Source: Lepidodermella squamata (Eukaryota > Animalia > Gastrotricha). From it: a stretch of 64,000 bases of DNA. Made by a program: the position numbers and the translations under genes. The notes beneath the pieces were generated by a model. The model was not told the DNA's origin. It made no database searches and was given only the letters and a program-made list of their open reading frames with translations. The stretch is taken from positions 2,108,001 through 2,172,000 of the forward strand of contig JBLDXI010000021.1 of assembly GCA_047495785.1 (NCBI GenBank). The letters are read 5' to 3'. Below are positions 1 to 64,000 of this stretch, piece after piece (the first letter of the stretch is position 1; the number at the start of each line of letters is the position of its first letter).

Positions 1-1319
1 GGTTGATGGCCGGTTGGAAGTAACTCTGCTCGGCGTCGATCATAATGCGAACGTCACGGGATTTCGCATGCTCGACTATACGATTCAAACGCTTGATCAT
101 GTTTTTGAACTGCTCGTCCATGTCAGGGTCCAGCTTCGGAATCAACGGGGCAAGCATGTTGAATTTTCTACCCAAACTATCCGTGTAGACTCTAACGCTC
201 GGTAACGACAGAACTTTGTGAATGTCGACATTCATCAAATTGGACCATTCGAACATGTCAATTTTTCTGTAGAAAATAAGGTAATTTCTTATGGCTCAAT
301 TCAAGATAAATAATTACCCTTCTTTCGTTTTGTCAAGCCATGTGAACCATTGCTTTGAATCATCACGAGATATCGGGATACCCATATCATTCAACCCCTT
401 TCTGAACTGATACTCGGACATGGTTTGCATCAGGTCGTCTGGGTTCATGCCAGCACCAACCATTTTCTGGTAATAATTTTCGATACGGACCAACACCTCA
501 GAGATGTGCATAAGGAGATCAGGACGTCCGAGCGCCGTAACTTTGATCGCAGCGAAGCCAGATGCTTTCGTTGCATCAGCCACGGCATTGATGCACTCGA
601 TAAAATGATTCATGTTGTCATCACACGCTTTTTCGTCCTCGTAGACGTAGGTACGAGCTGAGACGACACCCTCGCTGATATCGCTAACAGAAGAGCGGTA
701 CTGTCTGATTTCTGGAGAACTGTCCTTGTCTGCATAGAAAAATCAAGTCAAGTTTTATTTTTCCAGATATTTCTATGCGCTCACCATGTGTGCCATGCGT
801 TGCCGATGTTGTTTCGACTTTTTTGTCGCCTGAAACATCCTCCTCAACACTGTAGTCTAGAATTGATTTGACACCGAATCGCCTGTAACGCTCAACCACT
901 GGTGTAATCTCTTGAATATCGGCACCAGCGACAAAGTGACCGTAAACTGTTAACTGGAGTAATTTCTCTAGGATACGCCGACCAAGCACTTTTTCAGCCA
1001 GCGAGAATAGCTGCCGCTGATTCGCTACCAATTTCTCGTAAGAACATAGCCGAAAGACGAGAATCGCTCGAAGAAGTTCGAAATTTGATTTCGATTTGTA
1101 AGCCTCCTTAATATTCTCAAAGGAGAGATCAATTTGTTTGAATGACGGGTGGTCACCACCAGTGCCCGGCTTGCCACTAGCTACCCAATCAGGATGGACT
1201 TTATCATCTTTTTTCCACGATGCAGTTGATGACGCCGTCCGCAAGTGGACTGAAAGCAACTGCGCCGCTCTTACTCGGTAGTGATTCAACAAGACCAAGC
1301 CGCCAAGCTGACCAGGCAT
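1..1319 (-). CDS. PRODH: Proline dehydrogenase, copy 1 (5' part; 3' end runs off the window)
   Basis: Motifs YGHFVAG, SILDYSVE, SARTY, AIKVTALGRP, IMIDAEQSYFQPAI. ATG at 1319. GT-AG introns ~730-784 and ~267-317. Near-identical to copy 2 at offset 17595. Confidence 0.93.
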
Positions 1320-1963
1320 GAAAAACAAGTCGTTCAAGTAAAAGATCTAATTTTAATAATCGACGAACAAAAATTCTTATTCCAAATTTACAGTTACAAA
1401 TTATGATTATTGAATGGTACACAGTTGCATACAATCCTGGATACAGTAACGTGAACCATGAAACCGACCGGTCCGACAATCAAATAACGATCATCGAAAC
1501 TTATTTACAGTATAAGAACTAACAAGCGCAGGTTTGGAGAAATAAAGCAACACGTCGTGATTTGAAGGAGGGGCAAGAAGACCAATCAATCGCCACGTCA
1601 TCAAACTTTGCTTACTATAATAATTGATTCGAAACTATAACGAAGGTCTAATAGGTTATCACAAAAATAAGTAATCCAGCGAAACGCGCGTATAAAAATT
1701 AACGAGAGAAAGAAGATGTCTCTGTGCTGTACACCTAAATCCGTTTCATCACTGAACTCAGTTATTATATCGTGAAAACACACTCACACACCCTGAGGAA
1801 CAAAAATTGGGCGCTGTCGTCGATAAATCAAGCAGAAAGTTATTGCTCGTCTGAAGACAGACGCCACAACGCAGTCTAAAATAAGACGAACTAATACGAA
1901 AAGGGCAAATAAGTAATACGACACGAGTAGGTAAGCGATGAGTCTTTAGCAGGAACTCAGCAC

Positions 1964-4401
1964 CTAATTTAGTAGAGCGTGTCCACGTCCGCTGGAAAAC
2001 AACAAGCGTGCCTCTGATTTTTTCTTCGATTTCTTCCAACCGCCTCCGCTCGATGGCGAGTCAAGTTTTAGACCTGACAGGCAGTCAGCAAGGGTTCTAG
2101 GCCCATCTGGGGCCGCGTAAGCTAATTCTTCTTCCTCCTCCGCGGTCAGCCCGGTTGTCTTCGATTCCGCATTCACAGCAGCGACTGCTGCGGCTGTCGA
2201 CAACGGGGCTGTTGATGACGATGACGGTTTAACGAGCTGGACCTTCGACAAGGCGGATGAAGCTCGGGTTTGTTGGGCGATTCGCGATGATGCTCGCGAA
2301 TTCGGGGCAGTGGAAGATGACAACATGATTGCCGCTGGGCTGGGTGGGATACTTGGAGGAGATCCCAGCGTCGGAAAATCATTACTCATTGGTCTTCCGA
2401 GAGTCGGAAAGTCATTTTCAATTGGTCGTCCTTCAGTAAGAATCTACAAATAAACCGAATTAATAAAAAATCATCGAAAGACATCACTTCAAGTAACAAA
2501 CCCTAGCAAAGCTTGACGATGATGTACCCCATGCAGGGGCATTGTTAGGTGAATCAGGGTTAACAGCAACTGGTTCCGGGATACCAGGCACATGTTCTCC
2601 GGAGAAAAGCGACGGGCTGTCAGCAAGAAAAGCTGCGTGGTCGTAAATCAACGGTTCGTCCAAGGCGATTGGTGCCATGCCCGAGGCAACCTCAGTCATC
2701 CTTTCAAGCAGAGACCCGGCACGTCTGCTATACGCTTCTTCTTTCGTCTGCTTCATCATTCGCTCGGACTTACGACGCTCCATTTCCGGCGCAAACTGCT
2801 GCAGAAGTTCGGGCGAAAGGATTGAGTCGAGTTCGATCTCAGCCGATTGAAAATGCGAAAAAAGCGGCAGGTGCGACAAGTAACGGAATTGAGAGCGAAC
2901 CTCGGGCGTCACGCTGACGTATTCGATACCCAGAATTTTACCCTCAATAACGGGTGGACACCGACCCAAGTGAGAAAATTGCTTCTGCAGACAACGGACG
3001 TTGAACGAGTTCAAATAAATTCGCTGGCCGTCCATTGATTGATAAAAATAGCAATAAGCGTTGTCGATGTCACCCTGCTTGCCTGGTTCACTAGTTGAAC
3101 TAGGCGATCGCGCCTTCGATCCAGCGGGAGATTCCTGCCGAACCAGCCTATCCGTCGGTTCCGTTGAATTGCAGCCAGCTTCAACATTTTCTAATTTCTG
3201 ATCATGCAGGGCATCTACGTAGAAGACAATATTGTCTGGTTTAGGCGGTGAAACTCCCAGTTCCAGAGAATTGTTATGAGCCTCCTCGCTCACCTCGACT
3301 TGCATTATCTCGTCTTCAAGCAGTTTAATGGCTTCAGTTACAAAGGTGAGTTCGTCAGGCGAGTCGCAGTTGGAAGGATTCAGCAAAATTTGCTTGAGTT
3401 GATTCTTGTCGGCTTCCAGACGAGATATCATCTCAATTTTCGAAGCAAAAACAACATTTGACATGCGGAGAGCGGTCGAACTAGTGTCGACAAGCTCAAC
3501 GACAGTCGTACCCTTGCGGCATCGAGATAGGACAAATGAAATTGTATCTCCGACGTTGTATTCAATACAATGAATAAGCGAAACCGGCTTTATACAGGAA
3601 ATATCCATTTTAGTGAAGCAGATCGGGCATGGAATAATCTTTTCTGCCTTGACAGTAAAATAGTGAATCAAGCAAGGCAGGCAAAATAAATGACCACAGG
3701 TTGTGATGCGGCGAGCGATAGGCTTATTCATGCAAATCGGGCAGCTCGGTTCACTGATTGAAATCAGCCTCACTTCGCATATTGTGTCCCAAGGGGGTGC
3801 GTAGTCGGGATCTTCACGGAGCTTGGCAGCCAAAGAAGTGCAGCTGCTGTCGACGACAAACTGGCAGTTGGCTTGCATGTAGTTTTCGGTTGTATAAACA
3901 TTTCGCCGATTTACAGCGCTCGATTTTTTCGACGAAGTAACTCTGGCTACTCTATCTCTTCGCGTCGAGCGGTCATCTTCATACACCAAATTAACGAAAC
4001 ATTCAGCTTTAATACTTCGATTTTGGCGCTTTGTGTTGAAAGGAATACCCTAAATTTGGAAGAAGACTCTTAAATTAATAAATACTTCAGATTTGAATAT
4101 TTACCTCGCATCTTAAAGCGGGAATCTTTGGGCGGATGTCAGGACGGGCTGAATCCGTATAAGATCCAAAGTTTTGTCGCGAAGAGTTCTCATGCCTTTG
4201 CCAGTTCGTTCCTTTGTACACAAATAAAAAATTTTGTCGTAAGCGTTAATCATAAAGTTGTGATAACCTACCTCCCCTATTAGCACTATTTGATTTGCTA
4301 CGCGAATCTTTCTTTGGTTTCCCCTTGGGATTTTGACTGTCATTCCTTCTTTCTCTTGAATCTGAACGAGCAGCACCATCTCCTGACGCGTGGGACTCCA
4401 T
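1964..4401 (-). CDS. RNF10: RING finger protein 10-like E3 ligase
   Basis: YMQANCQFVV, C3HC4 RING (CPIC...CGHLFCLPC...CPIC), YFYQSMDGQRIYL, RYLSHLP, and a basic C-terminus KKSKKK...LLFSSG. Short introns near 2445-2503, 4052-4103 and 4212-4270. Start codon tentative. Confidence 0.88.
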
Positions 4402-4769
4402 TTGAGCTCGTTGAGTTTGACAAAACAAACGGTTCTTCAATGAGGACAATATTTTCAGCAGCAAGTTTCATCTTAACAATCCATTCTCAGCGTTAAACAA
4501 AAATCCAAATAATTTGCTGGTGCTTGGCTGAGTTTCTCGTAGCGGATGAAAGTGGAAATACCACAAATAATATCAATTAAGAACTCTCCGGAAGCTTCGA
4601 ACGATTCCAGTGAGTATTTGAATGACCGGTAAGTATTTCGAGATTTGATAGTTCAATAAGAGCACAGCTTGGAACAGTGAATCAAATGATACCTATTTCA
4701 AATAAATGGGATTAAATAACATTGATAGTCATGATGACACAAAACTGAGAAAAAACTGAGCTGAAACAG

Positions 4770-4945
4770 AAGAAGCTATAAGCTAAGAACCCTATGAGCA
4801 GTGAGCATTATGACGTTGCACGCGTCAATCGAATAAGGCGGGGACTTTTGTTGGTTGTTGGTCAATCAGGTAGATGCTAAAATACAGACTACACCTCCAG
4901 GAGGTGCAGAGGAGCTGAGGAGTACCCAAAAAAGCCGAGAAACCA
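4770..4945. promoter_or_regulatory. Putative RNF10/GTF2F1 divergent promoter segment, duplicated at 19308-19458
   Basis: Lies between divergent genes and contains TGACGTTGCACGCGTCA (inverted TGACG half-sites). A diverged copy sits upstream of PRODH copy 2. Confidence 0.5.
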
Positions 4946-6015
4946 AACCCGCGAGAGAGGCCAAAAAACGACACAAAAAGATCGCGCCAAATAAGACTAA
5001 AAACAAAATTTTAAAATAAATTTAATAAAGCAACTTTATAAATATTGAAACATCTAAGATGATGACATGGTGAAGAATATTTTGTGAGTTTGAGCGGGAA
5101 AAAGTGCCCTGTCATTTTCATCTTTTTCGTCTCGATGAGATCATCTCGTTCATCATTCTTCATGCTTCTGAGTGGGACGTGGGACTTGGGACTCATCGTG
5201 GCTCGTGGTCATGTTTTATGCTTTGCGCAGTACAGTAGGCGCTTCAAAGGTCGTCGAGTTTTCCTGCAGACGTAAACGCCTATTCGCTACTTCAAGCGGT
5301 AAAATCGAACTTCTTGTTGATCATTTACAGAAAGATTGGTAATGCTGAGTGCTGAGGGTTAGATTATTTAATATCCGTTGGGCATTTTGTGTAAAAGAAA
5401 AAAACCTTTACGCGTTACTCTAACAAGGTTCGGAGGTGATGCTTGTTTTACTACCCTAGCTATTTTTTTTCATCAAAATTCCATGAGAGTGAAACAGCTA
5501 GTCATTATAATTGGTAATCGACATTGCGCTACTGTCCGATCCTATTCGACATTCGACCAATAAGTACACTGAGGAATTGCTCTTGGGTCTTAATTCGTTA
5601 CTGAATATGTAGTATAGAGCTTCTTGAGTACGGAGGCAAATTCGTTTTCGCCAAGAATAGGTAACTCGTCACCGCGTTATTATAAACTCGGCGCGCCCAT
5701 CTGCGCACATTCAATATTCAATGAAAGACTGCAGATGTGTGAATTCAACATATTCAACATGCAACATGGTTTCATACAGCATCGCTGAAGCTCATTTGCC
5801 AAGTTTGCATTACATTGTATTTTGACAATGTTATTGTGCCATAGACTGTCTTGATCATTCATGTCTTTATTTATTTATTTATGAGCCATTCATCCATAGG
5901 GAGTCGGAAAGCTCAGCTGTAAAAGAAAGATAGTAGATTCGCTGATCAGAATTTTTCTAACGCTATATACTACATCTTCATGGACTGTTTCATTTTAGTT
6001 AGATTTCATTGAAAA

Positions 6016-7746
6016 ATGGCATCTTCATCTGGTGCATCGTCATCTGGTACATCCGAATTCGCAGTCATTGTCCCCAAGGATGTTAAAAAGGTATTCAATG
6101 TTTTACGATTTGCTGGCTCAACAGACGTACCGAATATGCTGAAAACGCGGAAGTTCTTAATGAAACGCGAAGATAATACTCGTCAACAGCCTCAAAGCTC
6201 CAACCAATCCGGTGATGGTAAAGACGCGATTCCGAAGACCGGTGCTGGAAGTGAATTCGGCCGTGAGGAACGTGACGAGCGGGCTCGCCGCCTTCGTGGA
6301 GGCCGAACGTTACGAAAATACAATCCTGATGACCAACCTTGGATAGCAACATTTCTCCCACCACAAAGTGGCTCTTCTACGAAAGACGTTAAGCCTCCTG
6401 TGATATCCGGCGCCAAGCCGAAAAAATTCCGCGGTTTGCGTGAAGCTGGCGCTACTGAGAACTCAAGTTGGTTCATATTCGCACAAAGGCCGGATAAAAG
6501 CTTTATAGCTTTGCCAATCAGTGAATGGTATAGCTTTACAGCGATGACTCAATACGACCATTTAAACTCGGAGGAAGTCGAAGAGGAGTTTCAGAAACGC
6601 AAAAAGACGCTCAATTTTTTCACACTGATGCTTCAAAAGCGCTTGAAAAATCAAGATATGGATCCAGCCGAGTTGGAGGCGCAAGTGAAAGAAGAGGCTG
6701 TATCTTCCAAAGGTGGACGTCGTGGTGGCATGCACTTGACAGATTTAGATGCCGAGTGGGTCGATGATGATGTCGACGATGCCGATGAAAGTGACGACGG
6801 CGAGAAGAAAGGTGGCGACGAGGGCAGTTCGAAAATTGCCGATGCAGATGCGGAAGTTGATATACCTTCGGGAAAGAAAAAGACGGGCAAAAAGAAGGCA
6901 CAGAAAATTATCCAGCAAAAGAAACGTCTTCGATCGAAAGGAGGCGGTGAAGATGCTGAAAGCGACATTTCGGACTCTGATGAAGGCGACTTCGATGGTA
7001 GAGAGATGGACTATATGACGAGCTCCGGGGCTGAATCTGAACTCGACGACAAAGATTTGCCTGACAATGTTAAAGAGGAGGTTGAGGAGGCAGAGACAAT
7101 GGAGCGTGGCGTTGAGGACGAGGAAGGGCTACGAAAACTCAATGACTCTGCTGCGGAGGATGAAGAGGACGAGGAAGAAACAAAATCGAAGGAGGATGAA
7201 ATGGAGATGGACGAAAAGGAGGCTCGATCAAAGCAAGGCGTCGAATCGAGTGATTCTGAAAACGAAGAGTCTGGTAAAGAGGACGATTCCGACTCGGATA
7301 TAGAGCGCTTCGAACAAAGCACATCTGGCCGTCAAGGTCAGAGTAAGCGAAGAATGCCGGCTGAGGTTATAACAGCCTCTGGGAAACGCATTCGTCTTGA
7401 ACTTCCTTCGTCTACCGCTGAGTCTGGCTCCGGTAGTAATGGCACTAGCTCGTCAATGACGGCATCAAACTCATCTCGTGGTGGTAGTGGAAGCAGTGGC
7501 GGCGATATCGATGCTCAGCTGGAGCAGGCAATTAAGCATTACCTCAGCCGCACGCCCATGACTGCTACTCAACTAGTCGAGAAATTTCTCCAGAAAGCAA
7601 GAGCCGCCTCGGCAAGTGGTGGTGCCGCCCCGCCTAGTTCTGAAGATCTGGCGAGGCGTATCGCGGCGATTATTTTGCGCCTGAAACCTGAGCAAATCCG
7701 GTCTAACAATCAGGTGTTCTTCACCTTGTCACCCGACAAGCTCTAA
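6016..7746 (+). CDS. GTF2F1: General transcription factor IIF subunit 1 (RAP74), intronless CDS
   Basis: GAGSEFGREERDERARR, DDQPW, KFRGLREAGATENSSWFIF, EWYSF, acidic middle with DEGDFDGREMDYMTS, and a C-terminal winged helix (IKHYLSRTPMT). Confidence 0.95.
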   Translation: MASSSGASSSGTSEFAVIVPKDVKKVFNVLRFAGSTDVPNMLKTRKFLMKREDNTRQQPQSSNQSGDGKDAIPKTGAGSEFGREERDERARRLRGGRTLRKYNPDDQPWIATFLPPQSGSSTKDVKPPVISGAKPKKFRGLREAGATENSSWFIFAQRPDKSFIALPISEWYSFTAMTQYDHLNSEEVEEEFQKRKKTLNFFTLMLQKRLKNQDMDPAELEAQVKEEAVSSKGGRRGGMHLTDLDAEWVDDDVDDADESDDGEKKGGDEGSSKIADADAEVDIPSGKKKTGKKKAQKIIQQKKRLRSKGGGEDAESDISDSDEGDFDGREMDYMTSSGAESELDDKDLPDNVKEEVEEAETMERGVEDEEGLRKLNDSAAEDEEDEEETKSKEDEMEMDEKEARSKQGVESSDSENEESGKEDDSDSDIERFEQSTSGRQGQSKRRMPAEVITASGKRIRLELPSSTAESGSGSNGTSSSMTASNSSRGGSGSSGGDIDAQLEQAIKHYLSRTPMTATQLVEKFLQKARAASASGGAAPPSSEDLARRIAAIILRLKPEQIRSNNQVFFTLSPDKL

Positions 7747-7947
7747 TTAGGACATTTATTTGAACAATTTTCACTGTTAGATCTTTCTCTGTTAATGCTG
7801 CGAGGCTAATCCGTGTTGCTATGAAAATTTTATTGCAATTCGTCAGCATTGTTTAAATTAGCGAAGAAATGATCATTAATTTTTATATCTTTCGATTTTA
7901 TTTCATTTAGAGAATAATCATTTTAATGATCTGAAATAACTTCACTG

Positions 7948-10900
7948 ATGGCTAATTTGGAAGGCCAGTTATTGTACGATTTGACGTTGAAGAGCTCCTT
8001 CTCTTTGAAGGACTCGGAGCCTAGTCCATATTCGCTGGCATTAAATGGTTGGACCGAGAAAGCTCTGCACGTTGCAAAATCGCATTTTCCTTTCCTTGGA
8101 AGCCCGCAACCTAGCCTTCAGAAGGCTTTGCCGATATTTTGCTACGTATGGCGGCCTAATCCTGAAGGTCCTCGTATAGTTGTAGTGATTACAAAATCCG
8201 AAGGAATTGTTTTTACCGAAGAAAACGGCTTTTCTGATGCAGTGTGGAAATTCGAACTTGGATTCGAAAATGACCCCTCGCTTGAGAACAACTTTTTTGC
8301 TCTTCCGTTGGATGAAACTGGCAGTACTTTGATTCTAGCTGATGCTTCCTCTTATCAAAGCTACCTATTGGATTTGCATTCTAAAAAGGTTTCCGAGTTC
8401 TCGTTTGAACTCGGTTTCAACGGACCGATTGTTGGCATATGGAATCTACCCGCCAGTTTTGTAAATGAAAAAGCAATTTTTTTGCTTTGCTCTTTCGGAG
8501 ATTGGCAAGTGTTTAGTTTCAGCAAAATGCAAGCTGTATTGACGGGTAAAATCGACGGATGTCCACTTCTTACATGTGCAACATTTCTACCGAAATTTTG
8601 GCTGATTATTGGCGGCTACTCACCCGGAAAAGTTACCCTCCAGGATGTTAAAGTCGGCGCACCGGGCCAATCGCTTTGTTTTGTAACGTACCGGTTGACT
8701 TCGAGCTCGCCATACGTAAAAAGCGATTCAGATTCACAAATGATGGCAAAGCCAAGTCTTGCGAGTCGTTTTGCCTTCTTCCGACGTCATCGACCGAATG
8801 CTCCGATTCGCATGTCAGTATCTCCGAGTCAAAATAATCTAGTAGTTCTGCACGAATCTGGCTACTTATCGACCTGGGCTTTACCCTCGCTAAAATTGAA
8901 CAACGTGTTCAAACCGGATATTCAACGCAGTTTTTCTGAGGAATTTCCTGGCTCTGGTGCTGCGCGCTGTCGCACTGTTTCCCAGGTTTTCTGGTGGTCG
9001 GACGAGTATATATCACTGCTGTTTATGGATGGTGCTTTCACGGTTTGTCGTTCTGAAGATTTGACCAGTGTCATCGGTGGCGCAGCCGAGTGGTTTGAAC
9101 CAAGCTCTGTCATGGGTATGCTTCCCGAAGACGTTGCTTTCATAATTCAAAAGCAGCCTCATGCTCCGAACTCTGACGAAGAGCTGGCTCACCCTCAATC
9201 TCGGGACTTGGCTGTTGTTCCGGCTGCTGGTAATATACGTGCTACTGGATATTGCGTCATTTAACACCATTTTTTATTTGTGAATAGGTCCCCTTGGATT
9301 TCTGAGAAATATCTTGAGCTTCATTTATCCGGCGGCTTCCGAGGTCGTCTTGAGACCTGAAGATGTTGCGCCGGCCTCGACTTCACTCGAATTATGGTCG
9401 TTCCAACGTGTCACTCCTGAAGAGTTGTTTGAGATCAAGCTGGAGAACGAAGAATACGGAGATGCTTTGATTTTGGCGAAAGCTTACAATTTCGACACCG
9501 ATTTAATTCATTTAAGGCGCTGGAAGAAAGGCCCAGTTTCTCGAGCTTCCATTGAAGACTTCCTGGCGAAAATAGCGAACAAAAGAACGGCAATCAACGA
9601 GTGTTTACACCGAGTTGCTGACAACCTCGATAGCCAACGCGATTTGTTCGATTTCGGCAATAAGCTGACCCAACCTCGGTCTGCATTCGTAGAAAACGAC
9701 GAGGATAATGATCTTGAAGAAGAGGAGCATGACGACGAACTTGATACACAATTTTTGAAAACCTTTCTCAGAGATGCGGAAAGGAGCTGTGTTGATACGC
9801 TAGCTGCTCTGAAAACCAATCAAACGGAGATATTATTGTGGCATTTCCGCATTTTGGAATTCACGAAACGTCTTCAGTTGTACGAATCCCACTTGATGAA
9901 GAACAGCAATCTGCACTTCGACCCGCAGGTTTACGCTCATATTCGAGATCGCGATGTCTTTGAACTTGCCATCGAAGCTGCTCGAAGTGGAGATGTCAAG
10001 TTGACCGAAATTATATTCGCCTATTACATGCAGCTTCTGGAGCCATATCGCATCTTGATTGTATCAAACTTTCCTGAAACTCTTTCGCCGAATGAATACG
10101 CTCAATTGTTGCCAGGGGTAATTTAGAAATTATAGCCCTAATTTATTCAAATTATTCATTAATTTTATAGCGACCGTTGAAAGCAGTAGTCACCGAGCTC
10201 GACGAATTCCTCAATTGTAATCTAGCTCGACAGCTTCTTTTGGGTCAAACCAACTACCGGCCCCAATTTCTCGATAGCGTGTTATTGGCGGAGATGCCTC
10301 AGCTTTCTCCGTTTGTTCCAGCTGTTGAGAAGGCTTCAGTCGAGCCAGAAGCGGTTGCTAAATGGTTTTTGATGCGAGCGGAAGAAATCGAGTGTGATAG
10401 CTGGAACTTCGATCATGCTATCAACTTGTTAGGCTACGGAAAAGACGCCGGCGTTCAAGGGCTGGACGACTTATTCATCGATTTGAAAATTCTCAGTCTT
10501 CTAGTTTACAGCTGTGGCCTTAAGACTTTTTCGTTGGAAGCACTTCGTACTTCTCAACCTATGGATATTCTCAAGTTTTTGCTCGCGAATAGTCGAAAAG
10601 CTCAAGTGTCGACGCAGCTTCTTGAGAAACACATCAAAATCTGGTTCCAGCCTTATGCTGATCTGCTGGAGCAGAAACTCGGCTCTCATGCGTTATTCGA
10701 AGAAACTTTTGTCAGATTTCTCTCGGAAATCGTCAAAAACGACCTGGACTTTGTTGTAACTGTACTTCGGCTGTGTTCGCGAAAGGAGAGCCGCCTTCTC
10801 ACAGAGCCAGCCTCATTGCTGACGGCGGCAGTCGAGTCGGTTTTCGCCTGTAATGATCCGGAGGGTGTGCCTTTATTCGAGCAAATCTTGTCATATTTAC

Positions 10901-13900
10901 CAGCCCGTAAACAGAGTGATAACTTGGAAGTCCTGAATCGTCATAATGAGATTGATAGAATTCGAACGCTGATAGAAGACTGTAAAATTTTGGCAAAGTA
11001 CAACATGTCCTTCACCGTTGCTGAAATTCGTGAAATCGCCGTTTCCAGCGAAAAATCTCGCGATTTACTCAACCGATGGATGATTCACATTTTGAAGACT
11101 TCGAAGGATAAGTCTTCCAACTTCTTTTGGACTTGCGTCCTCGCTGACGGATTGAAACTTATCGACAGTTTTCAATGCGCCGATGCCTTGAATCGAGACG
11201 ACTGGTTGACAATATACGCCAGGCACTTGTTGATGTACGCCGGGCCTTCAACGGGTGTGGCTCGTCTTGGGAAATTGATAGACGGCGGTAGCTTGGTCGG
11301 AATGGCTAAGATGGTCCTAACTTTTTCGCAGGCTCAGTCGATTGATAAACAGCAGGGCTCGCCTGTCCTCTCCTACGCGAAATCCGCTCGTCTAGCAGTC
11401 AGTGTTTCTCGAGAGTTGTTTGAATCAGCGGCTGATCTCGACGATTCGGCCCTTCAGCGCTCCCAGATGTGTCTTGACCTCATCCCGAAACAATATGTAG
11501 CGATTGATGACGAGCTGGGGCATCAATTCAATGAAATGCAGCGTTTTCTGGAGTGCTGCGAGTTGATGCGGCAATTAGAAGCACCCATCGTACCGCTTTC
11601 ATTGAAGGTGACCGGAGATCGGCTCGGCTTACTCGCCAACGTTATTTCCGCGTCTTCTGATGCTTGTTTGAAGCACCACAATGTCTTTCTGCGACTGGCC
11701 GAATTGCTCGATGTCGCTGATTCGAAGGCTGAGTCGCGGAATCTTGGTCTTAAATTACTGGCCGGTTGTGCGATAAATTCGGGCAATCTCGACGCTGCTT
11801 TGTCATATTGCGAGCAAATCGTTGCTGCAAATTTCGCTATGGCCTGGCAGGAATGTGCTACTCTGTGTGAACTTCGAGTCGCCCAGCCTGAAGAATCTGG
11901 CTCAATCGCCGATCCATCCCGTTTGTTTCCGCTTCTCGCCTTCGCCCTTGCGAATTGCGACTCTCCCAACCGTATGCGTAGTTTGATTACCGTCCGGCAG
12001 CGAATCGTCGCCGATCACTGTTCAATAACGTTGCAGCCACCTGCGGAAGAACTAGCTGGTAAAGTCGTCGGCAAAGTCGTTACGACTGTTGCTAAGGAAA
12101 TCGGGGGTAGAACTACGTCCAGCTTAAAGCAAGCCACGTCACTGCTGTTCAGCGACCGCTTTCGCCCTATTGTTTCGCTGATTTCTAATACGTTGCCTGA
12201 ACAGCGGAAAAGAAACGCCAGTGAAAGCGCGTCGAAGCACCAGGTCAATCCGCATATGGACTCATTTACTAGTAACGATATTGCGTCAGTGAAGCACTTC
12301 ATCCGAACATTTGACCCAGTCAGTGATATTGCGCTGATGCTAAGACTCGCTTGCATTTCGTCCAGTGAGCGACCAGTTGATGCCGATATTTCTGAACTTG
12401 AAAGGCAGATTGCTAAGATCGGCAAGGAGCTCGTCTCCGACTACTTGGAGGACGATCTTGCCTTTGTCATTGTGGACTGTTTGGGTTTGGCTCAAAGTAG
12501 CAGAGATCCGGGCATTTTGATCACATTGCTCGACCTATTTTCGCCACAAGTTTGGCCGCCGAACGAGCCGAAATTGGCGGTTCTATCAGCGTATTTGATA
12601 GCATTATTCATCGCGAAATTGCACGATAAAGACGCTGATTCGATTAGAGATCACCCTGTTGCATTGATATCGGCAATTTACAACCGTTTATCAGGCGATA
12701 ATCGCAATGCCGAATTTGTCGAAAAATGCGGAGTTTTGGGCGAACGTTTTGTGGCAGTGATCGAAATGCTGTTCAAAATGGACGAATCGCAGTCGATTAG
12801 TAAGCAGCTGCCGCCTGGCATCAACGTCGAGCTGTTTTTTGCCGACGAAGACTATCGCAAACACGCGATTATGACGATGGCAAATGAAAGCTTGGATCAA
12901 GCGTTGCAATTCGCTGAGCGGTACAACGTTGATGTCGAAGAAGTTAGGCTGAAATTCGCGCAGCAGGCCATTTTGACTGGTCAGGTTGCTGACGATTACG
13001 TTGCCGAAATTTCCGCAGCTCTATCACCGATCGCAGCCGATGGAGAAAATGAGGCTGGCAGAAAGCGATTGGGCACTTTCTTCAAAATTGATATCTTGTC
13101 AAAAATTGCAGGCTTGAACCACGGCCGAATCGAATTCATGTTCAAAATTGTTGAAAATTTACCAGACATCAAGGAATATCTACCGCCGAATGGCAGTGAA
13201 ATAGCTCGACTGTTGGTTGATAATCAAACTTGTTTCGAGGAGTTGAATTTCCATGAGCTTATCAAAAATCCGACAAATGAGCAAATGTGGGAGTTGTTGG
13301 AGAACGTCGCCGATGATTCATCTCTGGCACCTATTGTCAAGCTGATTGGATTATTGCCGAAAATAACTATCACCGCCTCGGCTATTTACCAGCGCTGGTC
13401 GGTGAAGAAGTGCTTAATGGCAATAGCCTTACTACACCCAGTTGATGCTAACACGATTTTGACTGCTGCGAATAGTGTTGATTCGTATTTCGTTCATTTG
13501 GCCCCGAAGGATTTCGCCGCGTTCATGTTCGACGTTTACTCGTCTGACCCTTTCGTCAAGCAAAACGTTCCTTCAGCGGCGAAACAAGCGCTGTTGAAGC
13601 GCTTTTTGCAAAGCTTGAAGGTGGCAAAAGCGAAGCAGACCAAGGAGAAACCAGCCGCCTCCCCGACGGACTGGTCGGCTGCCCAGGACGCTTTCCGCAT
13701 TCTGGCGCGGCATCTCGATCGAATGAACGCAGCGGCTTGGCTGCAATTCGAGCTCGTTGTTGATTCCTCGATTTATGCAGAAATTCGAACCGAATTCGAC
13801 CGAACGCTATCGCGCGAACCTGCTCTCACGGCGTTCGCGACTAATTGGCTAGCCCGCCTGCCGGTTTCGGGCGGTGGTCTCGGCCCTGAGGTTATCGAAT

Positions 13901-15038
13901 TACTGCTCAGTTGCATTGATTTCTGCGAGAAAACTGTTCCAGAGGCATATTCGATTTGTTTCCGCCATCAGTTGACGACAAATGCCGAACCGTCACCCCT
14001 CGTGCTGGCTGTTAGTAAATGGAGCAAATTGCCTGGTAAATCCGCCCTGGTCACTGACATCTACTCGTCATTCAGAGAGACCGTATTCGCTGTGGTCGTG
14101 CACGGCAAAGGCGTTGATTCGACCTTAACCCCGCAGCAACGCCTTGCGCTGCTGCACCGTATTCTAGACGCGTCTAGTGGCCAGTTGAATCTCAGCCGAA
14201 CTATGCTTATGGACCCGGATTTCTTGTACTTGCAACTTAACGCTTGTTTGGATGAAAACAGCAGCTGTCAAGTTGGTCGCGAGGAATTGGAGGATGAGAG
14301 TTCGCGCTCTGAAATGCTGAAGCGACTGTCGAAAGAGCTGCCATGGAACGCGTTGGTTGAAATGATCAAAGTCCTACCGCCATTTGACGATCCTTTCATC
14401 CAAAGTCAAGTCGTAGTTCCCCTACTGAATGAATCCGCAACAACGGCAGCTAACGGTCCTGATAAACTGGTATTTTTCATTGACTTCATTGATTTTTTCC
14501 CCATCTATCTATGTTTTTTTTTTCTTAGAGCGATATGAGCAATTTTGCATGCCTGATTCGAGAGATGTTTACCGATAAGCGGATCAATGTTCAGCAATTA
14601 CTCGAGGTCGCCAGTCACGTGGCTCATCTTGGCTTTCCACATTCAGCCGTCATCATTTGTCTTGTGTCGTCGCTGGCTCGTGATTCGCCGAAAATTTTCG
14701 ATTTTCTCGCAGGCATCGAGCCGTCGACAATGAACATGCGTCAGCCTTTGTTGTGCAGCGAATTGCTTGATGCCGGGATGTTACCGAAATTCGCACAGAC
14801 ACCCTATTTTGTGCCTCTGGTTGACTATGCTATTCACAATCAGTCGACCATGTCGTTTTCGATCGCTCAGCTCATCGACCAGCTGGCGAGTTTTGGCCTC
14901 GATGAAGAGGTCGATTTCGTGCGGAAACGACTGGCGGCGCGCAACCGGTTCGGCGGTTCCGCTGACGAGCCGAATGATGACGCGGCTGGTTCTTCCTTGC
15001 TAGGCAGTGTCTCTGGTGCTCTTCGAAAATGGTTTTGA
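7948..15038 (+). CDS. NBAS: NBAS / Sec39-family NRZ tether subunit (4 exons)
   Basis: N-terminal propeller (MSVSPS...W.LPSL, WWSDE), TPEELF...EEYGDALILAKAYNFDTDL, SNFPETLSPNEY, WFLMRAEEIE, F.ADEDYRKHAI. Introns ~9229-9287, ~10118-10170 and ~14470-14528. Confidence 0.9.
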
Positions 15039-16007
15039 TGAACTATAAATATCACAAGTTTTGAAAAATACCCGCAGATGTTTGGCTTAATTTATTGTGA
15101 TGGATTGTTCCAGCTTTACGATGATGATGTAAGAGATGTAAAATAATTTTCGAACCGTATTTTCGAAATATTTTCACTGTATAATGCTAAAGCGATGATA
15201 AAGGCAATAAACCTGGTTGAGGTGTTATTTCGTGGTCTAATTGCGGAAGTTTGGATTTATGAACAACATGATACTGCTATATCAGGAATTTCAGCATTTA
15301 TTTAGCAGCAAAAGACGACGGTGGCGAGTGGAGGAGTGTGCCTAAACCGGACAGAAATAACTTGCTTGTAGATTGAAATAATTATTACAATTATGCCCAC
15401 TTCCAATGCAACTCGACGACTTAGGTAAAAAATTAACCAAATCGAATCGAATTTAGTAAGAATACAAAACCGATGGCCGTGTACCTTAGGTGGACAGTGA
15501 TTTTTCTGACATATAAAAGCAAAAGTAGGTGTGAAACAACATTTTGGCAACGAGTTCAGCCTACGCAAGTGCGGAACGGCCTTCGGTTTTACACCGGACT
15601 GAGAAAGGCGTGAGGCTGGTTGGGAGTCAAAAGACCCAACGGAACCTAGCAGCGTGTTTTCATCAGCACTAACTTCCACTTGTCCTGAAAGTCTCATCAT
15701 TTGTTATGGATTGTTATGGACCAATACTAGTTGGTAGAAACAGAAAACAGTAGTGTAAAACAGCAGTGTAAAAGCTTAAAGCTGAACTTACAAGCAAAAG
15801 TTGGCAGCACGCCAACGGAAGGTGATGCAAGTGTAATTGTTTCTACCGTCCAGCACCAACCAGCCTTGTGCTGGGTAAAATTGAAAATTGGGTAAAATGC
15901 TTTGTCGACAGAAAATATAACAGTGTAGGGCCAACTCAAGCATGTTATTCAGTTATAACCGAATGAATTTATCGCAAGTTTTGTCACATTTTTTTCAAGG
16001 GTCGTTA

Positions 16008-16437
16008 TATTCATACTTAAATAAGTACGCGTTATTTGATATTCGTACTTAAGCGGCTTTCCGCTTACGTAATATTCGAAATTTTTCGACCATAATATTC
16101 AGCTTTTAAAACTGAGTAAGAATCATATCTCACCCAGGAAGCTGAGATAACTTGGACTTGTCAAATTTGCATCCAAAAACATGAAATTAGGGTTGGAAAG
16201 CTCAGGAAACCTAAAAGGTCCTGAACCTTAGATCCAACTTGATGAAAATAGGGAGAAACTCCAGATTTTGCCATCAAATTTGACAAGTCCAAGTTATCTC
16301 AGCTTCCTGGGTGAGATATGATTCTTACTCAGTTTTAAAAGCTGAATATTATGGTCGAAAAATTTCGAATATTACGTAAGCGGAAAGCCGCTTAAGTACG
16401 AATATCAAATAACGCGTACTTATTCAAGTACGAATAT
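16008..16437. mobile_element. Foldback/MITE with ~160-bp near-perfect inverted arms
   Basis: 16008-16169 is the reverse complement of 16275-16437, with a ~105-bp spacer and no ORF. Confidence 0.85.
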
Positions 16438-16907
16438 CCACTCCGTTTTTTTAATAACACCTAGTAACAACCTATTTCTGTTTGATGAAGCACTAACAAC
16501 GGATAGCAGTAATAAACATATGGCGAAAAACCAAAAGTGCAGTGTTGCTAATTTCAAAAAATGTTATTTTCAATGGCAATGAGTAGCAGCAGCAATTAGT
16601 CGCCGACAAAACAAAAAAACAGAAAGCGGTAAAACAGCAGATTCGACCTGTCTATTACAAAAGACTTAAAATGGCACAGACCTTCATCAAAACAACGAGT
16701 ATATAGAAAAATAAATACCAGTATTCCATGGTACACTGGGAGAAAAATTTACATTTTCAGATGAACTTTTCACGCTTCTAGAGAGAACATCACGATTTAA
16801 AGCTGAATTTGCATTTAAATCACAGAGACCCATTGCCTGATGACGAAAAACGAGGCAGTACAGATTATTCTAACAGATTGTTCATCTCCGCGTTGACAAT
16901 GAGATTG

Positions 16908-18914
16908 TCACTCCGCCTTGTAGAAAAACTGACCGGCCCTAAGGCGGCGCATCCACTCTGATGAAAGCAAGCGACGTTCCTTTTGCACCTTATCGAAAAT
17001 TCCGCGATTTTCCTGTGCGCGTCGCATCAGATATGGCATGACATCGAAGGTAGGCCCATAGGGGATGTACTTGTAGACAGAGAAGCCAGCCTGGCCCAAT
17101 GTGAACGATACTTGATCGCACATTCCCATAAGCTGGCCGAAACAGACAATTTTGTCATCCGGGTTGATGTCGAGCTCCTTCATTTTCAGAACCGCATTTC
17201 TGACCGACTCTTCATTATGAGTGGCACACATCAGTGACACCTTGCCCTTCGCCCGGGTCTTCGCTGATCGCAGTAACTCCTCGAAGATTCGCACGTAATT
17301 TTCGGTGGTTTCGTCCGTGTTCGACCAGATTGGGTCGGGGTAGTTATACTCAGCGGCGCGAGCTCGCTCCTGTTCAAGGTACGCGCCCCTTACCAGTTTG
17401 CAACCGAAATAGAAATCTTCGCGAGCAGACAGCGCCAAGTCAAGCTGAACCCTGCGCAAAGTGCCTCGCGTGTAGGCCTGATAAGTGTTGAAAACGATAG
17501 CACTGTCCTGAAATCAGAGTTTATTTTAAAATGGAGATGCTGGGCATAAAGAAATATTGCCTTATTGAACTGGCGCATCATTTCGACGGCAAGACGGTTG
17601 ATGGCCGGTTGGAAGTAGCTCTGCTCGGCGTCGATCATAATGCGAACGTCGCGGGATTTCGCATGCTCGACTATACGATTCAAACGCTTGATCATGTTTT
17701 TGAACTGCTCGTCCATGTCAGGGTCCAGCTTCGGAATCAACGGGGCAAGCATGTTGAATTTTCTACCCAAACTATCCGTGTAGACTCTAACGCTCGGTAA
17801 CGACAGAACTTTGTGAATGTCGACATTCATCAAATTGGACCATTCGAACATGTCAATTTTTCTGAAGGAAATAAATTAATTCCTTATTACCCAATTCAAG
17901 ATAAATAATTACCCTTCTTTCGTTTTGTCAAGCCATGTGAACCATTGCTTTGAATCATCACGAGATATCGGGATACCCATATCATTCAACCCCTTTCTGA
18001 ACTGATACTCGGACATGGTTTGCATCAGGTCGTCTGGGTTCATGCCAGCACCAACCATTTTCTGGTAATAATTTTCGATACGGACCAACACCTCAGAGAT
18101 GTGCATAAGGAGATCAGGACGTCCGAGCGCCGTAACTTTGATCGCAGCGAAGCCAGATGCTTTCGTTGCATCAGCCACGGCATTGATGCACTCGATAAAA
18201 TGATTCATGTTGTCATCACACGCTTTTTCGTCCTCGTAGACGTAGGTACGAGCTGAGACGACACCCTCGCTGATATCGCTAACAGAAGAGCGGTACTGTC
18301 TGATTTCTGGAGAACTGTCCTTGTCTGCATAGAAAAATCAAGTCAAGTTTTATTTTTCCAGATATTTCTATGCGCTCACCATGTGTGCCATGCGTTGCCG
18401 ATGTTGTTTCGACTTTTTTGTCGCCTGAAACATCCTCCTCAACACTGTAGTCTAGAATTGATTTGACACCGAATCGCCTGTAACGCTCAACCACTGGTGT
18501 AATCTCTTGAATATCGGCACCAGCGACAAAGTGACCGTAAACTGTTAACTGGAGTAATTTCTCTAGGATACGCCGACCAAGCACTTTTTCAGCCAGCGAG
18601 AATAGCTGCCGCTGATTCGCTACCAATTTCTCGTAAGAACATAGCCGAAAGACGAGAATAGCTCGAAGAAGTTCGAAATTAGATTTCGATTTGTAAGCCT
18701 CCTTAATATTCTCAAAGGAGAGATCAATTTGTTTGAATGACGGGTGGTCACCACCAGTGCCCGGCTTGCCACTAGCTACCCAATCAGGATGCACTTTATC
18801 ATCTTTTTTCCACGATGCAGTTAATGACGCCGTCCGCAAGTGGACTGAAAGCAACTGCGCCGCTCTTACTCGGTAGTGATTCAACAAGACCAAGCTGCCA
18901 AGCTGACCAGGCAT
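16908..18914 (-). CDS. PRODH: Proline dehydrogenase, copy 2 (complete, 4 exons)
   Basis: Exons 18914-18380, 18324-17913, 17861-17561 and 17507-16908. Motifs VFNTYQAY, KLVRGAY, ATHNEES, FGQLMGM, YKYIPYGP, YLMRRAQEN. Confidence 0.95.
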
Positions 18915-19471
18915 GAAAAACAAGTCGTTCAAGTAAAAGATCTAATTTTAATAATCGACGAACAAAAATTCTTATTCCAAATTTACAGTTACAAATTGTG
19001 ATTATTGAATGGTACACAGTTGCATACAATCTTGGATACAGTAACGTGAACCATGAAACCGACAGGTCCGACAATCAAATAACAATCATCGAACTTATTT
19101 ACAGTATAAGAACGAACAAGCGCAGGTTTGGAGTTTGGAGAAATAAAGCAACACGTCGTGATTTGAAGGATGGATAGAGACCCTGCTACTAATTCTGGTG
19201 ATTCAACAGGGGTTGGGTTGATAAGTTGGAAATACCTGTCACCGATAATTCGAGATTCGAATAGAGCATTAAATCTACCCGCTGTTGCCATACACTTCCA
19301 GTTTGCTCAGAAGCTAAAAGCTAAGAGCCCTATGAGCAGTGAACATTATGACGTTGCACGCGTCAATCGAATAAGCCGGAGACGTTTCGTTGGTCAGTCA
19401 GCTAGACTACACCACGCAGGGAGCAGGAGTACCCAAACCCAAAAAAGCCGAGAAACCTACACTGAAGCAAA

Positions 19472-19650
19472 AATAACGCGTTAAACTAAAAGTAACGCGT
19501 TACAAATGGGTGGAATTAATAAAATTAAAGGCAGGAACGCGTTACGAAAATGTAGCAGAGAAAGTGGCGCGTTACAAATGAGATGAAATAAAAAAGTAAC
19601 GCGCCACATGAATGCTGATGGAGCTTAGGGAGGGTTGACGCGTTACTTTT
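19472..19650. repeat. Cluster of (G)TAACGCGTTA(C)-like palindromic motifs
   Basis: About six variants of GTAACGCGTTAC within 180 bp; resembles subterminal repeats of a non-autonomous DNA transposon. Confidence 0.6.
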
Positions 19651-20242
19651 CGACAAATGGAGCAAAAGTTGGGGTTCTGAAACCTTGGGGTACATCTTAT
19701 GTCAGTTGATTTGAAAAGCGCTATTTCCGTGTAGGAAGAAAATGGCTCGCGACTACATATACATACCACAAGGCGACGACGCTTGCGCCGCCGTCGATGA
19801 TTTTCATCGAGTTTGGGGCTTTTCTGGAGCCATCGACTCGCTTGACACGGTCGAATGTCGAAATACGGGCGCTGCCCGATAATGCCGGTGACCATTTCAG
19901 CAGAAAGAGCCGCTATACCACGGTTACTCAGGTGTCAGTCGATTCCGACCTTCGGTTTTTTATGTATACACTGGCGCGGCTGGGTCTGTGCACGACGCCC
20001 GGGTATTCGCATGGTCCTCGCTATTCGACCAAGCCGAGAGGCTAACGGACGTGTTTGCGCAGGTGTTTCGCCGAATGTTGGCGATACGGAGTTGCCAGTT
20101 CAAATTTCTCTCAGCCTACCCGTTGAAACCCCGGCTTATGAAGCCCTATCGAGACGACGAGGGCCGTGGCAACAGTCGACCCAGCGAAGCTGCAATTCAA
20201 CAAAAAAATTGACTTCAAGCCGGATTAGCTCAGAACATGGCA

Positions 20243-20973
20243 GATCCTCGATTTCGATGTGGCAGAAGGAAAGCAGGGAACCTAAAGCGGAGGAAGTGGG
20301 ATCGGAACAGGTCACAACTGGCCAGACATCATTACTTGGCCTGAAACTGGATTCGGCAATGTCGATGGAGGCATGCATCAACGACAAAGTGGCGAGAGCA
20401 ACAATAGTTGTTACGCAGCTGTCCGTTACGACTTCGGCCATTTTTGTCAAAGCGCCAACTGGGTAACGCTTTCAAAACGAATGCCCTGCCACTCCTGGAG
20501 TACGGCATGGTGGGGTACGCTCACGCGTCTACAACGGTACTCGATCGGCTAGAGGCGGTCCAAGACCGCTTCTGCAAAGCGACAGGCGTCGATCTACAGC
20601 CACTGAAAAAACGGCGTTTTGTGGGAATAATGACTTATCTATATAAGGTCATCGTAGCACGTCGTGGAACACCTCAGTTGCGATCGAGGTTTGAAATCCT
20701 TGAACTTAGTAGGGACACGCGAGCGCTTCGTGGTTCGATTGTCCGTCACAAATACCAGGTGCGTCTGTCAACACCGTGGCAAAGTGCTGTTCGACGAAAT
20801 CCAGGTACGGAGATCGAGCCACTACAACGACTTAATGAGGTCTTCGCAAGATGGAATAGCCTTCCCGCCAGATGTTTCCCTGAAAACACCGACATCAACT
20901 TTTTTAAATTGCAGATGAACTCCCTAGGCCTTAATCTTTGATTATAGCTGAAAATACTCGGTAAATAAAAAAA
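20243..20973 (+). mobile_element. 5'-truncated LINE inserted into the Harbinger transposase
   Basis: Post-RT ORF2 motifs (LLGLKLDS, PLLEYG...LEAVQDRF, WNSLP), an A-rich tail, and TSD ATGGCA at 20237-20242 and 20974-20979. Confidence 0.85.
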
Positions 20974-21429
20974 ATGGCATTGGCGTGAGGAAGGGCGTTT
21001 GGCAGCGAAACCTACCTTCAACAACTTATCGTATGAGTTGCCTCTATAGCACTCTGCACAACTTCAGAATCATTCATTAGCAATTAGCAGCCGCTGCACA
21101 AAGAATGGCTACAAAACCGGCCGAAGAAAGTTGCCATCCGATTTCAACCCGTCCGACAAGAACTGAGAAAACCGACGAACAAATTCGGGACATTTTTGCT
21201 AATTATTTTCCTAAATGATGTCTCCTTCTGTCATTCAATCTCGAGCCTCTCCAATCACGCGCAATTTTAGAATTTTGAAATTAATAACACACTTCGATTG
21301 ATTACTGGTTTCTAGTTTAATTATTTATCGGATTAAATACAGCACGAAGCGTTTAACTAAAAATTATGAGTAATTGAATATGAGTCATTGAGATTACTGA
21401 GTCAGATTAGTAAAGCGGAGAGACAGGTC

Positions 21430-21450
21430 ATATATATATATATATATATA
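21430..21450. repeat. (AT)n microsatellite
   Basis: Direct reading of the sequence. Confidence 0.9.
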
Positions 21451-22679
21451 CAAATCAGAGTTGAAGAGCTGCGAGCATTAGGAAGTATTAGCGAAAGAAG
21501 CCGGATTGATTTGCTGGGTTGTGGCTGGTGCCGATGGCCCGAAGATAAACGCGTTGCTCGCCGCGCTGGCTGAACATTGCATTGCAGTGTTCGGCGGTCC
21601 GCTGTTGCCTGGAAATTGCATTGGCGTCATGCGCATCATCAGCATGTTGTTTGCTGTTGCAGTTGTTGTTGCATCCGTTGTTGTAGCTGAAGTTGCGATT
21701 CTTGCTGGCGAAGTATATTCTTCAGCTCGAGGTACGGCGACGCACTGGGCGTATCATTCGACCTAGCGAAGTTCATTTACCTAGTCAATTTACCTAGTTC
21801 ATTTACCTAGTCGAACTGGCGATTTGCGCCATGATTTTCGAGTCCTCTAGCATTTGCTGCTGCCGCGCGGTGGTGGTTTCAATTATGAACTTAGCTAGGT
21901 TTTGCCTAGAACCCCCCTGCGGCGCGGCTATTCGTTTGGTCCTAACCAAGCCAGGCTTGAATTTTACGGCCTCTTTCTCACCCTCCTGGGCACCACTGGA
22001 ACCCCCGGCGTTTTCAGAAAGCCCAGCAGATTGAACAGACCCAGCAGACCGTGATCCTCCTTGGCTCGGCCCTGCCTTATCCTGTTCAATTGCGGAGAGT
22101 TGCGCTTACGCTTACAACCTCTTCGTTGTCGCTCTGGTTGGGGCCAGTGCCGAAAGCGTTAACGGGGACGCTACCCGGCCGATTTGCCATAAATTTGTGC
22201 ATTTCCTTGAAGAATATAAACTTAGCGGTTCCCTCACCCGTCTTCTTGAGCCTTTTCGCCTCATCATTATGTTCACGAATCAAGCGCTTGGCCTTATTCT
22301 TGCATTGATCCTCAGTGCGGAAAAACCCAGATTGATCTAGTTCGGCAGAAAATTTATTGTAATCCCAAGTACTCAAATGGGCCCCGTCAGCGGTAGGTAG
22401 GTGTGTTTGTCCTCCAGGACCGAGATGATGGCCAAAGTATCAAAATCGGACCACCGACTAGCAGCCCCTCCTTTACACACGCATTTGCTTCCGTTCACTC
22501 CCGTTTGCTTTCACCCTCCCTCGTTCGCTCCCTGAGTTGAGCTCCACGCGCGCGTTTACACGACTGGGCACCAACAAGACCGAAAACTGCTCGTGTAAAC
22601 GCGCCTATTATCCGTAGAGAAAAACACCGAAAACGGAGTGCACACAATTGTTTATTCAGTAGTTCGACATTGTTTAGAA

Positions 22680-23419
22680 TCAGACTAGAGGTTCTTTAAT
22701 TTTAGCAGTATAACCGACGTATTTTCTCCTGTATTTTAAGCTAGTAACAACGTTATCGACACCCGTGTAAACTTTGGCTCGGTGATCTTCGCCAGCGCCT
22801 TCCAGATCACCTGAAACGCCCGACTTGAAAACTCGGCCCGGGTACTCGACTTGAACGTGGATGTTCTTCGGCAACTCATTGCGCTCCTGCAATGAACCGA
22901 GTTGCTCGATTGGATTTGGCAGTGCTGCGGCTTTAGTTGAGGACAGTTGTGGCGCGTTCAAATAAGAAATAACGTCACTGATGTTTTTCAGGTCCGAAAG
23001 CACGAAATTGGGCAGGTCACAGTCAAGTTCTGCCATTAGCTCACTCAAAACCTGTAATATTATGCATAGAAAAAGAAATTCGGCTGTTCAGAATAATATA
23101 CCCTGTATTTAATGCGACCATCGGCAAGTGAAACAGCGCGCCAATCGTCGATGTTTTCAGGAATACACTTCTTCACCACCTTTTCCACAATTTCTTCCAC
23201 GTTTGGTGGCGGGGCGAAAATTTTAACGTTGGTCAGTCGGGCATTGCTCTTTAGCTTTTGCAACAGGCTTTCAACGGTAACACTGCTTTCAGGTGAATTC
23301 AGAGGAGGGGTCGTTTGACTGACTGGCGGTATCGAGTCTTTCAGTGCCTCCCCCTTTTCGGCCGAGCCCCGCCAAAGGGACATCCACCGTGGGCTGGCTC
23401 TTCTCATTGCTAAAAACAT
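22680..23419 (-). CDS. MRPL50: Mitochondrial ribosomal protein L50-like
   Basis: Arg-rich presequence; W...SL.D...KY|VL...LPNFVLSDLKNISDVISYL.AP; LPKNIHVQ. Intron ~23052-23102. Confidence 0.75.
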
Positions 23420-23588
23420 TGCTCTAAAAACAAAAACGCGCAAATGTCATCCCTGTTTTACTGCTTTCAGTGTGAATATTGGTAAAAAAAAATCATGAGT
23501 AAAATACATGTCGCATCGATAAAACGCAACAAAGATACAAAGTTGAGCAATCAACCGGATTAGACAAATTGGCATAAAACCCCAGCGA

Positions 23589-25760
23589 CTAGTAGTGTTG
23601 GCTGTTCCACCACTCGTTATATTCAGTTTCCACATTCCTCAGGATCTTCTTTAATAGCAGCGTCTGAGGTCGGTCCGGAGGATTAGCAGACCATGACTCA
23701 TTAACAAGGTTCCAATAAATGTTCAAAATTCTAACAAATTCCGCTTGTTTGCCGTAACGCACGCCCTAAAATAAAAATAATACGGCATGTTTCTAAATAA
23801 TGAGATGAAGACTAACGAGTTCGTTTTGCTGAATCAGGGCCTCGATTTGCAACGGTAAACGAGGTCGAATATTTCTTGTGACAACAACATCAATCATTTC
23901 TTCCAACGAGGGCTCGGGTGGAAGCATGTCTGAATACGGCGGCTGGTAGATTTGCTCAGGGACATCTCCACTGCTAACATGTAAGCTAATATTCAAGCGC
24001 GACAAAAGCTCCCAGAGAACCAAAGCAAAGCTGTAGACATCGCTCCTTTGATAAACATCGAAATTGTCACTCGCACTGCTGTAAAGTGCCCGATAAGCGA
24101 TAGGTTTAAGCTGCTCAGGGGCCATGTAACGACGAGTTCCGACCTATTCAGCCATCAAATTAGCAAAAAGATTTCAGAAAAACTCTACCGAACTAACTGT
24201 ATTTTCCTCGTCAGGTTTCCACGAGTCCTGGCCCTCAATTGCAACCAGGCCGAAGTCGGCTAAACAAAGCGTAAAGTCGTCCTTGACCAGAAGATTTTTT
24301 GACTTGAAATCACGGTGAGCCATCGCCCGCTTATTACCGATCACCGAGTGTAAATAGTGCAGTCCTCTTGCGGCAGAAATAGAAAATTTGGACAACAAAG
24401 CCATGTCGATTGTATTGGCCATCAGATAATCAAATAGAGAGCCATTTTTGTGAAACTGGTTGAATGAAAACTCAGTTGACAAATAATTAAAAAATTGTTG
24501 ACTCACAGAGATTATAAGCCATAGTTCCGTAATAGAACCCCGCCCCAGAACGTCCGCCGCTGAAATGAAACAGTAGAAACGATCCTCATAATAAGACGCT
24601 ATTCAATGAATTACCGACAAAATTCACTATGTTTTCGTGGCGGAGGCGGGCATGGTTGAAGACATAGGATTCGCGGTGCCAGGAATTTTCATCACGAGAG
24701 GCAAAAATTTTCACAGCGACCAGTTCACCACAGTAATCGCCCTTCCACACCTCGCCATAGCGACCGCGACCGATCACCTCAATCAGTCGCACACAACGTG
24801 CGATCGTCTGTTGGACAAGTTGCGGCTGACCCCGTCCACTTCCGCTACCCGAAAATTCATATGACGCCTCGGTACCAGGAGTCCGCGTCACCTCAACAAA
24901 GGTTTGCTGGGTTGGAGCAACGGATGAGCTAACATCGGGCATCACTAGTTAACGTAATTTTTGTTGGTTTTGGTGCTGCATCATAGTGATAGATTAAAAC
25001 TTACTGCGACTATTAGGTGGAGGGCTAAGCGGGATAGACGCATTGGTGACAGAATTGTATGAGCACCTTTCAGCCTGATGATATGCGATTCGAATATCCG
25101 AGTTTTCGGCACGACGATGCATTGAAAAGCATTCACAGATCCCAGCACATCGTCGCAGAAAACTCCTTCCGCTGGACTTTGGAATGTGCGATTTGGCTTC
25201 AAGAAGGAAAATTCTTGCATCACTCGCAGCTTTCAGGCGACCCTTCAACCGATTCGGCTTCGTCATTCGATTGATCAATCGGACAAGAATCAATAACAGC
25301 ACAGCGCAAAGCACGAACGCAGCGGCTGACGTGTACAATATAGACATGTCAAATTCATTTGATGCGGCAATATCAATCGAATTCGCAGGTGTTTTCGGCG
25401 AGGGCAAAAGCATCTCTAATTCCAACAGCATTCTCTGAAAACGCACAAGATTCGGTTCAATTGAATATCAACCAACCAACGGCAGCTAACCTCATCGTTA
25501 CAATAATTGCTTGTGTTGCAGCATTTGATAGCCACTCTGGCAGTCCGAGTTCCGCAAATACGCCTATTGTCCAGACAGCCTTGCGTGACGGTGTAATTGC
25601 CCGCAGAGAATTCCCTCGAAGCAAAACACTGAGAAAATATTTATAAAATATGAAGCAAATGATACAACTATAACAGTGCACCAACCTCCAGTGCTCTAGT
25701 GCAGTAGTTGCCTGATTCTTCACAATCATCATGATGAGCTGAGCAATGACAACTCAACAT
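23589..25760 (-). CDS. TGF-beta/BMP family type I receptor Ser/Thr kinase
   Basis: Cys-rich ectodomain ending CCNTSNYCN, a TM helix, GS box SGSGSG..QLVQQTIAR, GRGRYGEVW, VAVKIF, HRDFKSKN, GTRRYMAPE, DVYSFALVLWE. About 8 exons. Confidence 0.92.
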
Positions 25761-25943
25761 GAAAAATCCTCACGTCTAAAATTCAAAATTTGCAATTTTA
25801 ACGCCGACTTGAGCAAGCAAAGTTGCGTTTTATTCATTAATATAAGAATTACAATATATCATATTGTCAATATTAAATATAAAAATTGAATGGGTAGAAG
25901 TTAGCTGAAAGATTGCACCGCAAGGAACAAAAACCGAATAGCT

Positions 25944-27479
25944 TTATGACTTGAAGATGCGCACAGCTCTCACTACAAGGGCCCTGAAATTATTATGCAT
26001 TGAATTATATCATAATAATGAAGAAAACTGCTAACAAACCTGCACATAGGACATTCACTGAGTGTTTTGCCGCACTTAAGGCAGCAGCAAAGATGTCCAC
26101 ATTCGAGCAGAACACTGTCAATTTCATTTGACATGCAGATTTTACACGTGTTCTCCCAATCGACGTGGTCTTCAGACAGCGCGTATTGCAGTCGACGCTG
26201 CTCAGCGATAAATAAAATTCTAACTTGTTGTCGAAGTTCCTCCTTTTCCTTGCAACCAACAGATATTTGCATGTGGTTAGCTGCTAGAAGTTGTTTCAGC
26301 TGATTAACTGAGAGTAAATCCACATCAGCTAGGTCTTCCAGTTGCGACAGTGACACGCGCATCATATCCTGAAGAAAAAAGTGTATTAATGATCTTAATG
26401 TCCCAACAATATTCCACCATTCAGTCATTTTTCTACTATCTCGGATACCTGTGATAGTTTTTGAGAATTGTAAGGCAGATTAGAAGTAGATAGGCAGGTG
26501 ACTCGTGTTACATGTATAAATATACTTCACATAATAATACTCAACACTCCCGCTTTGGTCGACATCTTTACTTCACCCCACCGGTTAATTTATGTCTATC
26601 ATACTCATGAAAATGCCTTATTCATCTATACTTAAACATAAACGTGAACTTTTAAACAAACCTTAAATTTGTTGTGTTCATTGTCGATCATGGCTGAGGT
26701 CGTGGCGTGAGTGCCGTCGATGGCTGCTTGATCATATAAGTTGCTACTATTACAATCATTGACACTCTCTGCATATGATGGAGGTGGAAAAGGGGGCGAG
26801 TTCTATTGTAAATTCAAAGATTGTCTTCTATCATGCCAATCATCGCGTAGAGAAATACTCACTGACAAGGGAAGAGAGCTTTCGTTAGGTGTAGTATGAG
26901 ATATCTGACTAGAGGATCCAGTCAAACCATTCGGAAGCTCGGTAGAAAGATGGTTGATTTGTGAGCGAGGAACATGCTCATTACTATTGCCGTCTTCATC
27001 TAGCCGAAACACTGCTTCGGATGGTACAGCGTCGAGTGGTATCTTGTATACTTCACAAATTACATCAACGAGATCACTCTTGTCGGCGCAACCCGAGTAG
27101 TTTATCCCGCGTCGCTTCAAAAACGATAAAATTGGCTTCATTCGCAATTCTTTGAGCGAATTCCTAAGTATTGTTCATAAATCAACGCAATCACCAGCGA
27201 AACTCTGTCAAAATCTACCTGTTAAACTGGCCAGTCATCAGATAAGAGCATTGAACACAGCGCCTATCGAAAATAGCATTGGGAATAGACTTGGTGCATT
27301 CAGAACAGAATGTTCCCGAGCAGTCGACACATGTCCTCTGTAATATACATGAAAAATTCAAGCATTAACACTATGATCCGACTTCATACCGGAATTTTGA
27401 GTTGCAAGACACCTATGTTGGCAAAACAAGCCTCGCATTCGATAAGTTTTCTTTTATTTAGGCTTCTCAATGCGTCCAT
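25944..27479 (-). CDS. RNF34: RNF34/RFFL (CARP)-like FYVE-RING E3 ligase
   Basis: FYVE-like CEAC...CVDC..FCSEC...CVQC, two SAP-like GC.(D/E)K..L repeats, and a C-terminal C3HC4 RING CKICM...LLECGH...CPMCR..VVRAVRIFKS. Confidence 0.85.
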
Positions 27480-28955
27480 CGCTTCTAAAAATATAAACAG
27501 ATTACTCTTCCATAGACAAAAATTGAGAATTTTTCATGGGAGTCGGGGCAATAGGAGACAAGAAGCGTTGACTTGAAACATGGGACGTGATGGGAAAAAG
27601 ATGGCTCAAATCCATCACCCGGTTATTCCCACTGCACACACCTAAAACAGTGCGCGCCAGTTGCGATTCGAATGAAGTCAAGGTTAACAAAACTTTTTTT
27701 ACAGTTTTGCGTCATTTCAACATATTATATTATTTATCGATAATAAATCAATTTGTGAGCGCGAAATTTTCAAAAAAGTTTATCTCGAAAAGACGCCGAC
27801 GTGGCAAGTGCAGGAAGAAAGCCGACGCTAATCGATAATGCGGAGGAAAGGTAGCGTTCGAAACATTGCGATTGCGAATGACCGCTACTAGATTATCGCG
27901 TTATTTTCCTCCGAAAAACTGTCTTACTACTTCCCCGCTTTGGGCTTTTTTGGGAAGACGGAAGACCCTAAGCTTTTGCCGATTGGCAGAGGCAGTTGTT
28001 CATCATTAATTTCTCATGGAGATCATGACCATGAAAGGGGCTTACTTACCAATTAGTATTTCCTAATTCAATATATGTTCCCCGAGTATCTTAAAACAGC
28101 GAATCAGCGATGAAAATCGGTTTGTTATTGGCATTAAATGAAGTTAATTAGCGGTAGAGACAATCCATTTGTTTAAAGTTCGATTTTTGTAGTCGCTATT
28201 TTGTTGTGAATTATATCATAGTCATACAATATTGCGAGTTTCTTGTTTTGCCCTTGCCTGTTCTCTTTCCGCTGGTACATTCTACCATTCTCAATTCTCA
28301 TGAAAAAGAGCGGCTGTTTCATTGCTTTTTTCGTTCTTCTCTTGATTCTTGATTGTCTATAAACACCATGTGTTGCAGCAATTCTTTTTATAGTTATACC
28401 GGTATATCATAGAAATATGAGATTATGAGTGATATTGTCGTATGACTGATAATATTAAAATTATTGTGGTTACTTATACTTACTTTATACTTCTATGTAA
28501 CCATTTGATACCTACATGTCTGAGGCGATGGGTATAGAAATGTCCGCGGTCTTTGGCTAGGTCTAATTTTCAATTTAATCTAGTGACAAGAGATGCAGAA
28601 TATAGGTATATGATGACGTAACCACTTGTTGATCTGCCTTGAAATGTAAATGCAAATACGTTACTTGGTTGATATACACGAGCTTTGGAATACATTTAGA
28701 AGCGCCGTATAACGTTCCACTGGGCTGCAAAGTCATGATAAAACTAACGCATTGTTTATGAAAAAGTAATTTGAGATAACTAAAATATGGAGCGCTATGC
28801 CACACTTGTAGCGAGTCACGAAATTCCCGTATGTGACTTTTTTCAAACTTGACACATTGACACTGCATCATCGCTTACTTAACTCACAATGTTTATGCTT
28901 GTAGATACGTATTACCACCGAAAAACTTTATCAGAATTTCCCACAATTTTCAAGA

Positions 28956-29877
28956 ATGATTCGCTTCTTTGCTGTCTTGCTGTTGGTTTCGGGGCTAGTA
29001 GATGGCGGGATTCACATCAGAGGGTCAATACCGCTTAATTCGGGCACTTTTGACAAAATGTTGGGAAAATACAAAGCCTTTCTTGTCAAATTCGACGAGA
29101 GTAAGTTCAGAAAGCCCTATCGACCGTTATAATAATTTTATTTCTTAAAGCGTATCCTCACGGCGAGAAGCAGGATGAATTCAAAAAACTCGCAGAAGCC
29201 TCTATTTCTCAGCCTGAGTTTGTCGTTGCCGAGGTGAATGTTGAGGGTGAGTTCAACAATATTATTGCCAATGATAGCTATCCTACATAATTATCGTATT
29301 ATTTCAGATTCTGGCGACAAAGAAAATCAGGACATTGCCGATCGTTATAACGTTAAGAAGGAAGATTTCCCTCGTTACATGCTGTTCTTACAATCGCGAG
29401 ACTCGCCAGTTGTTTATACGGGATCACTCAAGGCTGACGACTTGAAACGTTTTGTCACCAAAGAAAGCGGTTTATGGCTAGGGCTACCAGGTATGAATCT
29501 CTTGTGAAAAATCGCTAAGATGAATTTGGTTTCTCGGAATAGGCTTGGTCGAGGCCATGGATTCTCTTGCACAGAGATTTGCCAAATCATCATCCGAGCA
29601 GGAGCGCACGGCGATAATAAACGAATCGAAGAAAACAGTCAGTGCTATGACTGACAAGTCACAAAAAGACGCCGCTGAATTTTACGTGAAGATGTTTGAA
29701 AAGATGGCAGAAAAAGGCAGCAACGAGTTTGTTTCTAGCGAATTGAAGCGAATTCAAAAGCTCGCTGATGGAAAGGTTTCAGAAGCCAAAAAAGCTCAGC
29801 TCAGAGAGCGAATCAACGTCCTGCAGTCAATCGAATCTTTTCTCTCACAGGCAAATTCACCTGACAAGGAGCTATGA
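28956..29877 (+). CDS. ERP29: Endoplasmic reticulum protein 29 (Windbeutel-like)
   Basis: Signal peptide, LVKFD.TYPHGEKQDEF, DSGDKEN, D-domain, C-terminal DKEL. Three short introns. Confidence 0.92.
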
Positions 29878-32821
29878 GAAAACTTGAATGACATTGTGCA
29901 CTAGTCGTTTTCACTAACTTCTATGATTTAGTCGCGCTGTTTAAATCCGAGGTCGAAATTCCTAAGTTTGTTGCTTCGTTAAATTATGGACGTTCTCTCG
30001 CGAATTAATTGATTTTAATGCTTAATCTTTGTGATTTCTTCATAACAACGCAATCATAATACTGTTGACTGATTGGCCGCACGAATATGACGCTGTGTTA
30101 GAAAGTGTGATCGCGCGGATGGAGTTTCAGTATCTCACACGGCGCAAGTAAACATGACAAAGGGAGAAAATTGACGATGTTGACTCGCGATATTCGCCCT
30201 GTGTTTGATGCACTGATCAACACCACTTCAAGGTCGCGCTCAGGTGGTTCTTGAAACTCGTGATGCGCGCATCATCTTATAGCAAAGCGTCAAAGCGTGT
30301 GATGCGTGTTGATATATTTTAAACTGCTATCGGCCGGTTTCTCCGTTTTCCTGTGCAATCCTCTAGGCGTCAATGAGAGCTTTTTTATGCAGCAGCGCTA
30401 GCGCATGCGCTCTTAGCATATGCTTCAGACTTATTCAAGTGTTGTGATAACGTGCGTGTCACATCACTGTCGTTTCCTCTGTATTCACCGTGAAAAACAA
30501 GCTAATTGTAGGCTACTGGCCGAGTCATTGTCGCTTGTTAGATATGTTATACGTCTCATTTCACGCCTGCCGTTACTGCGAACTATTATTTCTGTGCCGT
30601 AGCGACCTATTGTAAAAAAATACTGGAGACTTTAATACACTGGACATGTTAACATCGTTTGCTTGTTATTGCTCCTAGTCGCTCTGTGCTGAAATTAACA
30701 CCTTTGCTCTTTTTTCTGCCATTGAATATTTCCTCAATTTCATGGTGAATGTGTGACAATAAGCCAAGTTGAATTTCGTTTACACTCTTTCATTTAATTG
30801 CCGCTCTCTATTGGATGTAGTCAATTAAAAATAAATATTTTCATGTTTTGGAACACAGAGTGTTTTTTGCTGTCGGATTCATCTAACAAAAGCGCTAATT
30901 TCATATTACCCTGATGAGCAAAATTCCTGGTTTATGTATCTAGTCTTTTTTTGCAGCAGCTAGATTGCCCACGCAGTTGAACTGTTGTCTGTTGCCGATT
31001 GTAGATTAAGTTGCGCGCTTTCCCCCGAATCAGATGCTGTCCGCGATTCACCTATAGGCGAAAACGCTTCCACCTTGGGGGAAGCCTTTGCTTTAGTGCA
31101 ACGCGCTTCTTCCAATAACCGCGCATTCGCCTACGACAGGTGCAGCAAGGTGCAGCTCGCATCGTCTCAGTCATGAGCCTCGTATCAATTTTTAATGCTG
31201 ATTGCAAAACATCACGCCCGCTTGTATTCTCATGATTGCACGCACCGCGGCTGAATGTGTGCTTTGGGTCAACTCTGAGGCACTAATAGCCAGACGATGG
31301 CAGACTAAATTTAGCCAACTCAAACACGCAAATTGAATGCGTAATTGCCACTTTGCTGAGTTTGCCTTAATTTCTCCTGATGATATTAGCGGCGCACCGT
31401 TTGGCTCTAGTTTGTATACTTTTATCGGCGTCGGACGAAGCGCGCCGTGCGCGTAGCTATCTTCGGCAGTACCACACAGCACCAAGGGTCACGCGGCCGA
31501 ATATTCATAATGAATGATGACACTGGCAACGAAGCCAAGCCTCGTGTTGCGCATTATCATTTGACGTATCCGTTTACTTCGCGCTTTACAACATTTTCGC
31601 AGGCTATTAAAATCGTCTCGCCTAAATACCTCACCTTTGGGTGCGCAGGCAGAATTCCTCGCATTGATTTTTTCATAACTACTAAAAGGTGGAGTATTTC
31701 GGGCATCGCGATAGGCGACATAATTTACGAGGAAACCAGTACAGAATCCGATAATGCACTGAATGACATGCGCGACTAGACGCTTTCACACACATACATC
31801 ACTGCTAATTAATATTTCGTTGTTATCAAATGACATGGCATTCTTCAATGCCGAGACTAACCTGCCACTCGCCTCTCAAGGACAATAATATACCTTGACG
31901 GAACTCGGCATTACTGAACTGCCGCGTGTGTATAGCTAGGTAATATATATTGCGCAGGTTAAATCCAAATTAAGATGTTATTTAGGCTCCAAACTAAGCT
32001 GACACATACTTGTATCTTATAGGAAAAAATCCAAAAGGCAAATTTTTCCTTTCAGCTACTTCGCCTTAAAAAAAACGGAAATATGTATATTCGATATGTA
32101 TATTTTCGGTATATTCTTGCTTGGCTGCTCCCTCTGATTTTAATGGCGCTCGACCTTGATAGCAGGTGGTCGAAAAGGCAGGTGCCCAAGTACATTCAGT
32201 TGTGATTTCACGGTAGTCTGTTATGCTGCAAAAACATGTTTTCGATGTTATACTTTCCATCCAATATCTCATTCATCCCTCGCACCTTAAATACATTTAA
32301 TTAAATGAGGCTCAAATAAAATCTTTTGTCACTGCATGTTTTAACCGAGTCGGAATTTGAAGCGAAATCATTCGGGAATTCATTAATGCGGAATGGCTGT
32401 TTGTATTTATATTCCAAGAATCTAAGCTTTTACAACCATCTTTACTTCTCTTCACTTTCTCATATTATCATGTTCTCCTTCGATAATGAGGTTAATTTTC
32501 ACCACCAGCCTTTAAATTTTGGTCAATCGGCTGGTGGCCGGCTCTCTTAGGCGGAAACGCCGGAATATAGCTTTTTAATGTTGAAAATTATATTTTTACT
32601 TAATCTATTTGGCCCTGTATAAGTTCATTTCAATTTATATTTCGTCAATTCGTTAAATCTTTCATTTTTCCTGGCGACGCGTTTACTGCTGTGTGCGCGA
32701 TATAAGTATGCACCAAGCATGAAAATTTAGAGAAGTGTCATGCCACCGAAACTATAGGTACCATTTTTGTGGTTTTATGCGGAATAGTCTTTATTTTTCT
32801 AATGTCTGTATAGAATTTAAG

Positions 32822-35151
32822 ATGAACTGCCACAGGACAGGTCGCTTTCGAAGCGCACCTACCTGCGAAGACAAGAATGATAACTTCACGAAAAATGAAG
32901 GAGAAGGTGAATATTTCGACGATCTAGAAGTAAGCGGCGGGACCAAAGCTGTGCGTCAGGACATCAACAGCAACGATCACGGAATTAAATCTACCGCGAA
33001 ATCACATTACAAAGCCGATAAGTCACAGGGCGTGATGACCACTGGTGTACCGCTTGCCAAAAGCCACGTGGTATATCTCGGAGCAGCCGAGCCAGAGCCT
33101 GGAACCAGCGGATTGCAGGCTGTTCAAAAAGTGATTTTCGACCGAATATCTTTCTTTAAAATGAATTTCTTCATCGTGCTTTTTAGCCTCTCTCCTTGCT
33201 TTATTTTGATCGTCCTGGAAGTATCGAACACGATTCGTCAAAGAAGTCTTATATCAGCAGTTTACTCAAAGGCAGTTTTTCTCTTCAATATCCTCATTTT
33301 TAATAGGAATTCATTTCAGGAGGCGTTGAGGCTACTATCGCAGTTTACGCTTTCGGAGTTAAACTAATTTACCATCCCGAGGATGACGCGCCCAGTGTCA
33401 ACATCTGGTTTCCCATTTCTAATTTGTTCGTATGTGCTGCAGGTGTGTTGAACCCGCTGTTTTTCGAGGAAGCGGCGAATTAACTTTAATTTTTCTTTAT
33501 TAGTTCGAAGTGTTAATAGACGCTTTGTGCCGCTTGATTTAGCGGAGGCTGAAGAGTCCAAAGACGCTCCTCTGTTCGCTGCGATTTTCCGCCAATCACG
33601 AGCGCGCCACGTCTCTGAATGCTTCTGTTTTATCAGCAAAAGCAAGCAGAGCGCCATGGACTTGGTATTAGGTAATTACATTTTCTTAATACAGCTCTTA
33701 GGCTATACGTTCAACTCGGTATACATATACAGCCTGCACCACCGCCTTTGAATCATTCGTGAGAGGTCGATCTATGCCAACATGGCCCACGGAAAACGTA
33801 CAAGATGGTCTGCTCAATTCCAGCAGTGATTCAAGGGAGACGAAAGATGAGATGGACAAAGCGAATGGTGTTGAAGCATCTGCCTGTGAAGATGACGAAG
33901 GAGAGGCCGAGGAATGGCAACCGATTCTTGTGCGAAGGTTATAGCGATATTTTACGGCAGCTAAACCCATAATTTTTACTCTAAAAATATTCTAGATTAT
34001 GGTATCCAACGCCTACAGCTGTACCGCCGCAGGTCTATTATAACACAGCAATTAGGTCTTCTTCTATGCAAAACAATAAATCAGCCGGGCGTAAAAAGAA
34101 GCTGAAACGCAAAGACGTGAAACGGCTGCTCATCGAGCAGCAGCGTCAACTAGCGCAAAACACATCACCGGTAGCCGCAATGCCCTCTTATCACTATTAC
34201 GACCAGAATTTCACCAAAGTCGTACCTCCAGCCCCGACTCAGAAAGGTACTATTACTCGGTGGCCGTCGTTTGATGCATCGTTAGTTCCCCGTGCAACGG
34301 GCAAGTTCGCCAATCGAAGCGATAAAAACTCCACCAAGAATAAGCAAATGCTAGCGGGCAGTGCGCAGTCTCTTTACGGTGGCAATATGTCGAGAGAAGA
34401 TGGCGTTGTTAGCAGGCTTTACAGCGAGGGGCCGAGTCATCAGCCTGCGAATCGACGCCACGTCACATCCGATCGACTTCAAGATGACTCGACGCTTCGT
34501 GATCGACATCGCCAGTGGTCCTCCCAACCAAGCCTTGAGACCGAAGACGGGTTTACTCGCTGGTCTGCCGCTGGTCGCTCAAATCAAACCAAACGTGCCA
34601 AGCCGGGTTTCGTTCGAAAGATGCGCAACCTCATTTTCCCGCCTAAGAACTACTCACCTACGAGCGATGGCATTGATGGCGACAATGGCTTCCCGCCGCC
34701 ACCCCGCCACAGCTTGATGTCGGCGAAAAATGGCTCAACGCCACAGCAAAACAATGTCATTGACTACGCAACTATCGCATCCGACGAGGCTGATTTATTG
34801 CGCGCGCAAAGCGACTGTTATGGGGGCGGCGCTAACAATAGCAACGCTGTCGGGACGTTGAGCAGACATCCCCTTCCAAACGAGAGGGCCTTCATGATTT
34901 CGATAAAGAACCAGCAGCAATGCAAGGTGACAAATGTAGCCGTTGTCGAATCGTCGAAAACAACGCTGACGCAACGAGGGAGACTTGGCGGCGCCATCTC
35001 GTCGACGACAGCAGAGATCAGGCGCAGCACCAGCCGGCCGCCCGAGCCTGGAACCAAACACCCGGCGAAGGATTCGGTTGAGGAGAAAGCGCGTCGAAAC
35101 AAATCAGTCGAGCGACAGCGCACTTTTACGAAATCAAATGCGAGGCAATAA
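32822..35151 (+). CDS. Uncharacterised PTB/PID-like domain protein with a disordered C-terminus
   Basis: VVYLGAA...GLQAVQKPL, WFPISNLFVCAAVR, PLFAAIFR, ECFCFISKS...AMDLVLAC, assembled across ~5 short introns. Confidence 0.65.
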
Positions 35152-36208
35152 TATAACAGTGTTGTGCCCAAAATGCCAGTTATTTTGCGAATTCGCTCAA
35201 ATTATTACTCATATTATTTACCGCTCTTTACTCCTGAAAACAGCTCAATTCGCAGCTCTCAATGACCGAATAAATGCTGAAGTTTTGCATCAATTATCGC
35301 ATGTTTTTTGTTCAGAACCTCTGTCTTTGAGTTCATATGCCATCGAGTTTTCCACCAACCACCAACACAGCTCTCTCATTCATCTTTTTGTTATATTTCA
35401 ACACATTTTCGTAATACGAGTATGAAAACAGAGGCGATCGAAAAACATACAGTGAAATCGTATTCATCCGCCGCAACACAGTCGATCAAGATGAAGGAGG
35501 AGTAAGATTTTTCGTGTCATCTGAGAGCTACTGGAGTGGTGAAACGGGTTCGACCAATGCAACCAATTACCAGCTACCAGTTAAACATGTTCGAATCATC
35601 CGTTATTACTGTCCTAACGTAAATTGCGCCGAAGTTTTGTGATTTACCCGGCCTCAGCGTGTTTGACGTAATTTTTTGCAAATTACTAGGCCCACGCGAC
35701 TATTTGCAAATTAGACGTGACGAAACATCCACCGACAGACAAAGGAGGGCGTTGTATACAACTAATGATCTGATGTGCTAATGCGCTTAGCTATCACTTC
35801 ATGAGAGGGCTGCACCTGAAGCGTCGCCAATATAGCATTTACCGTTTTTACAACAATCGTGGTGAAATCGTTTCTTCGGATTGAATAGCTGATTTATCCT
35901 CTCTTGCCTGGCTCTAGACTGTCGGTTGGAAATAGAAAACGCGGTCTGGTTGATTACCAACATCAGGTTTTATTGTCACTTTGTGCAATCTCTCACTTTT
36001 TAGAGCTACAGCGCAATAAAAAGTCGAGCCGTACCGGCGATAATGAAAGATTCGATCATCAAATTATAGGAACAACACGTTGCCTTGCTGCAGCATCGAA
36101 AACCACAGCAGAGCTAACAAAAAGCAGCGTAAAAGTTTATCAATACTTATAAAAGTAGCCATAAAAGGCGAATTAAGCCTATTAACTAATCGACTATATC
36201 AGAGCATA

Positions 36209-39200
36209 TTAATAGTTGCGATATCCGCCACTTGGCTGTTGGTAGCGCGGAATCGCCCCCGGCATTTGAGGCGGCACCGGTTTCACGAAATTGCCGCTCG
36301 CACTGCTTCGCTGACCGTTCGGTTGTTGCAATGGCGGTGGCGCCATACTGGAGGAATAGCCTGTTTGTGGCGTCTGCCCGGGTGTCGAATACGAAGCGGT
36401 GACTGTGGCGTGCCGCGAGGTCGCATATTGCGGCATCGCCCCTGATGAAGAATAACCGGCATATTGAGCATTTTGGGTGGTGGCATAGGCCGTCGACGAG
36501 CCCATCGAGGGGAGCGAGGCGTGCGAGCTGTAGTTCGAAGGGGTGCTGCCCACCGTTGACCCGCCTCCACGATGGGACGAACCGACAGGCTGGTGCACCG
36601 GGGCAGGCATGGTCTGCGGTAAAGCATCGTCGAAATGGTCTTTGAACCACTTGATCAGCTGATTCAAGTTCGGGAAGGTTTTGGTCCGGAATCGATAACC
36701 CTCCGGGGTAACAGTTACAAGTTCGTGCCTCGGCCGGTTGCGCGGCATGTACGACAACAAAAATTTGCCAGGAAATTCTTTTGACGCAGAGAGAAAGTAA
36801 GGAATTGAGGCGGGCTGCCGGCTCTTTTCATCAAACAACCACTGATCTAGAATATCGGTTTTTCCGCCCTCTGAGTCGCGATAGTATTTGTAACCGGTCA
36901 GTTCTCGAACGTGATTCGCCATTGGCTGGACAAACCTAGCCAGGATTTCATCAAGATCTTCGTATTCCTCATTGCGAACCACCAGTTTCTTGCCAAGACT
37001 GAACACCGTCTGTTTATCACGTTCGATGATGTCGACGTGCTGGTAAATTCCTTCAGCAACCTTCCACGTCAACGTCAAGTGATCGGTGCCATGAGACGAC
37101 GGCCGAATTATCGCCTCACCAGGCGACATGTCCGATAGAAGGGCTTCGCATTCGGCATATGTAATATTCTTGAAGGACGGATGAGCGATGACTCGCTTCA
37201 TATACATCTGCTTCTTCGCGCCACCTTCTTGTTCGTTTTGAGCGCCACTTTCTTCGCCGCCATACGATCGACGGTCTTCCGCCTCGGCTTTATCGTCCCA
37301 ATAAACATCCTTTCTTCGATACTTCCCAGACTTGTCCGCTAATTCAGAAGAACGTGACGTCAAATCAACCTAGAATGTTAAGGAATCATACTTTATACGT
37401 TATACGTAAGCTACGGTAATCGTGTTTTCTAACCTGAAACCGTTCGATGTCGATTTTAGTAATCCGAGCCCAAATTGACATGCCATTGCGAACGCGTTCT
37501 TCAGGATCCTGCACGGGTCGGTCAGAAAGGCTCTTCAATCCGATGAAGCCATTGCAGCCGTTATCGAGGCGGCATTTCACGCCGACTTTGCGGCCCTCGC
37601 AAGACCCGTCGTCGAAGTGCTTCCAAACATCGCCGATCTCCTGGATGACCTTGTAGCAAAATGGGCACTTGAATAATTGCTGGCCGTTCATTTCGAATTT
37701 GACCGGCGCAGCCTCCTCGAGCTCTTGTTCTCGCGGTTTCTTAAACGCGAATCCAACAACAGTGGCTTGGACGAGTTTTCCCTCTTGGAAAGTCTCTGGA
37801 GTTTCCTTCGTCACCAGCTGGAACAACTCAACGTTGTTTATGGGCTTAAAAGGCGGCCGAAGGTCTTTGTACGAGTGGTTCAACTCAGCGCGAATGTCGT
37901 ACAGTGTAGTGTGTTTAGTACCAAAGTTCTGACAAATTAAGGCGGCTTGAAATGTTACTCAAAATGCTAAACTATTGAATAGTTACCTGACGCTCCAACT
38001 CAGCTGCAAACGCATCCAAGTCGAGATCTTTCAGCCTTTCGGGATTTTCCATGATTTTACGAACTGCCTCTCGCTGATTGGTGTTTTCGTCCAACTCAAG
38101 CGCGTCAATCGCCATTTTCCGCGCCCACTCGTAAGCCTCAGGGTGGACACGGGTGGCGTCAAGCTGTTCGACAGGCGATTCAGCCTCTTCATCGTCGTCA
38201 TCAGTTCGATGAGCCTCCCACCATTGCTCCGCCTGGTCGACGTCGATGCGAATAAACCCGGCGCAGTTCAAAAATACGCAGGGACCCATGTTGAAACTGG
38301 TGACTAGTTCAGCCCGAGTCAGTAGCATTCCTCGCGCTTTTATTTGTTTCAAAATGTATGACGCTTTTCGAGGCCCGAGACCGCATATGAATTGCACAAG
38401 GCCCATCATATGCGGGTGTTCGATTACTTCATTCAGATCTACACCGACTTCGTTGACTCGATTGACAAATTCGACTGTTAAATAGTCTAACAACCGGTCT
38501 TGATCAAGCAAATTTTGCAGCGGATGGAATTTTAAACACAAGACATCGTTATCAGAATTGGCTAGGCGGACGAATTCGAGTAGGGGATCGCGAAGTCGAC
38601 GAGCAAGTCCGACGGCGATTTTCAGCCCCGTGGCATGATCACGGTATTCGTGCCTCGACTGGGCTGAATTCGCATAGACCAAAGCAGCGTCAGTTTCAAC
38701 AATCTCGCAATTGATTGCAGCGGGCAGGCCAAGTTCTTGCTGCACTTCAGCCATAAGGCCCACCATGTCTTTGTGGAAGTACATCGAATCACGCGAATCG
38801 ACACCTACAGCAACAACAGTTGGTTTCGTGTCCATGATGAATTGTTTCAGGGCGGCGTAGTCGACATCTCGAGTTTCAGCATTTTTCCTGCCACCAGCTG
38901 ACCACGAAGTTCCGAGGGGAAGATGGTCCAGTAGCTCGCCAGTTGAATTGATAAGAGCAGCGTAACCGGTCTGGCCATATACCGGCGCCTGATAGATGCC
39001 AATAACAGACAAATTGCTCCGGCCACTACCGTAATCGTCATATGAATTGTCGGATGGGTACGGGGCAGGTTTGATTAAATGCATCAGTTTGCTGCGGCAC
39101 TTCTTGTAAATAACTTCTCGCGCTTCATCGGCTAATTTTGTTCGCAAGTCTTTCTCCATTTGCGGGTACAAAAATGATCGAAGCGCCATTTCTAGCGCTG

Positions 39201-41575
39201 CGTTCCTCTGCGAATTCCAGCTTTGAGCAATCGAGGAGAAACCATCGGCTTCGTACAAATATTTGATCTCATCGAAGTATGTTCGGTTGAAACCAGCAGC
39301 GTGGGCTGCCTGCGATTGAGATAAACTATCGAAGCCGGTGGGTTTGTTGACATCGTTGATGTCATCGATAGCGATTGTCATGACGATCAGGCCGTCTTTT
39401 TCAGCGGCTAGCAAGTGCAGGAATTGGTCACCCTCCAACATCTTGATAGGCTTGCCTTTCAAATACTTCATCATGAAACAAGGGTGATTTTCGTCGATTT
39501 CCCGGAAGCCTTTTTTCGTCGGCCGAACAAACAGTTTCGCACGCTCGTGAAAGGCAGATCGAACCACTTTTCGCACAGTAGGATCAGCTGCAATTTGAGA
39601 CGCAACGAGATAGCGAGTGCCCTTCAACACGTCTTCCTCTTTGGCAAAACGAGGACAGATGTATTCGCGAGCAAGCTCAACCGGGTCAATGTCGCATTCT
39701 TCAACTTGGTTCTGCGTGTATTTTTCAGCCAGGTTGGTACCGAGTTGCGCTGCGGTTAAACCGAAGCGCTGAGCAAGCGCGGCTAATCCAGCGCGAACAC
39801 ACATCAAATAGGGAGTGTGGCGGACAGGGTAGCGGAATGAAGGTTCGGAAGGGTTGCCATTGGTAGCGGTTCCGTTTTCGCCGTTTGCTGTTTCCATGGC
39901 TGCCTTCTCCTTATCGGCGCGACGAGCAGCGGCGACGTGATGGCCGTAATACAGACAAAAATGATCGTAAACATCTTCGAATTCTTCCACACTAACAACC
40001 TAGAAATGGGAGATTGCCACAATTAAATTATAAAGCCACCTTAATGTATGTAAAACACACCATTTGCACGCGTTGAATGTCTTCTTCGGTTAGAGGCCGA
40101 ACGTCAGGTGTCAGTTCAACGTTAGCACCAGAATACAAATCGTACTGGTAAGATTGAATTCTCTGCATAAGTTTGACGAGCTGGTCTTTGCGCTGACGCA
40201 AGGCCGTCCATTTCTCATCGTAATGATAAATTCGCCACAAATCGCTAATAGTCAACTCAGGTTCAACGTATTCTTTGCGGTAGAAGGCGATGAAAGGTAC
40301 TTCGAAGTGCTGCTTCCTGATATAATGCAGCGCCTTTTGAATTTTCGGCACGCAACTGTCGCGTTCTTTGGTCCGAACGACTGGTCGCGAATCCGACTCG
40401 CCATGCTGACGTCCATCTGCCCCGTGCTGACCATCGGGGCTTTGCATCGAAATCGGCACGGCGGCGAAGGCGTTGGCGAATATCCATTCGGCCTCCTCGG
40501 CTAATTCCATTTCGTTGTCAGTGTGGAGCACGGGGATGCGGCGAAGTTGAAACCTTTCAGGCAAATCAGCTATTTTGATTTCTTCATCGAATCGAGTGAG
40601 GAAAGCGCGATCCAACTCGGCGGGTTCGAATAGATCCAGAACTTTCATTTTCAGCGGTTTCGGACCACCTTCGCCGTCCTCGCCTTCCTCGCCTTCGACT
40701 TCGCCATCGGAAGCTTCTTCTTGGAAATCGTTGAAGTCGAAATCGACACCAAAGACTTCTTGGGCTTCTCGAAGTTGCGGGTCCATATGGCCGCCGTGGC
40801 GCCGCGCTGCTTTGCGTTGAGCAACGTTTTCTCGCTGAGCTTGACCAGCTTCGCCCTCCTCGTCCGAGACAATGAAACTGTCCTCACCTTCCGAGCTCTC
40901 CTCGCCCTCTTCCGCCTCCTCCGCCTCTTCAGCAGCAGGTTGGAGATGGGCGAGTCGAGGAATAGGGCGGTGTTCGACCTGCCCGGGCTTCTGCGGTTTT
41001 TGTGGCTTTGGGGCAGCGGGCGGCAGGTCTTCAAGGGCGGGTTCGTCATTGTCGTCCATATCATCGCCCTCGAACAGCTCTTGCGCGATTTGCTCACGGT
41101 CTTTATCGTAATGACCTTTACTGCCTTTAGATTTGCCTTTGGAAGTTGAAACTTCGTCGCCCTCCTCGTCAGATTCAATTACAACGCGTTTTTTCTTGGT
41201 TTTCTTCACCTCAATGCCGAGATTCTCGCGAATGATCGCTAAATCTTCTTCGTCGGTTTCAGCGTCGTCCTCAGCGCTACCCTCGCCCTCCGAATCACTC
41301 GCGCTACTTTCGGCTTCGTCCTCAACCGGAGCGTCGTCGACGAAATCAGCCATTTCTTTTCTGAGAGCAGCGTCGTCATCCTCCTCCGCGTCATCCTCAC
41401 TCGAATCTTCTGACGAGCTAAGCTGAGTTTTTCTCTTCTTTGCCGGCTCGCCGCCGTGACTGGTTTCTTTTCGTTTAGCTCCAGGACCGACCGCCCCGCC
41501 GTCTTCAGCCTCCTCTAACACGTCCGAATCAACGTCAGAGTCTTCTTCGGCTTCGTTGTGAATGAAATCCGACAT
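36209..41575 (-). CDS. SUPT6H: Transcription elongation factor SPT6
   Basis: MSDFIHNEAEE, EAQEVFG, DLPERFQLR, EVPFIAFYRKEY, GLGPRKA, ATRVHPEAYEWARKMA, S1 domain, and tandem SH2 (RVIAHPSF, EDLDEILAR). Three coding introns. Confidence 0.97.
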
Positions 41576-41616
41576 TCTCAAGCGGTGCCAATAATCATTT
41601 AAACTTAGTAACACCT

Positions 41617-41740
41617 ACTGGAAATAGAAAATCAGAAGAGTTGTAAATATAACCTGGAGTCGGATAAAAACAAGTCGTTCCATCCTGCGACCCTAGACCC
41701 CTATTTTACACGCTCGTGCACCAGGCACGGAATTCATTTT
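41617..41740 (-). promoter_or_regulatory. Leader cassette copy 1: upstream motif, hairpin non-coding exon and intron before SPT6
   Basis: Homologous to 44580-44732 and 51816-51980. Hairpin 41654-41696 ends CAG|GTTATA; acceptor near 41617. Confidence 0.65.
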
Positions 41741-41789
41741 AACTATACATATACTATAAGAAATGAAATATTCACGGGTACATTTTTCC

Positions 41790-43087
41790 CAATTCGGTCA
41801 ACCTCTTTACTCAGCACTGTTGGTTACTTTATGCCGATCATGCCCCGCATACCTCAACTAATTCACGCACAGAAAGAAATTTCGGGCGCATACTCACATA
41901 CTCACACCTTGCAGAATTGTATCATTCACCAGCATAACACGCGTTTGTTTATCACAATAAACTACTTGGTCGCAATGTCAGATAACTCAGCTAAATATCT
42001 AGCTAGCCGTTTTAACTCAAGGACATCGGACAAAGCAAATACTTCGAATTGGAACGTCGACCTTGCCACGCATGGTTGATTGCGTATCCGGTCGCGTTCG
42101 GATCGCAAAATAGAGCAGCGAACCAATAAGCAGCATGTAGTACGAATCGACTCCAAAGGCGGGTTACCGTCGTCAGCGGCCGATCGTACAGGCTGGCGCT
42201 GAGAAGATCGTCGACACACACTACGATGACGATGGCGCAGGAACACACGGGGGTCTGCCTCGGTCGCCTTCAAGCCAATCTCTACTAGTTAATTAGCCAA
42301 AGTTTCGTTTTGAGCAGCCCGATGAACATTAAAACTTGCCACGCGAGAGCCGGCACGAGTAAGACATCCTTGATGAGCGTTCGATAGGATTCCACCGGCA
42401 GATTAAACGTGATCTGCGCAACGCCATTTTTAGTCACCTTGTATAGTTGAGACGTGTTCACCATCACGCGCGACACACCCGAGTTGCACAGTCAAGCACC
42501 ATATCATATCGCGGCTACCACAGAAATCGCCATTACCACCAGACGCCCCACCCGCAAACATCGCAACTGATGAGGGATTTGTCTCCCTTGGCACAGACGC
42601 GGGCGGCTGATTCGTTCGCGATCTTTGCGGTAAGATCTTCAGCTCCTCGCTGTGGAGGGCAGCGATAACATCCAATGTCGCCATACAGCTTGCGCAGCCG
42701 TGTGCAAGGGGCCCAGATCGTTTGGCGACGCGTGAACATGTAAGCAACTTGCTCGCTCTCAGCTATCGGCTCGCCGATCGCGTCCAGCTGGTTGACCACG
42801 TCAGTAAATTAACGAGAAAACTTGCCAATATCAGCTATATCATCTTCATCGGCATTAAAGCAGTTCTGATTAGCATTCGATATGCATGTTTATGGGGTGG
42901 GACCGCGAAACGGGCGCGCAATACATCCCATGTTGCCGCCGAGTCGTCTCGGACACCAGGAACATTTTCGAGCCGCCCATTGATATGGCCGTTTTGATAG
43001 TCCCAAACATCGTCGAGAAACGGGTATTTCGGAGGATTCGACCTCACGAAGAAGTCGCTCGACCGAAGCCGCTCGTAGACCGGTTCT
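41790..43087 (-). mobile_element. Internally deleted Ty1/copia remnant
   Basis: In order: gag (ATWDVLRARF...VNQLDAIGEPIAESEQVAYM), protease region (VLDCAT, IKDVLLVPAL), RT (EADPRVF, VVCVDDLL), RNase H (NQPCVARST...ALS, VYCD.Q, VRELV). No LTR recognised. Confidence 0.8.
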
Positions 43088-44228
43088 TGCTTGATCTTTC
43101 ACTGGAGTGACTGCTCCAGCGATACGCCAATCAAGTGTGTCTGGGATGTCCTTGAGTCCGCGGAGATTGTGCTTCGCGGCGTTGAAGGGCTGAGCGTTGG
43201 GTGACTGTTGCGTGCGGCGGAAGCCTAGCATCACCTTGCGTTCGTCGGACGTTTTGTCAGCCAGGTGGTTGATGGCAACCTTGTAGGTCTTGCCAGCGCG
43301 GTTGGTGGAGTGGATGAAGCGGTTGTTGTGCGTGAAAATTGACTTGTGCTTGCTCGCTTCTTTCTCGTCAGAGTATTCACGGTTGTGTTGCTTCTTGAAG
43401 GACTCGAACATCTCTTCGTGGTGCTTGTTCTTGCCGTTGATGTACTCAGCCATCGGGTTCATTTGCGCCAACTGGTCGGAGGAGACGCCAGGGCCAGGGA
43501 AACCACTGCAGGTAATGTTAGGCGGGACAACGAAGACCGAAGCATCGGGCTGGGTAGCCGAGAAATACTTGAACCAAACAACTGAAAAATTCATAAATAA
43601 ATGAAAATCAACTGCTTAAACGGAAATTTACCATATTTGTCGTAGTGGCTGCCGAACAGACTGACATAACCCATGAGCTCGAAGTAAAACGGCGTGGCGG
43701 TAACCGGATCGACGACAAAGGTGTACTACAAACGATAAAGACAACTATTAAGATACACATTACGAATATTATGAAATAAACTCACAGTATTCTTCTTCGA
43801 ACCGTCAACCTCAACATGGCGCCATTGATCAGCTGAATGGCCTTCGAAATCAACAGTGCCCATGTAGTCGAATTGGCTTAGATCAGGAAGACCGGGTTGC
43901 AGAGAGACCGGGATGTCAACACTGCCGTTAACCTGGAAGCAGGTCAGCTGGTTGAGAACAGTCTCGGTCGTCATGTATGCCAGCTTTACCATGGTTGGTG
44001 GGTTGGTAGCGGCGAATTGCATGGTCTTGACCATTCCATCGTAGTAGTCAACGCGAGAACGCATGTTTTTCGGGTCGTAGAACAAGGTGAACTGTTCGTG
44101 GATTTCGGCATACGGCAAGTCGATGAAACCTGAAACAATGTAGGCGTCGTAATTGGGCGGAGCCTTCAGCCCTGTCGGCTTGAGCCGACGACTAACAGGG
44201 ACGCCAAAATGGCGGCAAATTTCATCAT
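43088..44228 (-). pseudogene. 26/29-kDa proteinase / CfaD-like cathepsin L-family pseudogene (5' half)
   Basis: LPYAEI, RSRVDYYDG, I29 prodomain (F..FKK.H.R.Y...NHLAD), LDWRIAGAVTPVKDQA, then a break before the catalytic Cys. Frameshift just after the signal peptide. Confidence 0.85.
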
Positions 44229-44579
44229 TTTCCCAAAAGACCTAATTTTTGAAAATAATTATAAAATAATCAATTTCCGTCAAATATGCAGTGATCTAAG
44301 AAAAAACCTTACTAATTAAATGCTAATGAAATTATGTTAAACAAACCTGTCTGCCGGAGAGCGCGCATTCACCGGAGTGAGTCGTGCAGCAAGAACTCTT
44401 GGTCTCCTTCGGCCAACAGGAGTCAAATGCGACTGACCTCTGCCAAGGGGCGTAGTTCAATAATTCAGGCGCTCAAATAAGGTCCAGCAGCTGCGTGCTC
44501 ACATGTTCTTAAAATGTAAGAACTTGAGATTTCCAGCTTAAAGTTGCAGTCGCGCTGGTAGCGTGTTATTAATAAAATC

Positions 44580-44732
44580 TAGAGTCGAAATAGAAACAGC
44601 AAAAGATTCATTATGAAAAGCAATATATGAAACACTTACCTAGGATCGGGATAGAAACGCCAAAAGAGCCCGTTCCTACCCGCGACCCTAGACCAGTTTT
44701 ACACGCTCGTGCACCAGGCACGCGATTCATTC
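44580..44732 (-). promoter_or_regulatory. Leader cassette copy 2 (hairpin exon 44640-44691, donor GTAAGT)
   Basis: Homology to copies 1 and 3; 20-bp stem. Confidence 0.65.
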
Positions 44733-44959
44733 CAATTTCAGATAAATGCCAGGCTCACAAATCGTTGCTTCAAGTATGCTGCCAACACAAAAAATCATCA
44801 AATAAGGCAAAATCTATGGCTTTTCGGCCATAGTTCAGCGAACTGAAGTGTCAATGGCAAATTGATTAATTTTTCGCACGAGGTTCCTGCCGCACTTTGC
44901 CTTCGCTGTTTAGGCGCACATTTGTTCCCAAGAAACGAAAAAGATCACCCGATTGCCTT

Positions 44960-45400
44960 TTACGCGCCCTTTTCTATTTTTCATGGAGCATCCAACTTTG
45001 CGGCGTGTGAGATTGCGGTTATCAGATTAGTCCGCAATTTGAAGCCGAGAATGTGATGGCAAGTGACGCTTCAGTCCGCCGTAGCAACTGCAAGGTACGT
45101 CAACTTTCCCGTTCGCATCGACAGCCGCCTTCAAAATTCAGAAAAATAAGATCGCGGATGGCCAAGCGGTGACGATCTTGCTTTTCGACCCGGCCTTACT
45201 GTGAGTAGTCATGTTGGAACTGGTCTGATTAAACCAAGACGTGATTCAAGCTTTTTTCGCGGGCAACCACCATGCCGAATTTGCTTGACACCTCGTCACT
45301 AGAGCCTTCAGATTCATCGTTCGAATTTCTCGAAGGAACGCTAGTCTCACGCCTTACCCCTTCCAGCCACTTCATATCCCCTATGCGAAAGCCGAGATGC
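44960..45400 (-). mobile_element. Decayed MULE/Mutator-like transposase C-terminus (SWIM finger), copy 1
   Basis: KWLEG...SVPSRN, and a frameshifted CSC.GGLK...CHHILG (intact in copy 2). Confidence 0.55.
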
Positions 45401-45404
45401 TCAT

Positions 45405-45520
45405 GAACAACGTTATCAAGAAACAACGTTATCAAGAAACAACAAGGAACAACAAGAAACAAGAAACAAGAATCAAGAAACAAGAAAACAAGAAACACAA
45501 GAAACACTCAACAACAACGA
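45405..45520. repeat. Degenerate (CAAGAAA)n tandem repeat
   Basis: About 10 imperfect units; absent from the paralogous site near 55.35 kb. Confidence 0.85.
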
Positions 45521-47177
45521 ACGCCAGTTAATCTAGGATAAAATTAGGTTCAGGGAGACATTTTTCAGCTTTGGAGCCCTAGAATGATGTATGTTTCAAA
45601 ATTGGAGTTGGAATAGAGTGGTGAATGGAGTGACAATTTCATTTGAAGTATTTGTTACCGTATTTGTTCCTAAGTTATCCAGTAGGATGGTTCCATAAGT
45701 ACCAAGAGTTAATAGTAGCCCATGTCAAGACGTCAGCGTCAAGCAAATCGCCCATAATCGGCCATTGTGATGATGTACGTACTTTTAAAGGGGCGCGCGC
45801 CTCTTTGGGGTCGCGAGGTGGTAGGCTTCTCATATACATGGTTACAAGTTCGCAAGATTTGACTTAAGAACGCGCCGAATCCGAACCATCCTAAGTTCGC
45901 TCATTAAGCATAAGAGTTAATAAGCGTAATAATTACGTAGGGTTATAAGAATAAGCAAGTAGGGTGATTATATTTTATTCAATTTAATCAATTTAGGCAC
46001 CTAATTTGCCTCTTTGTCTTTTTAGATTGTTATTATTCGTTGAAAATGCCAGAAGTTGACCATGAAGCCGACCTTCCTGTGACATTACACTCAATGTTCC
46101 CGGTATAAACCAAACTCTTTCGGAGAAGTCACAACTTGACCAAGGCTATGTTAGTCTAAGGTCTGCGGCTGTGCTAGATGCTCAGCGATCAGCCTTCAGA
46201 AAGAACAGTCAATCTCGTGTCAATGGCTACAAACATCGAAACTACTTCGAATTAGAATAGTAGCGTCATCCAGATTGAGATGCCCGATTTCAGCCAAACT
46301 CAAAACTTGCGAGGCTCCTGTGCGAGCGGTAATAGATCGAGTTTACCTACGGAAGCGCTCAAATGGCTTGCGGTCAAAAACTAAGCAAACCACAGTCTCA
46401 TAATTGTGAGAATTTGTTATCTCTCATTAGCCTCGGATTTCGTTCCAACTGAATCTATCGAGTTGATCGAGGAGAAAAACGGCAAGCTTCCCATCCCGAT
46501 TCGACGATATATTATCACGTTCTACCAATTATCGATATTGCAAGGTTGAAGAACGCAACCTTAAATTGGATCCCCGCGAAGTGGCATTGGCTCTAAAGTG
46601 GGAAAATATAGGAGTCCTCATTGGAGGTTGGCTCGTCGAGCTGAAATCGACTAATACTCAAGAGATGATTTGGCGACTCTACTTGAATTTTGGCTAAACT
46701 AATCTGGGTAAAACGGCGCACACAATGTCCGATTTGATGCTAATGCACGTGGCCTCGCTTGAAGACTGGGTTTGCTCCGGTGCATAACATACGCTGTTTC
46801 CTTCAGCACATGACTCGACAAAATGTTGGCGGTAAGTCTGACCTCAGAGGAAGTTAATGGCTCGAACCGAGATTTATGACAGCGGCCGAAGCAAGCGACG
46901 CCGAGTCTGTCTTAAAAATTTCGTTGAGTTCGATGACCAAGTCTCTGCAGACTCTTCCTTAACGTTCTCTCAGAGTCGTTCGTTTCGTTTCACCGCCGCT
47001 GAAAACGATGACGTGAGGCTATTAATTTCTCTGTAAAGAAATGGAAGCCCGTCGACAACCTGAACCTTCTGCGAAAGTTCATGGCAAGTCAGTCTTAATA
47101 TATTGGCCAAAAAATTTCCGCGGCGCAAAGATACATCTACCATTCGTAGAGCTAAGACTTGCTTAAAAAACACCTAA

Positions 47178-47903
47178 GTTGCCGCTTACAAAAAGGAGTA
47201 GGACGGCCAGAGGAAAACTGGCGAAGGTACAGAGGACTCGGGAGAAGCTTTTGAGGCTGACACTGTTAACGGCATCATCGACAGCGTTCTGGGCTGTCGC
47301 CCTGTCATGCGCCTGCCGCGTGTTGCAGAATCGTCTATCGTCAACTCGGACATCGAGGAGGCTGACGATGCCGCAACTAAAATGCGGAAAATTGAGAAAA
47401 GTAACCTCACCGGCAACGATTTGCTGTCGCAGTTGGCATCTATGCAACAACAGCAGCTGGATCTGCAAAAGGAGCAGATGGCCCAAGAACTGCGCTTGGA
47501 AGAGCGCCGAATCGAATTTAGGTATATTCTTAGGCTGATAAGCGGCAGAACGGCACGCTGCTAGAAATGGCCAAGCTATTTGCTAGCAGTAATTGAAACT
47601 TAGCGATTTCGGAAAATCTGAGTTCGGCTTAGACGATTATCACGCTCGGTAAAGAATTGATTATCGAAGAGAATAGCATTGAATAAAGTGATTGAACGTG
47701 TGAATAAAGAGTTCTTACTATTTTTGCCCAAGTTCTTACGATTGAAAAATCAAGAAATTGACCTCGTAAATAGGCTCCCAGCGAAATAATCTTCACTTCA
47801 CGTGTTCACACTACACAATTTTAAATTCTATTTAACGCACTTCAACGAGCACGCGACCAGTTGATGCATTTTTTGCTTCACTTCAACGTAGTGTGAAACA
47901 GCC
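47178..47903 (+). mobile_element. Harbinger-like insertion (partial)
   Basis: Absent from the paralogous site at ~58095-58105. Flanked by TAA. Right end GTGTGAAACAGCC resembles a Harbinger TIR. Contains a Q/E-rich coiled-coil ORF fragment. Confidence 0.5.
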
Positions 47904-49555
47904 TAATGTGTGAACGTTGGTGAAAGATGGTGGAAAATTTGAAAATATAAGAATAAAATATTGAATTTCGTAAAATCCGATCTTTGGAATAGCATGAGCT
48001 ATCGATGAAAAGTAGCAGAGAGTACTTGTAAAGTGTTAAACTAATGCTCAACATGTTATGCTCTAAGACTGCAAAAAGGCTTCTTGAAGTGAAAAATGTA
48101 TGCTAAAATATTTTTCAATACCAGCTGAAATACCGCTCAGAATGTGCAAAACTGCTCAACGACTGCTCAAAGGTTGCTTAACGGAAAGCTTAACAGTGTA
48201 CAATGAAATTGAGCGCATAATATATCCATGCATAATCAAATCAACGGGGATATAATGGCACAATAATTAATAAAAAATTAGTTTCAGCAGCTTTTCAGAA
48301 CGAGTGTAGGACAAGATAATAGAAGATCTTGTATCAATCATCAATCATAAAATCAATCATCAATTAAAATCAAACCGCAAAGGAAACCTACTGAAAACGG
48401 GATCGAAACATTAGCAACTCCAAATTCCACTAAAATAGCAAAAGCCATCCCCACATCATCGTAGCCGGCCAAACGACCCGCAACCCGCAGTGTGCGATGT
48501 GGTTGAAAAGCTTAAAGTGGTTGAAGGAAAACGAAGGGATGGCTTGATTCTTACCAGCCAACAGACAATCAGTTGAAATCGCTTCACGCAACCTCAAGAC
48601 AGAAGTACCTACATCGACCGAACTACAATATCCGTTTACAACCCATTACAACACTTCGTCGATACTTATACGCGAAAAGCGCTGAGTCATGTGACGATGC
48701 GTACATCTACGTTTCGGAATTCGACTTGGCAACGAACATATTTTGCGCTGTTCCAAGTACGGTCAAACGGCTAGCGAAAGTAGGAGAAAAGTTGAGAAGA
48801 TAGTAGGCGCCGTTGATGCAACCTGCACAACTGACAACTGCGGCTACGCGCTTATCAAGCGAGACATATGTTGAATTCACGTTTACAACGACAGAATTTA
48901 ACAGTCTGCGAACGCTGTTCACTGACATGTGGTCGCGGGTGGAGGCAGCAAAGGCGTGTTTTGGTGCAATCCAGCAACAATAGCTCGACAGCAGCGACAC
49001 CTGGTACGAATGGTTCGCTCTAGGATGCCCATCCACAAATAAAAATTAATTGACCAATGGGCGCGTTAAGAGGATGACACGCTGCGCGAGCTTCTACCGG
49101 TAAAACAACTAGCCGAAACATGGCGGGCGGTTGGTCAGCCTGTCAGCCTTTCATGACCAAATAGCAAATATTTTACGATCTCACCTACAATTCAACTGGT
49201 TCCGGACGATTTTGCTGGTGCTGAGCTCGCCTAATCTCCGTGAATACACGCACCTTCGCTCGTATGAAGGGTAAATCTTTAAAATGAAAACATAATAGTT
49301 CTATCAAGCTGTATCTAGATTTGCCGGGCTCGAGGATTAGTCAGTTTCAAGTAGCCACTGACACTTTTTAAAGCAGTACTACATTTACCACTATCTTAGG
49401 CTGATGATGAGAAGCAACAACCTTGCTTTGCCGCTTCACCTTCAATAGCCCCTTCAAACAAACGCCGAATGGAACTTTCAAACCGACGAAGAAAGACGGC
49501 GCCGAAAGGACTCACTGTTGCTTGAACTATAACTAATAATGCTAAGAAACTAACG

Positions 49556-50776
49556 CTCGCGCCGCCGTCGATGATTTTTATTGGGTTTGGGGCTGTCCTG
49601 TAGCCATCGCCTCGCTTGACGGCACGCATGTCGAAATACGGGCGCCGTTCGAGAATGCCGGCGGCCATTTCAGCCGAAAGAGCCGCTACACCACGGTTTC
49701 TCAGGTGTTAGTCGGTTCCGACCTTCGGTTTTTTCGGTCGAAAGCGTTAACGGGGACGCTACCCGGCCGATTGGCCATAAATGTGTGCATTTCCTTGAAG
49801 AATATAAACTTAGCGGCTCCCTCACCCGTCTTCTTGAGCCTTTTCGCCTCATCGTTATATTCACAAATCAAGCGCTTGACCTTATTCTTGCATTGATCAT
49901 CAGAGTGGAAAACCCAGATTGCTCAACAGAAAGTTCGTTGTAATCTCAACTGGGCCCTTAGCGGTAACGTAATTGTGTTGGTCGTCCATGAGCGAGATGA
50001 TGGTCGAAGTCTCAAAATCGGACACCCGACTAGCAGCCCCCCTTCTTCCTGCCCATCCTCGACCTGCCTTCCACACTTAACCGGCACCTTCCCAACATCA
50101 CTCTTGTTAACCGCATTAACCACAGCCTTCACCTTAGGCGTAGAGTCCAAGGGCCCCTCACCCGAACCTCCTTCCTCACCACCGGCAGTTACAGCAGAAA
50201 CGCACCGTTTGACAGCAGCAAGTTTAGCAGATATTTGACAGAATCAAAAGCACGAAATTAGATCGAATTGAGAAATAATTGGGATAGGCGAGGTACAATG
50301 AACGAATGAAAGAAGAAGAAAAAGAAAACCTCTTATCTGCACTCATGCGCTTTCTCGCGCGCACAGAAGGTAAACGACTGAGAAAATCACAACGCGTGAA
50401 AACTCACGTACGCGCTACCCAGGGCCCAGGGCCACAGCTGACAAAATGTCGTAATGTCGTAAAGTTAATCATTCGTCTAAATGTCATCTTATTCAGTTAA
50501 CGATCTGATCACCGCATATAACGAAGGCCCCTTTTGGAACTGGGAAAGAACTTTTCAAAGGTGAGCGGATAACTTTCCTAGGAGAGCGAGACGTAAAATT
50601 AGAACCGTTAAATAGGCGGGAGTTTAATTTACCAGGATGATAACAAGCCGGACATCATCGAGCAACATGCGAGGAAAAAATTGATAACAAACGGACATTT
50701 TTTATCATTATTCGCTCCGCATTTACACAGCCAACGAGAGCCAACGAGAAGGAAAACTGCTCGTGTAAACGCGCCT
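49556..50776. mobile_element. Deletion derivative of the 19.8-22.6 kb Harbinger family
   Basis: 49556-49735 matches ~19785-19960 and is joined directly to 49738-50042, which matches ~22150-22470. Same terminus TGCTCGTGTAAACGCGCCTATT. Confidence 0.85.
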
Positions 50777-50989
50777 ATTGAAGTAACTAAACGCACGCAT
50801 TGCGAAAGCAGGGAGTTGCTTTGCCGCAATAAGCAAATTTAAGTGCAACCGAAAACATATCACCTGGGCAGTGAAACAAAAAAATATTAAATGCTTAATA
50901 ATACCAGCAAGATATAAGCCTGTGAATCATGGAACATGACTGAAGACAAGGAAACGGCGCTGAATACATAAGAATATACCTAACTTGTA

Positions 50990-51230
50990 ATAAAATGGAT
51001 TATATCCCTAACATTAGGCAATCCATGCGTGGCGGCATTATCGAAGTCGGTAGATTAATTGAAAAGCAACGTCTTAATTACCCAGGTAATACATTAAGGA
51101 TACAGACCTCTGTCGCCGAGAAAGGTGAACTGATACCATCAGGGCAGTACACGTAGATGCGGTTGAAATGGCATAATGAGGAAAAAACCGTCGGGGCCCG
51201 TGGCAGACCTCATAAAGATGGAAGTAACAT
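50990..51230 (+). mobile_element. RTE-like LINE 3' fragment (copy 1)
   Basis: RLNYPG..IR...RGRP motif pattern; paralog at 63760-64000. Confidence 0.5.
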
Positions 51231-51498
51231 AACCGAAATTTCCAAAACTGTTGATAGGACATTTAACGAAACAACTTAAGATCGAAAGATCGAGACGAAT
51301 GGCGTAAAATAGTAGTCTTTGGAAGTTCAAATTCTATAGCAAAAGCGAGATTTTCTCGGCTATGGAGGCGGGTGAAATTTTTTTGGTTTGTCTTGCATTC
51401 ACCTTCCTCAAATCCCGAAAGGGTAAATATGCAGGGAGGAGAGATAAAACTTTCAATTTCAAATTCAAATTCAATAACAAATAAACGCTTGAACATAC

Positions 51499-51693
51499 CT
51501 TCAGAAGTTCATAGATCACCGTTGGAGTAAGATCGGGGAACGGAGCTATCCGCAGAATTCTGACTAAAAGCGCCCAAACTTGAGCCACGGTCACAGGTCT
51601 GGACCCATTTGGTGGCAACGGAACTTGCGCGACGAAAATTGTTGCAAACAATGTAACAATACCACTCATGCGCTCAATTGTGCGCTCATTCAT
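51499..51693 (-). pseudogene. GLE1: GLE1 (mRNA export factor) exon fragment
   Basis: ERMSGIVTLFATIF...VWALLVRILRIAP...TPTVIYELLK fits the Gle1 C-terminal domain pattern RMSG...W.WL..ILN..P...T..L..FL.V. Ends in a GTATGT donor. Confidence 0.7.
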
Positions 51694-51815
51694 GCGCTTA
51701 TTTTTTCCAGGCGCTCAAATAAGGTCCAGCAGCCGCGAGCTCACATGTTCCTTAATTTTAAGAACTTCCCAGCTTGAAGTTGCAGTCGCGCTGTTAGCGT
51801 GTTGTAAGTAAAATC

Positions 51816-51980
51816 TAGAGTCGGAATAGAAACGGCAAAAGATTCATTATGAAAAGCAATATATGAAACACTTACCTAGGATCGGGATAGAAACAGCAAA
51901 AAAGCCCGTTCCTACCCGCGACCCTAGACCCTTTTTCAACACGCTCGTGCACGCAATTCACCAAGCACGCAATTCATTTC
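51816..51980 (-). promoter_or_regulatory. Leader cassette copy 3 (hairpin exon 51876-51927)
   Basis: Homology to copies 1 and 2. Confidence 0.65.
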
Positions 51981-51998
51981 AGTTTCAGATTCAGAAAG

Positions 51999-52165
51999 CC
52001 TGGCTCACAAATCGTTGCTTCAAGTATTAAACAGTCTTGTTTTGAGAATTGAATGCTTAGGTTTAAAGCATTCGTTTATTCACATTAGATTACTCAAAAT
52101 TTCTAAGCATAATAAAGCGCGACAAAAATACGATTCAAATTTAAAACAACGATTTGTGAACCAGG
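51999..52165. mobile_element. Small MITE-like element
   Basis: ~22-bp imperfect TIR CCTGG(C/T)TCACAAATCGTTG; only the left arm survives in the paralog at ~44750. Confidence 0.65.
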
Positions 52166-53258
52166 TTCAAGACTCTATAAGATGAACTATAAACAAGTTC
52201 ATTTTTCAATAAAAACAAAGCACTAGCAAAAGAATACATCATTTTTGATTGAGCGGCCAGTTGCAAATCGCCGCAACTTCCGTATTTATAAAGTGCCGCA
52301 ATGTTGAAACAGAACCGGAAGACGCGTCTAATTTCGGCAGGTACGACGCTTTCAATAGCCGCGCTAGTTTATCGAACTGACGGCCGTATGTAGCATGAAG
52401 CTGCTTCGAGCAAACCTAGTAAAAACAAAATAGATCATTCATTCCATAACTTTTTGAATCTGTGTATCGATTTTCAACGGTTTTTACAAATTTATTTCAA
52501 GTGGGAATCCTCGCGAAGTTGAGAAGCATCGAAGAATGGGCAAAAGAGACGAGAAAGCTTGGTGGAGAGCCTGGCTGGAAAAAGCTCGATGAGTTTATCG
52601 ATGTATTTAGAGACCGAGTTTCTCGAAAATCAGGCACCGAGAATAATTGACGCAAGCTGAACTCCACAAGATTGAGCAGGAAGATACCTAGTCAATGCAA
52701 CGTGGTCTACACAGAACACCAAACGACGTTGCATACGAAGAAGTATTCGCCGTTATGATTCCTTCAAGCGACTGAGACAGTCGATATCATTCAGAATAAG
52801 ATTTGGAAATCAAGTGATATCAGCTATTCAGGCTATTGAACGAAACAAAAAGCGAATTCACCTGTGTGTGCCTTATAAAAAGCTCATAAAAAGCATCAAT
52901 GCGATGTCTATTCCTCCGAGTACTATACCAAATTCGTCTAATATGTTGTGCCTATAGCGCCGCCTGGCGAGGGCCTACTATAAATAAAACAAACACAACC
53001 AAAACAACACACAACACAAAAATTCATCAAATAAGGCAAAATTCATGGTTTTCGGTCATAGTTTAGTCAACTGGCATTGTGTCATGGCGAATTGATAAAT
53101 TATTCGCACAAAATTGTGGCCGCGCTTTTCTTTTGCTTTGCTGTTTAGGTACACCTTTGTTCCGAAGAAACGAAAGTGATCACCCGATTGCCTTTTACGC
53201 GCCCTTTTAAATTTTTCACGGAGCTTCCTGCTTTGCGTCATCTGAGATTGCGGTCATT

Positions 53259-54969
53259 TATTTATTTATTTATTTATTTAAGTGCATAAATCCCAAAGTT
53301 GAGAGCACGATAACAAAAAGTTTCAAGTGGTATAAAAGTGGCAGAAAATTCGAGTCATGTTTCAATCCGTTTCAAAGTTTGATAATAACAAAACAAAAGA
53401 TGTACAAAATTTAGCATTTATATGATTTGAGCTTAGGTTTAGTCAACAGAAAATTGTAAACAAGTTGTCGGCAAGAGTGAGCATTGTAACAGATTTTGAA
53501 GCCGCAATCGCATCGTGGGGGAAGGCTAGTATAGGAAGTAATATCAACTGGGCGATGATGAGGACAATGAAAGTGGAGTGGTAAATTGTTAAACAAGAGA
53601 GGCCCTGCGTAACTAAGAGAGGCCTGGCCGTAGTCAAGTCTCATAGTAGGAATTTTGAAGCTGAGACGTGAAGAACGAGTAGAAGATGGAGGATTAGGAA
53701 CAAAAATAGATTTTATAACATCGGGTGCATCACCAGCAAGACATCTGTACATTAAGGTGGCAATGTGCACGTTTCGCTTGCCCTGAAGGTCAAGCCATTT
53801 GAGCTCGTCGCGTAGAGGAGAAGGGTCGGCACAATCCGGCGCATTCATGACAATTCTGACAGCCTTATCCTGCAAAGATTGTAGTTTTTGAAGAGAAGTC
53901 GGACAGGCTTCATTTAGAATAATATCGCAGTACTGTAAGTGCGAAAAAATCAAGCCATTTGCCATTGATTTCAGGCAGTCCCTATTCAAGCCATTCTTTG
54001 CCGCTAATTGAAGCGCATAAATACCTTTTCGAGCCTTAGAGCAAGCTTTCTCGATGTGTTCCTTGTAGAGCAGTTTTTCGTCTAAAGTGAAGCCTAATAA
54101 ACAAATCGAATCTGTCTGTTCAATTGAGACCCCGCCTATAGTAATATTAATTTTGCCAATTGATTTCAGTGTAACGATCATTAGCTGGGATTTTTTGCCG
54201 TTAACTTTGAGACAGTTAGAACCTAGCCATAGTACGAGATTGTCAAGGTCTTTTTGAAGAACGCTTTCAATTTCAGTCACATTTTTAGCCGAGAAATAAA
54301 TGGTGGTGTCGTCTGCATATTGAATAACAGTAGACTTGAGTGATGTCAGAGGCAGTTCATTAACGTAGATCGTAAATAATAAAGGGCCCAAGGCGGAACC
54401 CTGAGGTACTCCGAATTCTAAGCTTGCAGTCTGAGAAAATTGTCCATTAATTTTGGTAATTTGCTTGCGATCCGTAAGATAACTAGTTAAAATCTCGATT
54501 GCCGCTTCATCAAAACCCGCACTGCGCAAGGAGGACAAAATACCGGTCATGCTGAGAGTATCAAAGGCCTTGCTCATGTCAATGCTGACTACAACCGTCG
54601 TGAAGCCCTTATCAATAGCACAGCGCCAATCATTTGTCATTTTCGTAAGACAAGTCTCGGTTGAGTGATTTTTCCTAAAACCGAACTGAGAGGGTGAAAT
54701 GAACTGAATCTTACGTAGATAATCCTTCCTCGATGATCGCTAATACCCTCTGTAGCCCCAGTTAAAGTGACCTTCTCTGGCGGATACGAGGTGCAAAAAT
54801 AATCCAACATGGTTTTAGATTCAGGACGCGTGATAGTCTTCCTAAAGGATAAGTCTAGTCCATGAGCGCGAATCAAATCCAGAAAATTGCTCTCGTTCAC
54901 CGAATTCATGAGATCAATATTGAAATCTCCACCGATGACATAGTTTTGCGCGTTAGGAGGAGTCAGAGA
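53259..54969 (-). mobile_element. 5'-truncated, internally deleted CR1/L2-group LINE
   Basis: APE motifs GGDFNID, LDY, SDH; RT motifs DMSKAFD, GVPQGSALGP, YADD; (TAAA)n tail; TSD GGTCATT at 53252-53258 and 54970-54976; empty site at ~45015-45035. Confidence 0.92.
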
Positions 54970-54976
54970 GGTCATT

Positions 54977-55330
54977 AGGCTAGTCCGCAATTTGAAGCCG
55001 AGAATGTGATGGCACACGTGATACTTCAGTCCGCCGTGGCAACTACAAGCCACGTCGACTTTCTTGCTCGCATCGACTGTCACCATCAAAAATCTGAGAA
55101 ATAAGATCGTGGATGGCCAAGCATTGACGACCTTGCTTTCCTTCGGCCCAGCGTTACTGGGAATAGACATGTTCGAACTGGTTTGATTAAACCAAGACGT
55201 GATTCAAGCTTGAAAGATGAGTTACTTGTTTTTTTCGTGGACAACCACCATGCCCAATTTTGCTAGACACCTTGTCACTAGAGCCATCAGATTTATCGTT
55301 CGAATTTCTCGAAGGAACGCTAAATTGGGG
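54977..55330 (-). mobile_element. Decayed MULE-like transposase C-terminus, copy 2
   Basis: SWIM finger ACSCHGGLKYHVCHHILGF; the continuation lies beyond the LINE at ~53170-53250. Confidence 0.6.
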
Positions 55331-58300
55331 CAGTCCGCGGAGACAAGCCCGCCATCCACATTCGGCCACCCTTAAAAACTTTGTTAGTAAATCTAGGGTT
55401 AAGTTAGCGTCAGGGAGAGCGACAGCTTTTAGCTTTGGAGCCTCTAAAATAATGGATGTTTCAAAATTGGAGTGGTCAATGGAACGACAATTTCATTTGA
55501 AGAGATATACCCATCGTATGTGTTCCAATAGTTGCTTAGTCTCCCATCTCTAATAGTAGTCCATGTCAAGATGTCAGCGTCAAACAAATCGTTCATCTCT
55601 AATAATTGCCCCGTGTGATCGTGTTCGTACTTGTGGCGCGCACCCCTTTGCAGTCGCGAGGTAGGCTTCTCACATAGGATAGCTTTAGTTGCCAACACAA
55701 ACGCAAGCCGTTTGCCGCAAACTTGGACTGAACACGGCTGTTGATTGCTGATTTTCAATCTTAATACAGTGATTTTGCTCAAACTTTGCTGTGAAGTGAA
55801 ATAAACGTGAATTGAATCGCCCGTCTCTAATCAACACCAATCTCTATTAGTAGCCTACTTTTTAGGACTTTAGGGGTTGAAAATTTAATAGCCCGGGCTG
55901 CCATTGGAACAAATACGGTAATCGGTAATCGATCATAAAATAGAAATATATAGCGACATAACTGCCTCGGAAACAAAAAGTTCCCGTACAACGCCCGTTC
56001 GAAGGGATGAGATATTAATGTTTTCATTGGAGCCTGGGCCGTTTTTTAAAAACGCGTGTAAAATATATGCATTCGTGGGTTTGGCCAGCGTTCAGCTACT
56101 AAGACAATACTTTTTCTGGGCTCTATAAAAACCGCCGCACTAACTAAATTATGAGGCTAAACTGAAGACTGAAGCATATGCGAGAAAAGCAGACAAACGA
56201 AGACAAACGACTCGGAATCGATCGACGAACATGGTTACAAGCTCGCGAGATTTGACTCGGCCAAAGATATAGTAAGGCCAAAGAAAATGCTAAGAAAGAT
56301 GTCACAAACTATTTAAAAGCTAACAAACGTAGATTTACTATATCAAACATAAAGATCGTCTTGGCAAAACTGAACCAACATTTTGAAGAAGAGTCTGGAG
56401 ACCGCGCCTAATCCGAATCATCCAAATTTCGCTCATAATGCAATTCGCTCATTATTAAGAATGATTAAGTAGGGGGATGAGATGAGTTGACTATTTTTTA
56501 TTCAATTTAGTTCATTTAGGCGCCTAATTTGCTTCTTTGTCTTTCTAGATCCTTATTATTCGTTGGAAATAGCAGAAGTTGACCACATAGCCAACCTTCC
56601 TGCGACACTACACTCAACGTTGCCGGAAGAACTCTTTCGGAGAAGTCACAACTTGACTAAGGCTATGGTAGTCAATGGGAGGCTGCTCAATTCCGGTACC
56701 GAGTTTGCTTTGCTGGATGCTCAGTCTTCAGAAAAAACAGACAATGCCGTGTCTATGGCTATAAACATCGAAACTACTTCGATTGTTAATAGTAGCGTCG
56801 TCCAGACCGAGATACCCGATTTCAGCCAAACTCAAAACTTGCGAGCCCCTTGTTCGTGCGGTAATAGATCGATTAGAAGCGCACCCACGGAATCGCTCAA
56901 GAAGCAAGAGCGGCTTGCAGTCTTTAAGCAAAACAAAGTCACATATTTTAGCACAATTGTGAGTATTTGTGATCATTTTCCTCGCATTTCGTTTCACATG
57001 AATCTATCGAGTTGATCGATGCGAATCGGCAAGCTTCCCGTCCCAGATTCGACGAAATATTATTAAGTTCTACCAATTATCGATTTCATGGAATATTGCG
57101 AAGTTGAAGAACGCAACCTTAAATTAAATCCCCGCGAAGTGGCATTGGCTATTAAGTGGAAAAATATAAAGAGTCCTCATTCGAGGTGGGCTACAAAATA
57201 AAGGCTGAGATCGACTAATACTCAAGAGATGATTTGGCGGCTCTACTTGATTGCTTCACTGCTTCACACAGAAAAAACTCTGAATCGACCTTAAGTCTAA
57301 AATCCAGTTTGGCTCGCTACAACCGAAGACAGCTTGAGCTATCATCATTAGGCCATCCGCATTCTGCAGAATGAATAGAGCAGAGTCGATGCTGCGGTCA
57401 AATAGAAGGAAGAAAGTGTTTACGTTAGTGATATCTAATTTCTAGACGTGCTTAATCGATTATTTGCAGACTACCTGGCGAAAACAGGCAAAAGTGGCTC
57501 TGCAGCTTTTACGGCGGAGGCTTCCAAACTGGCTGATGATTATGCAACGGCCTGCAGTAACAGCCCGACAACTTTTCCTTTCATTAAAAGGGAAGCCTTT
57601 TGACACACGCAACCTGGGCAGGTTAAAATTGCCGCAAGATGACAAGAAGTTTGGCTATACTACTCCGCGTAAAAAGGCGCACACAACGTACGATTTGATG
57701 CTAATTAACCTGAACTAGCTGGAAGAATTGATTTGCTCCAGTGCATAAAATACGTAATAATTTTACCGTATTTTTCAATAACTCTTGAGTGGTTTTGTTG
57801 CAGCCGAGAAACGGTACTACATCCTTGCCTCCCTAACAGCAATGTTTCCTTCAGCGAATGCTTCGAAATATTTTGGCTGACCTCAGAGGAAGTTAATGGC
57901 TCGAACCGAGATTAGTGACAGCGGCTGAAGCAAGCGACGCTGAGTCGTTTGTTTCCTTTCACCGCTGCTAAAAACGATGGAAAGAACCTGAACCTTCTGC
58001 AAAAGTTCATCGCAAGTCAGTCTTGGTATATTGGCCGAAAGATTCCCTGGGCGCATACATCTACCATTCGTAGAGCCAAGTACTTGCTTAAAAAACACTT
58101 ACAATGTGTGAACGTTGGTGATAGGTTGAAACCGATGGTGGTAAATTTGAATAAAATATTGAATTTCGAATAATCCGAGTTTTTGAAGAGCATGAGCTAT
58201 CGATAGAAAAGCAGCTGAATACTTGGTGAAGTGTTTAGCTCATGCTCAACATGTTATGCTCTAATACTGAGAAAGGGCTTTTTGAATTGAAAAATGTATA

Positions 58301-60228
58301 CTTAACAGCTTCTCAATACATGCTGAAGTGCACGGGGTTTATCTGACACCGTAATTGAAGAAGCAACAATTCCATGTGACTATATTGAAGATATCAGCTG
58401 CCTAGTGAAAAATGAGCAAGGCAGCGCTACAGCGTTGACTTGCATTTACAGGCCAAAATTTACAGATCCAACCGAAGATGACTTCTTTTTGGTACATGAC
58501 CTTTTCACCAAGATTAAGACACGATTTCCGTCCGCACAATACTACGCCATTGGGGGAGATTTCAACCTCAACTTGATGAATACACAAGAAAAATTTCAAC
58601 GATCTGCTCAATAGCTTGGGCCTAGACCTGTTATTTAGGAGAATTATTACTAGACCAGCGTCGAACACTATGCCTGACTGTTGTTGTACCTCCTACTCAG
58701 CAAAAAAGTAGTTCTCACAGGGGCTACTGAGAGTATCGGAATAAGTTGAGGTATCTACACTTCTGAGCAAAACTTCTTGCTAACACGTGAAAAACATCAA
58801 TTTCACTGATAAATCCCATTTTGAACACCACAGCAGGCCTATATATCATTTGCATGACATATGCTACTTGAGTACATCAGGAAACACATACCAACCCGAG
58901 CGCAACCCATCCTGAGTGTGAATAGTAGCTTCGAATTGGATACCTTATATTCCGAAAATTGGGCCAATTTTGACGATTTTCTCGACTTTAAAGCGCGCTG
59001 TGGTGCATCCCAAGCTGCCTGGTGCACCAGATATGGCTTAAATGAATGATACTATTAGTTAATTTCATCCTCGCGACCATACTCCATGAATTTCGAGCAC
59101 TGCTCCGCGCTAAACGGGCAGATTCTCGTTAAATTAGAGTGGGGTCTCAGTAACTGCCATCAAGGTAGCGTAGAAATTTTTCGTTTTAAGCCCTAATTCT
59201 AAGGTTTTTAAAGCACCAAGTCACTGATTCTACTTTCTTTATCTAGTCTGGAGGGTTCCATCGCTTTCTTCTAGCAGATTACCCGAGAAATTCTTGAAAT
59301 TCGGTCGCAAAACTTCAAGCTCACTCGCCATCTTGATGACACCTATTGGAGCCTTACTCCAACATGACGAGGTTTTGCCCGTTCGGCGCGGATCAGAGCT
59401 CGAAATTTATGGAGGATAGTCACTAGAATGACATTAACTAGTAGTACCACTAATTTAGAGACCTTACTGGTATTCTGGAAAGCTAGAAATGCTCTAAAGT
59501 GCGCTTCAAAATGGAGAAAATTGTCAAAATCGGCCTATTTTGAGCTCTAACTCAATCTATTTCGAATCCACAATGACGCTCAAGGTGTGTCACACTCACA
59601 TCGGTATGTGTTCCTCGATGTATATAAGTAAGATTTGTCTTAAAAATGAACTATTGGGTTGGCTGTGGGGTTCGAAATCTGTTCTATCTGTGGAATTGGG
59701 GATTTTCATGTGTTGGCAAGAAGTTTTGCTCAGAAGTGTATTTCCGACAAAAGAGAATGCCGAACAACTAACCGTTAGGTTTAACAGAGCGGTTGTTGAA
59801 ACTATTAATGAAACAGTGCCAGATAGAAAAAACACAATCGAAGAAATCTATCGCGAAAGAAAAATGCGATAGAAATTTGGACTTCATCTCGCGAGAAACT
59901 GCACAGCGATCAATGCCATCGGCGTAAAATAAGACAAGTCAGATACTGCCGCCAAGTTGCTGAAGTGGGTAGGAACTTTGGGAAAATGTGGAAAGTAATT
60001 GAGAACTTCAGGTCCAGGAAGAACAAGGGTTCAAATTTTTTACACTTGAGTCCTGATTAATCTATAGCTAAGGCCAATGAATTTAATCAATTTTTCGCTA
60101 GTCTGGGGCAAGTAACAGCGGAATCTATCAAAACGCCTCAAGACGTTAAAAGAAATATTCTTTCGAATTCACTTTTTCACTTTCAACAGATTCCAGTGAC
60201 TCTTGTTAAACAATGTCTCAGTAGCCTA

Positions 60229-61720
60229 CAGTACTTGTGCGTCAAGGCGGACTCGATCCGCGCCAGGCGATTTAGTCCGGCTTAATGAAAGTCCGCTTTA
60301 TTGTAAGCCGGGCTGGTCCGGTTTAGAAGTAATAGTGCATTTCTTCTATCTATTACAGCCACGAATGCCCGGACATCGCTCAGACGCGCCTTCAAGCTGA
60401 CTTGGACTCGATGTGTTCTTGGCTCGGACGAAACTGCTTGCAAGTGAACGGCAAGAAGTCTCAACTACTGGTACTTTCAACCAAGAGAAAGAAACCGAAC
60501 ATCGAAGTGACAGTCGAAGGTGTGAAACTTGCAGATTCGAAGACCATGAAAATTCTCGGGTTAACGTTGGACAATGCGTTACTTCTGAAAACGCACATCA
60601 GCGAAGTTCGCGCTAAGGCGAACCGAGGTACCTACGCTCTTAAAATGGCTTCAAAACATTTGAACAGGAAATCTTTGGTCACGATGGCTAATGCAGTAGT
60701 GCTGAGTCACTTGAACTATTGTGACACAGTTTTGGACCAGGCGTCTGACAGCAATCTAAAAGCTATCCAATCCGTCCAAAACAGAGTCATGCGCATCATC
60801 CTACGTAAAGACCGAACGGCTGACCCTAGCGAAATGCAAAAGCAACTGGGTTGGCTTGACATGGCGGGCAAGCGAAAAGTGCACATCATCACAATGGTTT
60901 GGAAATGCTTGAACCAAGAAGCGCCTACAACTTTACGCGATATGTTCAAATCGAAAGAACAACCGCGCAACCTACGCAGCTATTTCGACCAAGCTTTGGA
61001 AGTACCATTTTTCACTTGCAAACGTGCTCAATCAACTCTCGCTTTCAAAGGTGCTGTAGCTTGGAATGCTTTGCCTCGCCACGTACAAGAATCGAAATCA
61101 GCGCATGAGTGTCGACAAAATGTATATCTTTACCTTCTCGGCGATGCGCCATTCCAGTTTTCAAACGCGTCCCAAAAATTGTAAATTTCAATAGAAACTA
61201 TTTTTATATGAGCTTACCTTACATCTCATTCTCACTAATTTTAACGTTAATTTGGAGCCAATTGTTGTTGTTGTTGTTTTGTATTATCACTACCAAAATG
61301 GACAAATGGAATTTGAAACGGACTGAATATGACTCTGATTTTTCTGCCGGCTATGAGTGGATTGCCCGATTAACATTGTCGTGAGCGTTCGGCTACGGAC
61401 TTAAGCTCTTAAATAAATAAATAAATAAATAAATTTCTTCACACATTATTCAAGACTATCAACGCTATGAAGTAATCAACTATTTAAATGTGTAAAGAGT
61501 TTGACTATGCTGGAAGTCCAGTGAAGTTAGATGGAATTTAGGTTTAGCCATAACAAACAGTTAGTTTTTCAAAACTGCGATCATTTTGCTGTAAAAGCCA
61601 CCCAAACGCAGCGTTCATGCTCTCCAGATGAAAATTATACTACAAGCCGGACTTTTACAAGTTAAATTCACTAAAAATCAGTCCGTTATAACGCAAGTCC
61701 GGCTTAACACAAAACTACTG
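60229..61720. mobile_element. pogo/Tigger-like non-autonomous element
   Basis: TIRs CAGTACTTGTGCGTCAAGGCGGACT and CAGTAGTTTTGTGTTAAGCCGGACT, TA duplication; removing it restores the host LINE frame. Confidence 0.8.
60347..61432 (+). mobile_element. Young 5'-truncated LINE inside the Tigger-like element
   Basis: Open ORF2 C-terminus (LQVNGKKSQ, ILGLTLD, SHLNYC, WNALP), (TAAA)n tail, TSD ATTTCTTC at 60339-60346 and 61433-61440. Confidence 0.9.
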
Positions 61721-63045
61721 TATCGACTACCAAAGCAACGACCGCATCAGAAGGAATTCCGGAGTGTGTAATTAAGAAAACAGCATATTTTTAGCACCGC
61801 ATCTCGCAATCATTAACAATAAGGAAGAAGAAAATCCCATCAGCATGGAAAACTGTATACAGTCACGCCATTTTTCAAAGAGTCGGTAATTCAAAGAGTC
61901 GGTAATTATCGACCCATCTCGATTATATCACCTGAATTCGGAATTTCGGAAATTTGAACGGTGTCTCTCTACTCAAGGCTCATCTGAACAAAGTACAATC
62001 TGTATCTGCATCACAATTTGGCTTTCGGGAATTTCACTCAACAGACACCTGTTCGGCAAAAATGACTAATGACTGACTTATCGCATTAGATCGCGACTAG
62101 ATGATAGCCATAGTAAGCATAGATATGATTAAAGCGTTCGACACCTTGAGCACTGGCTTTGAAGATTCTTAGATTCTTCTTAACCGTGCGCCATGAAATT
62201 GAGCGCATAATATACCATAAAATATATATCCGTGTATATATCCAAAGCTAAACGGGGATAATGGCAGAAAAATTCATCAAAAATTAGGTTAGCAGAGCAA
62301 AATTAGCAAAATTAGGTTAGTCATAGATCATAGAAAACCATATATTTTTATGTCCTACAATCGTTCGATCATCGGCGAAGTTAAAATCAAAACCCAGTTA
62401 AAACATGTCGAAAAATGTGCACCGCCAAATTCTACTAATACAGCAAAATTAATCCCCAAATCCCTCCCACATGATCACAGCCGGTCAAAACCGAGCCGCG
62501 GCATAGCTAAGGCGATGAAACAATAGGTTGAAAGATGTATTTGACCAGCACTAAGAAACCGAAGGTTGCCGAGGACTATATTCCCTTCAAGCGCCAACAG
62601 ACAATCAGCTCGTATCATTTCTCGGCCTTAATTCTCCTTAAGGTAGGCGAGGCGTGTGTTTGTTTAAAGTCACCCTATATCTCCGAAAGAAGTATTTGCC
62701 GATGATCACATATTTCTGATCTAGATTTGCCGGGCTCGAGGATTAATTAGTCAGTTTCATGCAGTCACTGACACTTCTTAAAGAAGTACTATTATTACCA
62801 CTATCTCATTACCACTATACAGCTGTGTACCACTATTACACAGGCTGATGACGAGAAGTAACAAACAACCTGGCTTCGTCGCTTCACCTTCAATAGCCCC
62901 ATCAAACCAACGCCGAACGGGGACCAAGAAAGACGGCGCCGAAAGCGCTCACTGTTGCTTGAACTATAACTAATAATGCTAAGGAACTAAAAATAGTAAT
63001 ACCTAATAAAATAGCATGCTTTTTCGGTGGTAGATCTGCTATTTA

Positions 63046-63368
63046 CCGTAGTTACCGAAATACTAACCCGGGCTTATACAAAAATGATACCTCGAAAAAT
63101 GGGGAAAAGTAGGCTTCTATTCAAGACTAGGCTTCTGTTTGAGATAGGCTTATGCAACGGAGACCTGACGTTACTTTCCGTCTTTCAATCTCAAAACTCA
63201 TCAAAACTCATCAAAGTATTCATTATTAGTTATTAGCTAGGTCGTCTAATAGCTGGAAATCAAGACTAATAAGGAAAGCTTTCACTAAAATCATCATAAA
63301 CAGCAGATTATTACATATCTTCACGCATTTTTCGTTTTTAATTTCGGCCTATATTTCGGTAACTACGG
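63046..63368. mobile_element. Tc1/mariner-pogo-type MITE
   Basis: Perfect 17-bp TIR CCGTAGTTACCGAAATA with TA flanks. Confidence 0.85.
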
Positions 63369-63759
63369 TAGTTGGAATATTTCGTTTCGATCTAATGGTG
63401 TCAGGCTCAAGACTCAATATATGATTACGGGAGGCGACCCGAAGACAAACAACAAATAAAATTCAAGTACTATTAGAGGCATACTCTTGAAAATTGAAAG
63501 CTCAGTCAACAACGCTCATCCAAACTCATTCAAGTAACTAAAAGCACGCCTTCCGAAAGCAGGTAGTTGCTTTATCGCAATAAGAAAAAAAATTTCCAAC
63601 CGAAAGCATATCTCCTTGGCATTGAAACTAAAAACATTGAAATGCCTAATACCAGCATGGAGTATGACTGAAGACGAGGAAACGGCGCTAAATAAAAGAT
63701 AATATCAATGAGTGTGTTGTATCTAGGAAAACAATTTAATGTAATAAATTTATGCAAAA

Positions 63760-64000
63760 TGGATTATATCCCTAACATAGGCATTAGGCTATCAATGTGC
63801 GGCGGCATTATCGAAGTTGGTAGATTAATTGAAAAGCGACGTCTAAATTACCCAGGTCATACAATAAGGATACAGACCTCTGTCGACGAGAAAGGTGAAC
63901 CGATACCATCGGGGCCAGTACACGTAGATGCGGTTATAATAATATAACAAGGAAAAACCGAAGGTGCCCGTGGCAGACCTCGTAAAGATGGAAGTAAATT
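63760..64000 (+). mobile_element. RTE-like LINE 3' fragment (copy 2)
   Basis: RRLNYPGHTIR...GKTEGARGRPRK. Confidence 0.5.

Follow-up and report, generated by a model that had tools for sequence, protein, structure and literature searches.

The gene next after GLE1 on the minus strand has a 5′ module that has probably been multiplied by local error-prone repair or replication restart, and not by transposition, in the gastrotrich Lepidodermella squamata. Here, we analysed a stretch of 64,000 nt (the window), and re-reading its sequence confirmed the three minus-strand copies of the module that the original prediction had placed in it: copy 1 at 41618-41751, copy 2 with a 113-nt tail at 44466-44777, and copy 3 with a 107-nt tail at 51708-52027. 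Each copy carries, in this order, a 22-nt motif, a GGTCTAGGGTCGC leader and a GT donor, then a short stretch resembling an intron and, last, an AG. GGTCTAGGGTCGC is invariant in all three copies, and the GT after the leader and the AG beyond it, read earlier as donor and acceptor, were found in every copy as candidate splice sites. In copy 1, the 22-mer lies at 41708-41729, the leader at 41696-41654 and the GT..AG gap at 41653-41618; in copy 2, the 22-mer (44701-44722) is followed by a 52-nt hairpin leader (44691-44640), the gap (44639-44579) and the tail (44578-44466); and in copy 3, the hairpin leader (51927-51876) precedes the gap (51875-51815). The gap, a putative intron, has the same length of 61 nt in copies 2 and 3; that of copy 1, at 36 nt, is shorter than the other introns read in the genome (50-61 nt). 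U-rich stretches follow the module donor and are not diagnostic for an Sm-binding site.

Copies 1 and 2 share the 22-mer CGTGCCTGGTGCACGAGCGTGT without a difference, and dinucleotide shuffles of the window gave no match to it. The internal duplication of the motif noticed earlier in copy 3 was found to be a 16-nt duplication, accompanied by one C>T change relative to the 22-mer. About 110 nt of copy 1, which has no 113-nt tail, can be aligned; across an 85-nt alignment it is 78% identical to copy 2, from which it also differs by indels, while both the 22-mer and the 13-mer are unchanged. A BLAST search of the 121-Mb genome with 171 nt of the module (E<=10) and a pattern search allowing up to 3 mismatches found just three loci, which lie together within 10.4 kb of a single contig, so the module is neither a high-copy repeat nor mobile. 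Moreover, neither the repeat search nor the junctions showed terminal repeats, target-site duplications or defined termini around it, and copies 2 and 3 lie inside about 7 kb of colinear duplicated DNA. The idea of a mobile promoter or leader cassette, one of the two readings first put forward, was therefore abandoned.

We found that copies 2 and 3 are parts of a single old head-to-tail duplication on the minus strand. Unit A (44466-51707, 7,242 nt) matches unit B (51708-64000, continuing about 260 bases beyond the window end to 64262, position 262 of L006) in 13 colinear blocks (44466-51674 versus 51708-64262), and 2459 of 2986 ungapped sites in the inner blocks match (82.4%, or 17.6% divergence). 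The duplicated span begins in the middle of the GLE1 penultimate exon and extends 113 nt past the module, and unit B comprises the 11.7-kb last intron of the intact GLE1, its last exon and copy 3. Unit A consists in part of dispersed repeats; LINE-type reverse-transcriptase ORFs with an RVT_1 match (53411-55170, minus strand) are inserted in unit B and are absent from unit A, which also lacks the 985 nt that carry the GLE1 last exon in unit B. Over module and tail, copies 2 and 3 are 91.5% identical, and 8.5% differences here against 17.6% in the rest of the unit is the pattern expected of one constrained and one free copy. In line with this, the 22-mer is whole in the copy before SPT6 (copy 1) and in that before a long-selected protease gene (copy 2), and disrupted in the orphan copy 3. 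Position and this pattern of conservation suggest a promoter or leader function for the module.

The intact GLE1, sought by the original prediction, begins just outside the window, on the outer margin of this duplication. Its last exon, with acceptor and stop codon (52241-52239) both read, lies at 52239-52415 (minus strand) directly upstream of copy 3; a tblastn search with frog GLE1 matched it (E 0.002), extending the alignment of the penultimate exon, and from the GLE1 AATAAA (52080-52075) it is about 100 nt to copy 3. The genome holds only two GLE1 matches, the intact gene and a fragment. This fragment, the lone exon seen earlier behind copy 3, is a single 5′-truncated copy of the penultimate exon (51499-51674, minus strand) that starts mid-exon at ..RMSGIV and matches PF07817. 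It is 94% identical to the intact exon over 258 nt, including a 128-nt identical run, which needs the extra assumption of gene conversion.

Only one new junction (51707/51708) was created, joining the module tail to GLE1 mid-exon, while the parental genes are intact at the outer edges. A 33-nt filler (51675-51707, minus strand) made of stuttered partial AGCGCA copies from both flanks sits at this junction and creates an in-frame ATG. In the junction alignment, the filler consists of partial repeats of AGCGCATGA and GAGCGC, and both parental sequences carry AGCGC where the breaks fell. Four AGCGC words are indeed there, as had been claimed for GAGCGC(A), although only three of them are GAGCGC, and the intact GLE1 has one; the proposed microhomology repair agrees with the shared AGCGC and the templated filler. 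The chimeric product at the junction seems dead, because unit A has lost the GLE1 last exon.

Polymerase theta produces tandem duplications with junction microhomology or insertions, and templated insertions are its hallmark (PMC7368036). As read from the sequence, the scar fits the polymerase-theta end-joining type, with microhomology and a flank-templated insert. The likeness to the scars described in C. elegans (PMC7368036) lies in the kilobase-scale tandem duplication, the 5-nt AGCGC microhomology and the flank-copied insert, and other junctions at this locus are blunt or have 2-nt microhomology, as in such scars. However, typical templated inserts are copies of the immediate vicinity (PMC7368036), whereas those from other chromosomes at this locus (81-1,207 nt) are longer and come from farther away. 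Tandem duplications across gene boundaries give rise to chimeric or promoter-recruiting structures in a Drosophila yakuba survey (PMC5460883). The duplication here is likewise head-to-tail, with one gene, GLE1, broken internally and a second gene broken in its 5′ end; the junction sets the 5′ module of this second gene before the 3′ part of GLE1, and both parents survive at the outer edges. In contrast to the segregating variants there, this is an old duplication, with about 17% neutral divergence, and the locus carries an additional, shorter module copy.

Downstream of copy 2 lies a 1.2-kb fragment from the 5′ part of a cysteine protease paralog of the 26/29-kDa type (43089-44295, minus strand). 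The fragment is 93.3% identical to an intact gene on contig C33 (L026 5650-7371), the intact relative whose existence had been anticipated. It contains 67 nt of upstream sequence, the signal peptide, the N-terminal domain, the I29 propeptide and both introns, and it ends just before the catalytic CGSCW. The cathepsin had been called broken, and it is: the peptidase half is absent and a 7-nt deletion after the signal peptide shifts the frame. In Pfam searches, I29 was matched in the fragment and Peptidase_C1 was not found, while the C33 gene carries the N-terminal domain, I29 and Peptidase_C1, the complete set of the 26/29-kDa proteinase / digestive cysteine proteinase 1 family. The window copy was thus rejected as a full member of this family, Peptidase_C1 being absent. 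A processed retrocopy was rejected as well, given that the fragment retains the two introns, which measure 56 and 52 nt in the parent, and has no poly(A); the introns show it to be a genomic copy.

Comparison with the C33 gene gave 96-97% identity in exons (91.5% in the short exon 2) and 82-86% in introns and UTR, and the latter, neutral parts match the divergence of units A and B. Differences by codon position were 5/5/30, with dS 0.146, dN 0.013 and dN/dS 0.09; nonsynonymous changes numbered 10.5 against 58.7 expected under neutrality (P 5e-15), and four of eight amino-acid changes are derived in the window copy at otherwise invariant sites. A dN/dS of 0.09 relative to the intact gene indicates that this was a working gene for most of the fragment's life. 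Propeptide-like cysteine protease inhibitors of the I29 type are known, namely CTLA-2 alpha, crammer and BCPI (PMC4089206), and the fragment resembles them in keeping the I29 propeptide without a peptidase domain. In contrast to them, it also has the large N-terminal domain of the 26/29-kDa type, and its frame is broken by the 7-nt deletion. An I29 inhibitor gene was rejected on this account: the deletion, which follows the signal peptide, leaves the frame closed, and there is no in-frame start upstream. A recently truncated full-length gene would explain the selection signal equally well or better.

Both ends of the protease fragment are patched. At its 3′ end, an 81-nt patch (43010-43090, minus strand; 80/81 identity) derives from a coding exon beside a riboflavin-kinase domain (contig C15), is in a reading frame different from that of its source gene, and shares a 2-nt GC microhomology with the cathepsin end. 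On the other side, a 158-nt patch (44296-44453, minus strand; 96.8% identity) comprises part of an exon and a whole 50-nt intron, ends at the intron AG, and comes from a single-copy Harbinger-type transposase gene (contig C24; DDE_Tnp_4 and HTH_Tnp_4); a 12-nt filler (44454-44465, minus strand) separates it from the tail of copy 2. Divergence from the source is 3.2% for the C24 patch and 1.2% for the C15 patch, and the heterozygosity reported for the source species is about 3%. Both patches were copied from other contigs and, to judge by these values, appear to be young.

Between the C15 patch and copy 1 lies a unique GC-rich (52%) stretch of 1,258 nt (41752-43009), for which we found no other copy in the genome, no Pfam match on its ORFs and no peptidase remnant. 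Copy 1 ends 42 nt before the ATG (41575-41573) of SPT6, the only SPT6 locus in the genome, whose coding exons span 36209-41575 on the minus strand. This gene is intact, as had been stated: its four exon ORFs matched HTH_44, YqgF, HHH (HHH_7), S1 and SH2_2 in Pfam, and a weak SPT6_acidic match (21.5 bits) fell below the Pfam cut-off of 24.4.

We propose that the locus was shaped in three steps. In an old first step, whose mechanism we infer, a block with the 26/29-kDa-type protease paralog would have been placed between the module and SPT6, leaving a module of roughly 110-150 nt on both flanks, so that copy 2 served the protease and copy 1 SPT6. The origin of copy 1, with about 110 nt in common and no tail, is a reconstruction. 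The second step, also old and directly visible in the paired units, would be the tandem duplication of about 7 kb from the middle of the GLE1 penultimate exon to 113 nt past the module, crossing the long last intron, the last exon and the 3′ end of GLE1. Sealing through AGCGC microhomology and stuttered templated filler, a polymerase-theta-type scar, would have left GLE1 whole in the upstream unit and copy 3 as an orphan facing a truncated GLE1 exon. In a third step, structurally evident and presumably young, the protease gene would have lost its peptidase half and its upstream link, patches from other chromosomes being pasted at both cuts and the 7-nt frameshift arising afterwards. The alternative first offered to a mobile cassette, serial local duplicates of a presumed ancestral operon head, holds in outline, in that GLE1, a once-functional cathepsin paralog and SPT6 did stand in a row on the minus strand, the last two each behind a copy of the module. 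However, the GLE1 piece behind copy 3 is not a decayed operon copy but a by-product of a tandem duplication that broke in a GLE1 exon. Counting against our explanation, the C24 patch junction, though much younger, falls within 0-12 nt of the breakpoint of the tandem duplication, a coincidence that serial independent events do not predict.

The type of event is already known and our knowledge of the mechanisms is unchanged; the locus is a clear but ordinary example of repair shuffling putative promoters before other genes with no mobile element. Its value is that of a well-preserved, datable case, in a barely studied animal lineage, in which error-prone break repair appears to have moved the 5′ module of a gene before other sequence. 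Side by side, it holds a polymerase-theta-type tandem duplication, a paralog selected behind a duplicated module and then destroyed, and patches from other chromosomes.

As to function, the module might be no promoter but an intercistronic or outron element of a polycistronic unit (HemK-like, GLE1, protease, SPT6) that is trans-spliced at its AG, a possibility that would leave the local-duplication origin unaffected. The genes are closely packed on one strand, copy 3 begins shortly past the GLE1 AATAAA, and the 36-nt gap of copy 1 seems too short for a cis intron. We nevertheless consider this unlikely, since about 260 nt separate that AATAAA from the module AG and the conserved upstream 22-mer appears closer to a protein-binding site than to a splicing signal.

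All old features might have arisen in a single complex replication-restart event of MMBIR/chromoanasynthesis type with several template switches. In such an event, the fork would stall in the module tail and jump back into GLE1, giving the tandem unit; after a second stall at the same site, the protease gene would be copied from another chromosome, followed by re-entry at the module start and continuation into SPT6. Both units do stop at the same tail nucleotide, the junctions show 0-5 nt of microhomology and fillers, and the neutral divergences are of one order (17.6% for units A and B; 14-18% for the protease introns, with the dS given above; 22% over 85 nt for copies 1 and 2). However, copy 1 has no tail, which simple re-entry would have copied, and the C24 and C15 patches are far less diverged than the protease introns, so at least one later event is needed. 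A single event is thus quite improbable to us.

The breakpoint common to the tandem duplication and the C24 patch could also mean that the module is a recurrent breakage site, broken at one tail nucleotide (within 0-12 nt) in two events of very different age. Its further features are a G-rich tract and, in copies 2 and 3, a 20-bp hairpin. If this distinctly doubtful reading were true, a structured promoter-proximal element may stall replication repeatedly, seed template-switch repair and spread before new DNA, and the protease gene would be one such product, under the module for most of the dS of 0.15.

The hairpin might instead mark the module as a small-RNA gene (for either a variant spliced-leader RNA or a hairpin RNA, for example a microRNA precursor), the neighbouring genes being incidental. 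The 52-nt leader of copies 2 and 3 folds into a strand-specific hairpin that ends exactly at the GTAAGT donor (-29.5 kcal/mol, z -5.7 in copy 2; -31.3 kcal/mol, z -6.9 in copy 3), and the stems are the same in both, all three changes falling in the loop. However, the hairpin is weak or degenerate in copy 1, beside the live gene SPT6, and the three copies are all local. Rfam gave no match at the gathering score or at E<=5, and the supplementary files of a published survey of small RNAs in the species contain neither hairpin arm. Further, the 12 U2 snRNA genes of the genome share a CCAGAAC-type box near -35 and a ATGCAAAT-type box near -75, while the module has neither element and its 22-nt motif is unlike both. 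A small-RNA gene is therefore very unlikely.

The two young patch junctions could be artefacts of phi29 amplification or assembly. The assembly was probably made from multiple-displacement (phi29)-amplified DNA, for which up to one chimera per 10 kb has been reported, and the patch divergences are within the reported heterozygosity. We regard this as highly improbable, given that Alvis flagged no chimeric contig in the assembly at 83x HiFi coverage, according to the assembly paper, that random chimeras should not enter the consensus, and that inserts of 81 and 158 nt are unlike the usual kilobase-scale inverted chimeras; the old features are 6-22% diverged from their partners and so are not in-vitro products. 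A transposon or a Helitron/Pack-MULE-like carrier that moved the module and captured gene fragments is hardly credible: a chain of fragments from three other contigs does adjoin copy 2, one source being the transposase gene, but module and mosaic are each unique in the genome, no terminal repeats or target duplications were seen around either, and the C24 piece consists of 158 nt from inside a single-copy gene and is no element end.

Annotators should note that the cathepsin fragment and the GLE1 exon fragment are not genes, while the true GLE1, with its 11.7-kb last intron, would be missed by a gene caller tuned to 50-nt introns.

The module was found on the minus strand at 41618-41751 (copy 1), 44466-44777 (copy 2) and 51708-52027 (copy 3), as the original prediction had placed it. 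In each case AATGAAT is followed by a 22-mer (CGTGCCTGGTGCACGAGCGTGT); some 10 nt separate this from a leader that opens with CTAGGGTCGC, after which come a GT donor, a short gap and an AG that may be a cis- or a trans-splice acceptor. Copies 1 and 2 agree at all positions of the 22-mer, and shuffled window sequences gave 0 matches to it. In copy 3 the motif carries a C>T change and is split by an internal duplication of 16 nt. A BLAST search with 171 nt (E<=10) and a pattern search allowing up to three mismatches agreed on these three places only in the whole 121-Mb genome, and this copy number rules out the mobile promoter/leader cassette that had been proposed as one origin of the module.

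Copies 1 and 2 can be aligned over only ~85-110 nt, at 78% identity, and the tail is absent from copy 1, which ends 42 nt before the ATG of SPT6. The SPT6 gene behind it is intact as predicted, being complete and single copy. In copies 2 and 3 the leader forms a strong, strand-specific hairpin ending at the donor, whereas the hairpin of copy 1 is weak; at 36 nt, the GT..AG gap of copy 1 is shorter than the introns read in this genome (50-61 nt). Within SPT6 itself, the only in-frame GT..AG found between the S1 and SH2 exons (37363-37390, minus strand) spans 22 nt, an odd length for a spliceosomal intron. At its start the module's leader is rich in G, with GGG, GGG, GG and GGG within ~20 nt (44660-44691, 51896-51927 and 41675-41700, minus strand), and could conceivably form an imperfect G-quadruplex.

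Self-comparison of the window and 20 kb beyond it revealed that copies 2 and 3 belong to a tandem duplication of 13 colinear blocks (44466-51674 vs 51708-64262). Unit A (44466-51707) is 7,242 nt long, while unit B, which runs from 51708 past the window end, reaches 12,555 nt and is swollen by insertions such as LINE reverse-transcriptase ORFs at 53411-55170. Dispersed repeats make up parts of the unit, including one of ~460 nt at 50782-51238 and 63528-64008, found dozens of times across many contigs, and another of ~100 nt at 47804-47908; most blocks match the partner unit only. The inner blocks show an ungapped identity of 82.4% (2459/2986), and 985 nt carrying the last exon of GLE1 are absent from unit A (44777/44783 vs 52027/53012). 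The sole new junction lies at 51707/51708, where the module tail ending in ..GAGCGCCTG is followed by a 33-nt filler and then by a GLE1 exon from AGCGCATGAGTGG. The filler is built of partial repeats of AGCGCATGA / GAGCGC, and AGCGC is found at the breakpoints in both parents, in agreement with the microhomology predicted for this junction. Such microhomology with a stuttered templated filler, at a kb-scale tandem duplication, is what the literature describes for scars of polymerase-theta end joining (PMC7368036). Tandem duplications that ignore gene borders are known to bring a gene's 5′ end to a position ahead of the 3′ part of the neighbour upstream (PMC5460883), the same outcome as copy 3 before the 3′ part of GLE1. 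Since a tandem duplication crossing gene borders, with its junction at 51707/51708, already places the leader before a lone GLE1 exon, the decay of an operon head by deletion, the other origin suggested at first, is not needed to explain this copy.

The duplicated unit has the 3′ portion of a GLE1 exon as its far end, and the fragment begins mid-exon at ..RMSGIV. The genome holds only two GLE1 matches, this fragment and an intact gene; the intact locus anticipated by the original prediction starts just past the window end on the same strand, running from ~1725 down to 87 of L006, the sequence directly beyond the window (window 64262 is L006 position 262). Using frog GLE1 as probe, we located the last exon at 52415-52239, with a normal acceptor before it, TGA at its end and AATAAA after it at 52080-52075; copy 3 begins ~100 nt past this poly(A) signal. 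The last exon therefore lies 11.7 kb from the remainder of the gene, and this last intron corresponds to unit B. It (52416-64000 plus L006 1-86) is full of repeat and LINE debris, other introns read here being 50-61 nt, and GLE1 would probably be cut short by a gene caller. A word search with GLE1 returned only a frog protein, at 32% identity. The GLE1 fragment holds a 128-nt identical run, probably from gene conversion. A target duplication at the long intron, suggested by 'VCS' residues at both ends, was dropped because the underlying DNA differs (GTATGTTC vs GTTTGCTC). The junction filler also yields an in-frame ATG that opens a 119-aa ORF (51334-51693, minus strand) reading MNERTIER, the GLE1 exon and intron read-through; it is probably meaningless, as unit A has lost the last exon that would match it. 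GLE1 is directly preceded, on its own strand, by HemK-like ORFs with an NPPY methyltransferase motif (L006 2213-3142, minus strand).

Downstream of copy 2 the sequence is a mosaic. The module tail (113 nt) and a 12-nt filler lead to a 158-nt patch 96.8% identical to contig C24, a 1,207-nt protease piece 93.3% identical to a gene on contig C33, an 81-nt patch matching contig C15 at 80/81 positions and joined on 2-nt microhomology, a 1,258-nt stretch without other copy in the genome and, last, module copy 1. The C24 and C15 patches diverge from their sources by 3.2% and 1.2%, respectively, both counted as within the species' reported heterozygosity of 3%. The C15 source is an exon adjoining a riboflavin-kinase domain; the C24 patch comprises part of an exon and a whole intron of a single-copy Harbinger-type transposase gene. 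This intron-bearing gene (L030 309-2201, minus strand, or C24 ~4926150-4928040) encodes HTH_Tnp_4 and DDE_Tnp_4 (Harbinger/PIF type) behind a long, serine/proline-rich N-terminal part, and may be a domesticated transposase. To within 0-12 nt, one breakpoint is shared by the old duplication and the young patch junction, and the G-rich leader start is a possible, speculative link to this recurrent breakpoint ~180-220 nt downstream. Sensitive blastn, tblastx and tblastn found no peptidase-domain or GLE1 3′-end remains before copy 1.

The protease piece (43089-44295, minus strand) is the 'broken cathepsin' of the original prediction, and the break is clear: the loss of 7 nt behind the signal peptide closes the frame, the piece stops just short of the catalytic CGSCW, and no peptidase-domain trace is left. 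An intact relative was found on C33; it belongs to the 26/29-kDa proteinase or 'digestive cysteine proteinase 1' family, contains an N-terminal domain, I29 and Peptidase_C1, and its best relatives are ~50% identical. That gene (L026 5650-7371) is open through both introns as a 586-codon stop-to-stop frame, so that an ORF caller blind to exons would return a wrong protein that includes residues encoded by introns. For SPT6, GLE1 and the protease, exons were each searched separately by reference, not as joined spliced models.

Both introns are kept in the window piece, indicating that it was copied as genomic DNA and ruling out a retrocopy. Identity to the C33 gene is 82-86% in the upstream region and introns, matching the divergence between units A and B, and 96-97% in the exons (short exon 2: 91.5%), with differences at codon positions 1/2/3 of 5/5/30. 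Exon-only gene conversion would also give high exon identity, but third-position divergence (dS 0.146) equals that of the introns, which rules it out. By Nei-Gojobori counting, scripted on the aligned genomic copies themselves, dS is 0.146, dN 0.013 and the ratio 0.09, so the fragment has not been junk since birth; 10.5 nonsynonymous changes were counted in both lineages together, against ~59 expected under drift since birth (P 5e-15). Of the eight amino-acid differences, four are derived in the window copy and fall where eight outgroups do not vary, which fits a brief recent period without constraint.

We propose that a working protease paralog would long have resided behind copy 2 and then been recently truncated, both cuts receiving pasted-in patches. 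Alternatively, the piece, together with its patches, may have been recently copied from a paralog now lost or unassembled. The published assembly was made from phi29-amplified DNA (PMC11660948); amplification chimeras cannot account for any diverged feature, and carry a small risk at the two young patch junctions. The module is a real feature that break repair duplicated locally and that did not spread by mobility, and its locus is a new instance of already known mechanisms.

Ahead of both SPT6 and the long-selected protease the 22-mer is perfect; in the orphan copy 3 it is broken. Between copies 2 and 3, the module and tail differ at 8.5% of positions (26/306), compared with 17.6% (527/2986) elsewhere in the unit, as would be expected with constraint on one copy and none on the other. 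This conservation pattern supports a putative regulatory role of the module. A small-RNA reading gained no support from Rfam, from the supplementary files that accompany a published survey of small RNAs, or from comparison with the U2 promoters of this genome. U2 snRNA genes are numerous here, at least 47, with clusters on C15, and 12 of them (L034-L045) share a CCAGAAC-type box near -35 and a ATGCAAAT-type octamer near -75.
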